Origin: Candidatus Avedoeria danica
GTDB lineage: Bacteria; Chloroflexota; Anaerolineae; Epilineales; Epilineaceae
DNA length: 64,000 nucleotides
Assembly (NCBI GenBank): GCA_016703025.1
Contig: JADJCV010000004.1
Coordinates: 299,164 to 363,163 of the forward strand
Direction: 5' to 3'
This document shows, one piece after another, positions 1-64,000 of the stretch (its first letter is position 1; each line of letters begins with the position of its first letter). Position numbers and translations under genes: made by a program. The notes below the pieces were generated by a model, which saw only the letters and a program-made list of their open reading frames with translations, did not search any database and had not been told where the DNA came from.

Positions 1-3000
1 GACTTCGTTCGTCCGGTTGCCGACGAACGTGCCCTCGAGCCCGTTGGCCAATGCCCAGAGATCGTCCTCGACCTCGAGGTGCTGCGCCGTCTCCGGATCG
101 GCGTCCGTCTGGACCCGCTCGTCGACGGCCGGATCCTCATAGGCCACCGCGACGTCGATACCGTGCTCCTCGCGCACGCCGACGCCCGTCAGCCGCCATC
201 CTTCGTTCGCGTACTGATGGACGACCTGCATCTCGCCGTCGTCGTTCACCATCGACACGAGCCACAGCACCCGGACCTCGTGGCGCAGCGTCGCGCTCGC
301 CCCAAGCCGATAGAGCATGCTGGCGTTGAACGCCACCGGCGCGCCCGTCTGCCTGTCGACCGTCCGCACGAGCGGCGCGATCGCCACGAGGTTGCCGTCG
401 GCGTCCTCGTGGACCGTGATCTGGTAGCTCTGCAGCGGCGCGGCGTCGATCATGTCGATCTGGTTCGACCCGCCGCCGAAGCCGCTGACGATGTTGCCCA
501 GCGGCGCGCACGCCACCGTCTTCGTCCCCTCGTCGACGGTGATCACGTGCTTGCCGTCCACCAGATCGACCGCGTTCGTTCCGCCGAGCGTTCGCGTCAC
601 GTTGCCCTGCAGGCCGGCGATCAGCAGGTTCTCGGCGCCGAACTTCCCGCACCGCCCATCGCGGATCCGAACGTCGTAGCGCTTCGCCAGGTCGGCGAAC
701 GCGAACACGAGGTCCGTCCGGGCGGGACCCTGCTGCGCGATCTCGAGCGTGGCGACCTCGTCGACCTGCGCGGGCGTCGTGCGCTGGAAGGCCACCGCGA
801 TCGTCGTCTCGCCTTCGATGAGGCTCGGGATCGGGGCGCAATACGGGACGATGCCGACCTCGAGGACGGCCACGTGCTGGCCGTTGGCGAGGTGGCCGAG
901 CGTGGCGACGGTGGGCAGCGGTAGGTGCTGCGCGTCGGTCAGGTTAACGGCGCCCGTCGCGACGGTGCTCCCGGCGGCGCTCCCGGCGGCGCCGCAGCGG
1001 CCCTTGACCACGGAGAGCGTCGCCGCGTCGCCGATGAGCGCGTCGAGCGTGGCCTGCGCGGACTCGATCGTCGTCTCGTCCTGCATCTTGTTGCCGAAGA
1101 CGACGCGGCCGACGACCTCGCCGGCGTTGTCGAGCGTCACGCTGGCCCGCGCCGACGTGCGCGGGAGATCCGTCGAACCACCGGGGAGCGTGATCTCGAG
1201 CATCGGCGAGACGCGCATGTCGCCGCTGAACGCCGGGTCGGACGGATCGGGGTTCAGCCCTGGCGTCGCCGGGTCGACCGGGAACGTGTTGCCGATCGTG
1301 TTGTCCAGCCGGCGCTGGATCTGGCCCTGGACGTCGCCCGTCGGCCAGTCCAGGACGTTCTGGGCGAACGAGAGCTGCTTCGCGTTCGTCGGCCGCAGCT
1401 GGATGTCGACGACGACCGGCATGCCCGGCTGCAGGCCGGCGATCTCGAGCTGCAGCGGGTTCGCATCGTCGAACACCGTCGTCGCGCCGACGAACGGTGA
1501 CGTGTCGAACCGGTTCGGCACGCCGTCCCCGTCGTTGTCGATGCTTTGTACGTCGGGCGCGTCCTGCACGCCCGAGTCAACGCACGCGAGCGTCGGTGTC
1601 CACGACGACGCGTACGGGTCGGGCGGGTCCGGCATGTCGCGCATGGAGGGGCACTCCATGCCGTCCGGTATCCCGTCGCCATCGGAATCTGGGTTCCGGG
1701 CGTCCGTGTAGCCGCGCCCGGCCGCGCCGAGCGCATAGCCCTTGATCTCCGTAGGGTCGCCGATCTCGTCCCCGTCCGTGTCCACGCCGTTCGGCGCCGT
1801 GCCGATGTGCAGCACCTCCTCGCCGTCCGTCAGCGTGTCGCCGTCCGTGTCTTTCTTGGTGGGGCTCGGGCAGCCGCTCGCCGCTGCGTTCTTCGCGCGC
1901 TCGGCGGCCGTCCACGGGTCGGACGGCTCGGCGACGGGGCACAGGATCGTCTCGTCGTAGTCGGCGATGCTGTCGTTGTCCGTGTCGGGCGCGGCGTCGC
2001 TCGTGCCCCACAGGCGTTCGAGCGCCGCGCTCAGGCCGTCGCCGTCGCGGTCGACGATGGCGCCGGCGGGGGCCTGGGCGGCGGCGCGGGCGGGGGGCGC
2101 GGCGGCAGGGGAGCCGGGCGGCGGGGCGAGGTCGGCGGCGACGTCGTAGCTGGGCGTCAGCGGGTAGGCGTAGGCGGGCGTCGCACTCGAAGCTGCGGCG
2201 AACATCGCGGCCGACGTGGATGCCGACGTCGGGTCATTCGCTTCGGCCGCATGCGCCGTCCCGGCCGGCGGGAAGCGCTCCAAGAACCGGGCCATCTGCC
2301 GCGTCGTGAGCGCGGTCTGGACGAGCGGCATCACGGTCAAGTGGGCCACCATGACCGTCGCGACGATCTGGTACGCCAGGCGCGGGCGCCGTCGCCGGAG
2401 CGCGAGAAGGGCGTAGCCGAGCGCCAGGACGAGGACGAACAGCGCGGTATCGGCGGCCAGCGAGGTCGCGACGGCTGCGGTTGCGCCACCGGGCGCATGA
2501 TCGGCGACCCATGCGAGCGGGTGGGTCCAGAAGTCGCCGGCAGCGCCGACGGCGCCGGCCGCCGCGGCCGCATCCCCGTACCCCGTGAAGTCCGTCTGCA
2601 CCTCGACCGTCGTGCGCGTCCCGTCGCGCGCCTGTGGGTGCTCCATCGTCAGCGTCATCCGCAGCGGCAGCCCATCGCCGTCGATCCAGGCCTCGCCGCG
2701 GGTGGCGACGTTCATGAAGCGGTCGACGGTGCCGAGCCGCACACCGGCGGGCAGTTCGCCGTGCGATCGGAGGTAGTCCGTGGTGAGGTCGCGCATGTAC
2801 GTGGCGTACGCCTCGCCGTCGAGCGCGAACGCGTAGCGCTCGAACGACACCTCGCGCGTGGTACCCGAGGCCGTCGGCAGCTCGCGCGTCTCGGCTCCCA
2901 GCGGGCGCACGTGCTCGGCGGCCACGAGGAAGGAGGCCGCGTCGCCCGTTTGCGCAAGGCCGCCGTCGATATCGTCCAGCGCCTGCCACTCGCCGCCCTT

Positions 3001-3378
3001 CACGCGTGCGCTGGCGGCGACGCCGTCGAGGCGCACCTCCAGCGCTTCGGCCGGGTCGCCGATGGCGGCACCGTCCCGCCACAGCGATAGCTCAAGGCGC
3101 TGTGCCCGGCGGTCCGCTGTGCCGTCCATGAACAGCGTCGTGACCTTGGCCTGTCGTCCGGCCGACGTGATCGCGGGAGGCGGCAGCGTGGTCTGCGTCA
3201 GCCGGGTTTCGAAGGCGTAGCGGCCGACGCGCTCGGTGCGCTGCCAGGCCGTGCGCAGGATGGAGGCGGCGTCGGCGTGGACGCGGTCGGGGGACGGCGG
3301 GGCGACGACAAAGGCCGCCAGGAGGGCGGCCAGGAGGGAGGTGCGGAGGGCGATGTGGGTGCGGGGGGGACGCGTCAT
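1..3378 (-). CDS. Large secreted/membrane protein with thrombospondin type-3-like Ca-binding repeats (5' partial: stop lies beyond window start)
   Basis: ATG at complement 3376-3378 preceded by AAGGAGCCCCCG RBS. N-term MTRPPRTHIALRTSLLAALLAAFVVAPPSP is signal-like, with a hydrophobic helix TALFVLVLALGYALLAL later. Minus frame aligned to + frame 1 has GC3>GC1 and is open to position 1. Around 1500-2000 it translates to DTDGDTLTDGEE, DTDGDEIGD, DSDGDGIPDG, DNDGDGVPN. Track ORF 79..924(+) is its antisense shadow. Confidence 0.55.
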   Translation of the reverse strand, partial: MTRPPRTHIALRTSLLAALLAAFVVAPPSPDRVHADAASILRTAWQRTERVGRYAFETRLTQTTLPPPAITSAGRQAKVTTLFMDGTADRRAQRLELSLWRDGAAIGDPAEALEVRLDGVAASARVKGGEWQALDDIDGGLAQTGDAASFLVAAEHVRPLGAETRELPTASGTTREVSFERYAFALDGEAYATYMRDLTTDYLRSHGELPAGVRLGTVDRFMNVATRGEAWIDGDGLPLRMTLTMEHPQARDGTRTTVEVQTDFTGYGDAAAAAGAVGAAGDFWTHPLAWVADHAPGGATAAVATSLAADTALFVLVLALGYALLALRRRRPRLAYQIVATVMVAHLTVMPLVQTALTTRQMARFLERFPPAGTAHAAEANDPTSASTSAAMFAAASSATPAYAYPLTPSYDVAADLAPPPGSPAAAPPARAAAQAPAGAIVDRDGDGLSAALERLWGTSDAAPDTDNDSIADYDETILCPVAEPSDPWTAAERAKNAAASGCPSPTKKDTDGDTLTDGEEVLHIGTAPNGVDTDGDEIGDPTEIKGYALGAAGRGYTDARNPDSDGDGIPDGMECPSMRDMPDPPDPYASSWTPTLACVDSGVQDAPDVQSIDNDGDGVPNRFDTSPFVGATTVFDDANPLQLEIAGLQPGMPVVVDIQLRPTNAKQLSFAQNVLDWPTGDVQGQIQRRLDNTIGNTFPVDPATPGLNPDPSDPAFSGDMRVSPMLEITLPGGSTDLPRTSARASVTLDNAGEVVGRVVFGNKMQDETTIESAQATLDALIGDAATLSVVKGRCGAAGSAAGSTVATGAVNLTDAQHLPLPTVATLGHLANGQHVAVLEVGIVPYCAPIPSLIEGETTIAVAFQRTTPAQVDEVATLEIAQQGPARTDLVFAFADLAKRYDVRIRDGRCGKFGAENLLIAGLQGNVTRTLGGTNAVDLVDGKHVITVDEGTKTVACAPLGNIVSGFGGGSNQIDMIDAAPLQSYQITVHEDADGNLVAIAPLVRTVDRQTGAPVAFNASMLYRLGASATLRHEVRVLWLVSMVNDDGEMQVVHQYANEGWRLTGVGVREEHGIDVAVAYEDPAVDERVQTDADPETAQHLEVEDDLWALANGLEGTFVGNRTNEV

Positions 3379-3449
3379 CGGGGGCTCCTTGAGCCGATCG
3401 GCGGGGGGGCACGCGGGGACATGCGAAGGGCTGACCGGCGAGCGCGATT

Positions 3450-4157
3450 GTGGCGGGGGTGGCGGGGGTGGGTCAAGCGCAGTGGCGGGCAATGCTCTTT
3501 CGGATGGCCGAAGTGGCACCATTGTCAGTGAACGCGTGGGACATGTCGGTGAAGCAATTGGGGTGGAACTCGATTGAGATCGTCGACGTCATCGACCCGG
3601 CGACGCCGCGCTGGGTGGGCCGGACGTCCCTGCACGCGGCTCCCCAAGGGCGCGGACTGGCCGTGCTCGACCCGTACGTGTATCTCGCCGACGGTGGCCT
3701 GCGAGTGTTGGACCTGAGCGATCCGGCCGCGCCACGCGATGTCGTGACCGTCGAGCTGCCGCCGCAGGCCCGGAACGGGGGCGGAGTCGCGGTCGACGCA
3801 CGAACGAGCATGCTGTACTTTGCCAGCGCCGGTCTGTTTGCGTACGACCTGGCGGACCCGTCTGCGCCTCGCATGGTATCGGGCCGTCTCGAAGAGGAGA
3901 CGTACGACTCGAACATCCGTGTTGGCGACGGTATTGCCTTCGTGTTCATCCCACGGGGGTTTCTCCCTTCGAAGCTGTACGCATTCAGCCTGAGGGATCC
4001 CGCCCGTCCGCAGCGATTCCGTCGGGCGATCGTGACCGGGGCACGACGTGGTTTCACGTCGGCTTGCAACACGGTCAGCGTGTCATCGCTGCGCGGAAGT
4101 TGTGCGTCGACACTAACGACCATGCAGGTCAACGTGCGGCAAGGGCTATTCCGTTGA
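3450..4157 (+). pseudogene. LVIVD-repeat beta-propeller protein fragment (short, likely truncated remnant)
   Basis: GTG start. LVIVD-type repeats LRVLDLSDPAAPRDVVTVEL, LFAYDLADPSAPRMVSG, LYAFSLRDPARPQRF. Only 235 aa, whereas LVIVD proteins usually carry more than 6 repeats. Locally lower GC. Confidence 0.35.
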
Positions 4158-4354
4158 ACCGCTGCCGGCTGCCGGCTGCCGGCAATCCCTCCCGCGTTCG
4201 TGAGTACACCGGGTGGAGGGAGCAGGGACGGGCGGTCCAGCCGGGGCTTGGCCTATGACGTCGTGGTGGTGTGGCCCACGAGGACGCGGTCCGGTGCCCA
4301 ACTGGCTTGCGACCGTGTATCGTTCACGGTATGTGCAGCGTGGAGGATAAGCGA

Positions 4355-4579
4355 ATGTTCAAAGTGACCGTCATGCTTCCCGACGAGATCCGCGACGCAG
4401 CCGGCCGACAGGGCAAGTCCGTGGAGTTGCTCGTCCAGCAACTCGTGGATGCGTATCTCGAGGAACGGGACGATGACGCGCTCGTGGAGGACCTCAATGC
4501 CCGCGAAGCGGCCGGTCTCTCACGCGTGCGCGAGTTCGCTGCGTTCGCAGCTGAATTGGGCGCCGACGAGAACGACTGA
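4355..4579 (+). CDS. Ribbon-helix-helix (CopG/ParD-like) antitoxin-type DNA-binding protein
   Basis: RBS GGAGGATAAGCGA then ATG. MFKVTVMLPDEIRDAAGRQGKSVELLVQQLVDAYLEE fits a beta-strand plus two-helix RHH fold, with an acidic C-terminal tail. Its stop overlaps the next ATG (ATGA). Confidence 0.5.
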   Translation: MFKVTVMLPDEIRDAAGRQGKSVELLVQQLVDAYLEERDDDALVEDLNAREAAGLSRVREFAAFAAELGADEND

Positions 4580-4704
4580 TGGCGACCTATCGCGTCGAGA
4601 ATGATCCTACCGTCGTCCAACCCGTGATCCTCCCCCTCCCCCAGACTTGGGGGAGGGGGTCGGGGGGTGAGGGCCTTAGGCCGAACGGCTGCGCGAAGTT
4701 CTGA
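4579..4704 (+). pseudogene. 41-codon ORF translationally coupled to RHH gene; possible toxin remnant interrupted by REP-like element
   Basis: ATGA overlap with the RHH stop. Reads MATYRVENDPTVVQ and then straight through the 58-nt hairpin repeat (…PVILPLPQTWGRGSGGEG…), which is not protein-like. Confidence 0.2.
4618..4675. repeat. 58-nt REP-like GC-hairpin element, copy 1 (CAACCCGTGATCCTCCCCCTCCCCCAGACTTGGGGGAGGGGGTCGGGGGGTGAGGGCC)
   Basis: Near-identical second copy at 55320..55377, with one mismatch in the loop. Perfect 12-bp stem CCCCCTCCCCCA/TGGGGGAGGGGG around a 4-nt loop. Confidence 0.6.
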
Positions 4705-4786
4705 CGGTTGTACGGAAGCTGCCGGGTCACCGCCATGATCAACGAACACGACCGCATCGCTCGGTCCCGAATCGCAACATGGAAGC

Positions 4787-4826
4787 GCCCGGACTTTCAA
4801 TATTGAGTCGTCCGGGCTTTCTATGG
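4787..4826 (+). terminator. Hairpin (GCCCGGAC-15 nt-GTCCGGGC) followed by TTTCTATGG; candidate intrinsic terminator
   Basis: 8-bp GC stem with a T-rich 3' flank, in an unusually AT-rich segment between convergent genes. Confidence 0.35.
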
Positions 4827-4967
4827 TGAAACCCAACCGGTTTCAATGTTGAAACGCCACACGAATCAACATTGCATTTCCAACCCACTCCACTTGCCGC
4901 GCCCGCCTCGCGACCGGCCACACGGTTGGACTGCGCTGGCTGCAAGCAATCCAATCGATCTCGCCGT

Positions 4968-7421
4968 CTATACCCGCCGTACGTCGCTGTCGTCCCCTGC
5001 CACCCCAACCACCCCCGGCAAGCCCTCCCGCGCCCGCTCCCGCGCCCGCGAGTACGCCGGCCGCCCCCCCCGCGGCTTCACCGCCAAATACGGCGCCGGC
5101 CACCACTGATCGTCGTGCCCGTACTTGGCCGCGGCATGAAGCGTGAGGTACGGATCGCTCAAATGCGGCCGCGCCATCGCGCACAGGTCGGCGCGGCCGG
5201 CGGCCAGGACGGTGTTCGCGTGGTCGGCATTTTGAATCGCGCCGACGGCCATCACCGGGATGCCGACCTCCTTCTTGATCCGCTCGGCGAACGGCACCTG
5301 GAACATCCGGCCGTAGTCCGGCAGCGCGTACGGCGCGGTCTGGCCGGCCGAGACGTCGACGATGTCGCAGCCGTGGGCGGCGAAGGCGCGGGCGATCGCC
5401 ACCGCGTCGTCGCCGTCGTTGCCGCCGTCGACCCAGTCGGTGGCGGAGATCCGCACGCTCATCGGCTTTGCGGCGGGCCACGCGGCGCGGACGGCGTCGA
5501 AGACCTCGAGCGGGTAGCGCAGGCGGTTCGCCAGATCGCCGCCGTAGTCGTCGACGCGCCGGTTGGACAGGGGCGATAGGAACGACGAGAGCAAGTAGCC
5601 GTGCGCGCAGTGCAGCTCGAGCATATCGAAGCCGGCGTCGACGGCCAGCAGAGCGGCGCGGACGAAGTCGGCCGTCACGGCCTCCATGTCGGCGCGCGTC
5701 ATCGCCCGCGGGACCTGGCTGAACGGGTGGTACGGCACGGCGGAAGCGGCCACGATGTCCCAGTTGTGCCACGGCAGCGGCTCGTCGTAGCCCTCCCAGC
5801 CGACGCGCGTGCTCGCCTTCTGGCCGGCATGGGCGAGCTGGAGGGCGATCGCGGCTTGGCTGTGGCCATGGACGAACGTCGTGATGCGCCGCCACGCCTC
5901 GGCATGCCGCTCGCTCCACATCCCGCAGCAGCCCGGCGTGATCCGCGCCTCGGGCGAGATGTCCGTCATCTCGGAGATGATCAACCCGGCGCCGCCGATC
6001 GCCCGGCTCCCGAGGTGGACCATGTGCCAATCGTTCGGCAGACCGTCTTCCGACAGGTACTGGCACATCGGCGAGACGACGATCCGGTTCACGAGCTCGA
6101 GGCTGCGCAGCGAAAGGGGCGCGAAGATCGGCGTGAGCGGCGTGCCGTCTCCGGCCGTCGGCGCGCCCTCGACGTCGCGGAACACCTGGCGCACGCGGCC
6201 GATGAACCCCTCGTCGCGGCGGAGGAGGTTGTCGTACGTGATCTGCTTGGAGCGCGTGAGGAGGTCGAACGCGAAGCGGACGGGGGGCACGTCGATCCGC
6301 CCGGCGACGGTCTCGAACCAGTGCTGGCTCGTCCGCGCCACGGTCTGCGTCCGCCCGACCTCGACCCAGCGCGCGTCCTCGTACGCTTGCAGCGCGCCCG
6401 TCACCCCCCCCGGCCCGTCCACACCGACGGCGCACAGCGCGTCGACGAGCGCGATCGCGCTCTCCATCGCCAGCTTCGTGCCGCTGCCGATCGAAAAGTG
6501 CGCCGTGTGGGCCGCGTCGCCGAGGATGACGACGTTGCCGTCGTGCCACTGGCGGAGCGTGACCGTCGGGAAGGACCGCCAGATCGACCGGTTGGAGATG
6601 AGCGGCGCGCCGTCCAGCCAGTCGGCGAACAGCGCTTCCCCGAACGCGACCGTCGCGGCCTCGTCGGCGGTGTCCAGCCCGGCGCGGCGCCACGTGTCCT
6701 CGTGGCACTCGATGATGAACGTGCCGAGATCCGCCTCGAACGGGTAGGCGTGGGCTTGGAACAGGCCCCACTGCGTCTCGGCGAACAGGAACGTGAAGGC
6801 CGTCATCGGCCGCGGCGTCCCGAGCCACGTGAAGCGGCACGCGCCCCAGCCGACCGTCGGCCGGAACGCGTCGCGGCGCGCCTCCCGCACCCGGCTGTTC
6901 ACGCCGTCGGCGGCGATCACGAGGTCGGCGCCGCCGTGCGTCGCGTCCGCGATGAACCGCTCAACGTCCTCGATGTCGCGCTCGAACTCCAGCCGCACGC
7001 CCAGCGCCCGGCAGCGCGCCTGGAGGATGACGAGCAGCTCGCGCCGCGCCAGCCCGCAGAACCCGTGGCCGGTGCTCGTCACGACCTCGCCGCCGACGTG
7101 GACGTCGATGTCGTCCCAGTACCGAAAGGCGCCCTCGATGGCCGCGTAGCTCTCCGGGTCCGCCTCGGCCAGCGTCTGAAGCGTCTCGGACGAGAAGACG
7201 ACGCCGAATCCGAACGTCACCTCGGGCGCGTTGCGCTCGATGACGGTGACTTCGTGGCGCGCGTCGATGCGCTTCAGCAGCAGCGCGGCGTACAGGCCGG
7301 CCGGGCCGGCGCCGAGGACGACGACCTTGAGCGGGCGGAGCAGGTTGGGGCGGCCGTCCGCAGGCCAGGAGCGCGATGCTCGGCCGAGGGCGGGCGTCGT
7401 CGGCGAGGCGGGGGCGAGCAT
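4968..7421 (-). CDS. Bifunctional FAD-dependent aromatic-ring monooxygenase / Old Yellow Enzyme-type NADH:flavin oxidoreductase (salicylyl-CoA 5-hydroxylase-like fusion)
   Basis: N-half: VVVLGAGPAGLYAALLL (GxGxxG), DLVIAADGVNSRVR, ILGDAAHTAHFSIGSGTKLAMESA (class A flavin monooxygenase motifs). C-half: LVNRIVVSPMCQYLSEDG…HLGSRAIGGAGLIISEMT…HGHSQAAIALQLAHAGQKAS (OYE TIM barrel). The track ORF extends to 7682, but its first ~90-130 aa are Pro/Ala-rich and look like read-through. Start uncertain (about 7300-7421). Confidence 0.8.
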   Translation of the reverse strand: MLAPASPTTPALGRASRSWPADGRPNLLRPLKVVVLGAGPAGLYAALLLKRIDARHEVTVIERNAPEVTFGFGVVFSSETLQTLAEADPESYAAIEGAFRYWDDIDVHVGGEVVTSTGHGFCGLARRELLVILQARCRALGVRLEFERDIEDVERFIADATHGGADLVIAADGVNSRVREARRDAFRPTVGWGACRFTWLGTPRPMTAFTFLFAETQWGLFQAHAYPFEADLGTFIIECHEDTWRRAGLDTADEAATVAFGEALFADWLDGAPLISNRSIWRSFPTVTLRQWHDGNVVILGDAAHTAHFSIGSGTKLAMESAIALVDALCAVGVDGPGGVTGALQAYEDARWVEVGRTQTVARTSQHWFETVAGRIDVPPVRFAFDLLTRSKQITYDNLLRRDEGFIGRVRQVFRDVEGAPTAGDGTPLTPIFAPLSLRSLELVNRIVVSPMCQYLSEDGLPNDWHMVHLGSRAIGGAGLIISEMTDISPEARITPGCCGMWSERHAEAWRRITTFVHGHSQAAIALQLAHAGQKASTRVGWEGYDEPLPWHNWDIVAASAVPYHPFSQVPRAMTRADMEAVTADFVRAALLAVDAGFDMLELHCAHGYLLSSFLSPLSNRRVDDYGGDLANRLRYPLEVFDAVRAAWPAAKPMSVRISATDWVDGGNDGDDAVAIARAFAAHGCDIVDVSAGQTAPYALPDYGRMFQVPFAERIKKEVGIPVMAVGAIQNADHANTVLAAGRADLCAMARPHLSDPYLTLHAAAKYGHDDQWWPAPYLAVKPRGGRPAYSRARERAREGLPGVVGVAGDDSDVRRV

Positions 7422-7608
7422 GGGCGGTCTCCGGGGCGGAACGATCGGAGCGGGCTGGGCGGCGGCCGGGGCGCGAGGTCGCCACGTGGGCGGGCGAGCC
7501 GGGGCCAGTAGGATAGCGAGCGGGCGGAGAGGGGCAAGGTGGACGATGGCGATCGCTGCCGCTGTGGCCGTGGCCGCGATTAGCACCAATCCGCCGCCAT
7601 GCGGCCGT

Positions 7609-7659
7609 GCGACGCTCATGTATGGGCACCCCTTGTGGGTGCCCATACATGAGCGTCGC
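7609..7659. promoter_or_regulatory. 51-bp perfect palindrome (23-bp arms GCGACGCTCATGTATGGGCACCC / GGGTGCCCATACATGAGCGTCGC, 5-nt spacer)
   Basis: Read directly from the sequence. Lies in the intergenic region upstream (minus strand) of the monooxygenase/OYE gene and downstream of the 7835..8590 gene. No U-tract, so an operator or cruciform is more likely than an intrinsic terminator. Confidence 0.5.
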
Positions 7660-7834
7660 GATGGACGACACGGCCGAAACACGGTGGTGTGGTATTACGA
7701 CGGCTCGCTTCACCGGCCGTCGCCGGTCGATGAAGCGAGCCAGGGTCTCGCGGGGTGGCGGTGGCACGTCGCCCTTGGCCCGCGCGCCGCACCGCTGACC
7801 GGGTCCCGCCGGACCCGGGCCGATGACCGGGCGG

Positions 7835-8590
7835 CTACGGCGCGACGGTCAGGTGGTACGTCATGTCCTGCGACGTGCTGCCGTCCACGTCGGCCGTGAA
7901 GTGCAGCTCATGCGCCCCCACCGACAGCGGCTTGACCATCACGTAGTAGCCGTCGCTGATGTTCGGGTTGCGCACGCCGGGCGTGTACCCGAAGTCCGTC
8001 CAGAGCGAGTCCGCGAGGAGGTCGAGGCTGAAGGCACCCGAGCTGGCGCGGTAGTCGAACAGGCCGGTGATCGCCTGGCCGTCCAGGGTCATCGACAGTC
8101 CGGTGACGTTCTCGGTCATGAACGTGTCCAGGAAGCCTTGCAGGTCGGCGGCGCTGCACGTGTCGGGCTCCTCGGATGCCCCGATCCACCAGCAGTCTTC
8201 GGGTGCCCAGACATCCCAGTTGATCAGCGGGACGAGCAGGGCCTTGTTCTTGGGCACGGTGAGCGTGCGCTCACCGGGGCCGCCGAACGTGCCGGCCAGG
8301 AACCACACGTTGCCGGCGGGCTGCTCGTCGGCATCGCCGTACGTGACGACGCCGCTGTCGGCGATCGGGCTCACGGCGTACGGATACTGGCCCATCCACG
8401 CCCACCACTCGCCGCCCCACGCGCCGAGCGACCGGCCGTGGGGATGGGCGTTCGGTGGGAACACCAGGGAGTTCTGGTTGGCGGCCTGGACCGGCCCGTT
8501 GACAGCCACGATCAACGCGGCGAGCGCGGCGAGGAGGGAAGTGATCAGCACGCGGGCCCGGACAAACCGGGCGAGGCGTTCGAGTTGCAC
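7835..8590 (-). CDS. Secreted hypothetical protein (signal peptide; Trp-rich)
   Basis: GTG start 9 nt after AAGGAA. N-term MQLERLARFVRARVLITSLLAALAALIVAVNGPVQA is signal-like. Good GC3 bias. No family recognised. Confidence 0.6.
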   Translation of the reverse strand: MQLERLARFVRARVLITSLLAALAALIVAVNGPVQAANQNSLVFPPNAHPHGRSLGAWGGEWWAWMGQYPYAVSPIADSGVVTYGDADEQPAGNVWFLAGTFGGPGERTLTVPKNKALLVPLINWDVWAPEDCWWIGASEEPDTCSAADLQGFLDTFMTENVTGLSMTLDGQAITGLFDYRASSGAFSLDLLADSLWTDFGYTPGVRNPNISDGYYVMVKPLSVGAHELHFTADVDGSTSQDMTYHLTVAP

Positions 8591-8857
8591 GGGTTCTGTT
8601 CCTTTGTTCGTATGTTCTTAGATGTGCGGCATGCGATACAGCGGCGAGATGGGCGTACACATGTCGTGGGGCCGGCCGCCCACTGGGCCGTTCCGTGCCG
8701 ACGGTACCTTCCTATCTATGATCTGGCCCTCCTGTCCTTGTGCGTCACCGCGGCCATCCGCGGCGACATCGTGGCGCCAGCATAGTCGGAGCGAGGCCGC
8801 GCCGGGAGTCCAGAAGGGGCCAATAAGGGGTCAGTTGTTGACGCGGACGTCCGCTCC

Positions 8858-10435
8858 CTACCGCCGAACGCCCCGTACCGCAAACGGCATGAACCCCCAC
8901 CACCGCGAGGGCGTCGGCGAGGGCTCCGGCGTCGGCGTGTTCGTCACCGTCGGCGTCGCGCTCGGCGGCTCGGTCGCCGTGGCCGTCGGGACGTCCGTCG
9001 ATGTCGGTTCCGTCGTCGCGGTGGCCGTTGCGGTTGCCGTCGCCGGGAGCGGGGTCGGCGTGCGCTGGCCGGCGCGGGGTGTTCGTGTCGGCTCGACGCT
9101 GGGCGTGAAGGACGGCTGCGGCGTGACGACCGGCGGCTCGTAGGCCACGCGGCGATCCGGATCGACCCGGATAAGCGTGTTCGCCTCGGTGTCGACGAAG
9201 TACAGGCGGCCGTCGGGGCCGACCTCGAGGCCGGCCAGGCGCCGGGCGTCCGTGTCCATCCGGCCCAGCTCGGCCAGCGTCGCCGTGTCGTACGCCACGA
9301 TCTCGCCCCCGGTTGCCTGACCGACGAACAGCCGCCCCGCATGGAGCGCCACGCCCGACGGCTGCTTCAGGCCGCTCGCCACGACCTCGACCGTCGTGCC
9401 GCGCCACGTGGAAAGCTCGGCCAGCGGCTCGTTGTCGGGCTCGAGCGTCTCGGCACGCCGACCGCTGTCGATCTTCAACCGGATGACGCGACCGGCGCCC
9501 GGATCCGCGGCGTACAGCCAGCCGGTGGCCTTGTCGAGGGCAAGATGACCCGGAATGTCGGCCGTGTAGCCCACCTTCGCCTCGACATAACGGCGGACGA
9601 TCCCGTCGCTGTGGTCATCCCAGCCCGGGCCGTGGTCGACGGCGAAGTCGTAGCGCACGAGATGGCCGTGCAGCCCGTCGAACGCCCAGTAGGCGTTGCC
9701 CGCTTCGTGCTCGATGCCCATGCAGTTCGGGCTCTGGTGGAGCATGTCGATATGGCTGCCCAGCCGCGGATTGGGGCCCTGCGCCACGTCGAACGGCCGC
9801 AGCGCGCGCGTCGCCTTGTCGCCCGGCCCGGAGCTCGGCAAGCAGGCGAACGCCCGCCCGACCGGCGCGGCGAAGCCGAGCGTGGCGGCAGGATCGACCG
9901 GCTGGTGGGAGCGCAGCAGCGCATCCATGTCCAGCGTCTGGTTGATGCGCGCATAGATGCTCAGGTCGGCCGTCCAGAGCGTCGGCCCCATGAAGTCGTT
10001 CGGGTTGTGCTGGCGGTTGTACGTGTTCCGCGACTCCTGGCAGGTCGCGAAGTTCCCGTAGTCGCCGAACGCGACGCTGCTGACCTCTTCCATGAAGTGG
10101 TTGCGGAACTTGTCCAGCCGCGCCTCGACCCGCTCTTGCGGCGTCCCGGGCTGAAAGTAGAGGACTGTGCCGTCCGTCGGCCGGTTCACCGTCCAGAGCT
10201 CGTACGGCCGCTCCGGGTTGAACGCCAGGTCGCGCGGGCCGGACAGGCCGTCGCGCTCGTCGCCGATCACCCGCAGGGCACGCTCGCCGGTCGCGCCGAA
10301 CTCGGGGACGGCGGGGCCTTGTGCCGCGACGCGACCCAGCCCGACAACGGAGAACATGATCGCACCGCTGGCGATGACCACCCATCCCACCGCCCTGCGA
10401 AACCGATTCATCGTCCGTTCCATCGTCCGTTCCAT
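8858..10435 (-). CDS. Secreted NHL/SMP-30-like beta-propeller repeat protein with C-terminal Pro/Thr-rich tail
   Basis: AAGGAG then ATG, 7 nt apart. Begins MERTMERTMNRF… (12-bp tandem repeat x3), then signal-like AVGWVVIASGAIMFSVVGLGRVAAQG. NHL-like blades GRVIRLKIDSG, GRLFVGQATGGEIVAYD, DGRLYFVDTEANTLIRVD. Tail PTPLPATATATATATTEPTS…RWWGFMPFAVRGVRR. The track ORF start at 10978 is a read-through extension. Confidence 0.6.
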   Translation of the reverse strand: MERTMERTMNRFRRAVGWVVIASGAIMFSVVGLGRVAAQGPAVPEFGATGERALRVIGDERDGLSGPRDLAFNPERPYELWTVNRPTDGTVLYFQPGTPQERVEARLDKFRNHFMEEVSSVAFGDYGNFATCQESRNTYNRQHNPNDFMGPTLWTADLSIYARINQTLDMDALLRSHQPVDPAATLGFAAPVGRAFACLPSSGPGDKATRALRPFDVAQGPNPRLGSHIDMLHQSPNCMGIEHEAGNAYWAFDGLHGHLVRYDFAVDHGPGWDDHSDGIVRRYVEAKVGYTADIPGHLALDKATGWLYAADPGAGRVIRLKIDSGRRAETLEPDNEPLAELSTWRGTTVEVVASGLKQPSGVALHAGRLFVGQATGGEIVAYDTATLAELGRMDTDARRLAGLEVGPDGRLYFVDTEANTLIRVDPDRRVAYEPPVVTPQPSFTPSVEPTRTPRAGQRTPTPLPATATATATATTEPTSTDVPTATATEPPSATPTVTNTPTPEPSPTPSRWWGFMPFAVRGVRR

Positions 10436-10727
10436 CGTCCGGCTCCTTCGTTGCGCCCGCCAAGCGTTTCGGCAAACCCACCCATCGATTCGGCCAACCC
10501 GCACACCGCCATCATCACCCCCACCGCGTAGGGGCGACGCATGCGTCGCCCTCCCCCGCCCGCCACATGGGACCGCCTGCGACGCGCTCAACGATCGAAT
10601 GGGGGCAATTGTATGGATTGGGTGGCCACGGCGACGCGTTCCAGGGCGACGCATGGCGTCGCCCCTACGCGAGCGCGACGCGTGTGGGCCTTCGGCATGG
10701 CGTTGCGGTTGACTTCGAGACACCCCG

Positions 10728-13700
10728 TCATCGCCCCGCCCACAACGGACCCGGCGGGCAGCGGGCGGTGACGACGGCCCATTCGCCGCCTCCCTCGCCG
10801 TCGAACGAGTCGGTCCGCACGCGGACGCGTTGGCGGCTGCCGGCGATTGCGACGAGGGGAGGCAGCACGGGGGCGGCGGTGTCGCCGATTCCGCGAGCCA
10901 CGACGATCGCACCGGCGGCCTCGGCGGCCCGCGCTTCGGCGGCGGCGGAGGCGGTCTGCGCCGGCCACGCCCGCCCATCGCTGATGATGACGATCAGCTT
11001 CGCCGCCGATGGGCGGGCACGGACGAGCTCGGCGCGTGCCAGGGCAAGGGCACGGTCGATCGGCGTCTCCAACGACGTCGCACGTTCGACGGTCAGGCCC
11101 TCGACGAGCGGCAGCACGTCGATCGGGCGCGTGAACGGCGCGCGCAGCGCAGCCACGTCGCCGACGGTGATGATCGCCGCGCGATCGTCGGGACCCGCGG
11201 CCAGGGCGACGAGCCCGCCCGTGGCGGCGGACTTGGCCAAGTCGAGCCGCGTAAGCGCGCCGTCCCGCTCCGCCATGTGGGCGGACGTGTCGATGACCAA
11301 GACGGCATCGACGTCGGTGTCGCCCGGACCGCAGCGGCCGAGGAGCGCCACCGGCAGCCAGAGCGTCGCCGGCGTACGGGCGGACGTCGGCGACGGGGCG
11401 GTCGGTGCACTGGAAGGTGTGGCGGAAGGCGTGGCGGAAGGCGTGGCGGTCGACGTCCACGTCGGCGGGACGGTCTGCATGCCGTCGATCGTCGGCGAGC
11501 CCGTGGCCGTGGCAACGATCGTCCCGTCGACGGTCGGCGTCGGCGATGGCGTGCGCTCCCACGGCAGTTCGATCGTCGGGCTGCGCGTCGGGCCGATCGT
11601 CGGCGTCGCACGGCGGGTCGGGGTCGGCGGCGGCGTCGGGGTGGGCGGGGCGAGGGGGAGGGCGGACAGGCGGGCCGCGTGCACGTTGTTGGCCTCGGCA
11701 TCGGCCGCTGCGTCCACGGCCCGCCATCCACCGGCGCACTCGGCCACGACGCCGCGCGGGTCCACGATGACCGCCACGGTGTCCGCGTCCGCGGGCCAGG
11801 CGACGGCAACGTCGACGTACGTCCCGGCGGCGAGGGGTGCCCCGAGCGTCGCCGTGGCCGCCAAGGTGCCGGTGACGAACGTGCGGTGGAAGGCGATCTC
11901 GACGCCGCGGCCGGCCGCCGCACTGCCGGCGTTGCCGATCCGCGCCAGCACGCGCGGCGCGCCGGGCGGGGCGCCGGCGTCGCGGACGAGGCGGCCGACG
12001 GTCAGGTCGGGCTGGCCGAACGACGGCGCGCCCGGGAGGCCGGCGTCGCGGAACCCGTTGCGCAGCTGCCAGCTCGGCGGGGCGACGAGCGGGATGTGGC
12101 CGGCGTCGTCGACGAACGTGTGCGCGAAGGCGTGCTGGTTCCAGACGGGGCGGGCCGGCGCCCAGGCCGGGTTCTCGAAGACCGCCAACCCCGCGTCGGC
12201 CGACATGTTGCCGTTGGTGTCGGTGCCGCCGACGCCGACGACGAGATCGGCATGGGCATCGCCGTCGACATCCGCCACGACGGGCATCTCGAAGGTCGTG
12301 AGGCTCGGCCGGGCCGTCTGCCAGATGGGGATCCCGGTTCGGCCATCGATGAGCCGCAGCCTCGACCGGTCGGCGTACACGACCTCGGAGGCACCGTCGC
12401 CGTCGAAATCGAACGCCGTAGCCGACGTGACGCCGGAGTTGTCATCATCCGTGTCCAGCTGCCACAGGACGCCGCCGGTTGTGTTTCGGGCGGTGAAGAG
12501 CTTGCGCCCCGCCACGCCAAAGTCCGCCCGTCCGTCCCCATCGAAGTCGGCGATGACCGGCGGGCCGCCCTGTCCGCCGCGGCCCTGGCGGCAGACGATC
12601 GGTGTGTCGGCGAAGCACCGCGATCTGTCGAGCGGCGCACCGTTGTGGTGAAGAAGCTGCACATCGCCGTCGTCGCCGACGATGACGATCTCGGGGTACG
12701 GGTCGTCGTCGAGGTTGGCGACGGCGTTGAAGCCGACGCCCTTGGCGGCGCCCTCGAACTGCCACAGCGGCTCGAGCCAGCGGTCCTCGAGGTGCGCCTT
12801 GAGGGCAAAACCGAAGCCGATGATCTCCGGCCGCGGCGGACCCTCATCGCCGCTCAGGCCGACGAGGTCGAGATCAACGGCCATCGCACCGGGGGGAAGG
12901 CGGCCGAGAAGCTTGCCGGCGGCGTCGAGCAGGACGTCGTCGACGAGGATCTCCGGCCAGCCGTCCGCATCGAGGTCGGCCAGCGACGGGCCGGCGAGGC
13001 GCAGGCGGGTGTTGTCGGGGTTGGCCAGCACGGGGTCGCTGCGCCAGACCGGCGTGCCGTCGATGTCGAACGCGAGGACGTGCTCGTACGCGGCATCCAC
13101 GGCGACGATCTCGGGCGGGCCGTCGCCGAGAAGGTCGCCGACGGCCGGTGCGCTGAACGCGCCCACCCGCCAGTCCGGGGCCGTGACGGCGAACCTGTCG
13201 GCGCCCGTGCGCCCGTCGACCGCGCGGAGGATGCCGCTGTCGGGCTCGGTGTCCCGGTCGAGGGTGACGAAGACGATCTCGGCCACGCCGTCGCCGTCCA
13301 GGTCGACGATCGCCGGCGACGCCTCGACCTGACGCTTCGTCGGGGACGGCGGCGTCGTGCCGGGCAGCGGCCACCGCCACTTGGCGCGCGGGGTGGCGAT
13401 GCCGGCGGTCGCGCCCGGCGCCGCGCGGCGGCAGAGGCCGGCGGTCGTTCCGACATTGTTCGTCACGTTGCCCTCGCCCACCGTGCCGCTGTCCCGAACG
13501 CTGACGAGTACGGGCGCATCGCGGAACGGCAGCCGGCCGCCGCCCGGCGCGCCGATCCCGACGGTGCCGAGCGGCGGCACGTCGTCCGGCAGGAAGGCGT
13601 TCGCCAGGACGGTGTCGGCCCCCGGTTCGAACCGCCGGCTGCCGTTCGCGTCGGCGAACCACGTCACGGTGATCGGCGCGCGCGACGAAGCGGCGCCGAC

Positions 13701-14006
13701 GTTCGTCACGGTGACGGCGAACGTGGCGGTCAACGCCAGGGTCTGCGCGTTGTGCAGCGCCGGCGCCACACGCAGGCCGCCGATCGCGAGATCCGGCCGC
13801 CGGACGGGCGTTGCGGGCACGGGCGTCGGTGTCGGGGGGCGGGGCGTGGGCGTCACGACCGTCGGTTGCTGGCGGGGGCTCGGGCCGGAATCGAAGGCGC
13901 TGCGCGCTGATCGGGCGAGCGCGACATGCCAAGCGAGCGCGACCGCGGCGGCCACGAGCACGGCGGCGATGAGGCGGTGTCGGGGCGTCGCGGGGCGGGG
14001 CGGCAT
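10728..14006 (-). CDS. Membrane-anchored CARDB / FG-GAP (integrin-alpha-like) beta-propeller / PT-linker / C-terminal VWA domain protein
   Basis: Start MPPRPATPRHRLIAAVLVAAAVALAWHVALA (TM/signal). FG-GAP motifs DLDGDGVAEIVFV, DLDADGWPEILV, ADFDGDGRADFGV, FDFDGDGASEVVY, ADVDGDAHADLVV. PT linker. VWA MIDAS-like DAVLVIDTSAHMAE…IVIISDGRAW. The exact start is inferred. Confidence 0.65.
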   Translation of the reverse strand: MPPRPATPRHRLIAAVLVAAAVALAWHVALARSARSAFDSGPSPRQQPTVVTPTPRPPTPTPVPATPVRRPDLAIGGLRVAPALHNAQTLALTATFAVTVTNVGAASSRAPITVTWFADANGSRRFEPGADTVLANAFLPDDVPPLGTVGIGAPGGGRLPFRDAPVLVSVRDSGTVGEGNVTNNVGTTAGLCRRAAPGATAGIATPRAKWRWPLPGTTPPSPTKRQVEASPAIVDLDGDGVAEIVFVTLDRDTEPDSGILRAVDGRTGADRFAVTAPDWRVGAFSAPAVGDLLGDGPPEIVAVDAAYEHVLAFDIDGTPVWRSDPVLANPDNTRLRLAGPSLADLDADGWPEILVDDVLLDAAGKLLGRLPPGAMAVDLDLVGLSGDEGPPRPEIIGFGFALKAHLEDRWLEPLWQFEGAAKGVGFNAVANLDDDPYPEIVIVGDDGDVQLLHHNGAPLDRSRCFADTPIVCRQGRGGQGGPPVIADFDGDGRADFGVAGRKLFTARNTTGGVLWQLDTDDDNSGVTSATAFDFDGDGASEVVYADRSRLRLIDGRTGIPIWQTARPSLTTFEMPVVADVDGDAHADLVVGVGGTDTNGNMSADAGLAVFENPAWAPARPVWNQHAFAHTFVDDAGHIPLVAPPSWQLRNGFRDAGLPGAPSFGQPDLTVGRLVRDAGAPPGAPRVLARIGNAGSAAAGRGVEIAFHRTFVTGTLAATATLGAPLAAGTYVDVAVAWPADADTVAVIVDPRGVVAECAGGWRAVDAAADAEANNVHAARLSALPLAPPTPTPPPTPTRRATPTIGPTRSPTIELPWERTPSPTPTVDGTIVATATGSPTIDGMQTVPPTWTSTATPSATPSATPSSAPTAPSPTSARTPATLWLPVALLGRCGPGDTDVDAVLVIDTSAHMAERDGALTRLDLAKSAATGGLVALAAGPDDRAAIITVGDVAALRAPFTRPIDVLPLVEGLTVERATSLETPIDRALALARAELVRARPSAAKLIVIISDGRAWPAQTASAAAEARAAEAAGAIVVARGIGDTAAPVLPPLVAIAGSRQRVRVRTDSFDGEGGGEWAVVTARCPPGPLWAGR

Positions 14007-14237
14007 GGGGGAAGTGTAGCGTGCGCATGGGACGGGGTCACCGGCAGCCGGTGGCTGCCGCCGTCTGCGCCGTGCCGGCGGCCGATCCCCGCCCGGCGTT
14101 GCCCACGGCCGCTCCCCAACGTCGCGCCCCAATGCCGCTCCCAAAACCGGAGGAGCCGGCCCGGTCATGGCGACCGGACCGGCTCCTCGTCATCGAACGC
14201 GTTCGAGCGACGCCGCGCGCACGTGGCGCGCGTACCG

Positions 14238-17200
14238 TCAGCGCGTCGCGCGCTCGTGCACGCTCTCGAGCACCGCGCTGCCCGTTATGGCCGGCGGCGG
14301 CTCCTCGACACCGAACAGGGCCGTGCGCAGCAGCGCCGGCAGGAACACGCCGTCCGGGGTCACCGGGACCGGCGTCGGCACCGTGCCCGTCGGGTACCAG
14401 CGGACCGGGACACGCATCATCTGCGGCGAAGCGGTCGGGCCCATGAACAGGACGCCGGTGCTCGGCTCCGTCCGGCCGGCGACGGCCTGCGCGTCCGGAC
14501 AGACCCGGATCATCGTCCGCTTGCCGGCCTCGATCGAGGTCGGCGGGTCGGTGACGCCGATGTCGTCGCCGTACGTCGCATCGATCGTCAACGTGAACGT
14601 CGTGCCGTTGCCCGGCACCGTGAAGCCGTGCACGAGGACGACGTACTCGCCGGACGGGCTGATGCTGTCGAGAACGACTTCTTCGTCGGCGTTCGGGGTG
14701 GTCGAGCTGCCGACCTGCTCGTTCGTGAAGTTGAACGTGCCGTCGGCGTTGTTGTCGTAGAGGACGAAGAGGTCGAGGTCAACGCCGTCGTCGTTGCCGT
14801 CGACGGTGAAGCTCAACCGGGCCGCTTCGCTCTCCAGCGTGTAGGTGTAGCGATAGCTGGCCGCGGCGGCGACGTTCTGATCGTCCTGCTTGGCCGGTTG
14901 ATCGGTCTCGACGACGGGCGGATGCATTCCGTAGGCCATTACGGCCAGGTCGTCGATCGGCAGATCGGACATGAGCGCCACTTCGGTGCACGCCGGCCCC
15001 TCGAGGACGACCTCGCCGGGCGTGATCCGGATCGAGCCGACGGTCGTCTCGAACGGGATCTCGATGGACGAGCCGCTGAAGAGGACGTTGTCGAGCATGA
15101 GCTCGTGCAGTCCTTCGCCGGCCGGCGCCGAGACCCAGTCCTCGTTGCCGCCACTCGAGGTGTTGAACGCCCAGCGGCCGTCCCCCTGGATGTTGCTCGA
15201 CGGGCTCTGCGCCAGCAGCGCGAGCGTATGCGGGCCGTACCAGGCGGTGTCTGCGCGGTTGCGCGTCTGCCCGTCCGCCTCCGGCTCGCCGTTGGCGGGG
15301 TGCGTCGGGTCCGTGTACCGGTCCATCGACGGGCCGTACAGGCGCGTGTCGATGTCCGTCATCTTCTCCGACGGGTCGTCCCAGCGGGTCCTGGAGATGA
15401 GGTACGAGAGCGTGTTCTTCGGCGGCTTGGCGGCATCCAGGAGGAAGTAGCGCCAGTCGCCCGACTCCGGCCGCCAGCCCCAGCTCTGCGCGCCGGCGAC
15501 CGCACCGTTGTTGTACGGCGCGTCGCGGTCGTCGCCCTCGGCACCGCCGAACGTGACCGGGCCGTTCCAGCCGTACGACGCGGCGACGTTCACGTTCACC
15601 GGGATCGTCAGGCGACGGCCGGGCAGCTCGTAACCGCCGCGCGGCTCCTCGGGTGCCAGCTCGGCGAACACCGGGACGTCGCCGCCGGCGGTGTCGCGCG
15701 CGTAGTCGGCGAAGATGGCGCCGACGTAGCTGCCGTACGCGGCGTCGGCCGGGACGCTCATCGTCGCGTCGACGGTGAAGGTGCCCGGCGTGCCGCCGGC
15801 GGCGGCCGGGATCGTGACCGTCGAGTCGCCGGTCGAGAGCCACGGCCAGTCGACGTAATCGTAGTAGTCAACGCGCAGCGTCAGGTCCGTGACCGGCATC
15901 TTCGTGCTGCGGCCGCGCTGATCCCATGTGCCGCCCGCGTTGAACCACGCTTCCCAGTGCGACAAGCCGATGTAGATCCCGTTGCCCCACCGCTCCAGCG
16001 GGTGGTGAACGGTGACGAGGTGGTTGTTCGCGTCGTTGTTCAGATAGGCGAACCGCATGTACTCGCCCTGCTCGATCTCCGATGCGCCGTAGTCGAGCAT
16101 GTTCGAGATCTTGGCGGGGTTGCCCGGCGGCGTCGAGTCCAGCGTCTGGGTGTAGAAGTCGCTCAGCTTGAGGTCGACGACCCCGTTGCCGTTCGCGTCG
16201 TTCCAGAGCTTCTGGTTGTCGTTGCGGTCCGTGTGCTGATACACCGTCAGACGCCAGATGTTGTCGGAGATGAGGTAGGACTCCTTCGGCGTTCCCGGGC
16301 GCCACGGGCCGACGTCAGGCGCCTCGAAGTCCATGTCCTCGAGCGGATAGGCCATCCGCACGACCATCAGGTCGGTGCCCGCCGGAACGGCGTCCTTGTC
16401 GATCGGCACGAGGTACTGCGGCGCGTTGAAGGACGTCGGCGAGCCGACCTCCTCGGTCACGGTCTTGGACGTCCACGGGATGTCCGTGTGCCCGACGCGG
16501 CGCAGCCACTGGCCGGACACCTTGACCTCGACGGGCTTGTCGTCCGCGTTCGAGAGCGTGAACGTCTGCTTGGCCTGGGAGCCGCGCGTCTGCATCTTGG
16601 CGAAGGCCGGGTAGGTCTTGCCGCGGTAGCCGCCGGTCGTCCACTCGGACGGCATGGACGCGACGCCGTACAGGCCGCCCGCGATCCGCGCCGCGTCGGC
16701 GGCGTCGAGCACGCCGGCGCCGGTGACGAAGGCGTCGTAGCCGTTGAAGCGGCTGCCGGCCATCGCGATCGAACGCGCCTCCTGCCAGGTCGGCCAGCGC
16801 CCGTGCTTGTCGTCGAAGGCCTGGTAGATCAGGGACATCAGGCCGGCGGCGACCGGCGACGAGCGGCTCGTGCCGCCCCATGTGCCGTTCGCGAACTCGC
16901 CGTCCCGCTTGAACTCGGGCTGGTTCGCGTTCGTGACGACGGCGTTCAGCGGGCTCGAGCCCGAGGCGTACGCGCCGTCGGCGGCCAAGCTGGCGCCGGC
17001 GCCCAGCAGGGCGATCGGGCCACGGTCCGACCACGGCGTGATGTCGCCGAACGTGATCTGCTTGGTGTCGTACGCCGAGTCCCAGCCGGTCGAGCCCATC
17101 TGGGTGCTGGCGGCGATGCCCATGCCGGTGGCCGGCTTGGGCACCGGGATCGTGCCGTAGCCCGGGCCGCCGTTGCCGTTGGAGTACAGCCCGGTCGACG

Positions 17201-18965
17201 TCGGGTTGAACGTCCGGACGTAGTAGTCGATCGCGTGCGAGTAGAGGTCCCAGCCGTCGTCGTCGTTGCCGGAGAAGCCGTAGCTGTTGGACGTGATCTG
17301 CGGGTCGTCCGACGGATCGGCCGGGTCGGCGCCGAGGACGCCGAAGCGCCAGCCGGCATCGAACGACGGGTCACCGCCGGAGTAGATGTTGCCGACGGAG
17401 ATGATCTTCGCTTCCTTGCCCATGCCCGGATTGAGCGGCATCGGCTTGTGGTTGCCCGGCAGGTCCTGGAACTGGAGCGACACCGCGTCGGGCACGCCGA
17501 GGACGCCCCGCGAGGCGACGTTGGAGGCGCACAGCGTACCGTGGCCGCCCGTGTCGGCCTGGATGGCGACGTACATGCCGGCGGCGGGCTTCTCGTCGGC
17601 GAGTCCGAAGAGGTAGGAACCGGGCGGCGTCGACTGGCCGTCGGAGATCCAGTAGACCGTGCCGGCCGAGAAGTCGGCGATGCCGTTGCCGTTGATGTCC
17701 CGCCATGCGACGGGGTTCGCCTTGGTCTGCGGCATCTCATCCGTGAAGTCGCGGTCGAAGTCGAGGTCGACATACACCGTGTCGTACACGCCGGACGCGT
17801 TCGCGTCGACGACGATCATGTCCATGTAGCGGGACACGACGAACGGCACCGCGTTCGGCTCGCCGCCGAGCGGGCGGATGTTCGCGTCCGGGTGGTAGCC
17901 GTGCAGGATCCGGCCGCTCTTGGACGGGGGCATGACGAACGAGCAATTCGGCGGCAGGAACACGTTCAAGTTCTGGTTCGCCGGCCGGACGATCGCCCGC
18001 GACTGGACGCAGCCCGTCAGGACGCTCGTGCCGTTCACCATGGCGGCGGTCGGCGTGACGACGTTGGACATGAGGACGAGGCCGCCGGCGCCCTGCTGCG
18101 CACGCGGCCGACCCTGGGTCACCGGGATGCGCACGTCCTGTGACCACAGGTTGACACCATACGGGTCGAAGATCTCGGGCCAGCCCGTGTATGGCCCCTT
18201 CTCGTAGACGGCGTACGTGCCCTGGAGGTCGGGATGGGCGAAGTCGACCGACGTGTCCAGCACGGCGACCTTGACGCCCTTGCCGGTGTAGCCGAGGTCC
18301 CAGGCCTCCTTGGCGGAGTGGTTCCGCCAGATGTCGTGCCAGCCCTTGGGCTCCGGGCCACCCTTCGCGCTCGGCGCCGGCTTGGCGCCCGCGCTCGAAT
18401 CGTTCTCCGGGCGGATCGTCGGCGGCGCTGCCTCGGCCTGTGCGCGCAGCTGCACGGCCTGCTCGGGCGAGATCGCCTCGTACGGGACGGTCAGGCCGTC
18501 CATGTCCATCGGCTTGGGAACGAAGATCGCGCCGGTGGCGTCCTGCGACGCGTCCGAGACGCGCGCGACGCCGGGCAGCGCCGCCAGCGCGCCGAGCTTG
18601 CCGACCGGCACCTCGACGAATGCCACGTGCTCGCCGGCCGGCATCGTCCAGGCGTGGTGGCGCGAGGTCAGCGCGTCGAAATCGACGGCGCGGTCGGACT
18701 GCACGTAGGTCATGACCACGTCCGCCGCGTCGCCGTCCTTGGCGATCGCGGTCAACCCGCTGTCGAGCTTCTCGACCGGCGAGCGATCCGCCATGTCGGC
18801 CAACACCTCGGCCGGCGAAGGGCCGGCGGCGACAGCGTCGGCCGGCGGTTGGGCAGCCGGCGATCGGCCGGCCGCGTAGAGCGCGGCCAGGGGCAGCGCC
18901 AGCAGCGCCGCGACGATCGCCAACGGAACAAGGGCCACCCGCAGGCGGCGCAACACGTCGATCAT
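14238..18965 (-). CDS. Giant secreted subtilisin-like serine peptidase (MEROPS S8), ~1575 aa
   Basis: AGGAGGGTGAGG then ATG. Signal/TM MIDVLRRLRVALVPLAIVAALLALPLAALYAAG. Catalytic triad contexts VKVAVLDTSVDFAHPDL (Asp), HGTLCASNVAS (His), GTSRSSPVAAGLMSLI (Ser). Long C-terminal extension. Confidence 0.8.
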   Translation of the reverse strand: MIDVLRRLRVALVPLAIVAALLALPLAALYAAGRSPAAQPPADAVAAGPSPAEVLADMADRSPVEKLDSGLTAIAKDGDAADVVMTYVQSDRAVDFDALTSRHHAWTMPAGEHVAFVEVPVGKLGALAALPGVARVSDASQDATGAIFVPKPMDMDGLTVPYEAISPEQAVQLRAQAEAAPPTIRPENDSSAGAKPAPSAKGGPEPKGWHDIWRNHSAKEAWDLGYTGKGVKVAVLDTSVDFAHPDLQGTYAVYEKGPYTGWPEIFDPYGVNLWSQDVRIPVTQGRPRAQQGAGGLVLMSNVVTPTAAMVNGTSVLTGCVQSRAIVRPANQNLNVFLPPNCSFVMPPSKSGRILHGYHPDANIRPLGGEPNAVPFVVSRYMDMIVVDANASGVYDTVYVDLDFDRDFTDEMPQTKANPVAWRDINGNGIADFSAGTVYWISDGQSTPPGSYLFGLADEKPAAGMYVAIQADTGGHGTLCASNVASRGVLGVPDAVSLQFQDLPGNHKPMPLNPGMGKEAKIISVGNIYSGGDPSFDAGWRFGVLGADPADPSDDPQITSNSYGFSGNDDDGWDLYSHAIDYYVRTFNPTSTGLYSNGNGGPGYGTIPVPKPATGMGIAASTQMGSTGWDSAYDTKQITFGDITPWSDRGPIALLGAGASLAADGAYASGSSPLNAVVTNANQPEFKRDGEFANGTWGGTSRSSPVAAGLMSLIYQAFDDKHGRWPTWQEARSIAMAGSRFNGYDAFVTGAGVLDAADAARIAGGLYGVASMPSEWTTGGYRGKTYPAFAKMQTRGSQAKQTFTLSNADDKPVEVKVSGQWLRRVGHTDIPWTSKTVTEEVGSPTSFNAPQYLVPIDKDAVPAGTDLMVVRMAYPLEDMDFEAPDVGPWRPGTPKESYLISDNIWRLTVYQHTDRNDNQKLWNDANGNGVVDLKLSDFYTQTLDSTPPGNPAKISNMLDYGASEIEQGEYMRFAYLNNDANNHLVTVHHPLERWGNGIYIGLSHWEAWFNAGGTWDQRGRSTKMPVTDLTLRVDYYDYVDWPWLSTGDSTVTIPAAAGGTPGTFTVDATMSVPADAAYGSYVGAIFADYARDTAGGDVPVFAELAPEEPRGGYELPGRRLTIPVNVNVAASYGWNGPVTFGGAEGDDRDAPYNNGAVAGAQSWGWRPESGDWRYFLLDAAKPPKNTLSYLISRTRWDDPSEKMTDIDTRLYGPSMDRYTDPTHPANGEPEADGQTRNRADTAWYGPHTLALLAQSPSSNIQGDGRWAFNTSSGGNEDWVSAPAGEGLHELMLDNVLFSGSSIEIPFETTVGSIRITPGEVVLEGPACTEVALMSDLPIDDLAVMAYGMHPPVVETDQPAKQDDQNVAAAASYRYTYTLESEAARLSFTVDGNDDGVDLDLFVLYDNNADGTFNFTNEQVGSSTTPNADEEVVLDSISPSGEYVVLVHGFTVPGNGTTFTLTIDATYGDDIGVTDPPTSIEAGKRTMIRVCPDAQAVAGRTEPSTGVLFMGPTASPQMMRVPVRWYPTGTVPTPVPVTPDGVFLPALLRTALFGVEEPPPAITGSAVLESVHERATR

Positions 18966-19287
18966 CCTCACCCTCCTGTTTGAGCCGCCGGGCGCCGCAT
19001 CGGCATCCGACAACACGGTCGTTCAAATCCGGCCGATCGCGTTCGGCCGATCAAATCCGGTCGCTGCAAATGCCGGTCGTTCAAACCCCGGTCCAGTTGA
19101 ATGCCGGTCGATCCAATCGGGTCGCCGCTGGCCGGGGCCGATGGCCGGCGGCCGCTCGGCGCGGTTCGATCCGAGGCGGTACGATCCGCGCCTGACCGGT
19201 CCCGTGCGGAGCGACGTCGGATGGTACAACGAACCAGCCCGCCGCAGGCGTGACGCAGCATGCGTGCGGCTTGCGGACGGCGGACGA

Positions 19288-19863
19288 TCAGGCGCCCGCC
19301 GGCGCGGTCCCGCCGGCCGCTGCGACGGCCGAACGGAGTGCTTCCCAGTCCGGGTTGTCGCTCACATCCGCGGCGTAGCGCGCGTAGCGCACGCGGCCCG
19401 CGCGGTCGATGACGAACGTGCCGGGGAGCAGGAACGGATCGCCGGTCGGGACCCGGGGCAGGATGCCCTGCGCCGCCAGCTGCACGCCGCGCGCGACGGC
19501 CCGCGGGTGGACGATCTCCCACGGCAGCGCGCGCCGCATGCCGAACGCTCGGTGGGCGGACGTGTCCGGGCTGACGAGGACGTCGACGCCGGGCGCCGCC
19601 TTGCGCCCGAACCGCACCGCGTGCTCGGGCTCGCCGATCGCGACGGCGACAACGCGCGCGCCGAGCGCCTCGAGCGCCGGCCGCTCGCCGGCCAGCTCGC
19701 GCAGTGCGATCTGGCAATACGGACAGCCGAAGTGGCGGATGAACAGCAGGGCCGTCGGCCCGTCCGGCCAGCGATCCGCCAATCGGACGATGCCGCCTTC
19801 GGGGTCGAGGACGGTGGCGTCGGGTGCGGGATCGCCTGGCGCCAGCCGAACGCTCATCATCAC
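19288..19863 (-). CDS. Thioredoxin-fold redox protein (AhpC/TSA-like, CPYC active-site motif)
   Basis: LAPGDPAPDATVLDPEGGIVRLADRWPDGPTALLFIRHFGCPYCQ is a peroxiredoxin-like N-terminal architecture with a CxxC. GTG start sits immediately after the MFS stop, suggesting an operon. Confidence 0.7.
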   Translation of the reverse strand: MMMSVRLAPGDPAPDATVLDPEGGIVRLADRWPDGPTALLFIRHFGCPYCQIALRELAGERPALEALGARVVAVAIGEPEHAVRFGRKAAPGVDVLVSPDTSAHRAFGMRRALPWEIVHPRAVARGVQLAAQGILPRVPTGDPFLLPGTFVIDRAGRVRYARYAADVSDNPDWEALRSAVAAAGGTAPAGA

Positions 19864-21186
19864 CTACGCCGGATTGACGACATGCGCTGGGTCGGTCTGC
19901 GCCCGGCGCATGTCCCCCGGCGCGGCCCCCACGGGCAGCCGCAACAGGAACAGCGACGGCCCGACCGCCATCAGCGAAAGCACCCCGCCGACGAAGTACG
20001 GCACCGGCGGCCCAACGCTGTAGAGCACGCCCGCCAGCGCCGTGCTGGCGATGACCGAGAGGTTGGCCGCGCTCTGGTACCAGCCCAGCACGGCACCGCG
20101 ATCCTCGTCGGCGACGGTGTGCGTGGCCAGCGTCTGCAGCGGGGGCATGGCAAGGCCCATCCCCATCGCAAAGAAGAGCGCGGCGAACGGCGTCAGCGCC
20201 GGGCCGCGCGCCGCCATGTAGAGGAACATGCCGATCGCCCTGAGCACGTTCGCGCCGATCACCAGGCGCGCCTCGCCCCACCGCCGGAGCGCGCGCCGAA
20301 GAACGACGAGCTGCGTGATGACCTGCGCCAGCCCGACGATGCCGAGCACGGCCCCGACGGCCAGCGCCACGTAGCGCTGCGGCAGCTTGGCGAACAACAC
20401 GTCGTCGCCGTAGAGCGCGAGCGTCGACTGGAGCAGGCCGAGGGCGAACTGGCCAAGGACGGCGATGCCGAGGACGAGCATGAGGTTGCGGTTGGCGAGC
20501 ACGGCCGCCACGTTCAGTTGACGGCCGCCGCGGGCGGAGCGCTCCGCGGCGAGCCGAGCGCGTACGTCGGGCGTCAGCGTCTCGCGCAGCGTCAGGCGGG
20601 TCAGCAGCGCCGTCCCGAGCGTCGCGACGGTGGCACAGGCGAACACGACCTCCGGCCGGAAGATCGAGCTGAGCGCACCGCCGAGCGCCGGACCGACGAT
20701 GAAGCCCATGCCGAACGCGGCGAAGATGAGACCGAGGGCCTGCGTCCGCCGTTCGCGGGGCGTGATGTCGGTGACGTACGCCTGGGCGACGGTGATGTTG
20801 CCGCCGGTCACGCCGTCCAGGATTCGGCTGACGAACAGCACCCACGGCGCGAACGCGAAGCCGAGCAGCACGAACGACAGCGCCGTCCCGATCTGGCTCA
20901 CGACGAGCACCGGCAGCCGCCCGATGCGGTCCGACCACCGGCCGAGGATCGGCGCCGCCACGAACTGGGCGGCGAAGAAGCTCGTCACGAGGAGCGTGTT
21001 CACGATCGGCGAGATCGCGAATCGCTCCTTGGCGAAGAGCGGCAGCGTCGGCAGCACCATGCCGGCGCCGACGATGTTCACGAAGACGATCGCCAGGATC
21101 GTGAGGAGGCGGCGATCGCGTATCGGTTGGGCTTCGGGCACCGGCGAGGGTCCTTCGGGCGATGGGCGGATGCAGGCAGTCAGCAC
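19864..21186 (-). CDS. MFS transporter (DHA/tetracycline-efflux-like)
   Basis: Multiple TM segments. GRWSDRIGRLPV is MFS motif A (GxxxDRxGRR-like). About 12 helices. Confidence 0.8.
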   Translation of the reverse strand: MLTACIRPSPEGPSPVPEAQPIRDRRLLTILAIVFVNIVGAGMVLPTLPLFAKERFAISPIVNTLLVTSFFAAQFVAAPILGRWSDRIGRLPVLVVSQIGTALSFVLLGFAFAPWVLFVSRILDGVTGGNITVAQAYVTDITPRERRTQALGLIFAAFGMGFIVGPALGGALSSIFRPEVVFACATVATLGTALLTRLTLRETLTPDVRARLAAERSARGGRQLNVAAVLANRNLMLVLGIAVLGQFALGLLQSTLALYGDDVLFAKLPQRYVALAVGAVLGIVGLAQVITQLVVLRRALRRWGEARLVIGANVLRAIGMFLYMAARGPALTPFAALFFAMGMGLAMPPLQTLATHTVADEDRGAVLGWYQSAANLSVIASTALAGVLYSVGPPVPYFVGGVLSLMAVGPSLFLLRLPVGAAPGDMRRAQTDPAHVVNPA

Positions 21187-21216
21187 GTCGACGACAGCCG
21201 GTGCCGCGTTACACGC

Positions 21217-22275
21217 TTACCCCTGCACCGCCGCCAGGCGGGCCGCCAGCGCCTCCCGGCCGATCTGATAGACCGACTCGCCGCGGTGTGCCTTGAAGCC
21301 GAGGCGATGGTTGATGGAGAGCATCGGGTCGTTCGAGTTCGCGTTGCCGGTGACGACGGTCTTCGCCGCGGGGTAGGTGTCGCGGATGTAGAGCAGCATG
21401 GCCGCCTTCAGCCACTTGCCCAGACCGCGGCCGCGGTGGTCCGCATCGACGCCCGTGAACTGCTGCATGACGCGGTCAGGGCGACCGGGTGAGTAGTTCA
21501 CGTCCGTGATTCCGGAGATCGTGCCGTCCGGCTCGCGTGTGATGAGCGTGTGCAGGCTGGCGTCGATCTTGTCGTACCGGGCGTGCATGTCATGGAGGTC
21601 CTCGGGCCGCATAACGATCTCGCCGTGGTCGAGGTCGTCGTGCGGCATCGTGTTCAGCTGTTTGGTCAGCGCGGCACAGTACGGCACGATCTCGGCCTCC
21701 GGCACCCGGTGTTCCCAGAAGACGAGCGATGTATCCGGCGAGCGGCGCCGGCCCTCGGCCGCCCAGCGCTCGACCATCGCCCAGTCGACGTCGGCCAGCG
21801 CGAGGCGGTTTTCGGCCGCCTCCAACTTCACCTCGGCGCCGAGCCACGCCAGGAAGGCCCGGCCGTCGTCCTCGTTCGTGCCGGCCGTGAGCACGGAGCG
21901 ATCCCGCGCGACCAACTCGTCCGCCACGAGCCGAACGATCGCGGTGCCGATGCCGCGGCGGCGGTGGGCACGGAGCACGCCGCCGCCGCCCCACATCAGA
22001 TGCCCGTTCGTCGGGAGCATCGGCCCGTCCACGACCCAGCTCGCGCTGGCAGCGCCGACGACATCGTCGCCGTGCGCGACGAGCCAGCGCCGGTCAGCGC
22101 CGCCGAGCTGCGGCGTTCGGATCCAGACCTCGACATCGGCGTCGGGTGTGACCGGGTCCTCCGGCTGCGACTCGGCGTGGCGCCGGCGCCGGTAGGCGTG
22201 GAAGCGCATCCAAAGGGCGGCATCGGCGGTGGGCGGATCGAAGTCGATGATCGCGTAACCTGCGGGCAGCGCCAC
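21217..22275 (-). CDS. GNAT family N-acetyltransferase with two tandem GNAT domains (Eis/MshD-like architecture)
   Basis: Two acetyl-CoA-binding motif-A copies: VLRAHRRRGIGTAIV and VDADHRGRGLGKWLKAAM. 352 aa. Confidence 0.75.
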   Translation of the reverse strand: MALPAGYAIIDFDPPTADAALWMRFHAYRRRRHAESQPEDPVTPDADVEVWIRTPQLGGADRRWLVAHGDDVVGAASASWVVDGPMLPTNGHLMWGGGGVLRAHRRRGIGTAIVRLVADELVARDRSVLTAGTNEDDGRAFLAWLGAEVKLEAAENRLALADVDWAMVERWAAEGRRRSPDTSLVFWEHRVPEAEIVPYCAALTKQLNTMPHDDLDHGEIVMRPEDLHDMHARYDKIDASLHTLITREPDGTISGITDVNYSPGRPDRVMQQFTGVDADHRGRGLGKWLKAAMLLYIRDTYPAAKTVVTGNANSNDPMLSINHRLGFKAHRGESVYQIGREALAARLAAVQG

Positions 22276-22423
22276 GGCGGTCCTCCGGGTCGGTACGGAC
22301 GGTTGCAGGTAGCATAGCGCACAATCCGGCCCAACCGTGACGCGTATGGGCCGAGTGGCGGATGCCCTGAAGCTGCGGGGATCCCCGCAGCTTCGGGCGT
22401 CTGAGAGGCTGCCTGAAAAGCCG

Positions 22424-24229
22424 CTACCCGGTCGTCGTCTCCTCGTCCTCGGGCACGAGGAACTGTTGGCAACGGCTCTGCTGGGAGTCCTCGCCCGTCG
22501 CGTCGAGGGCGGCGCAGCCGGCGGCGACGAGGTCGCGCAGCCTGGTCACGACGGCATCGTGCTCGCCGTCTGCGTTCCACTTGAGAATCGCGGCCGAGAG
22601 CGTGCCCATCCGGTCGCCATTGCCCAGCGCGAGCGCGTCCTGGTTGGCCATCAACTCGGTGAGGATCTTCGTGGCCTCGGTCTCGAACGTCGCCTCGTCC
22701 TCCGGGGCGAGCCGGAGGAGGGCGCGCAGGTAGCTGTGGCCCCAGCGGAAACGCGTCATCGACCCCTGGGACGTCTCCCATGCCTTGCGGTACCAGCCGA
22801 TCGCGCCGGCCGTGTCGTCCTTCTCCTCGGCGATGCTCGCGAGCTCGAGCATGTAGTAGTAGGGCTGGAGCGTCGAATCGAGCTTGGTGTTCAAGAGCTC
22901 CTCGGCGGCGGCGTCTTGGCCTGTCTCCTGGAGCATCCAGACCATCGTTCCCATGACGGTCTGCATCTCGCCTGCGTCGGTCACGGTCTCGCTGGACCAC
23001 TTCACGCGCTCGGCCACGCGCTGCACGAGGTCCGCCGGCAGCGGGATGGGCGTGGGCTCGGCGTCGGCGGCGTCGGCGGCGTCCGCGGCGGCCCCGTCGA
23101 CGGCCGCGGCCGTCGGGGTGAGCTCGCCGGTCGCAGTCACGACGTCGCTGGCGGCGGGCGCCGCGGACGCCTGCAGCCGAGCAAGAATGATCTGTGGGTA
23201 GAAGGCGGTCAGCCGGTCGTCGACCGTCATCGCCTCGTCGTCTTCGATCGCCCGGGCCGCGGCCGCCCAGGCGGCACCGAAGGCGTCGCGGTCGGGGCCG
23301 GGTTCGGGGAAGAGCATCGTGGCGGTTTCCTCGGACCAGTAATAGATCGTGTTCGTGTTCGCCGAGCGCTGCGCCGGGTCGGTGAAGACCTCGGCCAGCC
23401 CGGCCAGGAGGGCGGTCGCCTCGTCGGCGGTCGGTGCCGGGAGTTCGGGCGTTTCGCCTTCCTCGGCGGCGCCCTCGGCGTCCGACCGGGCGGCATGCAG
23501 TGCCTCGATCCAGAGGCACAGGAAGCGGTTCTTGGCGACGTTCAAGGTCGCCGGCGTTTCCTGCCACAGGCGCTTGAACAGCGCGAGCTTGCGGTCCGTG
23601 TCGAGTTCGAGGACGCTGTCCTGGTCCCAGGCGTAGAACGCCAGCAGGTCGAGGTCCTCCCCGGCGGCCGTCGCCGGGCCACCGGCCTCGACGGCGGCGA
23701 GGACGTCCGCGATCGGCATCATCTTCGCCTTGGCCGAGGTGAGGACGGAGGCGTACTTCTCGGCGTCGATGCCGCTGGTCAGGCGCATGATCTCATCGCC
23801 GTCCGGGTTGAAGACGATGACCGTCGGGTAGCCCTTGACGTCGAACTTCTCCCCCCAGATCTGGGCGCGCTCGGTGTCCCCGTCCAACTCGAGCGCCAGG
23901 AACTCTTTGCTGGCGGCGACGAACTCGGGCCGGTGGAAGACGCGCGTCTTCAGGTAGTAGCACGGCGGGCACCACACGGCGCCCCAGTAGAGGAAGACGG
24001 GCTTGTTCTCGGTCTTGGCCGTGTCGAACGCCGTCTGGACGTCGCCCTTGAACCAGGCCACCTCCTCGTGCGGCGTCTCGACCACCGGCTCCGTGGCCAC
24101 CACCGGCGGTGCCGAGGCTTCCTCGGCCGGCATGTCGGTTTTCGTCTGGCATGCGCCGAGCGCAAGCGCAATGGTGAGCGCAAGCAAGCCCTGCGCGCTG
24201 CGGGCAGCCGCCCGCCGGTGGGTCTTCAT
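22424..24229 (-). CDS. Thioredoxin-domain lipoprotein (WCPPC active site) with long alpha-helical C-terminal domain
   Basis: GAGGAG RBS. MKTHRRAAARSAQGLLALTIALALGAC (lipobox-like LGAC). FLYWGAVWCPPCYYL thioredoxin CxxC. The track ORF start at 24433 is a read-through extension. Confidence 0.65.
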   Translation of the reverse strand: MKTHRRAAARSAQGLLALTIALALGACQTKTDMPAEEASAPPVVATEPVVETPHEEVAWFKGDVQTAFDTAKTENKPVFLYWGAVWCPPCYYLKTRVFHRPEFVAASKEFLALELDGDTERAQIWGEKFDVKGYPTVIVFNPDGDEIMRLTSGIDAEKYASVLTSAKAKMMPIADVLAAVEAGGPATAAGEDLDLLAFYAWDQDSVLELDTDRKLALFKRLWQETPATLNVAKNRFLCLWIEALHAARSDAEGAAEEGETPELPAPTADEATALLAGLAEVFTDPAQRSANTNTIYYWSEETATMLFPEPGPDRDAFGAAWAAAARAIEDDEAMTVDDRLTAFYPQIILARLQASAAPAASDVVTATGELTPTAAAVDGAAADAADAADAEPTPIPLPADLVQRVAERVKWSSETVTDAGEMQTVMGTMVWMLQETGQDAAAEELLNTKLDSTLQPYYYMLELASIAEEKDDTAGAIGWYRKAWETSQGSMTRFRWGHSYLRALLRLAPEDEATFETEATKILTELMANQDALALGNGDRMGTLSAAILKWNADGEHDAVVTRLRDLVAAGCAALDATGEDSQQSRCQQFLVPEDEETTTG

Positions 24230-24470
24230 CGTCGTGATCTCCTCTTCGCCGCATGCGTCCATCCGACGGACGGCTCCGCTGGGCGCTTCGGCCGTCTGAG
24301 TGTAAAGAACGCGGGTGCGGACGTCAACGGGGTTGCCGGGCAGCAGAAGACGCGCGGCGGGCTCGGTGACGTCCGGTCCGGCCCTACAATGGGCGCCGTG
24401 CGCCGGCATCGCCACCGACGCCCACCGATCCACCCACGGCGCCTGCCGCTCCGTTCACACGAGGTTTCCC

Positions 24471-26273
24471 ATGGCCATGCGAGCGACCCGACCGACCGCG
24501 CCGACCGTCCGTATCCGGCGCGCGCTTGCCGCGGCGGCCGCCATCGTCGTTGCGACGGCCGGCGCCGCGGCCGGGCACGCGCATCGTGCGCCCGCGCCGC
24601 GCTCGGTCGCGGCAACGCACCGCGCCGTCGTCGATGGGCGGCTGACGGCGGCGCTGGCCGCGGGGCGGCCGGTCGCGGCGCTGGCGATCCTGGAAGCGCA
24701 GGCCGACGTGCAGGCGGCGGGCGCCCTCGCCGACAAGGCGGCCAAGGGCCGCTACGTGTTCGATCGGCTCGTCGAAGTGGCCGAGGTCACGCAGCGGCCG
24801 CTGCGTTCGTTGCTCGCGCAGCGCGGCGTGCCCTATCGTCCGTACTACATCGTCAACGCCGTCGCGTTCGAGGCGGACGCAGCGACCGTGGCGGTCGTCG
24901 CGGGGCAGGCAGGCGTGACCGGCATCGTGATGATGCCGACGTTCCGCATCGATCCGTCATGGACGGTCGACGCGGCGGGCGACATGGCAGTCGACGCGCG
25001 CGATCCGGCGGCGCCCGACGGCACCCTCGAGGTGGCCGTCGCGGAGCGCAACATCAAGGCGATCGGCGCCGACAAGGTCTGGCGCCAGGGCTATCTCGGT
25101 GCCGGCGCGACGGTCGCCATCATCGACACCGGCGTGAACGCTCGGCACCCGGCGCTCGCGCAACGGTATCGGGGGCGGGCGGAGGGGGACGACTACAACT
25201 GGCTCGATGCCGTCGCCGGCCAGAACGCGCCCGTGGACGTGAACGACCATGGGACGCATGTGGCGGGCATCGTGCTCGGCAAGCAGGGCAGCCGCGAGGT
25301 CGGGGTGGCGCCCGAGGCCGAGTGGATCGCGTGCCGGATCTTCGCCCAGGACCGCGGGACGACACAGGCCATTCTGGAATGCCTGCAATGGGCCCTCGCC
25401 CCGACGAAGCGCGACGGCTCCGCGCCGCAGCCGGACCGCGCGCCGGACATCGTCAACGCGTCCTGGGGCATCTTCGGGCGGCTGTTCTGCGACAACCCGT
25501 TCCCCGGCGAGGTCGCGATCCGCAACCTCGTCGCCGCCGGCATCCTGTTCGTCGCCGCCAGCGGCAACGACGGCCCGCGCTGTGGCAGCGTCTGTCCGCC
25601 GGCCTCGCTCATCGATGCCTTCGCCGTCGGCAACTACGACGACGAGCGGCGGAGCATCGCCGACACATCGAGCCGCGGCCCGTTCGTCCAAGGGGCCGTC
25701 GAGCGGATCAAGCCCGACGTGGCCGCACCGGGCGAGAACATCACCTCGACGGTCGGCACGAGCGGCTTCGGGATCAAGCAGGGCACGTCGATGGCCGCGC
25801 CGCACGTCTCCGGTGCGGCCGCGCTCCTGATCAGCGCCCGGCCGGCCCTCAGCGGTCGGCCGGGCGAACTCCGGGCGATCCTCGAAGAGACGGCGGACCC
25901 GGTGAACGCCGACCAGTGCGGCCCGTCCGGCGCGCGCGCGTTCAACAACGCCGCCGGCCACGGCGTGATCGACGTCGAAGCCGCCGTCGCCGCCGCCCTT
26001 TCCCTGCCGACCGCCACCCCGACGGCCACCGACGCGCCGCGCCCGACGGCCACCGCCACGGCAGCGGCCACCGCCACCGGTGTGCCCTCGGCGACGGCGC
26101 GCGCCACCACGACGCCCGCGCCAACGACGCCGGGAGCGACGACCTCCGCTGTGGCCACGGCCACCACGGAATGGACGCCAACGCCGCGCCCCTCCGTGCC
26201 GCCACCCACCGCCACGCGGTCGACCCCCGGGATCCCGGTTGGGCGCCTGTGGCTGCCGCTCCTGTCCCGCTGA
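24471..26273 (+). CDS. Secreted subtilisin-like serine peptidase (S8) with C-terminal PT-rich region ending …GRLWLPLLSR
   Basis: VAIIDTGV (Asp), DHGTHVAGIV (His), GTSMAAPHVSGAAALL (Ser). Signal-like MAMRATRPTAPTVRIRRALAAAAAIVVATAGAAAG. Confidence 0.8.
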   Translation: MAMRATRPTAPTVRIRRALAAAAAIVVATAGAAAGHAHRAPAPRSVAATHRAVVDGRLTAALAAGRPVAALAILEAQADVQAAGALADKAAKGRYVFDRLVEVAEVTQRPLRSLLAQRGVPYRPYYIVNAVAFEADAATVAVVAGQAGVTGIVMMPTFRIDPSWTVDAAGDMAVDARDPAAPDGTLEVAVAERNIKAIGADKVWRQGYLGAGATVAIIDTGVNARHPALAQRYRGRAEGDDYNWLDAVAGQNAPVDVNDHGTHVAGIVLGKQGSREVGVAPEAEWIACRIFAQDRGTTQAILECLQWALAPTKRDGSAPQPDRAPDIVNASWGIFGRLFCDNPFPGEVAIRNLVAAGILFVAASGNDGPRCGSVCPPASLIDAFAVGNYDDERRSIADTSSRGPFVQGAVERIKPDVAAPGENITSTVGTSGFGIKQGTSMAAPHVSGAAALLISARPALSGRPGELRAILEETADPVNADQCGPSGARAFNNAAGHGVIDVEAAVAAALSLPTATPTATDAPRPTATATAAATATGVPSATARATTTPAPTTPGATTSAVATATTEWTPTPRPSVPPPTATRSTPGIPVGRLWLPLLSR

Positions 26274-26358
26274 AGAGCGGAAGAGCTGAGGACCTGCGAG
26301 GCGGCAGGCTGTGATTTGTGCCTGAGGAGGATTGGGTTACTATTTGATCGTATCGGCT

Positions 26359-26386
26359 TTGTCCGGTCGCCCGCCTGCCCTAGAAT
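26359..26386 (+). promoter_or_regulatory. Sigma70-like promoter candidate TTGTCC-N16-TAGAAT upstream of pepF
   Basis: Read in a lower-GC intergenic stretch ~145 nt upstream of the pepF start. Confidence 0.3.
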
Positions 26387-26531
26387 ACTCCATCAGGTTG
26401 TGCACGGCCCCGGATCGTGTACGGCAGGGGCGGTCGACGGCAGCGTCGGCACCTCGCCAGCAGTTGGCGGACCCTACATGGCCCGCTCATGGCCCGCTTG
26501 CCAAGACATGCCGTGAGAGACGCTCGAGGGG

Positions 26532-28262
26532 GTGTGTGTGTTCAGGCAATTGCCCAACGATGTGCGTGCGTTTCAGGACTGGTCTTGGGTGCAGATCGCG
26601 CCGTACTACGCCGATCTGGCGGCGCGTCCGCTCACGGCCGGCAGCCTTGAGTCCTGGCTGGCGGACTGGACACGGCTGAGCTTTCTCATCTACGAAACGG
26701 GTGCGCGGCGCCACTTGGCGCACACCCAGGACACGACGGACGCGGTCGCCGAGGCGGCGTTCTTCCGCTATCTGGACGAGATCCGCCCGCCCGCGGCCAC
26801 GGCCGAGCAGGAACTCAAGCTCAAGCTCCTCGCGTCGGGCCTTTCCTTGGAGGGATTGGCCGTTCCGCTGCGCAACCTCAAGGCGGAGGCCGACCTCTTC
26901 CGCGAAGTGAACCTGCCGCTGCTCGTCGAGGAGTCCAAGCTCGGCAGCCGGTACGACAAGATCATCGGCGCGCAGACCGTCGAGTGGGAAGGCAAGGAGA
27001 TCCCGCTGCCGCAGCTCCGACCGGTGCTGGCCGGCACGGACCGCGCCCAGCGCCACGCCGCGTGGCAGCTGATGAGCCAGCGGCGGTTGGCCGATCGGTC
27101 AGCGCTCAACGACCTCTGGCGCGAACTGCACGCGCTGCGCCAGCGGATCGCCGCCAACGCGGGCCACCCGGACTACCGCAGCTACATCTGGCAGGCCAAG
27201 CAGCGGTTCGATTACACCCCGGCCGACTGCGCGACCTTTCACGACGCGATCGAGGCGGTCTGCGTCCCGGCCGCGACGCGGATCTACGATCGCCGTTCCC
27301 GACTGCTCGGGCTCCCGGCGCTCCGTCCGTGGGACCTGACGAATGGCGAGTTCAGCCGACCGGCCGACATGCCGGGGACACAGCCCCTCAAGCCTTATCG
27401 GGACGGCGGCGAGCTCCTGGACAAGAGCGCCGCGATCCTGGACAAGGTGGACCCGAGCCTCGGCGGTCAGTACCGGATGATGATTGCCGAGGGACTGTTG
27501 GACGCCGAGAACCGCAAGGGCAAGGCGCCCGGTGGCTATTGCACGTACTTCCCGGTGGCCAAGCGCCCGTTCATCTTCATGAACGCCGTCGGCCTGCACG
27601 ACGACGTCCAGACGATGCTCCATGAAGCGGGCCACGCCTTTCATGCCTTCGCCTCGAGCGATCTCCCGTTCGCGCCGCAACTCGAGTCGCCGATGGAGTT
27701 CAACGAGGTCGCCTCGATGGCGATGGAGTTGCTGGCGGCGCCGTACCTGACGGCCGACCATGGCGGGTTCTACGATGTCGGCGGCGCCGCGCGTGCCCGG
27801 ATCGAGCACCTCGAGAGCACGATTCTGTTCTGGCCGTACATGGCAGTCGTCGACGCGTTCCAGCAGTGGGCCTACACCCATCCCGAAGGTGCCGAGCCGG
27901 ACGCATGCGACGCGCAGTGGCGCGCCCTGGTGCAGCGCTTCATCCCGGCGATCGACTTCGACGGCCTGGACGACGTCATGGCCACCGGCTGGCACCGCAA
28001 GCTCCACATCTTCAACGTCCCGTTCTACTACGTGGAGTACGGCCTCGCCCAGCTCGGTGCGGCCCAGGTCTGGCGCAACAGCCTCACCGACCACCCGCGC
28101 GCCGTGGCCGACTATCGTTCAGCGCTTCGCCTTGGTGGAACGGCGACGCTCCCGCAGCTCTTCGCCACGGCCGGTGCGCGCTTCGCGTTCGATGCCGGGA
28201 CGCTCGGTGAGGCGGTGGGGCTGATCGAGCGGACGGTGACGGAGCTCGGGGCGGTGGCATAA
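26532..28262 (+). CDS. pepF: M3 family oligoendopeptidase F
   Basis: HEAGHAFH zinc motif (HExxH), typical M3B length (576 aa), GAGGGGG RBS then GTG. Confidence 0.85.
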   Translation: MCVFRQLPNDVRAFQDWSWVQIAPYYADLAARPLTAGSLESWLADWTRLSFLIYETGARRHLAHTQDTTDAVAEAAFFRYLDEIRPPAATAEQELKLKLLASGLSLEGLAVPLRNLKAEADLFREVNLPLLVEESKLGSRYDKIIGAQTVEWEGKEIPLPQLRPVLAGTDRAQRHAAWQLMSQRRLADRSALNDLWRELHALRQRIAANAGHPDYRSYIWQAKQRFDYTPADCATFHDAIEAVCVPAATRIYDRRSRLLGLPALRPWDLTNGEFSRPADMPGTQPLKPYRDGGELLDKSAAILDKVDPSLGGQYRMMIAEGLLDAENRKGKAPGGYCTYFPVAKRPFIFMNAVGLHDDVQTMLHEAGHAFHAFASSDLPFAPQLESPMEFNEVASMAMELLAAPYLTADHGGFYDVGGAARARIEHLESTILFWPYMAVVDAFQQWAYTHPEGAEPDACDAQWRALVQRFIPAIDFDGLDDVMATGWHRKLHIFNVPFYYVEYGLAQLGAAQVWRNSLTDHPRAVADYRSALRLGGTATLPQLFATAGARFAFDAGTLGEAVGLIERTVTELGAVA

Positions 28263-28362
28263 CGCTGCGGCGCCCCCGGCGACGGGACGACGGCGAGCCC
28301 GTCTGAGCCGCGGGCAACAACTGAGCCACGGACAACAACAACTGAACAACGCGAACAACAGC

Positions 28363-28391
28363 GCGCCCGGTCCGTGAAGCGGACCGGGCGC
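28363..28391. terminator. Perfect 12-bp GC hairpin (GCGCCCGGTCCG-tgaag-CGGACCGGGCGC) between pepF and tRNA; candidate bidirectional terminator
   Basis: On the minus strand it is followed by a TGTTGTT-rich (ACAACA on plus) low-complexity tract. Sits 8 nt from the tRNA 3' end. Confidence 0.45.
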
Positions 28392-28398
28392 TGCCGTG

Positions 28399-28471
28399 TA
28401 CCCCCGGCACGGCTCGAACGTGCGACCTACTGGTTCGAAGCCAGTTGCTCTGTCCACTGAGCTACGGGGGC
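28399..28471 (-). tRNA. tRNA-Arg (anticodon TCG by manual fold)
   Basis: Reverse complement GCCCCCG-TA-GCTC-AGTGGACA-GAGC-A-ACTGG-CTTCGAA-CCAGT-AGGTC-GCACG-TTCGAGC-CGTGC-CGGGGGT-A gives a 73-nt cloverleaf with a T-loop TTCGAGC and anticodon loop CTTCGAA. Confidence 0.8.
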
Positions 28472-29608
28472 GTGGTTCGGCGATGATAGCATACGGCCGG
28501 ACGGGGGATTCGGATCGACGTCCGGGGCCTTCGCCGAGGGTGGCCTGCTGGGCCGCCACGCGCCTGCCTTCGCAGGCGCCGGACCGTTGGCCGCGTCGAT
28601 CATTGTCGTCGGCTCCGTCGCCGTCGCCTCCGCAGGCGCCGTCGCGGTCATCGTCGCTGTGGCCGTCACCATTGCTGTGGCCGTCACCGTCACCGTCACC
28701 GTTGCCGTCGCCGTCGCCGTCGGCTGCGGATCGTGCCTGACCAGCGGCAAGTAGGCGCGCCCGGCGGGCGGTGTCGCCGTGTCCGTCGGCGGGATGTCCG
28801 TCGGCGTCGGCTCGTCGGTGGGCGTGGCGGTGCGGGCGGGTGTCGGCCGCGGGATCGTGGCGGTTGGGGGCAACGTCGGGCGCGCGGTGGGCGTCGGGTA
28901 GCTGAGGTCCGGCTCCCATGTCAGGGCGACGTTGTCGAGGAACACGCCGCCGCCCGGCGGTGCGCCCGCTGGTGCCGCGGCCGTCCACTCCAGCGTCCAG
29001 GCGGCGCCGCGCAGGTCGTACACCGCCGCCGGGTTGCGGACGTCGACGAGGTTCCGCAGGTCGAGGTAGCGCTGGGGGGACGCCCACGCGCCGGTGTCGC
29101 CCGTCGCGCCAAAGATCGGCACGCGGTCGACGGCGCCGCCGGGTCGGGGCACGTGGAGCCAGACGACGAGCCCGGCGTCCTCCGCCGCACCGAGACGAAA
29201 CCAGACGTCGAAGCCAAGCTCGAGGCGGTTGGCGGCGCCGGCGGCCCGGAGGTCGAGGTGCAGGAAGGCGGTGGACGAGGCGCCGGGCGGCACGGCGGCG
29301 TCGCACGGCGCGTCGGGTGACGTTCCGGGTGGGGCGAAGGCGCGCAGGCCGCGCCGACCGCCGAGCGCCTGGCAGCCGGAGGTGCGCCACGTCGTGGCGG
29401 CGGCGGGCACCGTCCAGACCGTGGGGTCCGGCCACGCGGCGGCTTCGAAGTCGTCGAGGACGAAGCGGACGTCGCCCAGGCGTGCCGCGGCGGCCGGCGT
29501 GAAGGCGAGGGCCGCCACGGCGGCAACGGCGGTCCAGCGTGCCGCCGAGCGCGGCCCGCGTGGGCGGGCACCGTAAGCTTGGGCGCGCGCCAGCAGCCGC
29601 TCGAGCAT
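28427..29608 (-). CDS. Secreted hypothetical protein with PT-rich and (T/A/V)-repeat low-complexity C-terminus; ORF runs 45 nt into the tRNA gene
   Basis: N-term MLERLLARAQAYGARPRGPRSAARWTAVAAVAALAFTPAAAA (alternative ATG at 29650). Motif GRAYLPLVRHDP is followed by a PTATATATVTVTVTATAMVTATATM tract encoded by GTCACC/GCCGTC repeats. The tRNA overlap makes the 3' end doubtful. Confidence 0.4.
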   Translation of the reverse strand: MLERLLARAQAYGARPRGPRSAARWTAVAAVAALAFTPAAAARLGDVRFVLDDFEAAAWPDPTVWTVPAAATTWRTSGCQALGGRRGLRAFAPPGTSPDAPCDAAVPPGASSTAFLHLDLRAAGAANRLELGFDVWFRLGAAEDAGLVVWLHVPRPGGAVDRVPIFGATGDTGAWASPQRYLDLRNLVDVRNPAAVYDLRGAAWTLEWTAAAPAGAPPGGGVFLDNVALTWEPDLSYPTPTARPTLPPTATIPRPTPARTATPTDEPTPTDIPPTDTATPPAGRAYLPLVRHDPQPTATATATVTVTVTATAMVTATATMTATAPAEATATEPTTMIDAANGPAPAKAGAWRPSRPPSAKAPDVDPNPPSGRMLSSPNHAPVAQWTEQLASNQ

Positions 29609-29758
29609 CGAGCGTTCCTCCGGCGCGCAGCGCTTCGACCGACCGTCCATCGCCCGCTATCCTAAGGGACGCGTCGGGGCCGAGGCAACCTTCACGCCTC
29701 GTGCGGCGTTATACCCGTCGTGCCGGTGGCGCCGGCACGGTCCGCTGGGCAACGTCTG

Positions 29759-29812
29759 TCCGATGGCCGATGTTCGTCCGATGGCCAGCGTTCGTCCGAT
29801 GGCCCGGGTCCG
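29759..29812. repeat. 3 x 18-bp direct repeats (GTCCGATGGCCnnnGTTC) upstream of VWA gene
   Basis: Read directly. Lies 47 nt upstream of the ATG at 29859. Confidence 0.4.
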
Positions 29813-29858
29813 ATCGACTCCTTCCGATCGCAACCTATCGCAACGTCAGGATGCCGCC

Positions 29859-31253
29859 ATGAACTTCCGTGACCGCCCGCCGTTCCGAGCCGCGCCGCGA
29901 TGCACGCCGAGCGATCGGCCACGACGCCGCACGCTGGCCGTCGTCGGCGCGCTCGCGCTCATCGGCGCGCTGGCCACCACGCTGTCCGCGTTCGATGCGG
30001 CCGCGGCGCAGGGGCAGGCGCAGGACTCGTGCAGCTTGGCCGTCGACAAGACGGCGGCGCCGGGGCGGATCTGGCTGGGCGAGGAGGTCACGGTCACGCT
30101 GTCCATCACGGGCAGCTGCACGGCGCGCGAGATCAAGTCCGACGTCGTGCTCGTCATCGACCGCTCGCGCTCGATGCTCAGCGCGGGCAAGTTCGTCGCG
30201 GCGCGCGCGGCGGCCAAGAACTTTATCGACCGCGCCGACCCGAACCTGATCCAGATCGGCATCGTGGCGTTCGACGACGTGGCCGAGTCCGTTCACTTCC
30301 TGTCCACGGACAAGACTGCCCTGAAGGCGGCGGTCGACGGGATCTCGCCGGACACCGGCACGAACCTCGTCGACGGGCTGGACGAGGGACGGAAGATGCT
30401 CGCCAGCGCCGGGCGCCGGGCGGACGCGCGGCCGGTGATCATCTTCCTCACGGACGGCCGCCACTCCGTCGGCTCGCCCCCGATCACCGACCTGCCGCGC
30501 GTCGTCGCCGACGTCCGCGCGGCCGGCATCCTGGTCTACACGATCGGCCTCGGCAACGACATCGACGAGTCCAACCTGCGCCAGATGGCCAGCGACCCGA
30601 CGAAGTACTTCCGCTCGCCGACGGCGGCCGAGCTCGAGGCGATCTACATGCAGCTCGTCGGCACGATCAGCGCCACCGAGCTGATGAAGGAAGCGTTCAT
30701 CGTCGACGAGCTGCCGGCCGACATGACGTTCATCCCGGGCAGCGGCCAGCCGGCCGAGCCGACCGTCAGCCCGGACGGCCGGACGCTGACGTGGCGCCTG
30801 GTGTCCGTGGCGATGCCGCCGCCGATGCTCTCGCTGTCCTACCGCGTGCGGCCCACCCGAACCGGCACCCGCCCGACGAACGTCGAGGCGCGCGCCGACG
30901 TCACGGACGGCTTCAGCAAGCGCCAGACGCTGCTGTTCCCGGTGCCGTCCGTCCTCGTCCTCGCGCCCGTCACGCCAACGCCCCCGCCGACCGCCACGCC
31001 GCCGCCGGCCGGCGCGCAGTGCGTCTGCCGCGTGACGCGCAACAAGGTGCCGCAAGCCGTCATCGACGCGGCGCTGGCCGACCCGTCCAAGGTGTATGGC
31101 TGGCAGCAACCCCTGAACCCCAACGTGCCGGGCCCGGTGCTGCCGCAGAACCCGCCGCGGACGTGCCTTGACCTGTTGAACCGCGGGGTGCAGTACCACC
31201 CGTTGTTCAACAGCGTGATCTGGCGGGCGGGGTGTTTGATCGGGCCTCCGTAG
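29859..31253 (+). CDS. Secreted VWA-domain protein with DUF11-like middle domain and Cys-containing C-terminal tail
   Basis: Signal-like MNFRDRPPFRAAPRCTPSDRPRRRTLAVVGALALIGALATTLSA. MIDAS motif DVVLVIDRSRSM…TDGRHS. PT linker. Confidence 0.7.
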   Translation: MNFRDRPPFRAAPRCTPSDRPRRRTLAVVGALALIGALATTLSAFDAAAAQGQAQDSCSLAVDKTAAPGRIWLGEEVTVTLSITGSCTAREIKSDVVLVIDRSRSMLSAGKFVAARAAAKNFIDRADPNLIQIGIVAFDDVAESVHFLSTDKTALKAAVDGISPDTGTNLVDGLDEGRKMLASAGRRADARPVIIFLTDGRHSVGSPPITDLPRVVADVRAAGILVYTIGLGNDIDESNLRQMASDPTKYFRSPTAAELEAIYMQLVGTISATELMKEAFIVDELPADMTFIPGSGQPAEPTVSPDGRTLTWRLVSVAMPPPMLSLSYRVRPTRTGTRPTNVEARADVTDGFSKRQTLLFPVPSVLVLAPVTPTPPPTATPPPAGAQCVCRVTRNKVPQAVIDAALADPSKVYGWQQPLNPNVPGPVLPQNPPRTCLDLLNRGVQYHPLFNSVIWRAGCLIGPP

Positions 31254-31259
31254 GCGCCA

Positions 31260-32390
31260 TCACGCCCTCTGGTACCCTGCCACCACCCCCTCATACTGCC
31301 CCACCAGCCGCGCGTTTTCCGCGGCCCACCCCCGCGTCCGCGCGTACGCGTTCGCCGCGGCCGCCAGTCGCGCGCGTTCGTCCGGCGCGTCGAGCAGCTG
31401 GCGCACGACGGCGGCCAGGCTGTCGCGGCTCTCGGCGCGGAACAGACGGCCGGTGATGCCGTCGCGAACGTGCTCGAGCACGCCGCCGGCGTCCGGCACG
31501 ACGACGGGCAGGCCGCTGGCCAGCGCTTCAAGGACGACGTTGCCGAGCGTCTCGTTGGCGCCGGGGAACACGAAGATGTCGGCCGCGGCATAGGCCTCGG
31601 CCAGCGGGATGCCGGAGCGGAAGCCGGTGAAGACGACGTTGCGGCCGGCGAAGGTGCGTTCGAGGGCCGGGCGGGCCGGGCCGTCGCCGACGACGGCGAG
31701 GCGCGCTTCGGGGCAGGCGTCGAGGGCGGCGGTGATCCAATCGATCCGCTTCTCGTTGGACAGGCGGCCGACGTAGGCGAGGAGCGGGGCGTCGGGGTGG
31801 CCGCCGGAGAGCTCGGCGCGCACCTCGGCGCGGCGGCGGTGCGGGCCGTAGAGGTCGGTGTCGACGCCGCGGCTCCAGATCGCGACGTTCGGGAAGCCGT
31901 GGGCCACGAGGTCGGCGGCGGTGGTGTGGCTGGGCGCGAGGTTGAGCGCGGCCTGGCCGTGGCCCCACTTGAGCATCCGCCACAGCGTCGGCGCCAGCCA
32001 GCCATGCCCCCAGCGAGTGGCGAAGCCGGGGATGTCGGTGTGGTAGCTCATGACCATCGGCAGGCTGCGCCGTCGGCCGTAGCGGATGCCGATCAGACCC
32101 GTGGCAACGGGGCCGGCGATGTGCAGTACGTCGGGCGCGAACGCGTCCAGGACCGGGTCGATGTTGTGCCAGGGCGGGGAGAGGCGCAGCTCCGGGTAGA
32201 GCGGGAACGGCATCGCCGGCAGGCCGACGACCTCGGCGCCGGCGTAGCGCGCCGGCAGGCCGGGCATGCGCGGCGTGACGACGAGCGCCGGGATGCCGAC
32301 GGCCTCGAGGTGCCGTAGCACGTGCCCGAGCGTGTGGGTGATGCCGTCGATCTTGGGATGGAAGACCTCGGTGAACAACGCGATGCGCAT
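31260..32390 (-). CDS. Glycosyltransferase family 4 (GT-B fold; PimA/MshA-like)
   Basis: MRIALFTEVFHPKIDGITHTL N-terminal GT4 signature and the C-terminal EX7E-like region FPGANETLGNVVLEALASGLPVV. Confidence 0.85.
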   Translation of the reverse strand: MRIALFTEVFHPKIDGITHTLGHVLRHLEAVGIPALVVTPRMPGLPARYAGAEVVGLPAMPFPLYPELRLSPPWHNIDPVLDAFAPDVLHIAGPVATGLIGIRYGRRRSLPMVMSYHTDIPGFATRWGHGWLAPTLWRMLKWGHGQAALNLAPSHTTAADLVAHGFPNVAIWSRGVDTDLYGPHRRRAEVRAELSGGHPDAPLLAYVGRLSNEKRIDWITAALDACPEARLAVVGDGPARPALERTFAGRNVVFTGFRSGIPLAEAYAAADIFVFPGANETLGNVVLEALASGLPVVVPDAGGVLEHVRDGITGRLFRAESRDSLAAVVRQLLDAPDERARLAAAANAYARTRGWAAENARLVGQYEGVVAGYQRA

Positions 32391-32447
32391 GCGGTGGAAA
32401 TCGTCCGATCCGTGGTGTGTTGCCCGGCCCAGTGGTGCGCCGACCGG

Positions 32448-33158
32448 TCAATACGGCAGGGATGCCAGGACGATCGCCGCCACCCCGACGGCCGTCCCGG
32501 CGACGACCTGCCGCGGCGTGTGTCGACGGAGCACGACGCGCGCCCACCCGACGGCTAGCGGCAGCGCGAGCCAGAGTGCGATGTCGGCGCCGACGGCTCC
32601 ACTGGTGCCGGCCATCGCGCCGCCGGCGGTGATCGACATTCCGGCGGCAGCGCCGGCCGCGGCGCCGTGCAGGCTGATCTTCCAGCGCAGCGTCACCGCG
32701 CATAGCAGCGCCAGCAGCGCGCTCCACGCGACGCCGAACGCCACGAGCGTCGCCGGACCGCCCAGGTTGGCGAGGACGGCCGTGGACACGACGGCGCACA
32801 ACGTGGCGACGGCGAACGGCAGGTGTCGCTGCCGCCTGTCGGACAGATCGAAGTCGACGACGCGGCCGGCCCGCACGAGCGCGGCCACGACGAGCGCCGG
32901 CGTGACGACGGCCGGCAGCGCGAACATCGCCGCCCACGCCCAGGCCCGCGGCACGGGCGAGCCGTCGATGACGCGCGCGAGGAGCACGAGGGCCACGACG
33001 GGCGGGCAGGCGATGCGCGAGATCCAGACGGCGGTGTGGCGGGACGCGGCGCGGAGCGCGTCGGCGTGCGGGGCGCCGGCATGCGGGGCGCCGACGATTC
33101 CGTGCGGCGGACGTGGAAGCGAGACGGCTGGGAAGGGCCAGTGGGGTCGTACGCTCAT
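32448..33158 (-). CDS. PAP2-superfamily membrane phosphatase-like protein
   Basis: Multiple TM helices. KISLHGAAAG and RVVLRRHTPRQVVAG resemble PAP2 motifs (SGH and SRxxxxHxxxQ/D). Directly upstream of GT4 on the same strand. Start uncertain. Confidence 0.5.
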   Translation of the reverse strand: MSVRPHWPFPAVSLPRPPHGIVGAPHAGAPHADALRAASRHTAVWISRIACPPVVALVLLARVIDGSPVPRAWAWAAMFALPAVVTPALVVAALVRAGRVVDFDLSDRRQRHLPFAVATLCAVVSTAVLANLGGPATLVAFGVAWSALLALLCAVTLRWKISLHGAAAGAAAGMSITAGGAMAGTSGAVGADIALWLALPLAVGWARVVLRRHTPRQVVAGTAVGVAAIVLASLPY

Positions 33159-33286
33159 GACGTCGAGCGTAGTCCGGGCGGGTTAATGGGGCGGCGCGGC
33201 GTGGTTAATGGGCGGCGGCAGGGACGTTAAGGATGCTCACTTGACAGAACGGGGGCAGGAAGCGTGCGGTCGAAGACAAGGCTCCC

Positions 33287-35432
33287 CTACCGCCGCCCCC
33301 AAAACGCCCCCGCCGGACAAGGCAACCGCACCGCGATCGAGCTGTAAATCCCCGCCAACGCCTCCGCATCCGGCGCCACGAACGCATCCGCCGGCCGGCT
33401 AGCGATCGCCCGCAGCGCGTCCACGTCCAGGTCGTACCCGACGCCCACGGTGAACACCGTCACGCCCGCCGCCTTGGCGCGCGCCGCCTCCGCCACCGCC
33501 ACGTCCGCCGGCACCGGGTTCGCGCGGCCGTCCGTGAGGACGATCATCGCCGCGGCGTTCTCGGCCCTGCGCCGCGCCGGGTCGGCGAGCGCTTCGGCGG
33601 CGACGGCGACGGCGCGGTCGAGGCGGGTGAGGGATGCCGTGGTGATGGAGGCGAGCGCGGCGTCGAGGGCGGCGCGGTCATCGGTCAGCGGCTGGAGGAG
33701 CCAGGCGTCGCTGTTGAACGTGACGATCGCGGCCTGATCGCCCTCGGCCAGCCGGAGCGTGCCGAGGAACGTGCGGGCGGCGTCGACGGCGGCGGCGAGC
33801 TTGGTGCGGCCGGCGGCGGTGGGCTCGGTCATGGACGACGAGGCGTCGATGGCGAGGGCGATGTCGACGTGGCGCTCGGTGGGGGTGCAGGATTCGGTGA
33901 GGGCGAGGGGGAGGTAGACGGGGGCGGGGAGGGGTGTGGGGGTCGCGGGGAGGGTCGGCGTGGCGGTTGGGAGGGGTGACGGGGTGGCGGTGGCGCGATG
34001 GGACGGCGTGGGCGTTGGGGTGAGCGTGAGGGTGGTGGGATGCGGTGGGAGGGGGCGTCGGGGAGGGCGGGGGGGTGAGGAGGCCGTTGGCGGTCCAGAT
34101 GTCGCCGGGGAGGTTGTTGCGTACCGTTGAGGCGATGAGCATGCGGCGGAGTTCAAGGCGACGACCGCCATCCAGTACTTCGATGACGGCGAAGTCGCCA
34201 TCGCCATTCTCTTCGGACGAGGCGGCGATCAAGTATTGACCACTGGCGCTCCAGGCAACGGACAGTGATGGCCCACCGGGCGCGCGCGTGAAGGCGCGAT
34301 CACCAGGATAGATCATCGTGTAAGGAGCTCGAATCGGAAGTCGGGCAATCTCACGGGCGATATACGGTCGCTCAGCATCGTAGGCGCGGTCCGAAGGTGA
34401 CATTTCGACAAGTTCGTACACGGCAACGATCGTGTTGGCATGAACAGCCAGGAGGCCACGGTTCAACCACGCATTGTTGAACGCTACGCCTCCCACATAC
34501 TTGAAGTCCGGTGCAAGTGGCACAGTCTGTGCGGTGCGGCTCACAATGTCGATCGCCGCGATGTTTCCGGCGAATTGGCGATTCGTTACGACTAGGTTGC
34601 CGCGCGCGTTCAATGTGGCATGGAGGGCAGGTAGGGATCTGCCATGGCCATAGTAGAAGTGTGGCGGCGAGACGGCGGTCGGGAACGGGATGGGTTCGGC
34701 AAGTTCCGACCAAGTCGCACCATCCATTGACTCAATCGTTCCTCCGTCCGTCATGATGATGACGTGATCATCGCGCCCAGTGGGCAGAATCTCGACGGCG
34801 AGGTGTTCCGTGCGCGGACTGGCGCTCACTGTATCGAGGTCTGGACGCGATCCCCCTGTACTGCTGAATCGGATGCGGTCGATGCCGTAGGGTGGCTGCG
34901 GAATCAAGACATAGCCCTCGGGGCTAACCGCGTATCCTGCTCTGGCGGCAAGAAACGAACCATCAGGCATCGATGAAATCGCACCATACGATGCAAAGTC
35001 AGGGCCGCGCACACGGCCCTCAACAAAGCGACCAGACGAACTTGTGTCCGCGTTTGCAACGATAGCAAACGGTGAACAGGACTTGCTAATGTCGACTTGT
35101 TCTTCGCCAAACCCAAGTCCGCAACCAGAACCAGTTCCCGCGACGATTGTCGAAAGATCGGCCACGGCTGCCATTCGTCCAAGAATATTGTACGTCTCTC
35201 CGCGAAAAATGAGTGCCCCGATGTCGATGTTGTGAATAGTAATGGCTGACATTCCATCATCGGGACGCATGTTTGGATAAACATGGTCGTCGATTAGCAC
35301 CACCGCGCTCAGAGGATCAATGTATGTTTGAGCTCCCGCAATAGTCTCCGCCGCAAATACAATAGATGCAACCCATGCTCCGACAAGAGCGAGGGCCGAT
35401 GAGAGGTCAAGTCTAAGGCGGCACTTTCTCAC
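33287..35432 (-). pseudogene. Cassette A large gene: signal peptide + propeller-like domain + PT linker + VWA, frameshifted in linker (two track ORFs 33678..35432 and 33287..34207)
   Basis: GTG start MRKCRLRLDLSSALALVGAWVASIVFAAETIAGAQ. Compared with copy C there is a 1-nt insertion just after …TPPPTAS (~34045), shifting the VWA part into another frame. Confidence 0.5.
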
Positions 35433-35548
35433 GACAATTCCCCGCGACGGCTAGGTAATGGTGGCAGTGAGCCTCACATTCGCCCACTGCCACCATTACC
35501 CGTCAACGATTAACCATGACTGGCCTACAAGGTGTGAGCGGGTGCCCG

Positions 35549-36304
35549 TTAGTTGTAGATGATGTCCACTTGGGGGCCGCTGGCGCCTGCACACGAGTAT
35601 GTGCATTCGAACGCACCACTATCCGTCGTGCCGAACGTTTGACTGACCGGGCTGACTGATGTTCCTTCGGAGCAGAGCAAAGCGTCGATCTGGTTGCCGT
35701 CATCAACGCTCGTCGTCTCGTACTCCACACGCGACAGATAGCCGTTTACCTGTGGCTGGCAAGAGATGCTGCCGAACACCCCGTTGATCTTCGCCAGATC
35801 CACAACCAACTCGTAGCCCCAGCTGTTGTCGATGCTCATCCCGCTTCCGCAGCCGTATGTGGCGCAGACAGTCACGCCGTAGATCGGGCCGGTAGACGAG
35901 TTGCAGCCGGTGCATGACGCCGACCAACTGTCGGTGGAGTCCGACCAGTCAACATCCACGGTTACCTGGGAAGATGTGGTCGTTTGGCACCTGCAAGGTA
36001 GAGTCTCAAGCAATCGAGAGTCCCAATAGCCGGTGATTGTCCAGGACTCGCCCGTATCCGGCTCCACGGCGACCACGTCGTCTCCGCCCACTTGGTCGTA
36101 GTGGATGACATCGATTGCGGACACCTGGCGGCTAAAGTTGACGCAGTCATTCTGTCCGCAGTACTGTGCGTGGGCGACGTGCGGTGCCAGCGCCACCATC
36201 ACGGCCGCGGCCACCGCCGCAAGGCCAACACTAACGCGAATGGGAATCAGCCGACGCGATGTGCGTCCGATCGGGGGCGGGGAGGAAATAACGGTAAACA
36301 ACAT
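35549..36304 (-). CDS. Cassette A small gene: secreted Cys-rich ~225-aa protein (12 Cys), family unknown
   Basis: AGGAGG RBS. Signal MLFTVISSPPPIGRTSRRLIPIRVSVGLAAVAAAVMVALAPHVAHA|Q. Conserved blocks SAIDVIHYDQ, DVDWSDSTDSWSASCTGCN, ATYGCGSGMSIDNSWGYELVV, FECTYSCAGASGPQVDIIYN. Markedly lower GC than neighbours. Confidence 0.7.
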   Translation of the reverse strand: MLFTVISSPPPIGRTSRRLIPIRVSVGLAAVAAAVMVALAPHVAHAQYCGQNDCVNFSRQVSAIDVIHYDQVGGDDVVAVEPDTGESWTITGYWDSRLLETLPCRCQTTTSSQVTVDVDWSDSTDSWSASCTGCNSSTGPIYGVTVCATYGCGSGMSIDNSWGYELVVDLAKINGVFGSISCQPQVNGYLSRVEYETTSVDDGNQIDALLCSEGTSVSPVSQTFGTTDSGAFECTYSCAGASGPQVDIIYN

Positions 36305-36418
36305 GATCCACTACCTCCTGATTGAGCGGCCTGTAGGGGGCAGACCGCCCGGCGGGTTGCCGGAGGCGTGTACTTTGCCGTCACGGCGGTGGGGAATCCC
36401 GCGGGGATGGACGGGGCC

Positions 36419-36448
36419 AGTCTACCCGGCGATCAAACGCATGTCAAT
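36419..36448 (-). promoter_or_regulatory. Conserved sigma70-like promoter TTGACA-N17-TAGACT ~110 nt upstream of cassette-A small gene (copies also near 39740, 43030, 46300)
   Basis: Minus-strand read ccaTTGACAtgcgtttgatcgccgggTAGACTggcc. The same architecture with 17-nt spacers occurs in the other three units (-10 TAGACT or TAGGCT). Confidence 0.45.
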
Positions 36449-36573
36449 GGCCTTCCAAGAACTCGCGACACCGACACGACAGCCACTCCTGCCTTACCGA
36501 TACCATCGTTGCAGACCGGGGACATTGGCTCGATCCGCCCTGTAAGTTGCTTCCTCCGTCGCACAGCGAGGCG

Positions 36574-38742
36574 CTACCGCCTTCCCCAAAACACCCCCAC
36601 CGGACAAGGCAGCCGCACCGCGATCGAGGCGTAAATCCCCGCCAGCGCCTCCGCATCCGGCGCCACGAACGCATCCGCCGGCCCGCTCGCGATGGCCCGC
36701 AGCGCGTCCACGTCCAGGTCGTACCCGACGCCCACGGTGAACACCGTCACGCCCGCCGCCTTGGCCCGCGCCGCCTCCGCCACGGCCACGTCCGCCGGCA
36801 CCGGGTTCGCACGGCCGTCCGTTAGGACGATCATCGCCGCGGCGTTCTCGGCCCTGCGCAGCGCCGGGTCGGCGAGCGCCTCGGCGGCGACGGCGATGGC
36901 GCGGTCGAGGCGGGTGAGGGAGGCCGTGGCTATGGAGGCGAGCGCGGCGTCGAGGGCGGCGCGGTCGTCGGTCAGCGGCTGGAGGAGCCAGGCATCGCTG
37001 TTGAACGTGACGATCGCGGCCTGATCGCCCTCGGCCAGCCGGAGCGTGCCGAGGAACGTGCGGGCGGCGTCGACGGCGGCGGCGAGCTTGGTGCGGCCGG
37101 CGGCGGTGGGCTCGGTCATGGACGACGAGGCGTCGATGGCGAGGGCGATGTCGACATGGCGTTGGGAGGGGGTGCAGGATTCGGTGAGGGCGAGGGGGAG
37201 GTAGATCGGGGCGGGGAGGTGCGTTGGGGTGGCGGTGGCGGTCGATGATGGAACGGTGGTCGGCGTGAGAGTTGCCGGCACGGGAGTCGGTGTTGGTGTA
37301 TCGGTCGCGGTTGGCGTCAGCGATGATGTCCGTGTTGGTGTGGGGGACGAGGTGGGCGTGGCCGAGGGGCCGATTCGGCCATTGGCGGTCCAAATGTCGC
37401 CGGGGAAACTGTTGCTCGTGGTCGATGCGGCGAGCATGCGTCGCTGCTCGAGGCGGTGGCCGTTGTCGAGCACCTCGATGACGGCGAAGTCGCCGCCACC
37501 GACTTCTTCGGACGAAGCGGCAATGATGTACTGGCCGCTTGTGCTCCACGCGATGGAGTACGACGGGCCCATTGGGGCCTCAGTCAAGGCCCGTGAACGC
37601 CACCACTCGGCGTCGAACGGCCGTCCGATGGACAGACGTGCCACTTCACGCGCAACGTAGGGACGCGCGGGCTCAAACAATGGATCGCCAGCCGGTACTG
37701 CGGACAGTTCATACACTGCTATGAAGCTGTCAGCGTGTACTGCGAGCAGATTGCGATTCACCCAGCCATTGTTGAACGCGACGCCGCCCGTAAACGGAAT
37801 GTCGGGCGCTAGCGTTGCCGTCTGTGCGGTGCGACTCTCCAAATCGATGATGGCGATGTTACCGGCATTGAGGCGATTGGTCACGACGAGTCGTTCGTTG
37901 CCATTCATCGTGGCATGAAGTGCTGGAAGCGGTCGTCCGCGGCCATAGTAATGATTGTCAGGCGCGACAGCAGTCGGAAAAGGGATCGGGGGATCAATTT
38001 CGATCCAATTCGACGCATCCCTTGATTCTATCATGCCGCCATCGGTCATGATAACAACGTGGTCACCTTGTGCCTTGGGTAGAATCTCAATCGCAAGGTG
38101 GTCCATCTTTGGGCTAGAGCTCAACAACACCTTCTGAGGGCGATTCCCTATCGGCCGTCGAAATCGGACCCGGTCGATACCGTACGGCGACTCAGGCACC
38201 AGTGCGATGAATCCGGCGTCCACTTGACGGAAAGCGGCCCTGGCGAGCACAAACGATCCGTCGGGCAATGTGGCATTACCACCAAACCCGGCGAGGTCCC
38301 TGTCGAACAAGCGGGCGTCGGAGTATGGCGGATGGGACCCGGGACTGGCATCGGCAACGACGGCGAATGGAGAGCATGTGATGTCCATTACAGGCAGTTC
38401 GCGCGGGCGCCAGCCACAACCTTCTCCAGACCCAGCCACGATCATCGAAAGATCCTGAGTTGCAGACACCCGCCCAATTCCAACATACGATCTTCCACGA
38501 AACGTGGACACACCCGTTGGAATGTCATGGATCGTAATGGCTCCTTCGCCCTCACCATCACGCGCTTCGGGATGCATGGTGACGTCGATGAGCACCACTG
38601 TATCAACAGGATTCACATCAACAGGGCTATCTGGCGACTGAGCCCTTGCGTGATCAACAAGATGATGGAGAACTTGACCCATACACAAGATTGTAAACAT
38701 CCACGAAACAAAGACTGATGTATTCTGTCGACTCTTATGCAC
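36574..38742 (-). CDS. Cassette B large gene: secreted propeller-like / PT-linker / VWA protein
   Basis: GGGGAGAG RBS then GTG. Signal MHKSRQNTSVFVSWMFTILCMGQVLHHLVDHARA|Q. Divergent N-domain with a conserved VWA C-terminus. The track ORF start at 38817 looks like an upstream extension. Confidence 0.7.
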   Translation of the reverse strand: MHKSRQNTSVFVSWMFTILCMGQVLHHLVDHARAQSPDSPVDVNPVDTVVLIDVTMHPEARDGEGEGAITIHDIPTGVSTFRGRSYVGIGRVSATQDLSMIVAGSGEGCGWRPRELPVMDITCSPFAVVADASPGSHPPYSDARLFDRDLAGFGGNATLPDGSFVLARAAFRQVDAGFIALVPESPYGIDRVRFRRPIGNRPQKVLLSSSPKMDHLAIEILPKAQGDHVVIMTDGGMIESRDASNWIEIDPPIPFPTAVAPDNHYYGRGRPLPALHATMNGNERLVVTNRLNAGNIAIIDLESRTAQTATLAPDIPFTGGVAFNNGWVNRNLLAVHADSFIAVYELSAVPAGDPLFEPARPYVAREVARLSIGRPFDAEWWRSRALTEAPMGPSYSIAWSTSGQYIIAASSEEVGGGDFAVIEVLDNGHRLEQRRMLAASTTSNSFPGDIWTANGRIGPSATPTSSPTPTRTSSLTPTATDTPTPTPVPATLTPTTVPSSTATATPTHLPAPIYLPLALTESCTPSQRHVDIALAIDASSSMTEPTAAGRTKLAAAVDAARTFLGTLRLAEGDQAAIVTFNSDAWLLQPLTDDRAALDAALASIATASLTRLDRAIAVAAEALADPALRRAENAAAMIVLTDGRANPVPADVAVAEAARAKAAGVTVFTVGVGYDLDVDALRAIASGPADAFVAPDAEALAGIYASIAVRLPCPVGVFWGRR

Positions 38743-38863
38743 GCTACTTACTCTCCCCAAGTAGATGGCGGCCGCGGAGGCTGGACGCCAAGCAAGCCTG
38801 CCCCCGCGGCCGCACACTCATCTACTCACATCGGCACGTCCAGACGCCGGTACGGTGCCCAAT

Positions 38864-39613
38864 TCAGTCATACACGATGTCGACTTGTGGCCCGCTCGCC
38901 GCTCCGCACGAGAATGTGCACTCGAACGGGCCGGAGTCGGTAGTGCCGAACGCTTGACTGACCGGACTGACGGCAGTGCTCTCGGAACAGTACAGAGTGT
39001 TGATCTGGTTACCGTCGTCCACGCTGGTGGTTACGTACACGACGCGGTTGAGGAACGACGGGTTGGAGCCCCCGCCACAAGTGGACCCATTGTTTTCATC
39101 GACGCTCACGACTAGTTCGTAGCCCCAACCGTTGTCAATGCTCATGCCGCTGCCGCACCCGTACGTACTACAGATGGCGACTCCGCGCACTGGCCCAGCG
39201 AACGCATTGCAGCCAGTGCATGTGGCCGACCAGCCAGTGCTATCTGACCAGTCCACCGCTACATACACGACAGCGTTGCTGACAGCATCGCAGTCACACC
39301 AAATCGGATCACTGCCGAGTTGGTTCCAATACGCCGTTATCGTCCAGTGTTCGCCCGTGTTAGGCTCAACGGGTACAACCTCAGTATCGTCGATCTGGTC
39401 GTAGTGGATGACGTCGATGGCAGACACTTCGATTACAGCGGTTGAACAGTCATTGCGGCCACAGCCACCCTGAGCGTACGCGGCCTGCGGTGCCAGCGCC
39501 GCCATCACAGCTGCGGCCACCGCCGCAAGGCCAACGCTAACGGGGATGGGAATCAGCCGACGCGACGTGCGTCCGATAGGGGGCGGGGGAGGGGATATAA
39601 CGGTGAACAACAT
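38864..39613 (-). CDS. Cassette B small gene: secreted Cys-rich protein paralog
   Basis: MLFTVISPPPPPIGRTSRRLIPIPVSVGLAAVAAAVMAALAPQAAYA|Q. Same Cys pattern as the 35549..36304 gene. The track ORF extends to 39694 through in-frame leader sequence. Confidence 0.7.
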   Translation of the reverse strand: MLFTVISPPPPPIGRTSRRLIPIPVSVGLAAVAAAVMAALAPQAAYAQGGCGRNDCSTAVIEVSAIDVIHYDQIDDTEVVPVEPNTGEHWTITAYWNQLGSDPIWCDCDAVSNAVVYVAVDWSDSTGWSATCTGCNAFAGPVRGVAICSTYGCGSGMSIDNGWGYELVVSVDENNGSTCGGGSNPSFLNRVVYVTTSVDDGNQINTLYCSESTAVSPVSQAFGTTDSGPFECTFSCGAASGPQVDIVYD

Positions 39614-39883
39614 GATCAAGTACCTCCTGATACGGCGGCCTGATTGGGGGCAGACCGCCCGGCGGGTTTCCGGAGGCGTGTACTTTGCCGTCACGGCGGT
39701 GGGGGATCCCGCGGGGATGGACGCGGCCAGTCTAACCGGCGATCAAGCGCTTGTCAATGGCCTTTCAAGAATTCGCGACACGGAAACGACATCACTTCCT
39801 GTCTTTCGGAGGCTTCCATGGGAGACTGCGGAAATTGGCTCGATCCGCCCCGAAAGTCGCTTCCTCCATCGCAAGTCACTCAC

Positions 39884-42043
39884 CTACCGCCTTCCCCAAA
39901 ACGCCCCCGCCGGACACGGCAACCGCACCGCGATCGAACTGTAAATCCCCGCCAGCGCCTCCGCATCCGGCGCCGTGAACGCATCCGCCGGCCCGCTCGC
40001 GATCGCCCGCAGCGCGTCCACGTCCAGGTCGTACCCGACGCCCACGGTGAACACCGTCACGCCCGCCGCCTTGGCCCGCGCCGCCTCCGCCACCGCCACG
40101 TCCGCCGGCACCGGGTTCGCGCGGCCGTCCGTGAGGACGATCATCGCCGCGGCGTTGCCCGCACTGCGCCGTGCCGGGTCGGCGAGCGCCTCGGCAGCGA
40201 CGGCGACGGCGCGGTCGAGGCGCGTGAGGGATGCCGTGGTGATGGAGCCCAGCGCGGCGTCGAGGGCGGCGCGGTCGTCGGTCAGCGGCTGGAGGAGCCA
40301 GGCGTCGCTGTTGAACGTGACGATCGCGGCCTGATCACCCTCGGCCAGCCGGAGCGTGCCGAGGAACGTGCGGGCGGCGTCGACGGCGGCGGCGAGCTTG
40401 GTGCGGCCGGCGGCGGTGGGTTCGGTCATGGACGACGAGGCGTCGATGGCGAGGGCGATGTCGACGTGGCGTTGGGAGGGGGTGCAGGACTCGGTGAGGG
40501 CGAGGGGGAGGTAGATGGGGGCGGGGAGTGGTGTTGGCGTGGCGGTGAGGGAAGGCGTGGCGGTGGGGAAGGGCGATGGGGTGGCGGTGGCGAGGGGGGA
40601 AGGCGTGGGCGTTGGGGTGAGCGTGGGGGTGGGGGATGCGGTGGGCGTGGGCGTTGGGGAGGGCGGGGGGGTGAGGAGGCCGTTGGCGGTCCAGATGTCG
40701 CCGGGGAAGTTGTCGCGGGTGGTGGATGCCGTGAGCATCCGGCGGTACTCGAGCGTGCGCCCGTCGTCCATTACCTCGATGACCGCGAAATCGCCATCGC
40801 CGGTGTCCTCCGATGATGCGGCGATGAGATAGCGACCATCCGCGCTCCAGGCGATCGAGTACGCCGGGCCAAAGGGCGCGACGGTGAGCGCACGAGTTCG
40901 AAGCCAACTGGAGTTGATGGGCCGCCGAATGCTGAGTCGGGATAGCTCCGCGGCTTCGTACGGCCGCGCGGGATCGTACGAAGCATCGCTCGTCGGAACG
41001 GGAGACAGTCGGTATACAGCCACGTACTCGTCCGCGTGGACTGCCAGCAGATCATCGTTCAGCCACGCATTGTTGAATGCGACGCCGCCTGCGAATCGGG
41101 CGTCTGGCGCCAATGTTACGGTTTGAGCAGTGCGTGCCACCAAGTCGACAAGAGCGATGTCGCCGGCAATCAGTCTGTTGGTCGCGACGAGGCGCTCCTC
41201 GGAATTCATAGTTGCGTGGAGAGCGTGGATTGGGCGTCCCTTTCCGTAAGACATGTGATCGGGAGCCGTGGCCGTTGGAAATGAGATTGCTGCACCCATC
41301 GGCGACCAAGTATCGATGTTGAATGACTCGATGGTGCCGCCATCTGTAAGCACAATAATCGTTTTGTCATCTCGAGTAGGTAGAATTTCTACCGGAAGAT
41401 GATTTAGGTTGGAACTTGAGTCGACTCGTTCAATTTGCGGATAGTTGGAAATCGGACCCTTGAATCGTATGTGATCGAGGCCAAATGGTGGCTTCGGAAC
41501 GACGACATTAAACGGAATGTCGTGTCGAATCTGCTGTCCGGAACGAGTCATTATGAAGGTGCCATCAGTCAGCGCGGCAACGCCGCCGAACGGTGCATAG
41601 TCACGGTCGCGTGAACGGCCATCCACAAGGCGCGAAGATGAATCCAGCTTCCACTCTGCCAGGAGCGCGAATGGTTTGCACCTTTGGTCGAAGTCCCCTG
41701 CCCAAGTGGCCTCATCGACTCGAAACCCACAGCCCTCGCCCGGCCCGGCGATCAGCATTGACAAGTCGCTGGACGCCGCCATCCTTCCTAGTCCAAGATA
41801 CGATCGTCCGCGTACAAGCGATTCGCCGTTATCCACATTGTGAATCGTCAGCGCCCCTTGTCCATCATATGGCCGCGACAACGATCCCGTTAGCGTAACA
41901 TCAATGAGTACCACGGCTCTCACAAGATCAGGTAACGTTTGCGCGTGTACACGAATAACTACCGCAATAGCCAATCCAATCATCGACAGCCCGGTGACAA
42001 GGATTCCTGTGATCGCGTGGAGCCGAGGCGCCTTTCGATTCAT
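39884..42043 (-). CDS. Cassette C large gene: secreted propeller-like / PT-linker / VWA protein
   Basis: MNRKAPRLHAITGILVTGLSMIGLAIAVVIRVHA|Q. Intact single ORF of 719 aa. Confidence 0.7.
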   Translation of the reverse strand: MNRKAPRLHAITGILVTGLSMIGLAIAVVIRVHAQTLPDLVRAVVLIDVTLTGSLSRPYDGQGALTIHNVDNGESLVRGRSYLGLGRMAASSDLSMLIAGPGEGCGFRVDEATWAGDFDQRCKPFALLAEWKLDSSSRLVDGRSRDRDYAPFGGVAALTDGTFIMTRSGQQIRHDIPFNVVVPKPPFGLDHIRFKGPISNYPQIERVDSSSNLNHLPVEILPTRDDKTIIVLTDGGTIESFNIDTWSPMGAAISFPTATAPDHMSYGKGRPIHALHATMNSEERLVATNRLIAGDIALVDLVARTAQTVTLAPDARFAGGVAFNNAWLNDDLLAVHADEYVAVYRLSPVPTSDASYDPARPYEAAELSRLSIRRPINSSWLRTRALTVAPFGPAYSIAWSADGRYLIAASSEDTGDGDFAVIEVMDDGRTLEYRRMLTASTTRDNFPGDIWTANGLLTPPPSPTPTPTASPTPTLTPTPTPSPLATATPSPFPTATPSLTATPTPLPAPIYLPLALTESCTPSQRHVDIALAIDASSSMTEPTAAGRTKLAAAVDAARTFLGTLRLAEGDQAAIVTFNSDAWLLQPLTDDRAALDAALGSITTASLTRLDRAVAVAAEALADPARRSAGNAAAMIVLTDGRANPVPADVAVAEAARAKAAGVTVFTVGVGYDLDVDALRAIASGPADAFTAPDAEALAGIYSSIAVRLPCPAGAFWGRR

Positions 42044-42154
42044 GGACTTTCGACTCCTGAATGGCGGGAGCAGCGAAGACGCACTTTCGCCTCCGCTGCT
42101 CTCGGCTCACCGTAGTGACTCCGAATTCAATTGTCGACCTAGGTCAGCACAGCG

Positions 42155-42899
42155 TCAGTTGTAGACGATGTCCACCGTAGGGCCACTCGCGACACCGCAC
42201 GAATTGGTGCACTCGAACGGACCGCTGTCGGTAGTGCCGAAGGCCTGCGAGATTGGACTGACCGCAGTGCTTTCGGAGCACAATAGGCCATTGATCTGGT
42301 TGCCGTTGTCGACGCTGGTTGTCACGTACTCAACCTCCGAAAGGAAGCCGTCCACGGCCCCATTGCACGTCGTCCCGTTTTTCTCGTTCAAGCTAACAAC
42401 GAGCTCATAACCCCAGCTGTTGTTGATGCTCATCCCGCTGCCGCAACCATACGTTGTGCAGATCGTAACCCCAAATACGGGGCCGACGAACGCGTTGCAT
42501 CCTGTGCAGGTTGCAGACCAGCTGTTGGTGGCATCTGACCAATCCACCGCTACATCGACCTGAGCCGTGGCCGTATGATCGCAGTCACACTGCTCTGGCG
42601 CACCGTGGGTCGAGCCCCAATACGCAGTGATCTCCCAGTCTTCGCCAGTATTGGGCTCGACTGCGATCACTGTGGTGGGGTTGATCTGGTCGTAGTGAAT
42701 GACATCTATGGCGGAAACTTCAATCGTGCCGGGCGCACAATCGTCTTCGCCGCAGTATTGTGCGTACGCCGCCTGTGGTGCCAGCGCCGCCATCACGGAC
42801 GCGGCCATCACCGCAAGGCCAACGCTAACGCGGATGGGAATCAGCCGACGCGACGTGCGTCCGATCGGGGGCGGGGGGGGATATAACGGTAAACAACAT
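42155..42899 (-). pseudogene. Cassette C small gene: Cys-rich protein paralog with +1 frameshift in a C8 (plus-strand G8) tract just after the start codon
   Basis: ATG TTG TTT ACC GTT ATA TCC CCC CCC GCC… shows one extra C relative to the in-frame paralogs (TCC CCT CCC CCG), giving a stop after 24 codons. The track ORF restarts at internal MMAASVMAALAPQAAYAQ. Confidence 0.5.
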
Positions 42900-43169
42900 G
42901 ATCCAGTACCTCCTGATACGGCGGCCTGTATGGGGGCAGGCCACTCGGCGGGTTGCCGGAGGCGTGTACTTTGCCGTCACGGCGGTGGGGGATCCCGCGG
43001 GGATGGACAGGGCCAGTCTACCCGGCGATCAAACGCTTGTCAATGGCCTTTCGAGAACTTGCGACACCGAAACGACATCACGTTCTGCCTTATCGAGACG
43101 TCCGTTGCAGACCGGGAAAATTGCCTCGATCCGCCCTGCAAGTCGCTTCCTCCGTCGCAAGCCGAAGCG

Positions 43170-45317
43170 CTACCGTCTCCCCCAAAACGCCCCCGCCGGA
43201 CAAGGCAACCGCACCGCGATCGAGCTGTAAATCCCCGCCAACGCCTCCGCATCCGGCGCCACGAACGCGTCCGCCGGCCGGCTCGCGATCGCCCGCAGCG
43301 CGTCCACGTCCAGGTCGTACCCAACGCCCACGGTGAACACCGTCACGCCCGCCGCCTTGGCGCGCGCGGCTTCGGCGACGGCGACGTCCGCCGGGACGGG
43401 GTTCGCGCGGCCGTCCGTGAGGACGATCATCGCCGCGGCGTTCTCGGCCCTGCGCCGCGCCGGGTCGGCGAGCGCTTCGGCGGCGACGGCGACGGCGCGG
43501 TCGAGGCGGGTGAGGGATGCCGTGGTGATGGAGGCGAGCGCGGCGTCGAGGGCGGCGCGGTCGTCGGTCAGCGGCTGGAGGAGCCAGGCGTCGCTGTTGA
43601 ACGTGACGATCGCGGCCTGATCGCCCTGGGCCAGCCGGAGCGTGCCGAGGAACGTGCGGGCGGCGTCGATGGCGGCGGCGAGCTTGGTGCGGCCGGCGGC
43701 GGTGGGCTCGGTCATGGACGACGAGGCGTCGATCGCGAGGGCGATGTCGACGTGGCGTTGGGAGGGGGTGCAGGATTCGGTGAGAGCGAGGGGGAGGTAG
43801 ATGGGGGCGGGGAGGGGCGTCGGGGTGGCGGTGGAGGAGGGCGTGGCAGTCGGGAAGGGCGATGGGGTGGCGGTGGCGAGGGGAGACGGCGTGGGTGTGG
43901 CGGTGAGCGTGGGGGTGGGAGAGGCAGTGGCGGTGGGCGTCGGGGAGGGCGGGGGGGTGAGGAGGCCGTTGGCGGTCCAGATGTCGCCGGGGAGGTTTTC
44001 GCGGACAGTTGAGGCGACTAGCATGCGGCGGAGTTCAAGGTGCCGCCCGTCATCTAGAACCTCGATGACGGCGAAGTCGCCATCGCCGTTCTCTTCCGAG
44101 GCGGCGGCGATCAAGTACTGGCCACTTGCACTCCAGGCAATTGAAAGGGAAGGACCACTGGGGGCATTCGTGAAAGCACGATTGCCGGGATAATCAGAAT
44201 TGTAGGGTGCTCGAATCGGCAGTCTTGCGATCTCGCGCGCCACGTAAGGGCGCGAAGCATCGTATGCCGCGTCCAAGTTGGACATCGCTACAAGTTCGTA
44301 CACGGCCACCAGCGTGTTGGCGTGTACAGCTAGAAGGTTGCGGTTTAGCCACGCGTTGTTGAACGAAACGCCGCCCACATACTTGAGGTCCGGCGCCAGT
44401 GCAACGGACTGTGAAGTGCGGCTGACGACATCGATCGCTGCGATGTTGCCAGCGAATTGACGGTTCGTTACAACAAGGCCTCTGTGCGTATTCATCGTGG
44501 CATGAAGCGCAGGCAGAGATCGTCCTTGGCCAAAGTAATAGTGCGGCGGTGAGACTGCTGTCGGGAACGGGATTGGTTCGGCAAGCACCGACCAGGTTGA
44601 GACGTCCATCGCCTCGATCGTCCCACCGTCCGTCATGATGATGACCTCATCACCACGACCAGTTGGCAGAATCTCGACTGCGAGGTGGTCGGTTCGCGGG
44701 CTGGCGCTGACCGTGTCGATCCCGGCACGCGTCCCAACGTTGCGCCGGAAATGAACACGATCGATGCCAAAGGGCGGTTGCGGCAACATGACCAGGCCAA
44801 TGTCATGAAGGGCGTATCCCGCCCTGGCGAAGAGGAACGAGCCATCCCGCATGGCAGCGACTGCACCATAGGTTGCAAAGTCGCGGCCGCGAACGCGCCC
44901 TTCCTGGAACAGTTCCGGCCCGGTACTATTCAACTCTGCGACAATGGCGAACGGGGAACATGAATTGAAGCCGTTGATCTGCTCTTCGCCAAAATGAAAC
45001 CCACAATTGTAGCCGGTGCCGGCAGTGACAAATGACATGTCTGGCGATGCGGACATCCGCCCCAAAGCGCTGTATGTTTTGCCTCGAAAAATACGCGCGC
45101 CGCTTTCAATATTGTGTATGGTAAGGGCCGACATGCCATCATTGGGCCGCACGTTGGGTGAGATATGGTCGTCGATGAGAATTACCGAATGGAGCACGTC
45201 GATCGAGGTCTGTGCGCGCGCGGCATTGTGTGTCGTGAAAGCTACAGCGGTTACGCAAGTTCCTCCCAATGCGATGGCCAGGACTGTGGGAACTCGACTG
45301 CGCAAGCCACTCATCAC
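43170..45317 (-). CDS. Cassette D large gene: secreted propeller-like / PT-linker / VWA protein
   Basis: MMSGLRSRVPTVLAIALGGTCVTAVAFTTHNAARA|Q. 715 aa. N-domain most similar to copy A. Confidence 0.7.
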   Translation of the reverse strand: MMSGLRSRVPTVLAIALGGTCVTAVAFTTHNAARAQTSIDVLHSVILIDDHISPNVRPNDGMSALTIHNIESGARIFRGKTYSALGRMSASPDMSFVTAGTGYNCGFHFGEEQINGFNSCSPFAIVAELNSTGPELFQEGRVRGRDFATYGAVAAMRDGSFLFARAGYALHDIGLVMLPQPPFGIDRVHFRRNVGTRAGIDTVSASPRTDHLAVEILPTGRGDEVIIMTDGGTIEAMDVSTWSVLAEPIPFPTAVSPPHYYFGQGRSLPALHATMNTHRGLVVTNRQFAGNIAAIDVVSRTSQSVALAPDLKYVGGVSFNNAWLNRNLLAVHANTLVAVYELVAMSNLDAAYDASRPYVAREIARLPIRAPYNSDYPGNRAFTNAPSGPSLSIAWSASGQYLIAAASEENGDGDFAVIEVLDDGRHLELRRMLVASTVRENLPGDIWTANGLLTPPPSPTPTATASPTPTLTATPTPSPLATATPSPFPTATPSSTATPTPLPAPIYLPLALTESCTPSQRHVDIALAIDASSSMTEPTAAGRTKLAAAIDAARTFLGTLRLAQGDQAAIVTFNSDAWLLQPLTDDRAALDAALASITTASLTRLDRAVAVAAEALADPARRRAENAAAMIVLTDGRANPVPADVAVAEAARAKAAGVTVFTVGVGYDLDVDALRAIASRPADAFVAPDAEALAGIYSSIAVRLPCPAGAFWGRR

Positions 45318-45430
45318 ATACTCCGGCGTTCATGGAGGGCGGCGGCGTTAGGCCGACAACTCGGCCACACGCCGTCGCCCCGATCAGTGACGTTCTCTCC
45401 AAGGCTCGCTGGAACTGACCGGTGGCCCGC

Positions 45431-46183
45431 TCAGTTGTAGATGATGTCTACCTGCGGTCCGCTGGCGCCCGCGCACGAGTAGGTGCACTCGAATGCACCA
45501 TTGTCTGTCACGCCAAACGACTGGCTGATCGGACTTACAGCCGTGCTCTCAGAACACAGGAGTCCGTTAATCTGGTTGCCATCATCGACGCTCGTAGTCA
45601 CGTACTCTACGCGCGTCAGATATCCGTTCACGCCCGGATTGCAGGAGATGCTGCTGAACATTCCATTGATCTTCAGCACGTCAACAACCAGTTCGTACCC
45701 CCAACTGTTGTCAACGCTCATCCCGCTGCCGCAGCCGTACGTGGCACAGACGGTAACGCCATAGATCGGCCCATTCGTCGGGTTGCAGCCCGTGCAGGAT
45801 GCCGACCAGCTATCGGTGGAGTCGGACCAGTCAACATCGACGGACACAGATGCCGAGTTCGTCTGTTGGCACTGGCAGGCGAGTGGATTCGCCAGCAGCG
45901 AGTCCCAGTAAGCCGTGATCGACCACGTCTCTCCGGTGTCCGGCTCCACCGCTACGACGTCATCGTCGTCGATCTGGTCGTAGTGGATGACATCGATCGC
46001 GGACACTTGGCGGTTGAAGTTGACGCAGTCATTGCGTCCACAGGTCTGCGCATACGCCGCCTGCGGTGCCAGCGCCGCCATCACGGCCGCGGCCACCGCC
46101 GCAAGGCCAACACGAACGCGGATGGGAATCAGCCGACGCGACGTGCGTCCGATCGGGTTGGGGGATACAAAGGTAATCGACAT
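45431..46183 (-). CDS. Cassette D small gene: secreted Cys-rich protein paralog
   Basis: AGGAGG RBS. MSITFVSPNPIGRTSRRLIPIRVRVGLAAVAAAVMAALAPQAAYA|Q. The track ORF extends to 46264. Confidence 0.7.
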   Translation of the reverse strand: MSITFVSPNPIGRTSRRLIPIRVRVGLAAVAAAVMAALAPQAAYAQTCGRNDCVNFNRQVSAIDVIHYDQIDDDDVVAVEPDTGETWSITAYWDSLLANPLACQCQQTNSASVSVDVDWSDSTDSWSASCTGCNPTNGPIYGVTVCATYGCGSGMSVDNSWGYELVVDVLKINGMFSSISCNPGVNGYLTRVEYVTTSVDDGNQINGLLCSESTAVSPISQSFGVTDNGAFECTYSCAGASGPQVDIIYN

Positions 46184-46565
46184 AATCCAGTACCTCCTGA
46201 TAGGACAGCCTGATTGGGGGCAGGCCGCCCGGCGGGTTGCCGGAGGCGTGTACTTTGCCGTCACGGCGGTGGGGGATCCCGCGGGGATGGATGGACGGAG
46301 GGAAGCCTACAGGCACTCGGCGCGGGTGTCAATAGGTGCATGCGTTGTTGAACTGTGGAATCCAATGAATAATTTACAATTCCTTCTCGACATCCGCACA
46401 GTTGACGACGCTTTGAACTGCACAGAGTGCACGACACTCAGGCGCGAAAGGACATCTGACTGACTAGGTTCTCTTCAACTCTATCGAAGTTACAGTTCGC
46501 ATGCCTGTAACACTCGCGTGCAATCTGTCGCACATTGATCGCGCCGCAGTTCCACCGCGTGTCTC

Positions 46566-48554
46566 TTACCGCCGCCCCCAAAACGCCCCCGCCGGACAAG
46601 GCAACCGCACCGCGATCGAGCTGTAAATCCCCGCCAACGCCTCCGCATCCGGCGCCACGAACGCATCCGCCGGCCGGCTAGCGATCGCCCGCAGCGCGTC
46701 CACGTCCAGGTCGTACCCGACGCCCACGGTGAACACCGTCACGCCCGCCGCCTTGGCGCGCGCCGCCTCCGCCACCGCCACGTCCGCCGGCACCGGGTTC
46801 GCGCGGCCGTCCGTGAGGACGATCATCGCCGCGGCGTTCTCGGCCCTGCGCCGCGCCGGGTCGGCGAGCGCTTCGGCGGCGACGGCGACGGCGCGGTCGA
46901 GGCGGGTGAGGGATGCCGTGGTGATGGAGGCGAGCGCGGCGTCGAGGGCGGCGCGGTCATCGGTCAGCGGCTGGAGGAGCCAGGCGTCGCTGTTGAACGT
47001 GACGATCGCGGCCTGATCGCCCTCGGCCAGCCGGAGCGTGCCGAGGAACGTGCGGGCGGCGTCGACGGCGGCGGCGAGCTTCGTGCGGCCGGCGGCGGTG
47101 GGCTCGGTCATGGACGACGAGGCGTCGATGGCGAGGGCGATGTCGACGTGGCGTTGGGAGGGGGTGCAGGATTCGGAGAGGGCGAGGGGGAGGTAGATGG
47201 GGGCGGGGAGGGGCGTGGGGGTGGCGGTGGGGGAAGGAGTGGCGGTCGGGAAGGGCGTTGGGGTGGCGGTGGCGAGGGGGGACGGCGTGGGCGGGGCGGT
47301 GAGCGTGGGGGTGGGGGACGCGGTGGGGGTGGGCGTTGGGGAGGGCGGGGGGGTGAGGAGGCCGTTGGCGGTCCAGATGTCGTTGGGGAGGTTTCCGTTC
47401 TCGGTACATGCAGTCAGATAGCGTTCAATCTCAAGGTCCCGCCCGTCGTCTCGCACGTCGATGACGACAAACTCGGCGTCATCATGATCGGTAGCGGCGA
47501 TGATGTGTGTTCCTCGTGAGGACCATGCGACCGAGAAAAGGGGTCCGGCGGCCGCGGATTCGACCACGCTCAATCCTTGCTTTGCAGCGTTGCTCGGCGG
47601 ATCAATCGCGATCCGTCCAACTTCGCTAGCCGTCGAGTCGGCCATTAGACGATAGACGACCACTAGATCCATAGCATGTACGGCTAGTAGTCCGGAATTG
47701 ATCGGGCCGGCATTGATAGATACGCCATCCACAAAACGTAGATCAGATGACAGCGGGACAACTACTGATTTGCGCGTTGCCACGTCAATCATGGCGATGC
47801 TCGGGGATAGCATCCGATTGACGATGATACGTCGCCCGTCGGCCATGATCGTCGCATGCATTGCTCCGATTGCCGCCTTCCCTCCATACGGACGACTATA
47901 TCCTGACACCGCAGTCGGATACGGGATGGGAGGCTCCGCCCACTTCATCGTACTCGTGTCAATGACTCCAACACTGCCATTGGATTGAACAATTGCCGTA
48001 AATCGTGAATCCGCAGTTCGAAGGAACTCAATCGGCAAAGATGCGATGGCCATGCGCCCGAGTTGTAGTGCAAGAGCATCTCGATTCGCGATAGCCGCGG
48101 GTAACGTGATGCGAGCAACAAAGTAGGGCGACCTTGGGACAAGAATGCTTGCACCATCGTTGAGATCATAGCCAGCCTCGGCGACCAAGAGCGTTGAATC
48201 GCGCAGGAATGCAATGCCTCCCATCGTGCCAAACTTGTTGCCGCGAATCCGCCCCGTTGAGAAGCCTCCTCGACTGCCATCAACGGCCGTGAGGGCGATG
48301 AGTGCTGGCGTGCAATCCGGTGGATTGGGTTCGCGAAAGCTCACTGCGCAGCTATTGCTCAACGTGCTAATCATCACCGACGCATCATCTCGAACTGCCA
48401 GTCTACCCGGAGACACGAGGGTGTCGCTACTCTGAATTCGTGAACCGTCCACTATGTTGAATACCGAGATTGCATCACATCCGGCTGAGTCCATTGCCAG
48501 ATCTTCCGTGACGACTACCAGGTCCTCAAGTTGGACTTCGGTCTGAGCCCCCAC
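46566..48554 (-). CDS. Terminal (5'-most) large paralog E: divergent propeller-like domain + PT linker + identical VWA; no recognisable signal peptide and no small-gene partner
   Basis: GTG start directly after an in-frame TGA. The N-terminal 450 aa is much more divergent than in A-D. VWA and linker match copy A at DNA level. Confidence 0.55.
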   Translation of the reverse strand: MGAQTEVQLEDLVVVTEDLAMDSAGCDAISVFNIVDGSRIQSSDTLVSPGRLAVRDDASVMISTLSNSCAVSFREPNPPDCTPALIALTAVDGSRGGFSTGRIRGNKFGTMGGIAFLRDSTLLVAEAGYDLNDGASILVPRSPYFVARITLPAAIANRDALALQLGRMAIASLPIEFLRTADSRFTAIVQSNGSVGVIDTSTMKWAEPPIPYPTAVSGYSRPYGGKAAIGAMHATIMADGRRIIVNRMLSPSIAMIDVATRKSVVVPLSSDLRFVDGVSINAGPINSGLLAVHAMDLVVVYRLMADSTASEVGRIAIDPPSNAAKQGLSVVESAAAGPLFSVAWSSRGTHIIAATDHDDAEFVVIDVRDDGRDLEIERYLTACTENGNLPNDIWTANGLLTPPPSPTPTPTASPTPTLTAPPTPSPLATATPTPFPTATPSPTATPTPLPAPIYLPLALSESCTPSQRHVDIALAIDASSSMTEPTAAGRTKLAAAVDAARTFLGTLRLAEGDQAAIVTFNSDAWLLQPLTDDRAALDAALASITTASLTRLDRAVAVAAEALADPARRRAENAAAMIVLTDGRANPVPADVAVAEAARAKAAGVTVFTVGVGYDLDVDALRAIASRPADAFVAPDAEALAGIYSSIAVRLPCPAGAFWGRR

Positions 48555-48672
48555 CCGTTCAGGTCATAGAAGCCGGAGCGCCATGGTGGCAATCAAGGTG
48601 ACGGAGAGCCACTCGGCCCCGCGAGCGGGTCGGGCGCAGAAGTGACGATGGCCAGTGGGCGACCATCGCGCG

Positions 48673-48696
48673 AGAGACGAGCGCCCGGAGGCTTCA
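48673..48696 (-). terminator. Perfect 11-bp inverted repeat GCCCGGAGGCT-tc-AGCCTCCGGGC downstream of the 48952..52623 gene
   Basis: GC hairpin. The flank is only weakly U-rich. Confidence 0.3.
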
Positions 48697-48787
48697 GCCT
48701 CCGGGCGGTCGTCGGTTGCGCGGGGACCTGCCCGTTTACCCCGCTTCCCACGCCGTCGCACGCCCCGCCACACACCGTGTACTTCGT

Positions 48788-48853
48788 GTCACACGCCAGT
48801 GCACACCGCGTCACACGCCAGTAGACTTCGCGTCACACGCCAGTGCATCTGCC
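48788..48853. repeat. 3 x 22-bp direct repeats (GTCACACGCCAGTrnannnncnc) in the region upstream of paralog E
   Basis: Units read as gtcacacgccagtgcacaccgc, gtcacacgccagtagacttcgc and gtcacacgccagtgcatctgcc. Confidence 0.4.
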
Positions 48854-48951
48854 GCCGCACGCCCGCGCGCTTCGAGACACACGCCACCCGGCCCTTCGTT
48901 CCACGCTGTGCGGGTTGGAGGACAAACACGGTCTGCGTCGGCGCACCGCAC

Positions 48952-51900
48952 CTACCGGCAGACCAGCCCCTCCGACAAGCTCTCGTACAGCGCGATGAGC
49001 TCCGCCGCCCCCGCCGCCGCGTGGTACGCTTCCGCCGCCGCCACCAGCGTCCGCAGGAACGGCGCGTCCACGTCCGCGCCGAGGCCGACGACGTGGAGCT
49101 GTGCGCCGGAAGCGCGGACGCGTTCTGCGGCAGCGACGACCGGGGCCAGCTCGCCGTTCTGGCGGCCGTCCGTCAGGAGCACGACCGCCGTGCGGGCGTC
49201 CGGACGGGCGGCGCCCAGCGCGACGAGCGCGGCGTCGAGGCCGCGGTCCAGGCGCGTGCCGGGGTCGGTTTCGGCGCCGGCGAGGGCCACGCGCAGCGCG
49301 TTCGCGTCGTCCGTGAGCGGGACGATCACGCGGGCGGCATCGTCGAACGCCACAATCGCGGCGCGGTCCGTCGTCGCGGCGTCGCCGGTCAGCCAGAGCT
49401 GGTCCACGAACGCGCGCGCGGCGGCGACGGCGGCGGCCAGCTTGGTGACGGACGCGCCGGCGCCGGCCGGCTCCGTCATGCTTTGAGACGTGTCGATCGC
49501 CAGCACGACGTCCAGCGGTCGGGCGCGGCGCGTGCAGGCCTCGCGGACGGCGAATGGCAGGTAGATCGCCCGCGGCGCGAAGACCGTGACCTCGGGAACG
49601 GGGAAGACGATCCGGCCGGCGGCGCCGACGCCGTCCACCACATCGGCGACGGCATCGACGTTCGTCGGACGCACGCCCACCTGTTGCGGCACGACGCGGA
49701 ACGTGAGGACGGGCCGGCCGCCGGCGATGACGTCGGCGATCCGCCACGTCAACGTCCGCGCCGCGCCGTCGTACGTGGCCGGCGGCACCGCGGACCCCGC
49801 CACGTAGCGCATGTCGTCCGGCAGCCGGTCGACGATCGTCGCCTGGCTGAGCAGGAGCGGCGGCACGATCGGCGGGCTCGCGCCCTCGGCGACGGCGCCG
49901 ATGAGCGCCGCCGCCTCGTCCGGCGACGGCTCGAACGCGAACTGCGTGCTGCGGCTGCGGAGCTCGTCGACGAACGTCCCGTCCGGCGCGTCCTCGCCGT
50001 TGTCGAAGATGAACGCCGTCAGCGTCACGCCCTCCGCGGCCATCCGTGCCAGCGCCGCGGACGACTGATCGTACGGCACGCCGTCCGTGACGAGGAGAAT
50101 CGCCTGCGGGACGCCGGGCCGGCGGGCAGCCGCCAGCACGTCGAGCGTGGCGGCGAGCGCATCGCCCGGGCGGGTGTCGCCCGCTGCCTGCAGCGTCCCG
50201 ACGGCGCGCGCCACGCTCGGCAGGTCGCGCGTGAGCGGCGACAGGACGGCCGGCACTTCGCTGAACGCCACGAGGCTCACCTCGGTCGTGGCAGGGTCGA
50301 GCGCGCCGAGCGTTGCCCAGACGGCCTCTTGGGCGCGGGCGATCGTGTAGCCCCAGCCCATCGAGCGCGAGCGGTCGAATACGATGGCCAGCTGGAGCGG
50401 GCCGCGCGCGGCCGGGCAGTTGCCGGCCATCGTCAGCGTGATGGTAACCTCGCCGCCAAGGGGCACGCGGGCCGGCTGGGCGGTCTTGTCGCGCGAGAGC
50501 GCGCACGCCGTGTTCGGTCGCACCACGGGTGGCACGTCGGCGTCGGGCGCGTACACCCAGATGCCGCCGCCCTGGTGCGTGTCGCCCCGCCCGTTGGGGG
50601 CCAGCCGCTGCCACGTGACGTGCACGCGGCCGCCATCGTCCACCGCCAAGTCGGTCGGCACGGCGCCCTCGCCGGGCAGGGACCACGTGTCCGATACGGT
50701 GCCGTCCGCTGAGAAGCGCGTGACCCAGCCACCGTGGCCGAGGACGTAGACCGAGCCGTCCGGCCCGAGCGCGAGCGCATCGGGCGTGTCGTAGGACTTG
50801 AACCGGCCGAGCAACGCGCCGGCCACCGTCCGCCGCTCGACGAGCCGCGCGCCGCGCAGCGCCAGCGCGACGACGCCGCCCCGCACGTCGATGTCGACCG
50901 CGCTCGCGACGGCGCCGGCGGCCGCCGGGTCCGCCGTCGGATCCGCGGTCGATGCGCCGCCGAGCTGCCAGTGCGCCACGTGCGCGCCGGCCGGGTCGAC
51001 GACGACGACGCCCGCCGCGGCCGCATCGAGCGCCGCGACATGGTTCGCGTCCGCCCCGACGGCCAGGAGCGACGTCCCGACGGACGCACCCCACAGGCCG
51101 CGCGGGCAGTAGCGCCAGCCCGGGAAGGCGTCGTTCGGACGCTGGACGATGCATACGTCGTCGACGAGATAGACGGGCGGACCGGCGGCCGGCGGCGCAG
51201 CGTCCCGCCCGAGCGCGACGTCGCGCGCCCAGTCCGCCTGCCGCCCGCCGGCGCAGTGGCCCAGCTGGTCCGTCAGCGCGCCGGCGGCCGTCCAGCGCTG
51301 GATGGACTGGATCGGCCGCGCGCCCGCCGGCGGCACGGCCATCGACGGGACGTCCGTGAAGCCTTCCGTGCGGTCCGCGAGCGGGGCGAACAGATCCTGC
51401 AGGACGGCGACGTCCGTGCCGGCCGCCACGCGCCGCGGCGCGATCGGGCCGGCGAGGGCCGGCTCGTCGAGCGCGCCGGCGAGGCGCCACGGGGCCTCGG
51501 GCCGCTGGCGCAGCGTGTCGATCCAAAGGACGCCCTGCCACGTGCAGTGGTCCAGCGCGGCGGCGACGGCGTCCGGGCCGAGCACCGCCACGTGCGGCTC
51601 GCCCGTCCAGCCGGGTCCGACGACGCGCGTCAGCGGCGTGTCCTCGCCCTCGATGTGCACCCGCCCGTAGCCCGTGATGACGGCCAGCCCTTCGCCCGCC
51701 CCGACGTCGATGCCGCCGTCGAACGGGATGACCCGTTGCCGGCTCAGATCGGGTGCGAAGACGATGACGCCGCTGACGGGCTCGGTCGGCGCCTGGGCAA
51801 CCCCGTCGGGTGCGTCGTCAGGCGCTGTGTCGACGGCTGTGCCCAGCGTTGTGTCGGGCGCTGCGTCGACAACGTTCGATGGCCGTCCCTCGCCGAACAC

Positions 51901-52623
51901 GCCGCTCGGACCGGGCGGCAGCGGCCGGCCGCCGCCGCCGCCGCCGCCGCTGCGGGGCGGCGGCGGGATCGTGTGGAGCACGTGGACGGTCCCGTCCGGC
52001 GCGATGTCGACGCGCTGCGGCAGGACCATCATCGGATCGCGCAGGCTGCTGACGTAGCCGCCGTCCGGCGTGTAGATGTCGACCGCCGGCTCCAGCTCGT
52101 TCAGCCGATAGGCCTCGGTCGGGCGCGTCAGGAACAGCCGGCCGTCGGGGTGGGCCGCAATGTCGCGGTAGCGCTCGTCGAGCGACATCTGGGCGCGGAC
52201 CGCGCCGTCCACCGCCAGGCGGTCGATGCGCGCCAGCGGGCGGCAGTTGGGGCACGAAGACAGGACGACGAGCGTGCCGTCCGGGGCAAAGTCGATCGCC
52301 AGCAGGCTGCGATCGGCCGCGTCCGGCACGCGCCACACGGTCCGCGGCGTGCCGCCGGCAACGACGTGGACGGCGGCGTTCACCGCGTCCAGCACGTAGA
52401 GGGTGCTGTCCGGCGCGGCGGCGATGTCCGTGGCGTTGCCGTAGCGTCCCGCCGTGAGGTGCCACGGCTCAGCCGTGCGGGTGGCGATCAGCCGGTGGTG
52501 ACCGCTCGGGACGACGGTCTGGCCGCTGGCCGGCTCGTTGGGCGCGAGGAGCGCGGCGAAGAGCGTCGCGACGCACAGCCTCGTCACGAACCGCGGCTTC
52601 GCGCTCCTCGCGCCGGCGCTCAC
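48952..52623 (-). CDS. ~1220-aa secreted protein with NHL-like beta-propeller regions, DUF11-like domain and two VWA domains
   Basis: GTG start overlapping the upstream gene's stop (GTGA). Signal MSAGARSAKPRFVTRLCVATLFAALLAPNEPASG. VWA1 LQLAIVFDRSRSMG…LLVTDGVPYD. VWA2 preceded by AIYLPFAVREACT: LDVVLAIDTSQSMTEP…VVLLTDGRQNG. Confidence 0.7.
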   Translation of the reverse strand: MSAGARSAKPRFVTRLCVATLFAALLAPNEPASGQTVVPSGHHRLIATRTAEPWHLTAGRYGNATDIAAAPDSTLYVLDAVNAAVHVVAGGTPRTVWRVPDAADRSLLAIDFAPDGTLVVLSSCPNCRPLARIDRLAVDGAVRAQMSLDERYRDIAAHPDGRLFLTRPTEAYRLNELEPAVDIYTPDGGYVSSLRDPMMVLPQRVDIAPDGTVHVLHTIPPPPRSGGGGGGGRPLPPGPSGVFGEGRPSNVVDAAPDTTLGTAVDTAPDDAPDGVAQAPTEPVSGVIVFAPDLSRQRVIPFDGGIDVGAGEGLAVITGYGRVHIEGEDTPLTRVVGPGWTGEPHVAVLGPDAVAAALDHCTWQGVLWIDTLRQRPEAPWRLAGALDEPALAGPIAPRRVAAGTDVAVLQDLFAPLADRTEGFTDVPSMAVPPAGARPIQSIQRWTAAGALTDQLGHCAGGRQADWARDVALGRDAAPPAAGPPVYLVDDVCIVQRPNDAFPGWRYCPRGLWGASVGTSLLAVGADANHVAALDAAAAGVVVVDPAGAHVAHWQLGGASTADPTADPAAAGAVASAVDIDVRGGVVALALRGARLVERRTVAGALLGRFKSYDTPDALALGPDGSVYVLGHGGWVTRFSADGTVSDTWSLPGEGAVPTDLAVDDGGRVHVTWQRLAPNGRGDTHQGGGIWVYAPDADVPPVVRPNTACALSRDKTAQPARVPLGGEVTITLTMAGNCPAARGPLQLAIVFDRSRSMGWGYTIARAQEAVWATLGALDPATTEVSLVAFSEVPAVLSPLTRDLPSVARAVGTLQAAGDTRPGDALAATLDVLAAARRPGVPQAILLVTDGVPYDQSSAALARMAAEGVTLTAFIFDNGEDAPDGTFVDELRSRSTQFAFEPSPDEAAALIGAVAEGASPPIVPPLLLSQATIVDRLPDDMRYVAGSAVPPATYDGAARTLTWRIADVIAGGRPVLTFRVVPQQVGVRPTNVDAVADVVDGVGAAGRIVFPVPEVTVFAPRAIYLPFAVREACTRRARPLDVVLAIDTSQSMTEPAGAGASVTKLAAAVAAARAFVDQLWLTGDAATTDRAAIVAFDDAARVIVPLTDDANALRVALAGAETDPGTRLDRGLDAALVALGAARPDARTAVVLLTDGRQNGELAPVVAAAERVRASGAQLHVVGLGADVDAPFLRTLVAAAEAYHAAAGAAELIALYESLSEGLVCR

Positions 52624-53579
52624 TCCGAGGCGTCCCGCGGCTCGCTCGGCGCGACGCCGCCGCGGCCGCCGAACGTGGCCAGCCAACCCTCCATCGTCAG
52701 GCGGGCCTGGCGGCGGGGGAACTCGATCTGATCGGCCGAGATCTCGAGCAGCTCGAGGTCGCTCTGCGGGATCTCGTCGAGCATGGACAGCCACGTCGCG
52801 ACGTCGTCGACCTCGTCGAGCGTGTGCTGGCGCCAGATCGCCCAGCGCTCATCGGCCACCTCGTCGGGCGAGGCGACGCGGTCGACGAAGATGTGCGTTC
52901 GGCGGGCACCGTTCGGGCGGATGCCGTCCGCTCGCAAGCTGTCCGGTCGCAGGCTGTCCGGTCGCAGGCTGTCCGGTCGCAAGTTCTCGGGGCGACTGCC
53001 GTCGGGGCGATTGCCGTCCTTGCGCACGCCGTTCGCGCGACCGCTGCGCTTGCTGGGCACGACGGTGATGATCCGGTCGCAGTGGTTGCAGTAGCCGCAG
53101 TCGACGGCCTCGTCGACGTCCTCGAGGGCGGGGTGGCGCGTCGCGACGGGTGCGGCGCACCAGCCGCAGTGGACGACCGTCACGTGGCAGCAGCCGCAGC
53201 TGGCCACGCCCGTCAGGAGAACCTCGAGGTCGGCGCAGCGGTCGTAATCGGATGGTCCGGCAACGAGCCGGCCGCCGGGCTCGAGCGTGACATAGATATA
53301 GCCTTCGCCAGGCGTGTTCGAGACGGCAGGCACACCGTCCTCGGCGCCGGTCGCGTCGGCATCCACGTCGTCCGCCTCGTCCACATAGCACGTGGCGCAG
53401 CGCCCGAGCCGAAGGCCGTGGCCCCGGCACTCGACGTCCGCCAGGTCGTCCGCCGTCCACTCGACGTTGATCACGCGGCCGCACCGGACGCAGCGAACAC
53501 CGGCCTGGTGCCGACCGGAGAGCGTCTCGTGGTAGACGATCTCGCCGCCGCGCAGCCGTTTGGCGGCGCTCACCACGCG
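52620..53579 (-). CDS. Cys-rich zinc-ribbon-type protein with tandem RPDSL pentapeptide repeats
   Basis: GTG start. Cys clusters CVRCGRV…ECRGHGLRLGRCATCY and CGCCHVTVVHCGWC…CGYCNHCDRI. Repeats RPDGSRPENLRPDSLRPDSLRPDSLRADGIRPNG. The track ORF start at 54713 is read-through across SufE. Confidence 0.5.
   Translation of the reverse strand, partial: RVVSAAKRLRGGEIVYHETLSGRHQAGVRCVRCGRVINVEWTADDLADVECRGHGLRLGRCATCYVDEADDVDADATGAEDGVPAVSNTPGEGYIYVTLEPGGRLVAGPSDYDRCADLEVLLTGVASCGCCHVTVVHCGWCAAPVATRHPALEDVDEAVDCGYCNHCDRIITVVPSKRSGRANGVRKDGNRPDGSRPENLRPDSLRPDSLRPDSLRADGIRPNGARRTHIFVDRVASPDEVADERWAIWRQHTLDEVDDVATWLSMLDEIPQSDLELLEISADQIEFPRRQARLTMEGWLATFGGRGGVAPSEPRDASE
52926..53030. repeat. 15-bp tandem repeat (CTGTCCGGTCGCAGG, ~7 units decaying) encoding the RPDSL repeats
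   Basis: Read directly: gctgtccggtcgcaggctgtccggtcgcaggctgtccggtcgcaag…. Confidence 0.6.
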
Positions 53580-54073
53580 ACGTTCCCGGCGGGCGCGGGC
53601 GCGTGCCGGGCCAAGTGCCGCACCCGCGCCGCGATGCCCATCAAGCCCATCGCCTTGCCCATCGACAGCTCGCGCCCGAAGATCTCGTAGACGATGTCGT
53701 CGGAAAGCGCTGTCGCTTCCTCGATCGGGCGGCCGTTCAGCGCGTCGCCGAGCAGGACGGCCAATGCGCGGGCGGAGACGCCTTGCGGGTTCTCGACGGC
53801 GAAGTGGTAGTCCAACGTCCCGTCCGGCCGCGGCGCGGCCCAGACGTACGCATCGGACTCGCAGTCCTTCACCCGGTTTGCCCGATCGAACGGCCGCGTC
53901 GCGACGCTCGGCGGCACGTCGCGGAACCGGCGGGCGATGTCGATGAGCATCTGCACGCGCGCCGAGCGGTCCTCGGACATGTCGAGCGCGTCGATCGCCT
54001 CGGCGAGCCGCGGCGGCACCGTGCCACCCAGCTTGTCGGCATGCGCGTCTCCACGCGGCGCGATCTCGCTCAA
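53570..54073 (-). CDS. sufE: SufE-family sulfur-acceptor protein
   Basis: AAGGAGG then TTG. LGGTVPPRLAEAIDALDMSEDRSARVQMLIDIARRF and the conserved KDCESDAYVW (Cys-containing SufE motif). The 3' end overlaps the next gene by 10 nt. Confidence 0.75.
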   Translation of the reverse strand: MSEIAPRGDAHADKLGGTVPPRLAEAIDALDMSEDRSARVQMLIDIARRFRDVPPSVATRPFDRANRVKDCESDAYVWAAPRPDGTLDYHFAVENPQGVSARALAVLLGDALNGRPIEEATALSDDIVYEIFGRELSMGKAMGLMGIAARVRHLARHAPAPAGNVAW

Positions 54074-54149
54074 CCCGTCCTCCTTCGGTGCAGGCCGTTC
54101 CGGCGTGCGAACACCGGTGACGGGGCCGAAGGATAGCACGCAACCCGAA

Positions 54150-54370
54150 CCCGCCAAGTAGGGGCGGGGCCCCGTGCCTGCCCTCCCTCCACCCACCCCC
54201 CATTCCCCCAACGGCCCCCACGCCCACCCACCCGTCTCCCCCACGCCCACCTTGCCGTTCCCCCACCCAATGGCAGCATGCCCCGGTGCACCACCCCCCG
54301 GTCCCCCCGCTCATCGGCCACCCCCCCCCCGACGCCCCCGCCCCCGCCCCCGCCCCCCCCGTCACCATCA
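54150..54370. promoter_or_regulatory. Extremely C-rich (plus strand) divergent intergenic/5' region with C10 and C9 homopolymers between sufE and the DAO-family gene
   Basis: Read directly. Contains cccccccccc near 54321 and ccccccccc near 54353. Confidence 0.3.
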
Positions 54371-55329
54371 TCGGCGCGGGCGTGATCGGCCTGACCACCG
54401 CCATCCGCTTGGCCGAGTCCGGCCGCCGCGTCGAGGTCGTCGCCCGCGCCTTCTCGCCGCACACGACGTCCGACGTCGCGGCGGCCGTGTGGTACCCATT
54501 CCGGGCCGGACCGGCGGACGCGGTAGCCCGCTGGGCGCTCCGCTCGTACGCCGTCCTCGGCGCGCTCGCCGCCGACCCCGCGACCGGCATCGCGGTCGTC
54601 GAGGGCCGCGAGTACGCGCACGATATCGTCCCGTACGAGCCGTGGCACGACCACGTCGACGGCTTCCGGCAGCTCCCGCCCGGCGAAGTGCCCCCACCGT
54701 TTCGGCACGGCATCGCCTTCCGCGCGCCCGTCGTCCAGATGCCGCGCTACCTCGCCTGGCTTCACGAGCGCGCCACCGCGCTGGGTGTCGCCTTCCGCAC
54801 GCACGCGTTCGATGCGGGCGAGCTTTCAGCCCTGGTCGCCGCCGGAGCGGTGGTCGTCAACTGCACCGGCCTCGGCGCCCGCGAGCTCGTCGGCGACGGG
54901 ACGCTCTACGCGATTCGCGGCCAGATCGTCCGCGTCGCGCCGGGCCACGCGCCGCACTTCGTGCAGGCCACGCGGCTGCCGCAGCCCGTGACGTATGTCA
55001 TCCCGCGCGCCGACTGCACCGTGCTCGGCGGCTCGACGGACGCCGGCCGCGAGGACCTCGCGATCGATCCAGCCGAGGCGGCGGCGATCCGCGCCCGGTG
55101 CGTCGCGCTCATGCCCGCGCTGGCCGACGCCGCCATCCTCGGCCACGCCGTCGGCCTCCGGCCGGGCCGCGACGCGGTGCGGCTGGAGCGCGAGGACGTC
55201 GGCGCGGGGGTGATCGTCCACTGTTACGGGCACGGCGGCGCAGGCGTGACGTTGTCGTGGGGGTGCGCGGAGGACGTTGTGGCGCTCGTGAACGGTGCCC
55301 AGCGGGGCCTCCAATCCCTCAACCCGTGA
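54286..55329 (+). CDS. D-amino-acid oxidase (DAO) family FAD-dependent oxidoreductase
   Basis: VTIIGAGVIGLTTAIRL (Rossmann GxGxxG) and C-terminal HCYGHGGAGVTLSWG. Stop TGA lies inside the REP-like element. The Pro-rich first ~25 aa may be a start overcall. Confidence 0.8.
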   Translation: MHHPPVPPLIGHPPPDAPAPAPAPPVTIIGAGVIGLTTAIRLAESGRRVEVVARAFSPHTTSDVAAAVWYPFRAGPADAVARWALRSYAVLGALAADPATGIAVVEGREYAHDIVPYEPWHDHVDGFRQLPPGEVPPPFRHGIAFRAPVVQMPRYLAWLHERATALGVAFRTHAFDAGELSALVAAGAVVVNCTGLGARELVGDGTLYAIRGQIVRVAPGHAPHFVQATRLPQPVTYVIPRADCTVLGGSTDAGREDLAIDPAEAAAIRARCVALMPALADAAILGHAVGLRPGRDAVRLEREDVGAGVIVHCYGHGGAGVTLSWGCAEDVVALVNGAQRGLQSLNP

Positions 55330-55377
55330 TCCTCCCCCTCCCCCAAACTTGGGGGAGGGGGTCGGGGGGTGAGGGCC
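55320..55377. repeat. 58-nt REP-like GC-hairpin element, copy 2
   Basis: Same 58-nt element as copy 1 at 4618..4675 (one loop mismatch). Sits between convergent genes. Confidence 0.6.
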
Positions 55378-55401
55378 GCAGGCCGCCGACAGCTCAAAGC
55401 G

Positions 55402-56373
55402 CTAAGGCATCGGCCCCTTCTCGCACACGATCAGCGAGATCTCGTCGATGTAGTGCCAAGTGGGCACGTTCTCGCTCATTCGGCTCTTGATCTGCAGCTG
55501 GAAACGCTCCCAGCCCGGGCGGACGACGACGTGGCGCGTGACGTCATAGCCGAAGCGCTTCCACGTCGCCACCGGGGCGAGCGGCACGCTCTCCTCGCTC
55601 GCGACGGCGTCCTTCACCGCCTCCTCCACGCCGTCCTGGCTGAGGAAGATCGGCTGCAGCGTATCGTCGTCGCGGCGGTTGGGCACCTCCTCGGTCAGCA
55701 TCGTGAAGTCGAAGCTGAGCGAGGCCGAGATCAAGCGGGACGATTGGATCGTCGTCCAGAGGCGCAACGGTCGCCCGGGATGGGTGATCGTCTCGACGAC
55801 GCCCTGGCTGCCGCCGCCGAGGGCGGCGAAGTACTCGCCCCACGTGGGCCGCGGGATCGTGTTCGGTTCCGCCTTGCGGATGATCTGCGACAGCGTTCGC
55901 GCCCGGAAGCCGGACTGGAGGTCCCACTCGTTCGGGCCCTTCTCGAAGTCGCCGTTCGTCGTCAGCTCGCGGCAGACGCGGCCGTCCGAGGTCGGCACGG
56001 GCGTCAGCGTGGCGGTCGGCGGCGGGGTCTGTGTCGGCTCGTCCGTCGAGAAGATGCCCGGCGTCGGGGTGAGGGTCACGTCGAGCGTCGGCGTTGCGGT
56101 CGGCGGCGGCTCGGTGGGGGACGCGGTCGGGGCCGCTGCCGTCCGTGTCGCGGTCGGTGCCGCAGTGGCCGGGTGCGCCGTCGCGGCGGCCGGGATGTCG
56201 TTGCGGCTGGCGCCGCGCAGGACGAGCGGCAGATAGTTGAACACCCTCGACCCGTTCTGGGCGAACGTCGGCCGCTCGATCGAGCCGAGCGTCCCCATCG
56301 CCCCCAAAGCGACACCCGCGGCCCCGATCACGGCGGCCCGGCGGCAGATCTCCCACAAGCGACTCATCGCCAT
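55402..56373 (-). CDS. Secreted hypothetical protein (signal peptide, NYLPLVLRG motif, PT linker, ~220-aa C-terminal domain)
   Basis: MAMSRLWEICRRAAVIGAAGVALGAMGTLGSIERPTFAQ. Good GC3 bias. No family recognised. Confidence 0.6.
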   Translation of the reverse strand: MAMSRLWEICRRAAVIGAAGVALGAMGTLGSIERPTFAQNGSRVFNYLPLVLRGASRNDIPAAATAHPATAAPTATRTAAAPTASPTEPPPTATPTLDVTLTPTPGIFSTDEPTQTPPPTATLTPVPTSDGRVCRELTTNGDFEKGPNEWDLQSGFRARTLSQIIRKAEPNTIPRPTWGEYFAALGGGSQGVVETITHPGRPLRLWTTIQSSRLISASLSFDFTMLTEEVPNRRDDDTLQPIFLSQDGVEEAVKDAVASEESVPLAPVATWKRFGYDVTRHVVVRPGWERFQLQIKSRMSENVPTWHYIDEISLIVCEKGPMP

Positions 56374-56518
56374 CCCCCATGTTCGAACTCGACGGCGCCC
56401 AACCGGGCGCCGCTGGACGTCAGACACCGTTTCGACCCGCCCGGGTCGCAGCGCGCGCCACCGCTATACTGCCGCGCCGCTCGCCCGAGGGCAACATCGG
56501 CCGCGCGCCGTGCGGCCG

Positions 56519-59500
56519 TCAGCGACAGGCGACGACGGCCGCCAACCCACGGTAGATCTCCTCGAGCACCCGTTCGTCCGCCGCCGCGCGGTACCCGTCC
56601 GGGCTGGCGACGTCCACGAGCAGCGCGGCGTCGACGTCCGCGCCGAGGCCGATCGCGAAGACGAGCGTGCCGGAGGCCTTCAGGGCCGCCGCCACCTCGC
56701 GCACCGGCTCGACGGGGCCGTTCTGCGTGCCGTCGGACAGGAGGACGACGACACCGCGGCTGCCGGGCCGGCGGTTCGGGCTGCCGGCGAGCTCGCCGGC
56801 AGCGGCCCGCAGCGCGCGGTCGATCCGGGTGCCGGGGCTCGAGGCGAGGCCGTCGATGGCGGCGATCAGCACGGCGTCGTCGCCCGTCAGGCCGGCGGCC
56901 AGCGTCGGCTGCTCGCTGAAGCCGATGACGGCCGCCTGGTCGCCGCTCTCGCCGAGCAGGCCGACGAACGTCCGCGCCGCGGCCTTGGCCGCCTCCAGCT
57001 TGGCGCCGACCATGCTGCCCGACGTGTCGATCACGACGACGACGTCGTTGCGCCGCGCGCCGGGCAGGCAGGCGAGACGGTAGGCGGCCGGCAGGTAGAC
57101 CGGGCGCGGCAGCGATGTCGGGGTGGCGGTCGGCGTGGGCGTCGGGGCGACGACCTCGATCTCGGGGACCGGAAACGTGAACGTCCGCCGCGCGCCGTCG
57201 CCGTCGGCGTACTCCGCCACGGCGCGAAGGTTCGTCCGCAGGCGGCCGGTCCGGAGCGGTCGGATCTGGTAGGTCAGCGTGATCCCGCTCTCCGGCAACA
57301 GCGTCCGGCCCCACTGCAGCGCCCGCGTCCCGTCCTCGAACGCCGCGGGCCGTGCCGAGCCGGCCACGAGCTCGACCTCACCGCCCATCGCGTCGTCGAT
57401 GACGAGGTTGCCCGCCAGGCTCGTCGTCACGGAGCGCAGGATCTCACCGTACACCGGGAAGAGGTCCTCGGGCGTCGGCGCGTCGAAGAACCGCTCCTGC
57501 CGCCCGGCGATCGCGACGAGCGCCGGGCGGTTCACGTCCGCGCCGAGGCCGATCGTGTAGAGCTGGACGCCGGAGCGGCGGGCGGCGTCGGCGGCCAGGA
57601 CGGGATCGCCCGGCCCGTTCTGCCGGCCGTCCGTCAAGAGCACGACGACCGGCAGCGCGTCCGGCCGCCCGGCGGCCGCGAAGTGGGCCACCGCGGTGTC
57701 GATCGCCGCCGCCAGGTTCGTCGAGCCCGTCGGCGCGAGGCCGTCGAGGGCGTCGATCGTCGCCACGAGGTCGGCCGAGAGCGGCGCGACGACGGCTGCC
57801 GTCGTCTCGAACGCGACGAGGCCGACGCGGTGGTGGCGGACGTCGAGCAGCTCGGTGAACGTCCGCGCCGCCGCTTGCGCCGCGGCCAGCTTGGCGCCGG
57901 CCATCGAGCCGGAGCGGTCGATCGCCAAGAGGACGTCGGCGCCGGACTGGCGCGTCGTGGCGGGGCAGCGGGCGGCCAGCGTGAGCGTGACGTTCGCCGT
58001 CTGGCCGAGGACGATCCGCGGCGGGCCGGCCACCTTGTCGCCCGTGACGGTGCACGCGCCGGGCGAGAACGTCGGGGTGGCCGTCGGCGTCGGCGACGTC
58101 GGCGATGGGCCGGGCGTGCGGGCTGTCGGCGTCGCGGGGCCGAACGGCATGAACAGGTGGAGGGATGCGCGCCGACGATCGGAGAGCCAGACGGCACCGA
58201 AGCGGTCGAGGGCGATATCGTCGGCGCTGATCGCCGTGCCGTCCAGCAGCCGGGGCGTGAAGCGGGCGACGAGCGACTCGTCGCGATCCGTCAGCGCGTG
58301 GACCTCGACGGCGCCGTCCGCGAGCAGCCCGGCGACCCAGGTAGACGACCCGGTGCCCGCTTGGGCCGCCGCGTCGTCGGGTACGGTGGCGGCCGCCAGG
58401 CGACGCGGGCCGGCCAGCAGGCCCATCGGCCACGCGCCGCGGAGCGGGCCGGGCGCGATCGGGTTCCAGCCCTGGATGTGCGCGTCGACGAGGTCGGCGG
58501 TCAGGACGATGCCGGTCGGGAACGTCGGGTCAGGCGCGACGGCGGCGATGTCCGTGGGCCAAAGGCCCTGGCCGCTCGGCCAGCGGATCCGGCCGGTCTC
58601 GCCGCCCGTGACGGCGTCCAGCAAGACGGCCTCGTGGCCGCGTGGCTGCGTCACGGCCACGTGCGTGCCGGCGGTGATCCGCCCGCCGAGCGCGAGCGGC
58701 ACGGGCACGCGCCAGGCAGGCGGCGGGTCGCTCCAGCCGGCCTGGCCGAGCAGCGAGCCGCGCCGCTCGACCGCCCCGTCGGCCGTCGTCAGGTAGAGCT
58801 CGCCGTCCGGGCCGAGGGCGATATCGAGCGTGTTGCTCGGGACGATCCGGCTGCCGATCTGCACGCCGGCGGCGTCGAACGCGACGACGCGCTCGCCGCG
58901 CAGATCGAGGGCGGCCACATGCGGCCCGTCCCGCGGGCTGCCGGACGGCGCGGCGAGCGCGATGCCGCCGCCCCACGCCTCGCCCCCCAGCCGCGGCGCC
59001 CATGCCGGCTTGGCCGTCGTCCCGACGATCGCGGCGCGCGCTCCGCCCCCGGCCAGTCGGCCCTGCACGCGCAGCCGGCTGCCGGCGGAAAGCCCCGTCG
59101 TCGTCACCGCCCACCCGCCTGCCGGGCCGTCGTCGGCCATCGCCAGGGCGAACGGCCAGTCGCCCTCCGGCGGCGGCGTGCCGAGCGCGCGGGCCGTCCA
59201 TACGACGACCGGGCGGCCGGCGGCGTCGAACGTCACGAGCAGCGCCGGGTCGGTCGTCGCCGCGGACTCGGGCCGGACGAGGGCGTACACGGCGTCGGCC
59301 GCGTCGACGGCGACGGCGAGCGGGACATAGCCGCTGGCGCCGAGATCGAAGGACCGCACGACGTCGCCCCGCAAGTCGAACCGTACGACGAGGCCGATCC
59401 AGGGCGATGCCGCCACCATGTCGCCACCGGGCGCGACGGCGAACCTGACGAGCTCGCCGTCGCGCCCGATCTTGGCCAGGCGCTGGGTCGCGCCCGAAGC

Positions 59501-60121
59501 GCGATCGACGCGCAGCGCGGTGCCGCCGATAACGGCGATGACGTCGCCCGTCCGCGGGTGGACCGCCAGATCGACCGCCACGCCGAGGTCGCCGCGCGCC
59601 TGCTCGAACGTGTCGACGCGCACGACGGACTCGCGCCGGCCGTCGGGCAGGCGGCTCTCGAGATAGTAGACCGTGACGCCGTCTCCGAGGCTGTCGGAGC
59701 TCTGGAAGATCTCTGCCCAGAGCACGTACCGCCGGCCGCTGCTCGCGCGCGGGTCGGCGGCGACGGCGTAAGGCAGCCGCACGGACGGCAGGTCCGGCCG
59801 CGGCGTGAGGGTGTTCAGCTCTTCGGGCGCCTGCCACCACGCCGAAGGCTCGATCTCGCCGCCGCGGTACACCTGCACCGCCCGGTTGTCCCCGTCGGCC
59901 ACCAGCAGCTCGCCGGTTCGGTCGAGCGCGATGTCGATCGGCGCCGCGGGCAGGGGCGGCAGGTGGATGCTGGCGGCGAGGCCCCAACGGCCGACGGATT
60001 GGCCGGCGGCGGGGGGCGCCGGGCGGATCGTGGCGAGCGTCGCGACGAGCGTGATGGCCGCGGCGCAGATGGCGAGGCGCGCGGCGGCGGGAAGGCGTCG
60101 GGCTGCGGCTGGAGGCATCAT
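56519..60121 (-). CDS. ~1200-aa secreted NHL-like beta-propeller protein with two VWA domains
   Basis: Signal MMPPAAARRLPAAARLAICAAAITLVATLATIRPAPPAAG. VWA1 ADVLLAIDRSGSMAG…VVLLTDGRQNG. VWA2 after PRPVYLPAAYRLAC: DVVVVIDTSGSMVG…VVLLSDGTQNG. The track ORF start at 60607 is read-through. Confidence 0.7.
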   Translation of the reverse strand: MMPPAAARRLPAAARLAICAAAITLVATLATIRPAPPAAGQSVGRWGLAASIHLPPLPAAPIDIALDRTGELLVADGDNRAVQVYRGGEIEPSAWWQAPEELNTLTPRPDLPSVRLPYAVAADPRASSGRRYVLWAEIFQSSDSLGDGVTVYYLESRLPDGRRESVVRVDTFEQARGDLGVAVDLAVHPRTGDVIAVIGGTALRVDRASGATQRLAKIGRDGELVRFAVAPGGDMVAASPWIGLVVRFDLRGDVVRSFDLGASGYVPLAVAVDAADAVYALVRPESAATTDPALLVTFDAAGRPVVVWTARALGTPPPEGDWPFALAMADDGPAGGWAVTTTGLSAGSRLRVQGRLAGGGARAAIVGTTAKPAWAPRLGGEAWGGGIALAAPSGSPRDGPHVAALDLRGERVVAFDAAGVQIGSRIVPSNTLDIALGPDGELYLTTADGAVERRGSLLGQAGWSDPPPAWRVPVPLALGGRITAGTHVAVTQPRGHEAVLLDAVTGGETGRIRWPSGQGLWPTDIAAVAPDPTFPTGIVLTADLVDAHIQGWNPIAPGPLRGAWPMGLLAGPRRLAAATVPDDAAAQAGTGSSTWVAGLLADGAVEVHALTDRDESLVARFTPRLLDGTAISADDIALDRFGAVWLSDRRRASLHLFMPFGPATPTARTPGPSPTSPTPTATPTFSPGACTVTGDKVAGPPRIVLGQTANVTLTLAARCPATTRQSGADVLLAIDRSGSMAGAKLAAAQAAARTFTELLDVRHHRVGLVAFETTAAVVAPLSADLVATIDALDGLAPTGSTNLAAAIDTAVAHFAAAGRPDALPVVVLLTDGRQNGPGDPVLAADAARRSGVQLYTIGLGADVNRPALVAIAGRQERFFDAPTPEDLFPVYGEILRSVTTSLAGNLVIDDAMGGEVELVAGSARPAAFEDGTRALQWGRTLLPESGITLTYQIRPLRTGRLRTNLRAVAEYADGDGARRTFTFPVPEIEVVAPTPTPTATPTSLPRPVYLPAAYRLACLPGARRNDVVVVIDTSGSMVGAKLEAAKAAARTFVGLLGESGDQAAVIGFSEQPTLAAGLTGDDAVLIAAIDGLASSPGTRIDRALRAAAGELAGSPNRRPGSRGVVVLLSDGTQNGPVEPVREVAAALKASGTLVFAIGLGADVDAALLVDVASPDGYRAAADERVLEEIYRGLAAVVACR

Positions 60122-60263
60122 GGGCGGCTCAGGTCCGTGAAGCGCGGGTCGAAGTGCGGGTCGACGCGCGCATGGGTACATCGGGTACAACCATCGGGCA
60201 CATGTCGAAGCGCGCACGAGTGTAGCGGATCGGGCAAGGCTATACTCGACCGCAGGAGAAACG

Positions 60264-61040
60264 ATGCCATCCAGCCTGCCTGAGACCGTCGCCGCCCCGC
60301 TCACCGCCGCCGCCGAAGCGGTTCGCGCGTCGCGCCGCGTCGTCGTCCTGACCGGCGCCGGCATGTCGGCCGAGAGCGGGATCCCGACGTTCCGCGACGC
60401 GGGCGGGATCTGGTCGATGTTCGACCCCGACGACGTCGCCACGCCGCGCGCGTTCGAGCGCGACGCGGGCAAGGTGTGGCGCTGGTACGCCGAGCGGCGC
60501 CGGTCGATGGCCGGCGCCCGGCCGAACGCCGGCCACGCGGCGCTGGCGGCGCTCGAGGCACGGCTCGCGGCGCGGGGCGGGTCGGTGATCGTCGTGACGC
60601 AGAACATCGACGGCCTTCACCGCGCTGCCGGCAGCCGGAACGTCGTCGCGGTCCATGGGGACATCCACGGCGCGCGGTGCTTCGACTGCCGTGCCGACGC
60701 GGGCGAGGCCGGTGCCCATGACGCTTCGACCGTCGTGCCCCCGCGCTGCCCCGCTTGCGGCGGTCGGCTGAGGCCGGACGTCGTGTGGTTCGGCGAGGCG
60801 CTGCCGATGGCGGCCGTCGGGCGGGCACTGTCCGCCATCCGCGCGTGCGATGTGCTGCTCGTCGTCGGGACGTCGGGCGAGGTCGAGCCGGTGGCCAGCT
60901 TCCCGCTGCTCGCGCTGGAGCACCGCGCCGTCCTCGTCGAGATCAACCCGGCGCCGACGCCGCTGTCGGCGCATGCCACCCACGTCGTGCGCGCCGGAGC
61001 GGCCACGGCGCTGCCGGCGCTCGTGGAGGCGTGCGGATGA
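60264..61040 (+). CDS. cobB: NAD-dependent protein deacylase (sirtuin, CobB/Sir2 family)
   Basis: AGGAG RBS. GAGMSAESGIPTFRD, TQNIDGLH, zinc tetrad CFDC…CPAC, HG catalytic His region. Confidence 0.85.
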   Translation: MPSSLPETVAAPLTAAAEAVRASRRVVVLTGAGMSAESGIPTFRDAGGIWSMFDPDDVATPRAFERDAGKVWRWYAERRRSMAGARPNAGHAALAALEARLAARGGSVIVVTQNIDGLHRAAGSRNVVAVHGDIHGARCFDCRADAGEAGAHDASTVVPPRCPACGGRLRPDVVWFGEALPMAAVGRALSAIRACDVLLVVGTSGEVEPVASFPLLALEHRAVLVEINPAPTPLSAHATHVVRAGAATALPALVEACG

Positions 61041-61534
61041 TCGCCCCGGTCGCCGCGGCCGTGCTGGCCCATGTCGCCCAAGTGCCCGAAGTGGCCGACG
61101 ACTTCGTCCGGACGCTCATCGGCCTGCTGACGACGTACTTCGCGCTCGTGCTCGGCTTGGTGGCACTGTGGGTGTTCATCGTCTTCCGGATCATCCGCCG
61201 GATGACGGTCGGCCTGGACGACACCGGCCTCTTCGCGCTGCGCTCCGTCACGATCGCGGTGCCGCTGGCCATCGACGCCGTGGACCTCGGGCTCGACTTC
61301 TTCGGGTCGCCGCTCGCGTGGTTCATCGCCAACCAGACGCCGCTGAAGCCGCTGCGCGGGGCGTCGCTCTGGGAGGGCCTCGTGCCCGGGACGCAGCTCC
61401 TGCCGACGATGACGCTCGGCTGGTGGTGGGCGAACCATGTGCGGCGGGATGGGCCGTGGCCGGGGCGGGCGATCGACGTCGCGGCCGCACGCCTCGATGC
61501 CGGTGACGACGCGGATCGCGACGGCCTCGACTAA
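61037..61534 (+). CDS. Small membrane protein (2-3 TM helices), unknown function
   Basis: ATGA overlap with the cobB stop. MIAPVAAAVLAHV…LIGLLTTYFALVLGLVALWVFIVF… is hydrophobic. Confidence 0.45.
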   Translation: MIAPVAAAVLAHVAQVPEVADDFVRTLIGLLTTYFALVLGLVALWVFIVFRIIRRMTVGLDDTGLFALRSVTIAVPLAIDAVDLGLDFFGSPLAWFIANQTPLKPLRGASLWEGLVPGTQLLPTMTLGWWWANHVRRDGPWPGRAIDVAAARLDAGDDADRDGLD

Positions 61535-61917
61535 CGCACGCCGATGATCGCGGCCACCTCCGCCCAGTCCAGGCCGTCCCACGCGTAGCGGTCGAGGTCG
61601 ATCCGCAGCGTCTCGTCCACCGCGACCCCCTCGGCCCGGAGCCGCGCCGCCTGCTCCGCTGCGTCGTACTCGCGGTTCACGATGCTGATCCGGCCCTGTG
61701 CGTTGATCACGCGCTGCCACGGCACGTCGCCGTACGCCGGATCGCCTCCACGGTCCTTCAGCGCGTTCAACGCATAGCCGACGGCGCGCGCCCCGCGCGG
61801 CTGGCCGAGCATGAGCGCCACCGCGCCGTACGTCGTCACGCGGCCGCGGGGGACGCGGCGGACGACGGCGTAGACGTGGTCGAAGAACGTGGCGGCGGGC
61901 GGGGTTGCCGCAGACAT
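61531..61917 (-). CDS. Alkyltransferase-like protein (ATL; MGMT DNA-binding domain with Trp replacing active-site Cys)
   Basis: VPRGRVTTYGAVA…VPWQRVINAQG corresponds to the MGMT PCHRV motif with Cys replaced by Trp, as in ATL proteins. Confidence 0.75.
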   Translation of the reverse strand: MSAATPPAATFFDHVYAVVRRVPRGRVTTYGAVALMLGQPRGARAVGYALNALKDRGGDPAYGDVPWQRVINAQGRISIVNREYDAAEQAARLRAEGVAVDETLRIDLDRYAWDGLDWAEVAAIIGVR

Positions 61918-61931
61918 GGTCGCGCGAGACC

Positions 61932-64000
61932 CTAACGGCCGGAGGATGACGCGAACGGCAGGAATAGGCGGCCATCATTCGGCGGCGGCCCGAGATCGCG
62001 CCTGTGCGTCACGCGTGCGATCGTCTCGCTCGGGCCGCTGAGCCAGACGTCGTAGCGGTCGGGATGGCCTTCGATCCGCAGGCTGAACCCGCCGCTGCCG
62101 ACGACGTCCGCCACGGGGCCGATGCTCACGCGCCGCCAGCGGCCGGAGCGCAGGTGGAACAGCGCGCCGCTGTCCGCGTACCTCAGCTGCCAGCCGATCG
62201 CCCACGGCGACCCGTCCGGAGCGATCGCCACGTCCCAGAGGTCGGTCTGGTGCGGCAAGCCGGCCAGTCCGTCCGTTCGGTCGATCCAACGCCCGTCGCT
62301 GCGCTCGACGACGACGCCCTGGCCGACGAGCCAGCCGTGGTCGCGGCCGTCGAACGCGATGTCGCTGATCTGGCCCCGCAAGGCCGCAGGCAGCCCGGCG
62401 GATCGCCACGTGCCCGCGTCGAGCCGCCAGGCGTCGCTGCCGACGGCCCACGCGGTGTGCGCATCGACCGCCGAAAGGAGCCGTACGGCGTCGGGCAGCG
62501 TTGTCATCAGCTGCCAGCGTTCGCCGTCGAAACGCAGCACGTCCGTGGCGGGCGGATCGCCGGCGCGCTCCTGCGTTCGCTCCGTCGCCAGCGCGAACAC
62601 GCCCTCCGGCGCCGTTCCGGCGATGGCGGCGATCCGCCGCTCCGTCGGGAGGTCGAAGGCCGTCCATGTGCCGGCCGCGTAGCGCAGCGCGGTCGTCGTC
62701 CGGCGCTGGCCGACGCCGTCTTGTCCGTCGCTGGCGCGCTCCGTCAATGTGGCCCACCAGACATCGCCGCCCACCGCCGTCACGCCGTCGAGTCGGTCGG
62801 CTTCGGTCGGGCCGTCGATCTCGCGCCAGCGTCCGTCATCGCCCCGCGCGACGACCGGCCCGCCGATGCCGACGGCCAACCCGCGGCCGCCCGGGGCGAC
62901 GGCGGCCCGCAGCGGCGTGTAGTCGCCCGAGCGCGTGCCGCCCCAGCGATACCATCCGCCGCGGTCCTGGCGCAGGACGTTGTCCGGCCCGACGGCCCAG
63001 AGCGCGCCTTCGGAGGTCAGCGCGAGCGCGCCGAGGCCGAACGGATTGTCGACCGAGACGTAGACGTCGGGTTGCGTCCACTGCCAGCCGCGCCCGTCGA
63101 AGTGCGCGACGCCGAGCTGGCCCGAGGCGAAGACGTCGTCCGCGGCGCGCGCCTCGACGGCGCGCATCTCGCCCTGGTTGTCGTCGACGGCCAACCGCCA
63201 CGCCGTTCCGTCGAAGTGAAGGATCGTCCGCACGCTGGGCACATCCATCCAGCCGAGCGCGCCGCCGACCGCCCACACGTCGTCGGCGGTGATGCCGTGG
63301 AAGTCCCGGATGCCGCCGTTGAAGCCGGGTGCCGGCACGGCCCGCCACGCCGCGCCGTCCCAGCGCAGCAGCTGCGCGCCGTCGCCGCCGGTCACCGCTG
63401 CCCAACCGTCCGCCTCCGCCCGCAGCCAGAGCGCGGTGACGAAGTACCCCGCCGGGTGGTCCACCCGACGCCAGCCGTCGCCGTCCCGCACCGCGACGAG
63501 CGATCGCGTCGCACCGTCCGCCGTCGGCTCGTGGCCGGCGATCCAGACCGTCCCGCCGGGCGTGATCGAGACGTCGCTCAGCGTGCACGCGAACGGCAGC
63601 GGATTGGACGCGACGCCCTCGGGCCGCAGCTCGGCGACGCGGCAGTCCGCGCCGGCGCCGACCGCCCAGCCGTGCCCGTCCGCGGCCACGTCGACCGCGG
63701 CGTAGCCGTACCCGTCCCCGTCCCGCCCGTGCACGAGCCGCCACGACGCGCCGTCGAAGTGCACGATCCCGTCCCAGCCGACGGCCCAGACGTCGTTCGG
63801 GCCGGCCGCGGCGACGTCGAGCACGTGCTGGAAGCCGCCGCGCTCGACGGTCACGACGTCGTTCGCCGCCGGTTGGGCGTGGGCCGACTCCGAGCGTTGC
63901 GGCGGCGGGTGGGCGCTCGCGGCGACGAGCGCGACGGCGGTGCAGGCGCGAAGGGTCGCGCGAGCCCACCGCGCTCGACAGGCACGCCACGGCGGGGCCG
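61932..64000 (-). CDS. Beta-propeller repeat protein (Ycf48/BNR-like 'DVWAVG…FDGxxW' blades), 3' complete, start beyond window end
   Basis: At least 8 repeats of WAVG…(I/L)LHFDGxxWR. The frame stays open to position 64000 and encodes a signal-like …RATLRACTAVALVAASAHPPPQ, so the track start at 63854 (GTG) is probably internal. Confidence 0.55.
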   Translation of the reverse strand, partial: APPWRACRARWARATLRACTAVALVAASAHPPPQRSESAHAQPAANDVVTVERGGFQHVLDVAAAGPNDVWAVGWDGIVHFDGASWRLVHGRDGDGYGYAAVDVAADGHGWAVGAGADCRVAELRPEGVASNPLPFACTLSDVSITPGGTVWIAGHEPTADGATRSLVAVRDGDGWRRVDHPAGYFVTALWLRAEADGWAAVTGGDGAQLLRWDGAAWRAVPAPGFNGGIRDFHGITADDVWAVGGALGWMDVPSVRTILHFDGTAWRLAVDDNQGEMRAVEARAADDVFASGQLGVAHFDGRGWQWTQPDVYVSVDNPFGLGALALTSEGALWAVGPDNVLRQDRGGWYRWGGTRSGDYTPLRAAVAPGGRGLAVGIGGPVVARGDDGRWREIDGPTEADRLDGVTAVGGDVWWATLTERASDGQDGVGQRRTTTALRYAAGTWTAFDLPTERRIAAIAGTAPEGVFALATERTQERAGDPPATDVLRFDGERWQLMTTLPDAVRLLSAVDAHTAWAVGSDAWRLDAGTWRSAGLPAALRGQISDIAFDGRDHGWLVGQGVVVERSDGRWIDRTDGLAGLPHQTDLWDVAIAPDGSPWAIGWQLRYADSGALFHLRSGRWRRVSIGPVADVVGSGGFSLRIEGHPDRYDVWLSGPSETIARVTHRRDLGPPPNDGRLFLPFASSSGR

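Follow-up and report, generated by a model that had tools for sequence, protein, structure and literature searches.

Repeats of the BoxC/PIT/TM class are abundant in enterobacteria and cyanobacteria and have been linked to genomic instability. Earlier works on the BoxC, PIT and triplex-motif class are reportedly those of Bachellier et al. (1990s) and Hoyne & Maher (2000), and we know of no origin, function, mobilising activity or associated mobility gene that has been established for these repeats since the 1990s. Their pattern and properties as G/C-rich class II intrastrand triplex motifs (BoxC, PIT, TMECO) were described by Holder 2015 (PMC4666352). [quoted passage not shown] Neither an in vivo triplex nor a function was found in E. 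coli by Holder et al., and the paper makes no mention of an endonuclease or of DUF559 (PMC4666352).

The window, i.e., the whole stretch of 64,000 nt that was analyzed, contains two copies of a repeat element, both on the plus strand, at 4618-4675 and 55320-55377, as the preliminary description had located them; they are the only copies in the 64 kb. The two copies have 57 of 58 nt in common, and the single change, G4644 in copy 1 vs. A55346 in copy 2, lies in the loop. A pattern of the 31-nt core matched the window twice, compared with 0.00 matches expected from shuffled sequence. With blocks of 11 nt and loops of 6 and 3 nt, the element follows the class rule. All three TMECO 9-mers are present in the correct order, and the second spacer is 7 nt rather than the literal 3 because the stems of the element are 2 nt longer (11 vs. 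9). When the second spacer was relaxed to N{3,7}, both copies matched and no other match was obtained in the window.

A perfect 12-bp stem had been described for the element. It was found in copy 1 (CCCCCTCCCCCA / TGGGGGAGGGGG, loop GACT), whereas in copy 2 the A variant contributes an extra A-T pair and the stem is 13 bp long. Likewise, the extent of 58 nt is right for the core, but both the similarity and the folded structure reach further outward. A lower stem in copy 2, CCCTCA...TGAGGG, gives an extended hairpin of 64 nt (55314-55377) with a DNA fold of -26.9 kcal/mol (z=-5.4); the RNA fold of copy 2 had z=-4.1. Judged by block pairing and triad compatibility, on which the triplex assignment rests (ViennaRNA treats hairpin folds only), 37 of the 42 distinct copies gathered in all, both window copies included, combine 11/11 Watson-Crick pairs with 10/11 canonical triads, and in three of the 42 the triads are complete (11/11). 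In the middle of the third strand, 25 copies have T and 15 have A, either being allowed opposite A. As single-stranded DNA or RNA, the element would form a very stable hairpin, which the third block would join as a triplex, as members of the class do in vitro. The optional C-rich 5' arm could pair with the third block instead, giving a longer hairpin; in copy 1, the third block could likewise serve as the 3' arm of a lower stem. The lower stem was considered as the defining part of the element and was set aside, because its C-rich 5' arm, present in most Ardenticatenales copies, is missing from the Ga0172368 copies. A covariation analysis of the stems was dropped since the core is nearly invariant. 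The four G-runs of the element could form a G-quadruplex, although the symmetry of the blocks is better explained by the triplex and hairpin readings. At gathering thresholds, the Rfam search returned tRNA only and no RNA family for the element, and a permissive scan of copy 2 gave nothing beyond sub-threshold matches to generic microRNA hairpins.

Table 1. Positions of the repeat copies, their parts and the neighboring genes in the 64,000-nt window.
Feature	Position	Strand	Basis or remark
Copy 1, 58-nt core	4618..4675	+	weakly conserved 3' continuation TTAGGCCG to ~4683; relaxed TMECO pattern at 4634-4673
Copy 1, C-stem CCCCCTCCCCC	4632..4642	+	sequence; 11/11 Watson-Crick pairs with G-stem 1
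Copy 1, loop AGACTT	4643..4648	+	holds G4644; family loop consensus A(G/A)NNTT
Copy 1, G-stem 1 GGGGGAGGGGG	4649..4659	+	sequence, pairing
Copy 1, third block (G-stem 2) GGGGGTGAGGG	4663..4673	+	3' of the 3-nt turn TCG; purine-motif triads possible at 10/11
RHH / RelB-like antitoxin gene, 74 aa	4356..4579	+	NCBIfam antitoxin_RelB_like, weak, E=6e-4
parE toxin pseudogene, 41-codon ORF	4579..4704	+	alignment to intact ParE of L075
Convergent 904-aa flavoenzyme gene (FAD_binding_3 + Oxidored_FMN)	4968..7682	-	bounds the copy 1 region
FAD-dependent oxidoreductase gene, DAO family	54286..55329	+	PF01266, E=6e-41; start codon uncertain
Copy 2, apparent inserted unit, 64 nt	55315..55378	+	vs. empty orthologous site; MAFFT alternative 76 nt, 55326-55401; core 55320-55377
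TGA, present DAO stop codon	55327..55329	+	sequence; SJ541 ortholog ends at its own TAA
Copy 2, three-block motif	55334..55375	+	C-stem 55334-55344, loop AAACTT 55345-55350, G-stem 1 55351-55361, TCG, G-stem 2 55365-55375
Convergent gene, no Pfam match	55402..56427	-	stop (CTA on + strand) kept directly 3' of the insertion

The element belongs to a dispersed palindromic repeat family, as had been supposed from the two copies. Copies with the exact core numbered 11 or more in SJ541 and 13 or more in cluster3_bin.261, two related Ardenticatenales (Chloroflexota) MAGs. A scan of genomes gave 27 loci, with true members confined to two Ardenticatenales MAGs, and a scan of metagenomes gave 28 loci with the element; no copy was found on viral contigs. 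Three contigs of the window's species end inside the element. Inverted doublets that enclose no gene were found in L034, L039 and L049, with spacers of 75, 44 and 130 nt, respectively.

The family agrees with BoxC/TMECO in the succession of a C-stem, a loop of 3–6 nt, a G-stem, a short turn and a second G-stem, and in a third block that contains GGGTGAGGG. Tens of TMECO copies are dispersed per genome, and the two related MAGs have at least 11 and 13 of the element; in both families, strand bias is absent, inverted ("palindromic") configurations occur and the copies mark variable loci. The differences are stems of 11 nt vs. 9, a host that is an Ardenticatenales MAG of Chloroflexota, a phylum unmentioned in PMC4666352, and in-frame copies in genes, whereas the E. 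coli set of TMECO is always intergenic. Furthermore, the element is found on both sides of DUF559 genes, whereas PMC4666352 reports that mobility-related genes were never found nearby. The window sequences are probably solo copies of a non-coding repeat that folds into a structure, is dispersed and belongs to a BoxC/PIT/TMECO-like class. The repeat would be selfish or neutral DNA rather than a terminator, would spread by copy-in with its folded single strand as the substrate, and would have DUF559 as a partner.

Hairpins of G and C runs might also be generated again and again in a genome as GC-rich as this one (70% in the window), through slippage or local mutation, and generic CCCCCTCCCCC...GGGGGAGGGGG palindromes do occur in unrelated phyla. 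Such an origin does not account for 57 of 58 nt in common, including a non-palindromic loop, turn and third block, which shuffled sequences never reproduced, or for the same 47-nt core, ~90% identical, within AT-rich local sequence in an organism of 62% GC. Around DUF559 loci, moreover, 89 hairpins are C-first and two are G-first. Together, the shuffling controls and the cross-genome identity leave effectively no room for a non-mobile origin.

Compared with orthologous empty sites, both window copies are apparent insertions. Copy 2 lies between convergent genes, and the TGA within it ends the DAO-family ORF, both as previously noted. The copy is missing from the syntenic contig of SJ541 (L073), where a 4-nt overlap joins the DAO gene and its convergent neighbor at their stop codons, and this bears out the earlier suggestion of insertion at the 3' ends of ORFs. 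Copy 2 (~64 nt) was thus apparently inserted at the overlapping stops of two convergent genes, separated them and now supplies the DAO stop. With either empty-site alignment, the stop and the last ~4-5 codons of the DAO gene derive from the element, and the C-termini differ among the DAO orthologs. At the level of the window the meaning is modest: a selfish repeat would have reshaped the C-terminus and stop codon of one gene.

Copy 1 likewise lies between convergent genes, the RHH antitoxin gene and the flavoenzyme gene. MBK6768312.1, a protein from an Ardenticatenales MAG, has 100% identity with the RHH product. The 41-codon ORF that follows it does run through the repeat, in the one open plus-strand frame of the element, but its coupling to the antitoxin gene is not by ATGA: the stop codon of the antitoxin gene shares 1 nt with the start codon that follows (TGATG). 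All six contigs of the same species that cover the site carry the element, and a more distant relative was therefore used as the empty site. In L075, an intact ParE of 92 aa (555-833, annotated PF05016 ParE_toxin) comes after an antitoxin with 81% identity, and no element is present. The pseudogene keeps Met-Ala and then YRVENDPTVV, which corresponds to residues ~64-73 of the intact ParE; this segment matches the C-terminal segment of parE at 24/30 nt (7/10 aa) and the N-terminal segment at 19/30 nt. The 41-aa product had no match in Pfam or NCBIfam, and the ParE_toxin domain of ~90 aa is absent. The ORF, described earlier as an interrupted toxin gene, is hence a toxin remnant, but not merely an interrupted one, as ~60 internal codons are also gone. 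Copy 1 was apparently inserted in the 3' part of the parE toxin gene, with a deletion before or after, and it marks a decaying toxin–antitoxin islet.

No target-site duplication was evident in either empty-site comparison. Microhomology with the target is present at the right-hand junctions, so the insertion boundaries are uncertain by 10–20 nt. Mobility is deduced from presence and absence between species that are 81–86% identical at the protein level, and since no recent transposition was observed, deletion in the relatives stands as a formal alternative.

Insertions of this kind would also be made by a MITE, that is, a deletion derivative of an insertion sequence with a DDE transposase that moves by cut-and-paste. 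In cluster3_bin.261, the element does lie within a larger unit of 143 nt, which has terminal inverted repeats of 7 nt (CTAAGCA...TGCTTAG) and is bordered C-TA...TA-G on at least four contigs. In this composite, however, the element is a passenger, the 58-nt core has no such terminal inverted repeats, both empty-site comparisons are free of a target-site duplication, and no recurrent transposase is found nearby. A MITE is therefore a very improbable account of the window copies.

Contrary to the preliminary description, which had called the repeat intergenic, at least six distinct copies of the family lie in-frame within otherwise intact genes. The hosts are chorismate synthase (AroC), SelA, DnaE, a sulfatase, a TMEM260-like glycosyltransferase and a bPH_2 protein. 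GC3 is ~0.9 on either side of the in-frame element within a single ORF, and Pfam domains run unbroken across it. Compared with solved structures, ~31 extra residues are present in AroC and ~22 in SelA, precisely where the element lies, and the sulfatase insertion is present in two independent assemblies (L014 and L057). Candidate peptides from translated intragenic copies (AroC, SelA or sulfatase) are ILPLPQTWGRGSGGEG and GPHPPTPSP. Stop codons occur in two of the six reading frames of the element; because the other four are free of them, it survives inside genes or at their ends. The tolerance of in-frame copies within essential genes goes beyond the published description of BoxC/PIT/TM, and proteins would thereby gain peptide segments as they do with the Rickettsia palindromic elements (RPE; PMC10969869). 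RPEs are also palindromic, inserted in-frame in unrelated metabolic genes and translated as an extra peptide. They differ in that they are ~100–150 bp long, AT-rich, Rickettsia-specific and without sequence relation to the element, the inserts of which add ~22–31 residues. By analogy, then, the likeness is a behavioral resemblance only.

The same copies bear on whether the element serves the host as an intergenic palindrome, either a factor-independent terminator or a 3' mRNA-stabilizing hairpin between convergent genes. U-tract-less terminators may serve high-GC bacteria. Both window copies are placed between convergent genes, directly 3' of a stop codon, and the RNA hairpin, with its 12-bp G-C stem, is very stable. 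The sequence after the hairpin is TCGGGGGG, however, and the T/U run of an intrinsic terminator is absent; the terminator scan called no site at either window copy. In tandem gene contexts, six copies are sense and six antisense, which shows no bias (the gene calls, GC3-based and made from stop to stop, are crude), and some family copies lie between divergent gene starts. Termination would be harmful in aroC, selA, dnaE and the sulfatase gene, in which in-frame copies are tolerated in both orientations, and the SJ541 ortholog does without the element. In E. coli, members of the class reportedly have neither promoter nor terminator activity (PMC4666352, citing its ref. 41). The role of terminator or mRNA-stability element that had been proposed earlier was thus not borne out, and we regard it as improbable.

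Genes of the DUF559 family were found between inverted pairs of the element in L012, L025, L041 (= L055) and L086, the last being from the same sample as a contig of the window's species; L012, L025, L041 and L017 had been found through the repeat itself. In the 64-kb window, no DUF559 gene was detected by tblastn or HMM. A DUF559 protein is annotated in an Ardenticatenales MAG (MBK6770198.1), with an accession number neighboring those of the window's proteins. When DUF559 loci were sampled by protein alone, 16 of 16 adjoined repeats of the C-run/G-run hairpin plan. These loci, among them E. coli ycjD, were from Gemmatimonadota, Chloroflexota, Cyanobacteriota, alpha-, beta- and gamma-Proteobacteria, Deinococcota and viral contigs, i.e., at least five phyla. 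Under a strict automatic criterion, adjoining hairpins were found at 14 of the 16 loci, at 11 of them on both sides. The hairpin density was 4.0 per kb within 200 nt and 0.8 per kb further off. On viral contigs, only three DUF559 loci were found. The consistent nesting of DUF559 genes between such repeats across phyla is a second point beyond the published description.

The DUF559 profile matched PDB 3hrl (E=7e-34) and the homing endonuclease I-Bth0305I, 3r3p (E=5e-6), and Vsr, I-Bth0305I and the DUF559 structure 3hrl have a fold family in common with the element-flanked proteins. Unlike I-Bth0305I, the element-flanked DUF559 proteins have no intron or intein context, and their putative link to the repeats is positional only. 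PADLOC gave no significant defence-system match for DUF559. To our knowledge, DUF559 is a large family to which no function has been assigned, and strand transfer is impossible by a nuclease alone.

The small DUF559 nuclease (Vsr-like PD-(D/E)XK), flanked by inverted copies, is a putative trans-acting partner of the element, an arrangement that would parallel a RAYT flanked by REPs or REPINs. REP/REPIN-RAYT systems (PMC3337134) have further traits in common with the element: the palindromes are short and imperfect and occur singly or in inverted doublets whose spacer is short, inverted copies enclose a small gene that is single-copy, the target is not duplicated, and the repeat folds as a single strand. 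They differ in the flanked gene, an HUH tyrosine transposase vs. the PD-(D/E)XK Vsr-like nuclease DUF559, and in that the element has a third G-block and is tolerated in coding regions. The palindromes, their singlets and inverted doublets and the missing target duplication would also fit a classical REP/REPIN family (PMC3337134) that is moved by an IS200-like HUH tyrosine transposase, a RAYT, with its gene at another place in the genome. It is DUF559, however, and not a RAYT, that lies between the inverted copies. Among 135 ORFs within 1.2 kb of copies, no family occurred more than twice and no transposase was among the top families, and in its three blocks the element is built like BoxC/TM and unlike REP. 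Judged from these neighborhoods and from the block structure, mobilization by a RAYT is extremely improbable.

By analogy with these systems, we tentatively propose that BoxC/PIT/TM repeats are possible cis-acting partners of the small DUF559 nucleases, which are widespread, in a REPIN-RAYT-like or homing-type selfish system that would extend from Chloroflexota and Cyanobacteriota to E. coli (ycjD). If the association is functional, it would give DUF559 a role and provide a testable mechanism of repeat spread and locus instability; the DUF559–repeat system would then account for the spread of the repeats and for local genome instability around them.

DUF559 could instead be a homing-type selfish gene that cuts empty, pre-existing doublets and is copied in by repair via the flanking repeats, in which case the solo repeats of the window would owe nothing to it. 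Inverted copies bound the gene on both sides in every case, there are doublets with short spacers and no gene, and the profile match to I-Bth0305I fits such an enzyme. Inside, the L041 cassette is AT-rich, whereas its flanking repeats are of the GC-rich type of the host, and the repeat type does not go with protein identity; in a small sample (L041 vs. L063), DUF559 protein identity does not follow repeat identity, so that homing into host-specific repeats fits at least as well as a mobilizer. DUF559 cassettes are also found within the operons suf, cas4-cas1 and hpa. Of 5426 E. coli genomes, only 3378 carry ycjD, and the gene is adjoined by a duplicate of its own 3' end. Homing does not account, however, for where the repeats themselves came from or how they spread, and DUF559 is usually single-copy per replicon, unlike an active homing gene with many available targets. 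Homing alone is thus considered unlikely, and a partnership of DUF559 with the repeat is retained as the working reading. In E. coli without ycjD, a different operon, eefRABCD, occupies the ycjD position, so no clean empty-site boundaries are available there; the E. coli element that lies beside ycjD has a median of 18 sites per genome.

The element, CAACCCGTGATCCTCCCCCTCCCCCA(G/A)ACTTGGGGGAGGGGGTCGGGGGGTGAGGGCC, was confirmed on the + strand of the window at 4618-4675 (copy 1) and 55320-55377 (copy 2), with a single mismatch (G4644 versus A55346), and zero matches were ever obtained in dinucleotide-preserving shuffles of the window. Its C-stem and G-stem form a hairpin, which had been given a perfect 12-bp stem in the preliminary description; this holds for copy 1, and copy 2 has 13 bp. 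Because the third block is a mirror image of the G-stem, purine-motif triads are possible at 10/11 positions (G·G:C, and T·A:T in the middle). The C-rich 5' arm of copy 2, CCCTCAACCCG, could alternatively pair with the third block in a predicted 64-nt extended hairpin (-26.9 kcal/mol as DNA, z=-5.4). Four of the six reading frames are free of stop codons; the other two contain the TGAs at nt 8-10 and 51-53 (+ strand). The mismatch affects the position that closes the loop, a G.T in copy 1 and an A-T in copy 2. Within the loop, CTTGG resembles the CTWGG context of Vsr T:G nicking; a link from this likeness to the Vsr-like DUF559 nucleases is speculative.

Features of the element, its copies and associated loci
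Feature	Location	Strand	Remark
C-stem CCCCCTCCCCC	copy 1, 4632-4642	+	
Loop AGACTT	copy 1, between C-stem and G-stem	+	
G-stem GGGGGAGGGGG	copy 1, 4649-4659	+	
Turn TCG	copy 1, between G-stem and second G-block	+	
Second G-block GGGGGTGAGGG	copy 1, 4663-4673	+	
Truncated small-gene start (MINEHDRIARS...stop)	window 4735-4806		intact form 3' of parE, L075 846-1052
Five tandem paralogous genes	window 33280-48560	-	period ~3.3 kb (3287/3310/3286/3396 nt)
Further VWA genes	window 48952-52848 and 56519-60607		
Chorismate synthase	element mid-domain		Pfam
SelA	element in ORF		Pfam
DnaE	element in ORF		Pfam
Sulfatase	element in ORF		Pfam; two independent assemblies
TMEM260-like glycosyltransferase	element in ORF		Pfam
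bPH_2 protein	element in ORF		Pfam
143-nt MITE-like unit	L004 310-456, L009 38-184, L022 6535-6680, L027 3973-4115		cluster3_bin.261
Right-hand repeat of DUF559 cassette	L086 1040-1150		~46-nt insertion in hairpin loop
DUF559 gene and flanking triplex-type repeats	L064 1447-2141		between cas4 and cas1, CRISPR-Cas adaptation module
DUF559 gene, 5' end possibly degraded	L017 2840-3290		Caulobacteraceae MAG
ycjD-fabI gap	L076 3660-3930		E. coli K-12

Scanning one genome per species for the exact core yielded 27 loci; accompanied by the same turn and third block, the core was confined to two Ardenticatenales MAGs, SJ541 (11 matches) and cluster3_bin.261 (13), and the other matches had the generic palindrome alone in common. 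With 28 further loci from a metagenome scan, 42 distinct copies remained after duplicate removal, multi-copy in these two related MAGs, in agreement with the proposed dispersed palindromic repeat family. Short-read contigs of the window's species break off within the element, the behaviour to be expected at a repeat. MBK6768312.1 and MBK6768341.1, on a 2.9-Mb contig of an Ardenticatenales MAG, match the window's antitoxin and DAO proteins with full or almost full identity. The same 47-nt core, ~90% identical, lies within AT-rich local sequence of a 62% GC organism (L039, L041), which argues for sequence constraint or horizontal movement, not a local compositional artefact. NNAGGCCG stands 3' of many copies. 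In cluster3_bin.261 the element is also nested inside a MITE-like unit whose terminal inverted repeats are 7 nt long (CTAAGCA...TGCTTAG) and whose flanks read C-TA...TA-G; at least 4 contigs carry this unit, frequently at their ends.

The DAO-family oxidoreductase ORF (PF01266) terminates at a TGA of copy 2 (55327-55329), and the following gene is convergent with it, as had been described. The syntenic SJ541 locus (L073: SufE, DAO with 86% aa identity, a convergent 321-aa gene and VWA genes) is without the element, and the DAO and convergent genes there have a 4-nt overlap of their stop codons (CTAA). By alignment, the window carries an extra 64 nt (55315-55378), the same interval as the extended hairpin; a MAFFT alternative gave 76 nt. 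The convergent gene's stop codon is kept, and the DAO gene runs into the element and stops at its TGA; this empty orthologous site upholds the suggested insertion into ORF 3' ends with supply of a stop codon. The tandem paralogues of the window share 92-100% identical blocks and encode proteins of ~660-750 aa with a C-terminal VWA domain and Pro/Thr-rich 12-nt microrepeats.

Copy 1 is indeed read through by a 41-codon ORF (4579-4704), whose start codon begins on the final base of the stop of a 74-aa RHH/RelB-like gene, in a TGATG overlap rather than the ATGA previously reported. At L075, an 81%-identical antitoxin is followed by an intact 92-aa gene (precomputed Pfam ParE_toxin, PF05016) and a small gene. 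The 41-codon ORF retains Met-Ala fused to YRVENDPTVV, the counterpart of ParE residues about 64-73 (YRVEDDPPLV; 24/30 nt and 7/10 aa identical), so an internal deletion of ~180 nt has taken place. The element comes after this remnant, and homology to L075 is firmly back at 4725. The proposed interruption of a toxin ORF therefore stands in that the element lies in a toxin remnant, which has also suffered the internal deletion. Judged from these sequence comparisons, both window copies are insertions relative to orthologous sites without the element. No target-site duplication was visible at either copy in the empty-site comparison, and microhomology of the element end with the target was seen at both right junctions. 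The finding is real, and it was rightly read as a dispersed palindromic repeat able to supply a stop codon and lying within a toxin remnant. Given the truncated small gene, 4580-4960 looks like a decaying accessory islet.

A terminator or mRNA-stability function, as first suggested, was not supported. By GC3 periodicity, at least 6 distinct copies have coding signal to either side within one stop-free ORF; the ORFs concerned are intact genes by Pfam, and they hold the element in both orientations. The predicted element peptides are, by strand and frame, ILPLPQTWGRGSGGEGL, GPHPPTPSP..GGGGG, RPSPPDPLPQVWGRGR or ALTPRPPPPRLGEGED; compared with solved structures, AroC has ~31 and SelA ~22 extra residues exactly at the element. 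Other copies overlap gene 3' ends, like copy 2. According to crude gene calls, orientation in tandem gene contexts is balanced (6 sense, 6 antisense), and some copies lie between divergent genes. The hairpin has no T-tract. Together, the in-gene copies, balanced orientation, divergent contexts and missing T-tract argue against a terminator role. Neighbouring genes are diverse housekeeping genes, among which no recurrent transposase was found.

Block for block, the element matches the BoxC/PIT/TMECO class and is a new Chloroflexota member of it. [quoted passage not shown] In E. coli it is always intergenic without strand bias, has neither promoter nor terminator activity, and loci containing it are unusually variable (PMC4666352). 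In contrast, the window element has 11-nt rather than 9-nt stems, is hosted by another phylum and belongs to a family that tolerates coding regions.

In SJ541 (L012) and cluster3_bin.261 (L025), a small DUF559 gene (PF04480, E=7e-34; proteins ~70% identical) lies between two inverted copies of the window element whose third blocks face outward. A 44%-identical DUF559 (L041/L055) and that of L086, whose sample also yielded a window-species contig, are likewise enclosed; gene-less inverted doublets were found at L034, L039 and L049. The loop insertion in L086 indicates that the repeats, too, can receive insertions or decay. When 16 DUF559 loci were picked by protein similarity alone (7 from a homologue search and viral contigs, 8 plasmid/chromid, and E. 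coli ycjD), repeats of the C-run/G-run hairpin plan adjoined all 16, mostly flanking the gene on either side and frequently arranged as inverted pairs; stems are imperfect or the third block degenerate in weaker cases (e.g. Neisseria). These loci represent Gemmatimonadota, Thermomicrobiales, Cyanobacteriota, alpha-, beta- and gamma-Proteobacteria and Deinococcota. Under a strict automatic criterion 14/16 remained, 11 of them with repeats on both sides, with 4.0 hairpins/kb within 200 nt of the gene versus 0.8 further out, and 89 C-first versus 2 G-first hairpins; the window background was 2 in 64 kb. The words endonuclease and DUF are absent from PMC4666352, and no published link of DUF559/ycjD/Vsr with such repeats was found in the open-access papers searched; an earlier report may exist. 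What merits follow-up is the association with DUF559, together with the in-frame copies.

The element is repeated, highly structured and three-block, missing at orthologous sites and stop-free in four frames; it may be selfish or neutral DNA that would spread by a copy-in process on a folded single-stranded form. DUF559, whose profile matches PDB 3hrl and the Vsr-fold homing endonuclease I-Bth0305I, could be its trans-acting nuclease (REPIN-RAYT-like), a role slightly favoured by its usually being single-copy among many repeats, or a homing gene exploiting repeat doublets, which is slightly favoured by the repeat type not simply tracking DUF559 identity.

DUF559 cassettes interrupt the suf, cas4-cas1 and hpa operons. 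The L017 gene, flanked by CCCTCCCCC...GGGGGAGGG hairpins, lies between apparent imuB and dnaE2 (error-prone polymerase cassette), judged by eye from translated ends. In E. coli, ycjD is present in 3378/5426 complete genomes (62%), and genomes without it carry the eefRABCD efflux operon at the locus. The repeat adjoining ycjD, with a median of 18 occurrences per genome, is the BoxC/PIT/TMECO element of Holder et al. 2015 (PMC4666352). In K-12, a degenerate triplex-type repeat lies at the ycjD stop codon; next comes a second, diverged copy of the final ~40 nt of ycjD, and then a full BoxC/TMECO copy.

Follow-up and report, generated by a model that had tools for sequence, protein, structure and literature searches.

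A tandem array of secreted propeller-VWA genes with a C-terminal module that shows the pattern of segmental concerted evolution

The window, a stretch of 64,000 nucleotides from Candidatus Avedoeria danica (GCA_016703025.1 JADJCV010000004.1:299164-363163), contains a family of paralogous genes that are nearly identical at one end and divergent at the other. The initial annotation interpreted this pattern as concerted evolution combined with diversifying selection on the N-terminal domain, resembling antigenic-variation or polymorphic-adhesin loci. The locus raises two questions: which process keeps the C-terminal parts alike, and whether the N-terminal parts diversify in the manner of antigens.

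Organization of the array and encoded proteins

The array occupies positions 33287-48554 on the minus strand, extending beyond position 47300 where it had previously been ended, and comprises five large genes with four small genes encoding Cys-rich secreted proteins in between (Table 1). The host genome is bacterial with 70-76% GC (Ardenticatenales), and the source is an environmental Chloroflexota MAG. In each cassette the small gene is located upstream of the large gene and both products have signal peptides. Each large gene encodes a signal peptide, a seven-bladed beta-propeller, a Pro/Thr linker and a VWA domain, with the exception of gene E for which the signal peptide and the small partner gene are absent and a stop codon is located directly upstream. 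An insertion of one nucleotide in the linker of gene A (an extra A at 34036) splits the gene into two overlapping ORFs; apart from this frameshift and the 5' loss in E, all large genes are long ORFs. The initial annotation did not include the small genes, nor did it notice that A is frameshifted and E truncated at the 5' end. The product of small gene A is 100% identical to NCBI MBK6768331.1 (IPG72_04760) of an Ardenticatenales MAG. A C8 tract at 42873-42880 places the ATG of small gene C out of frame. In a public assembly the large genes were truncated by automatic gene callers, and the protein collection lacks C and D at full length.

Table 1. Features of the array, in coordinates of the window.
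Feature	Position	Strand	Remarks
Large gene A	33287-35432	-	two overlapping ORFs; frameshift
Constant module of A	33287-34141	-
Small gene A	35549-36304	-	251 aa
Promoter-like box, TTGACA-17-TAGACT	36419-36447	-	identical to that at 43015-43043
Large gene B	36574-38817	-	likely start GTG 38742, giving a proper signal peptide
Homogenised part of B (VWA only)	36574-37247	-
Small gene B	38864-39613	-
Promoter-like box, TTGACA-17-TAGACT	39729-39757	-	identical to that at 43015-43043
Large gene C	39884-42043	-	719 aa, intact
Constant module of C	39884-40737	-
Small gene C	42155-42899	-	ATG 42899 out of frame; long ORF only from GTG 42811
Promoter-like box, TTGACA-17-TAGACT	43015-43043	-	upstream of small gene C
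Large gene D	43170-45317	-	715 aa, intact; signal peptide, seven-bladed propeller (modelled), linker, VWA with predicted MIDAS
Patch private to D	43368-43398	-	8 consecutive synonymous third-position changes in 11 codons
Constant module of D	43170-44023	-
Small gene D	45431-46183	-	250 aa, signal peptide, Cys-rich all-beta
Intergenic, E stop to small gene D	46184-46565	-	first ~250 nt unique
Large gene E	46566-48554	-	propeller, Pro/Thr linker, VWA; 5'-truncated
Constant module of E (linker and VWA)	46566-47409	-	99% to that of A, 97% to that of D

Units A to D each have a promoter-like box, a leader and an RBS ahead of the small gene, three of the boxes being identical and the fourth a close variant. 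In the intergenic region following E, the ~250 unique nucleotides are followed by a TTGACA-17-TAGGCT box, a near-invariant leader of ~110 nt and an AGGAGG RBS. The intergenic regions of B, C and D are ~80-90% alike, and the box, the leader, the RBS and the 5' end of the small gene are near-invariant downstream of B, C, D and E. The sequence downstream of the stop codon of A is unrelated to that of the other copies because A ends the array. The near-identical downstream promoter described previously is borne out as a promoter-like box for all copies except A, and the near-identical 3'UTR, a term inapplicable to a bacterium, is contradicted by the sequence following A and by the unique sequence following E.

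The C-terminal domain was identified as VWA (PF00092, E about 1e-18) with scores of 66.7-70 bits in B, C, D and E compared to the gathering threshold of 23.8. A complete MIDAS is predicted in all five translations, consisting of DASSS, a downstream Thr (LTRLD) and LTDG. The AF2 model of the N-terminal domain was confident (pLDDT 85.8, pTM 0.85), and Foldseek matched it to 1jju_B and 5c2v_B with E values of 1e-8 to 1e-9 and, in the same range, to methylamine dehydrogenase heavy chain, WD40 proteins and the lactonase 4qrj. Superposition of the model on known propellers identifies the predicted fold as a seven-bladed beta-propeller. Searches of the array N-domains for named propeller families such as FG-GAP, WD40, Lactonase and SGL gave no Pfam or NCBIfam match, and a weak Lactonase match was obtained for one distant family member. 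A neighbouring gene at 10728-14168 carries FG-GAP repeats. The small protein is Cys-rich and beta-sandwich-like, with no Pfam match for the product of small gene D, and none of the array proteins matched toxin, immunity or defence families.

The propeller family has ~200 representatives at 50% identity and a search for the family of the small partner returned 43 proteins; neither family has a Pfam model, and no characterised relatives of the propeller or the small protein were found. The pair of a small gene followed by a large gene recurs in unrelated contigs. In one distant member (P0006) the propeller is only 26% identical to that of the window, and the VWA and the CP...WGRR tail align readily by eye. 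The locus is best explained as tandem copies of a conserved, secreted cassette of two genes, and its propeller-VWA family is uncharacterised. The domain content suggests a role in extracellular, metal-dependent binding through the common VWA, for which the propeller and small partner would provide the specificity.

Homogenisation of the C-terminal module

Nucleotide identity between copies was read in 100-nt windows along the units. The N-terminal ~1.4 kb of the large genes showed 35-85% identity, whereas from the linker to the stop codon the identity rose abruptly to 92-100%, a step incompatible with uniform divergence along the unit. With the boundary defined by at least 80% identity, the tract begins where the linker starts, at 40737 in C, 44013-44023 in D and 47409 in E. 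In B it begins at 37247, the end of a linker private to this copy, and only the VWA is homogenised for this reason. The boundary in A is at 34141 for the A-C pair and at 33960-33990 for the remaining pairs. The constant module (linker and VWA) is ~0.65-0.85 kb in size, and ~90% identity extends past it through the promoter, the leader and the signal-peptide region of the next small gene. The reported near-identity of the C-terminal ~230 residues in A, D and E was borne out by an exact match of 515 nt between A and E (33288-33802 and 46567-47081) and exact matches of 164 nt in A-D and likewise in D-E. The antisense ORFs reported as identical reflect this identity, which is real, and are trivial since the underlying GC-rich DNA is identical. 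B and C had been credited with only a few substitutions, although their VWAs differ from that of A/E at 27-28 of 613 positions (4.5%). The N-domains were, as described, similar between A and D and divergent in the others, with amino-acid identities to A of 70% (D), 54% (B), 49% (C) and 35% (E).

Synonymous and nonsynonymous divergence was estimated by NG86. Between copies, pS of the propellers was 0.65-0.79 (dS at least 1.5 or saturated) and dS of the small genes was at least 1.56, whereas dS of the VWA was 0.012 for A-E and 0.10-0.18 for other pairs. Thus, dS decreases more than ten-fold inside the module relative to the propeller. The trees were also in conflict: A and D are sisters in the small gene and the propeller with E as the outlier, whereas A and E are nearly identical in the VWA. 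Runs of shared variable sites within the VWA were non-random for A-D, D-E and A-E (runs test, p <= 0.003), and 10 of 45 pairs of informative sites failed the four-gamete test. The private patch in D is a short tract imported from a donor outside this array.

Comparison with other assemblies gave consistent results. The VWA of B in the window is 96% identical to those of A and E in the same genome compared with 94% to the VWAs that follow a B-type propeller in SJ541 and in an ENA contig, and the latter are 96-97% identical to the VWA of A/E. VWAs of this clade are 94-99% identical irrespective of the attached propeller. In GCA_963852785.1, the assembly of a near-identical strain, 273 differences over 32 kb were counted, chiefly paralogue-type variants in the modules of A and E: they cluster in the linker/VWA of A (51) and of E (23), B and C differ at one site each, and the linkers of A and E have D-type states. 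Polishing or a repeat-assembly artefact could also give this result. Low dS in the tract, sharp boundaries, incongruent segments and within-genome paralogues at least as similar as between-genome orthologues were all found, as expected for concerted evolution, and there is good support for gene conversion as the process acting on the C-terminal module. This component of the earlier interpretation is upheld by the contrast in dS, the conflict of topologies, the clustered tracts, the paralogue-type states between assemblies and a similar mosaic in an unrelated lineage. We infer recombination from these patterns rather than from a conversion event observed directly.

A step in GC3 accompanies the step in identity. 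The propeller has a GC3 of 0.56-0.64, whereas that of the VWA, 0.93-0.94, matches host genes, and the change coincides with the tract boundary of each individual copy; the private linker of B dips to 0.65-0.70. GC3 is uniform in single-copy cassettes elsewhere, and a second multi-copy lineage repeats the step. The homogenised stretch of leader and signal peptide showed no raised GC3 (0.70). Among VWA variants no bias in the direction of base changes was detected (three weak-to-strong and three strong-to-weak for shared variants, 10 versus 21 for singletons), a comparison of few sites with no outgroup polarisation. For these two reasons GC-biased gene conversion, which may connect conversion to the high GC3 of the tract, is linked to it only by correlation.

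The variable part of each unit is the small gene together with the propeller, which persist as ancient, discrete cassette types constrained by purifying selection. In the mechanism that we propose, repeated gene conversion through homologous recombination between copies would keep the constant part 92-100% identical, with short tracts occasionally entering from alleles outside the array. Homogenisation would stop sharply at the linker because recombination could no longer start in diverged propeller DNA, at a breakpoint that varies by copy. The same repeats probably permit unequal crossing-over, leading to changes in copy number, and the exchange of entire variable cassettes from one genome to another.

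Origin and selection of the variable parts

Rather than diverging in place, cassettes of small gene and propeller could alternatively have been imported from a population pool of lower GC, inserted or swapped by homologous recombination in the constant VWA and leader flanks. In that case the variable parts would owe their low GC3 to an origin outside the genome or in the pool, and GC-biased conversion of the VWA would not be the cause. SJ541 has the B cassette (window ~39699-37000) at 99.3% identity within flanks that are 88-94% identical, with breakpoints in the leader and within the VWA; the B propeller of SJ541 has one synonymous and no nonsynonymous changes compared with pS of 0.16 for a flank gene. 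Consistent with exchange, two JGI contigs (L012 and L013) have further, new types of cassette, which stand behind a VWA of 95% identity and a leader without differences, and in the ENA contig (L006) the unit that follows B differs from that in the window. GC3 of the variable parts is also alike (0.56-0.68) in two lineages and in a single-copy host of 61% GC (L007). However, short-read assemblers switch strains precisely at repeats, and chimeric contigs would mimic such breakpoints. Furthermore, the A and D units are sisters in both genes, which fits duplication in place, and import alone leaves unexplained why the VWA has the GC3 of the host and the propeller of the same gene does not. Import in this form is possible, although we consider it somewhat doubtful. 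It overlaps with the explanation preferred here and could operate alongside it.

An antigenic-variation or contingency locus, in which N-domains under positive diversifying selection are shuffled by gene conversion, would fit the layout of constant and variable modules, the secretion of the products, the adhesion type of the VWA and the further cassette types found in metagenomes behind the same constant module. The diversifying selection proposed in the initial annotation is not supported, given a dN/dS of 0.12-0.18 for the propellers with saturated synonymous sites, and given the B propeller, for which no nonsynonymous and 1-2 synonymous differences were found over 350-426 codons in two other assemblies. 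Between the sister assemblies, the propellers of all copies differ at 0-9 sites and the modules differ more, unlike the change of variable regions between very close isolates that programmed antigenic variation would give. An expression site with promoterless silent cassettes (the layout of pilE/pilS, vls and msp2) is absent from the array, in which units A-D have their own promoter-like box and RBS. Phase variation could be represented by the tract following the ATG of small gene C, which is C8 in the window, C9 in the sister assembly and C7, in frame, in L012, but homopolymer sequencing error would look alike, and differences in poly-C length are an error type typical of long-read assemblies. 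The environmental source of the MAG also does not favor this explanation, which is improbable overall. Low dN/dS and the unchanged B propeller protein indicate that purifying selection acts on N-domains that are old and fall into discrete types, and the propellers and small partner genes are in all likelihood old conserved variants rather than products of rapid antigen-style diversification. The likeness to antigenic-variation loci is superficial as regards programmed variation; a polymorphic surface-protein locus in the looser sense, an ancient pool of cassettes exchanged via constant flanks, is plausible.

All sequences were from metagenome assemblies, in which repeats can be chimeric or homogenised by polishing. 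Artefacts of repeat assembly may therefore account in part for the exact identity of A and E, the presence of a single unit in SJ541, the apparent cassette transfer and the way in which the assemblies differ. An origin of the near-identity itself from repeat collapse or polishing with multi-mapped reads is consistent with the concentration of differences between the long assemblies in repeats, including indels in C-rich tracts. However, copy-specific variants of the VWA (60 variable sites) were reproduced in the second assembly (GCA_963852785.1) for B, C and D. The module was recovered at 94-99% identity in the window, GCA_963852785.1, SJ541, a MEGAHIT contig and two JGI contigs, and the same pattern was found in an independent lineage (ERZ25072933 contig_39), where two cassettes have propeller DNA 31-56% identical and the VWA leaps to 99-100%. 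Since polishing is unable to convert 40% identity into 95%, an artefact of this kind is very improbable. Much stronger purifying selection on the VWA than on the propeller, with no recombination, agrees with the greater conservation of the VWA in distant members (P0006) but is refuted by VWA dS of 0.01-0.18 versus more than 1.5 in the propeller, differences which selection at the protein level cannot remove, and by the near-invariant non-coding leader, the conflicting topologies and the clustered tracts.

Relation to known systems and significance

The babA, babB and babC genes of Helicobacter pylori are paralogues of the Hop adhesin family with near-identical ends, divergent ligand-binding regions and segmental gene conversion. 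The copies are dispersed in this host-adapted pathogen, the variable part is central and 5' repeat tracts can switch expression. The array resembles these genes in its near-identical end segments, divergent regions and segmental conversion among paralogues, but is tandem, with an N-terminal variable part that is ancient and under purifying selection and a co-varying partner gene that bab genes do not have. Neisseria pilE/pilS, Borrelia vlsE and Anaplasma msp2 are composed of one expression site and promoterless silent cassettes, and change measurably between close isolates. Conserved flanks that guide recombination of variable segments in a multigene family are common to these systems and the array, although the array has promoter-like boxes and RBSs in units A-D and variable domains that are constant between strains. 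Integrin-like proteins are alike in domain combination only, an extracellular seven-bladed propeller with a MIDAS-bearing VWA; the array proteins are without FG-GAP and have the VWA at the C-terminus after a Pro/Thr linker instead of inserted in the propeller.

Toxin diversity in polymorphic toxin and CDI-Rhs systems is reported to arise when the genes recombine with standalone cassettes (Zhang et al. 2012, PMC3482391). The 'orphan' cassette arrays of these systems are similar in having variable modules with an adjacent co-varying small gene and constant pieces as possible homology arms. They are dissimilar in that no toxin or immunity domain was detected in the present array, which has an N-terminal variable part, an upstream small gene and signal peptides on both products. 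Concerted evolution has been reported for prokaryotic paralogues (Wang & Chen 2018, PMC6053082) and gene conversion for antigen families of M. tuberculosis (PMC13061034). As in those cases, paralogues within a genome are more alike than their age predicts, via gene conversion; the array differs in that homogenisation is confined to one domain of the gene, with a breakpoint that varies by copy and coincides with a step in GC3, and in that the family is uncharacterised.

A more speculative reading, which we regard as unlikely at present, is that the constant VWA and leader serve as portable homology arms through which cassettes are swapped between genomes and even species of filamentous Chloroflexota under balancing selection, with GC3 raised by recombination. 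Ancient, co-varying specificity pairs of small Cys-rich protein and propeller would be gained or lost in arrays, and the balancing selection that maintains these long-lived types could involve, for example, recognition between cells or kin, or escape from attachment by phages or predators. The array would then offer a natural experiment inside single genes, with recombination as the sole cause of a rise in bacterial GC3 from ~0.6 to 0.93.

Segmental concerted evolution of surface-protein paralogues is already well known and the process is not new. The value of the locus is that it defines an uncharacterised family of secreted two-gene cassettes and that the GC3 step, the identity step and copy-specific breakpoints coincide unusually cleanly inside single genes, which is relevant to the debate on how far recombination shapes the GC content of bacteria. 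There is also a hint that discrete types of propeller and partner are almost unchanged across diverged genomes. If true on closed genomes, the shared types would be a sign that filamentous Chloroflexota have a locus for recognition or specificity.

Organization of the array and its products

Base composition in the window is 70-76% GC, falling to 58-66% GC in the stretch at ~34-48 kb. All large and small genes of the array are on the minus strand with a repeat period of 3.29-3.40 kb. The true repeat unit is a small gene followed by a large gene. This pair was also found in unrelated contigs, comprising L007-L009 (229 aa + 684 aa), L010 and ERZ25072933 contig_39 (L011, two pairs), and the window array is therefore composed of E alone followed by the four pairs D, C, B and A. 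Large genes B, C and D are intact, B probably starting at GTG 38742, and A is split in the linker by a 1-nt insertion at 34036. Large gene E has neither signal peptide nor small partner and a stop codon is found directly upstream (48554-48960 region); it is a 5'-truncated copy. Both copies at the ends of the array (A and E) look defective; no other pair is as similar in the VWA as these two. Between copy E and the 1280-aa VWA gene, at ~48700-48860 on the minus strand, there are three imperfect direct repeats, CACTGGCGTGTGAC(G/A)CG..., and similar repeats are present in the MAG SJ541 (L001 ~8330-8430).

Genes of the array in window coordinates
Feature	Coordinates	Strand
Large gene A	33287-35432	minus
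Large gene B	36574-38817	minus
Large gene C	39884-42043	minus
Large gene D	43170-45317	minus
Large gene E	46566-48554	minus
Small gene A	35549-36304	minus
Small gene B	38864-39613	minus
Small gene C	42155-42899	minus
Small gene D	45431-46183	minus

The large proteins have a Sec-type signal peptide with a cleavage end A-x-A|Q, a ~430-aa N-domain without a Pfam match and a ~60-aa Pro/Thr linker. At the C-terminus they end in a VWA domain (PF00092, 67-70 bits) whose DxSxS...T...D MIDAS motif is complete and whose CP..FWGRR tail is conserved. The AlphaFold model of the N-domain is a 7-bladed beta-propeller (pLDDT 85.8, pTM 0.85) matching the propellers of amine dehydrogenase, hydrazine synthase, WD40 and lactonase proteins (E about 1e-8). 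The mature small protein, for example that of small gene D, yields a confident all-beta model without a significant fold match in the PDB and contains 12 Cys, most of which are kept across the family. The small-protein leader 'TSRRLIPI' is twin-arginine-like, but a Tat signal was rejected for want of HMM support. On the minus strand at 42873-42899 a poly-C tract immediately follows the ATG of small gene C; the ATG is out of frame with C8 in the window and C9 in the sister assembly GCA_963852785.1, and in frame (247 aa) with C7 in JGI contig L012. The length difference reflects either slipped-strand phase variation or long-read homopolymer error.

Among 1.84 billion proteins the propeller family comprises 206 representatives (E <= 1e-3), mostly of the same propeller + VWA architecture; the search for relatives of the small protein yielded 43 matches (E <= 0.01). 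Pfam has no model for either family. No additional matches came from a third word-indexed search for homologues, run with a profile of 21 propeller sequences, and the alignment of a 232-aa gene upstream of P0006 (contig L003) with the small proteins was unconvincing. The nearest locus in the genome collection is that of an Ardenticatenales MAG (lineage Chloroflexota), and small gene A encodes a protein matching MBK6768331.1 (IPG72_04760 [Ardenticatenales bacterium]) at 100% identity. No defence, toxin or immunity domains were found in the array (PADLOC no match), NCBIfam returned only sub-threshold generic VWA models for the array proteins, and a literature search retrieved no paper naming both Ardenticatenales and von Willebrand. 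The propeller-VWA gene family is uncharacterised. The domain content suggests that the large proteins act outside the cell and bind in a metal-dependent manner, with a VWA end common to all; binding specificity would be set by the propeller, perhaps with a contribution from the small protein inherited alongside it.

In the public gene calls of GCA_963852785.1 the large genes corresponding to window 36574-42043 are started at an internal Met (441-479 aa), despite DNA matching the 719-747-aa ORFs of the window. Full-length C and D proteins were missing from a 15-billion-protein collection. Training on the high-GC genome seems to make gene callers reject the low-GC3 propeller.

The neighbourhood of the array is rich in large VWA proteins (10728-14168, 29763-31253, 48952-52794 and 56519-60607), among them an FG-GAP+CARDB+VWA protein and two double-VWA proteins, of which that at 48952-52794 has a weak propeller-type (SGL) match. 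Cys-containing tails (...VCR, ...ACR, CPPGPLWAGR) are present in three of the four. Since amino-acid identity to the array VWA does not exceed 44% (reached by p1280, one of the neighbouring genes), these neighbours were rejected as module donors.

Identity step, divergence and mosaicism

Sliding-window identity plots revealed a sharp step rather than uniform divergence, with 35-85% identity in the propeller (A and D most alike, E least) and 92-100% from the linker to the stop codon, bearing out the constant/variable boundary proposed in the initial annotation. The breakpoint varies by copy. In the copies sharing the linker it is located at 40737 (C), 44013-44023 (D) and 47409 (E); copy B has a private linker and joins the homogenised tract only at 37247, and the linker of copy A contains a divergent patch. 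The longest exact matches are 515 nt for A-E, 164 nt for both A-D and D-E, and 161 nt for A-B.

The 3'UTR and promoter had also been thought common to A, D and E, which proved wrong in its details. The sequence 3' of A is unrelated to the other copies and the first ~250 nt past the E stop are unique, whereas the sequences 3' of the B, C and D stops are 80-90% alike. Shared by all four units preceding a small gene are the TTGACA-17-TAGACT box (or its TAGGCT form), a near-invariant leader of ~110 nt, the RBS AGGAGG and the small-gene 5' end. The leader was rejected as a cis-regulatory RNA on finding no Rfam match and a fold z-score of -0.96, and is not kept in the cassette-bearing contigs L007, L010 and L011.

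Divergence was estimated by the method of Nei and Gojobori (NG86). For the propeller pS was 0.65-0.79 (dS at least 1.5 or not computable) with dN/dS of 0.12-0.18 in the least saturated pairs, and for the small genes dS was at least 1.56 with dN/dS of 0.08-0.12. This marks the variable parts as old paralogues that evolve under purifying selection, contrary to the diversifying selection on the N-domain claimed initially. For the VWA dS ranged from 0.012 (A-E) to 0.18 with dN/dS of 0.06-0.23; the A-E pair has 0.58, a value based on just 5 differences. Judged by its synonymous sites the constant part is young, and constraint on the protein cannot account for this.

Copies A and D are sister units in both small gene and propeller, indicating that units were duplicated as pairs, yet in the VWA copy A groups with E. 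Across 613 gap-free columns of the linker end and VWA (60 variable sites), shared-state runs were non-random for A-D, D-E and A-E (p <= 0.003) and 10 of 45 informative pairs failed the four-gamete test. The synonymous divergence contrast, topology conflict, runs and four-gamete failures support the proposed gene conversion and concerted evolution of the module. Copy D has 8 consecutive synonymous changes in 11 codons at 43368-43398 that are absent from every other copy and assembly; this is a short tract imported from outside the array.

Third-position composition and related assemblies

The propellers have a GC3 of 0.56-0.64 and the small genes one of 0.69-0.75, compared with 0.93-0.94 in the VWAs, the same as in flanking host genes (0.90-0.94). 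The step tracks the identity boundary of each copy: C, D and E are at least 0.85 from just before the linker, and B dips to 0.65-0.70 in its private linker, reaching at least 0.93 only on joining the homogenised tract. Cassettes that are single-copy on their contig have uniform GC3 (L007, 0.605/0.595; L003, 0.80/0.83), and the other multi-copy lineage has the same step (0.66-0.68 versus 0.89-0.90). This pattern fits GC-biased gene conversion. A pooled, lower-GC origin of the variable cassettes also fits, the weak-to-strong and strong-to-weak changes among VWA variants being too few to favour either account.

The sister assembly GCA_963852785.1 (L002 + L005) aligns colinearly with window 55315-23269, contains all five units and shows 273 differences over 32 kb. 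Those inside the array cluster in the linker/VWA of copies A (51) and E (23); a few are in D, and B and C differ at one site each. The A and E linkers of this assembly bear D-type states. Outside the array, differences cluster at 49500-49999, 51500-51999, 52500-52999, 54000-54499 and 28000-28999. The first, in the 1280-aa VWA gene, consists of 34 substitutions without indels and could be another recombination tract, whereas the others are indel-rich.

In SJ541 the flanks are 88-94% identical to the window (pS 0.16 for a flanking 236-aa gene) and the array consists only of a 150-nt VWA-tail remnant and one small + B unit. The stretch from small gene B into the VWA, ending ~200 nt inside it (window ~39699-37000), has 99.3% identity, with 1 synonymous and 0 nonsynonymous differences in 426 propeller codons; the remaining VWA is ~6.5% different and its end is A-like. 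The B propeller recurs in an ENA contig (L006) with 2 synonymous and 0 nonsynonymous differences, joined to yet another VWA mosaic, and the next unit there differs from that of the window. An exact-match scan with 32 nt of the leader picked up new cassette types in two JGI contigs, behind a VWA of 95% identity. VWAs of the clade are 94-99% identical regardless of the attached propeller. Since short-read assemblers can switch strains or skip units at repeats, these data are suggestive, not proof, of cassette transfer between species and of a one-unit copy number in SJ541.

ERZ25072933 contig_39 represents an independent lineage, with a VWA 65% identical to that of the window. Its two cassettes have unalignable propellers (31-56%) and are 99-100% identical in linker, VWA and ~400 nt beyond. 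At L011 4956-7431 and 9117-11812 this identical tract past the VWA stop heads toward a repeated pair of small minus-strand genes that follows each cassette, one gene of which has a DUF433 domain.

Proposed process and relation to known systems

Homologous recombination among the linker-VWA-leader repeats most likely keeps the repeats alike (segmental concerted evolution); since it cannot start in the diverged propeller DNA, it stops at breakpoints that differ between copies. These repeats probably also account for the loss and gain of units and for the replacement of cassettes. The process matches that of families driven by gene conversion, such as H. pylori bab and M. tuberculosis PE/PPE (PMC13061034), and, more broadly, concerted evolution in prokaryotes (PMC6053082). 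In its cassette logic the array recalls polymorphic-toxin orphan arrays (PMC3482391), but toxin/immunity domains are absent here. The array had been likened to antigenic-variation loci. It was tested for a lone expression site, for silent cassettes and for fast turnover of the variable part, which define programmed antigenic variation, and showed none of them; neither that reading nor the one of diversifying selection is supported. Overall, the paralog mosaic is real, the gene-conversion reading is right and the process is already known; the coincidence of the GC3 and identity steps and the possible sharing of cassette types across genomes are the parts worth following up.

Follow-up and report, generated by a model that had tools for sequence, protein, structure and literature searches.

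A stretch of 64,000 nucleotides from Candidatus Avedoeria danica (GCA_016703025.1 JADJCV010000004.1:299164-363163), referred to here as the window, carries four small genes for cysteine-rich proteins whose codon usage departs from that of the GC-rich genes around them. It raises the question of what these proteins are, with what they act and why their composition is so different. Should the answer developed below be correct, the locus would hold secreted proteins of a new family, whose fold may be new as well, together with an undescribed two-component extracellular module in Anaerolineae, filamentous Chloroflexi that are the backbone of activated-sludge flocs and of many sediment communities and whose surface biology is almost unknown.

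An array of small and large genes

The small genes alternate with large ones encoding a beta-propeller and a VWA domain, and the array formed by both occupies 33287-48554, head-to-tail on the minus strand, with 4.5 cassettes in the window. The order of transcription is L5, s4, L4, s3, L3, s2, L2, s1, L1, where s denotes a small and L a large gene. The unit is a small gene together with the large gene downstream of it. The features are:

33287-35432, minus strand: L1, large partner with signal peptide, beta-propeller, PT linker and VWA; frameshift within the PT linker, ORFs 33678-35432 and 33287-34207
35549-36304, minus strand: s1, small Cys-rich secreted protein copy 1; intact ATG ORF of 251 aa, 12 invariant Cys; GC3 0.73
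36305-36418, minus strand: leader, ~105-115 nt, nearly invariant in the four units, with AGGAGG at its end
36360-36410, 39670-39720, 42956-43006 and 46240-46290, minus strand: 51-nt leader core repeats, one per unit
36419-36447, minus strand: promoter-like TTGACA-17-TAGACT upstream of s1
39729-39757, 43015-43043 and 46304-46332, minus strand: equivalent promoter-like sites of pattern TTGACA-17-TAGRCT
36574-38817, minus strand: L2, large partner; ORF of 747 aa; VWA PF00092, E 1.4e-18
38864-39613, minus strand: s2, small Cys-rich secreted protein copy 2; intact, 249 aa; GC3 0.69
39884-42043, minus strand: L3, large partner; 719 aa; PF00092 match
42155-42899, minus strand: s3, small Cys-rich protein copy 3; open frame 42155-42811, frameshifted by a poly-C tract near 42872; GC3 0.71
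43170-45317, minus strand: L4, large partner; 715 aa; copy modelled with AlphaFold
45431-46183, minus strand: s4, small Cys-rich secreted protein copy 4; intact, 250 aa; GC3 0.75; copy modelled with AlphaFold
46566-48554, minus strand: L5, divergent propeller and VWA, without signal peptide and without a small gene of its own

An earlier, sequence-only reading of this DNA had listed four small genes, which holds for s1, s2 and s4 but not for the 745 nt of 42155-42899, which are not one ORF. Homology of s3 extends to 42899, where an ATG is out of frame owing to the length of the poly-C tract; GCA_963852785.1, an independent assembly 99.5% identical over 20.8 kb with the entire array included, has one C more or fewer in this tract, and an in-frame s3 allele is present in a metagenome (P0004). 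The true start of L2 probably lies further downstream than the start of its ORF. The propeller of L5 is only 34-37% identical to the others in the window and an in-frame stop lies directly upstream of the gene, which is probably a decaying copy. Damaged copies are thus s3, L1 and L5, and the frameshifts in s3 and L1 occur where the sequence is rich in C, as is typical of errors in long reads. An L5-type propeller with its own upstream small gene was seen in another metagenome (L022).

Each small/large pair appears, from the pattern of upstream motifs, to have its own promoter-like site followed by the shared leader. The promoter pattern gave four matches against a chance expectation of none, three of them recovered also by a consensus scan, and AGGAGG lies 9 nt 5' of the ATG of s1, as it does in each unit. 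Conservation of the leader is confined to this lineage and absent from distant loci; for this reason, and with a folding z of only -2.0 against shuffles, no riboswitch or structured leader is claimed. An Rfam scan of the whole window returned tRNA only.

Related loci were drawn from ENA, Logan, NCBI and JGI; for the metagenome scan a 110-sequence profile proved too diverse and a 30-sequence alignment was used. In all of the ~29 loci where the sequence continues for at least ~400 nt past the small gene, a propeller-VWA gene lies 3' of it on the same strand. The partner gene starts 110-150 nt downstream, and the partners in these loci can be aligned with L4 from end to end, with 37-44% identity. 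One possible exception is the JGI contig P0017, available as gene calls and not as DNA: the gene after the small one lies on the opposite strand, and no VWA gene is called directly 3' of it. Synteny therefore gives good support to the suggestion that the small and the VWA protein are cognate partners. In many related loci the 3' end of a VWA also lies directly upstream of the small gene, which indicates that tandem arrays are common.

The small protein and its partner

The four small genes are paralogues for secreted proteins of ~205 residues. Compared along their whole length, s2-s4 share 64-79% identity with s1; for the mature part alone the range over all pairs is 62-81%. The conserved Cys spacing noted earlier is borne out, with 12 Cys invariant in the four copies, spaced as CG.NDC, C.C, CTGCN, C.TYGCGSGMS, C, C and FECT.SC, and so is the lack of a recognisable domain: Pfam, NCBIfam and PADLOC gave no match, the best in Pfam being DUF3795 with an E of 0.06, below the cutoff and judged to be a chance match of Cys patterns. 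With no match in PADLOC a known defence system was dropped from consideration. Comparison with PDB sequences gave a best E of 0.38 with the 30-sequence profile and 0.53 with the 110-sequence profile. An AlphaFold model of s4 built from 30 sequences has a mean pLDDT of 84.6, with most blocks of the mature part above 90. The fold is all-beta, and several of its 13 strands have a length of 12-19 residues. Foldseek found no fold match for it in the PDB (best E 0.057, TM 0.25) or in BFVD (best E 3e-3, TM 0.21). For the lectin or toxin-like ligand first thought of as a possibility, the libraries searched thus contain no relative in sequence or in fold, and no relative of known function was found. 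The small protein can be assigned to no family described so far, nor to any solved fold among those searched; the family is new. Its partner is assembled from known domains.

Searching 5.8 billion proteins by indexed words found 26 close relatives; the only ones with a name come from Ardenticatenales MAGs and are entered as 'hypothetical protein'. With a profile run exhaustively against 1.84 billion representatives the family grew to ~209 clusters, nearly all of whose representatives are standalone proteins of 220-250 aa, and the longer members have no Pfam domain. The named genomes that carry relatives are MAGs of Ardenticatenales, Anaerolineae and Anaerolineales. No relative was found on the viral contigs searched, and a phage origin was dropped on that ground.

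Secretion, also part of the earlier proposal, is upheld by the N-terminus of every family member, a hydrophobic stretch that closes with A-x-A. The window copies have TSRRLIPI, but a twin arginine precedes the mature start in just 39 of 110 family members, so that a Tat signal was rejected as a family feature and the hydrophobic stretch is read as a Sec-type signal peptide. Eight core Cys are retained in at least 92% of 126 homologues and the other four are jointly absent in about a third of them. C130 and C133 are lost together in 43 homologues with 3 discordant, and C103 and C181 in 39 with 6 discordant; this co-loss in the pairs C130-C133 and C103-C181 agrees with disulfides better than with a metal cluster. 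Binding of a metal by four Cys (CxC plus CxxC) was considered and dropped, since C105 persists without C103, C130 and C133, and C103 co-varies with C181. The hydrophobic segment and the Cys co-loss together support a secreted, disulfide-rich protein, which up to six disulfides would stabilise. Among its acidic residues D227 and a VEPDTGE motif are nearly invariant.

The partner carries at its C-terminus a VWA domain that matches PF00092 in L2-L5 with 66.7-70 bits against a gathering cutoff of 23.8 (E ~1e-18). Its MIDAS motif (DxSxS...T...D) is complete in alignment A3, with D530, S532 and T603 invariant and S534 and D635 nearly so, and metal-dependent ligand binding is, by analogy with other VWA domains, a candidate function. 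A conserved Cys flanks the domain on both sides, positioned as in the staple of the vWF A-domain. In the model of L4 a helix at 9-33, the signal peptide ending ARA/QT, is followed by a WD40-like propeller (~40-450, pLDDT mostly 80-93), a disordered PT linker (461-515) and the VWA (520-705). Foldseek matched the propeller to seven-bladed ones, 3fgb_A (E 1.9e-11, TMt 0.63), the designed 7-blade protein 7bid (TMt 0.76) and G-beta (E ~1e-10), and it is probably seven-bladed itself. No Pfam repeat family (WD40, FG-GAP) was found in the propeller part, for which the sole match was a sub-threshold one of L5 to Beta-prop_EDC4L. The N-terminal ~450 residues of the partner have about a dozen relatives, nearly all fused to a VWA.

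The VWA of L4 was matched by Foldseek to CMG2 (anthrax toxin receptor 2), vWF A3 and mussel PTMP1 with E ~1e-10 to 1e-11, and the predicted structure superposes on them with an rmsd of 2.4-3.5 A over ~190 residues. It shares with these proteins PF00092, the DxSxS...T...D motif and the Cys staple. Unlike in them, the VWA is here a constant C-terminal module that follows a variable propeller and the PT linker, and nothing in their systems corresponds to the small Cys-rich protein.

Composition and exchange of cassettes

The GC3 of the four small genes was compared with that of 15 other genes in the window (mean 0.921, sd 0.018, minimum 0.88), from which they lie 10-13 sd lower (z -10 to -13). 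The enrichment in A/T-ending codons attributed to them is real: TTT makes up 24% versus 5% in the other genes, ATT 22% versus 3%, AAT 28% versus 5% and GAT 34% versus 14%, a 2.5-7-fold excess, and G/C-ending codons remain the majority. The companion statement, that the neighbours exceed 90% GC3, is true of genes outside the array and of the VWA-encoding 3' ~630 nt of the adjacent large genes (0.93-0.94), but not of their propeller-encoding 5' ~1.25 kb, where GC3 is 0.57-0.65, below the small genes themselves. In a composition profile each low-GC block is a small gene and the propeller that follows it, and between these blocks lie high-GC VWA blocks, in which GC skew is strong owing to the Pro/Thr linker. 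Low GC3 marks the whole variable cassette and not the small genes specifically, and a caution for annotation follows: low GC here flags the cassette rather than setting the small genes apart as special. The pattern is not peculiar to this genome. On contigs of 58-72% GC the small gene was lower than the VWA in 23 of 23 loci and the propeller lower than the VWA in about 19 of 19, and near-equal GC3 in cassette and host was seen in L008 and L030 only.

The same partition is seen in divergence. DNA identity between units is 94-98% in the VWA part and 88-90% in the leader plus signal peptide, 56-72% in the mature small gene and 27-69% in the propeller. Between copies dS is 0.01-0.18 in the VWA and saturated (at least 1.3) in the small and propeller parts, and dN/dS is 0.08-0.24 for most copy pairs, rising to 0.43 in pairs with L5; the less saturated comparisons between alleles gave 0.13-0.19. 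Saturated dS together with low dN/dS implies that small-gene and propeller sequences are ancient, functional and under purifying selection, and the low dS of the VWA that its segments are homogenised by gene conversion. Positive selection was sought gene-wide and none was detected, which weakens a reading of strong diversifying selection. The closest small pair, s1-s4 (81%), coincides with the closest propeller pair, L1-L4 (71% identical), and distances in small gene and propeller are correlated (r = 0.74, Mantel p = 2e-4), those in propeller and VWA more highly so (r = 0.85). Co-inheritance alone could yield the small-propeller correlation.

Comparison with other genomes showed that the content of the locus changes. 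The Ardenticatenales MAG SJ541 (locus L009) has a single unit, 98.2% identical to unit 2, with a 150-bp upstream VWA remnant and the same flanking genes as the window at ~91% identity. Between the two dS is 0.009 in the propeller, 0.023 in the small gene (nucleotide identity to s2 0.988, amino acid identity 97.9%), 0.11 in the VWA and 0.16-0.22 in the flanks. The single-unit array is known from a MAG, to which strain-chimeric assembly may contribute. On a metagenome contig (L014) unit 2, at 98.5%, is followed by a cassette other than the one in the window, and substitutions against GCA_963852785.1 cluster in L1. Taken together these three comparisons indicate that the locus gains, loses, converts and exchanges cassettes.

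Two causes remain for the GC3 gap, continual horizontal circulation of cassettes and an effect linked to recombination. According to the latter, which we regard as possible though rather unlikely as the full account, the VWA recombines and so attains a high GC3, while alleles that have diverged too far for recombination drift towards AT under mutation bias, the mechanism being GC-biased gene conversion or a reduced efficacy of GC-favouring selection, and nothing need be of foreign origin. A positive relation between recombination and GC has been found across bacteria (PMC4450053) and speaks for such an effect. The order of GC3 also mirrors the rate of evolution, identity between loci being 25-46% for the propeller, 35-81% for the small protein and 40-82% for the VWA. 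Within the large genes, moreover, GC3 climbs near codon 400, at the point where homogenisation begins and paralogue identity jumps to 94-98%, and where dS between alleles, above 1 at the 5' end of the gene and about 0 at its 3' end, collapses. However, the leader and signal-peptide segment is homogenised too and has a GC3 of only ~0.6-0.8, so that the link between homogenisation and GC is not a simple one, and the small protein and the VWA differ in GC3 in spite of similar divergence between genomes. The gap of 0.3 GC3 within a single gene is also larger than any effect of biased gene conversion in bacteria known to us. If the exchange of cassettes is as supposed here, low GC3 would be the mark of those parts that are exchanged and rarely homogenised. 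The contrast within one gene, of a part evolving in concert with host-like GC3 and an exchanged, ancient part 0.3 lower, would then offer a natural test case for whether recombination and biased gene conversion or foreign origin set GC3 in high-GC bacteria.

A recent horizontal acquisition, in which the array would be a foreign, unameliorated island from a donor of lower GC whose VWA ends had been overwritten by resident sequence, is unlikely. The array does show traits of a genomic island in its atypical composition (GC3 0.61-0.72 versus 0.92) and in the number and order of its units, which vary between strains (1 versus 4.5, in different order); comparison of two genomes makes the cassette younger than its flanks, and an IS3 transposase adjoins the module in one related locus (L003). 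Against this, the paralogues of the array have saturated dS and are therefore old, each locus of the family that was examined shows this mosaic too, and no locus has a cassette that matches host GC3, save for the two cases of near-equality. The order propeller < small < VWA, being family-wide, is not simply due to one recent import into this genome. Of the mobility signs of a classical island, a scan of the window genes found no integrase or transposase, no direct repeats bound the array, and the tRNA-Arg at 28398-28471 is 5 kb from it, behind genes that L009 also carries. Of the earlier proposal of a horizontally acquired module, what stands is that cassette 2 is shared with another Ardenticatenales MAG at a dS of 0.01-0.02 (versus 0.16-0.22 in the flanks) and that content varies; the low GC3, as a family-wide property, is not simply that of a recent import.

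A possible role outside the cell

The reading we prefer, and to which we would give about an even chance, is that of an extracellular binding module with two components, encoded at a hypervariable locus of Anaerolineae (Chloroflexota). The product of the first gene would be secreted by a Sec-type signal and have ~205 residues in an all-beta fold with up to six disulfides; that of the second would be a secreted protein with a fast-evolving propeller, a Pro/Thr linker and a MIDAS-VWA closed by a Cys-Cys staple. Both would act jointly outside the cell in an adhesion or recognition complex, in which the constant VWA docks via its metal site onto a common ligand or matrix and specificity comes from the variable propeller and the small protein, the latter being the propeller's cognate ligand or co-receptor; D227 or the VEPDTGE motif of the small protein is a candidate carboxylate for the metal site. 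The ~0.9-kb VWA segments and the leader/signal-peptide segments, kept alike by gene conversion, would serve as recombination anchors, and the small and propeller segments between them would be ancient diverged alleles that are gained, lost and exchanged between lineages. A physical interaction of the pair and its binding role are suggested by domain analogy (VWA/MIDAS, propeller) and by the obligate synteny.

Several known systems offer parallels. The integrin head, with the seven-bladed propeller of its alpha subunit, a beta-I/VWA domain and Cys-rich accessory domains, has a similar set of components, and since beta-I/VWA binds an acidic residue of its ligand, the small protein could by analogy offer the carboxylate. 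Unlike in integrins, the propeller here has no FG-GAP signal, both domains are on one chain with a flexible linker and there is no transmembrane segment or cytoplasmic tail; the comparison is by domain analogy and homology is not implied. PilY1, the type IV pilus tip protein, combines a VWA with a beta-propeller in a surface and adhesion context. It shares both domain types with the partner but in opposite order, its VWA being N-terminal whereas here the propeller precedes the VWA; PilY1 structures were not within the top 50 fold matches of L4, and the window genes that were scanned include none for pilins or pilus assembly. Co-varying neighbours, tandem arrays, recombination handles and strain-variable cassettes are also features of Dictyostelium tgrB1/tgrC1 and of CDI/Rhs orphan arrays, to which there is no sequence relationship and from which this locus differs in that all components are secreted and selection is mainly purifying. 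Nothing relevant was found in the literature on VWA or adhesion systems in Ardenticatenales or Anaerolineae, and as far as the literature was searched the gene pair and the cassette array are undescribed.

A more specific version can be put forward as speculation, and we hold it decidedly doubtful. In this version the small protein would have a fold new among solved structures and be the ligand of the hypervariable propeller, the two serving filamentous, multicellular Anaerolineae as a ligand-receptor system for allorecognition or adhesion specificity; the alleles would be ancient balanced polymorphisms shuffled via the VWA anchors and the GC3 step the footprint of this recombination.

It is improbable that the locus encodes a toxin or bacteriocin system, with an antimicrobial small protein, a propeller-VWA protein as its carrier, receptor mimic or protector, and an arms race behind the diversity. 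Tandem, co-varying gene pairs with conserved recombination handles do resemble polymorphic toxin loci, the small protein is secreted and Cys-rich, and the VWA resembles that of CMG2, a toxin receptor. Searches of Pfam, NCBIfam and PADLOC, however, brought up no domain of a toxin, a bacteriocin or an immunity protein, and a dN/dS of ~0.1 gives no sign of an arms race. The would-be immunity protein is secreted and of 700 aa, and we know of no immunity protein like it. The arrangement also differs from polymorphic toxin/immunity loci in that the small gene is upstream and secreted, and from orphan toxin modules in that the variable domain is N-terminal and each cassette has its own promoter-like site.

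That the array is an artefact, either a chimeric assembly or a set of non-coding or pseudogene ORFs, is scarcely credible and largely refuted, for although the source is probably a MAG, s3 and L1 are frameshifted and L5 is truncated, the whole array recurs in the independent assembly, the intact single ORFs of L2, L3 and L4 cross the GC boundary, dN/dS is ~0.1 in a conserved family of ~209 clusters, and the same junctions are present in L009, L014 and L021.

Three further large secreted proteins of the window (10728-14168, 48952-52794 and 56519-60607) end in the same PxYLPxA-Cys-VWA-Cys module as the partner, so that the VWA looks like a common C-terminal docking module of this organism.

Leaders and homopolymer tracts in the array

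The leader, which runs from a promoter-like site to the start codon, was found to be nearly invariant in its ~105-115 nt across the units of the array and to be more conserved than the coding sequence. Its predicted folding gave a marginal gain over shuffled sequences (z -2.0), and it was not found outside this lineage. The leaders and the two sites of frame disruption in the array are as follows.

36305-36418, leader
39614-39728, leader
42900-43014, leader
46184-46303, leader
42860-42899, minus strand, poly-C (proline-codon) tract directly after the ATG of copy 3 of the small Cys-rich gene
~34000-34210, frameshift in L1, a large propeller-VWA gene, within its C-rich Pro/Thr (PT) linker

The length of the poly-C tract differs among all four small genes, and in copy 3 the tract breaks the reading frame after the ATG. 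An independent assembly, GCA_963852785.1, which is 99.5% identical, has one extra C in the copy 3 tract. The frame break may stem from an error of long-read sequencing in the homopolymer, or copy 3 may be a pseudogene or undergo slipped-strand phase variation. With the frameshift in its PT linker, L1 falls into two ORFs, 33678-35432 and 33287-34207. In GCA_963852785.1 the stretch 34746-33745 of the same gene shows several indels and clustered substitutions, a pattern that resembles either a tract of gene conversion or noise from the assembly.

A probable first cassette and related genomes

L5, the divergent large gene, starts exactly where the signal peptide of its paralogues is cleaved. The region 48555-48951 has an in-frame TGA immediately upstream of this start and contains no small gene ahead of L5, which looks like a degraded first cassette. 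At the related locus of MAG SJ541 (L009) L5 has been deleted, with its last ~150 bp remaining.

One Anaerolineales MAG carries two copies of the module, on contigs L012 and L013, between which the small proteins are 96% and the VWA 95% identical, the propellers only 81%. The propeller is thus the part that diverges fastest in lineages beyond that of the window as well.

Other secreted proteins ending in VWA

Three further large secreted proteins (1146, 1280 and 1362 aa, respectively) have a C-terminal VWA module.

10728-14168, minus strand
48952-52794, minus strand
56519-60607, minus strand

FG-GAP and CARDB domains occur in one of the three and a double VWA in two, while the C-terminal order of PT linker, PxYLPxA, Cys, VWA and Cys is common to all. 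The genome seems to use a C-terminal VWA 'dock' repeatedly. For the 1280-aa protein, comparison of its C-terminal part (48952-50500) with L009 gave a dN of 0.066 and a dS of 0.017, an odd ratio that may come from real positive selection or else from a stretch that is frameshifted or was subject to conversion.

Other features of the window

3450-4157, ORF with LVIVD-like beta-propeller repeats
4271-4579, 102-aa ORF
22424-24433, minus strand, gene whose 669-aa product carries a thioredoxin-like domain (Thioredoxin_7, E 2e-14)
28398-28471, minus strand, tRNA-Arg (TCG)

The gene for the 669-aa protein lies ~9 kb away from the array; its product might be an extracytoplasmic thiol-disulfide oxidoreductase of relevance for Cys-rich secreted proteins, or a mere neighbour. 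The tRNA-Arg, the sole RNA gene found in the window, is 5 kb from the array and not on its border. A second small low-GC patch was observed at 3450-4600 (GC 63% in 4001-5000), and the 102-aa ORF within it looks like a ribbon-helix-helix antitoxin.
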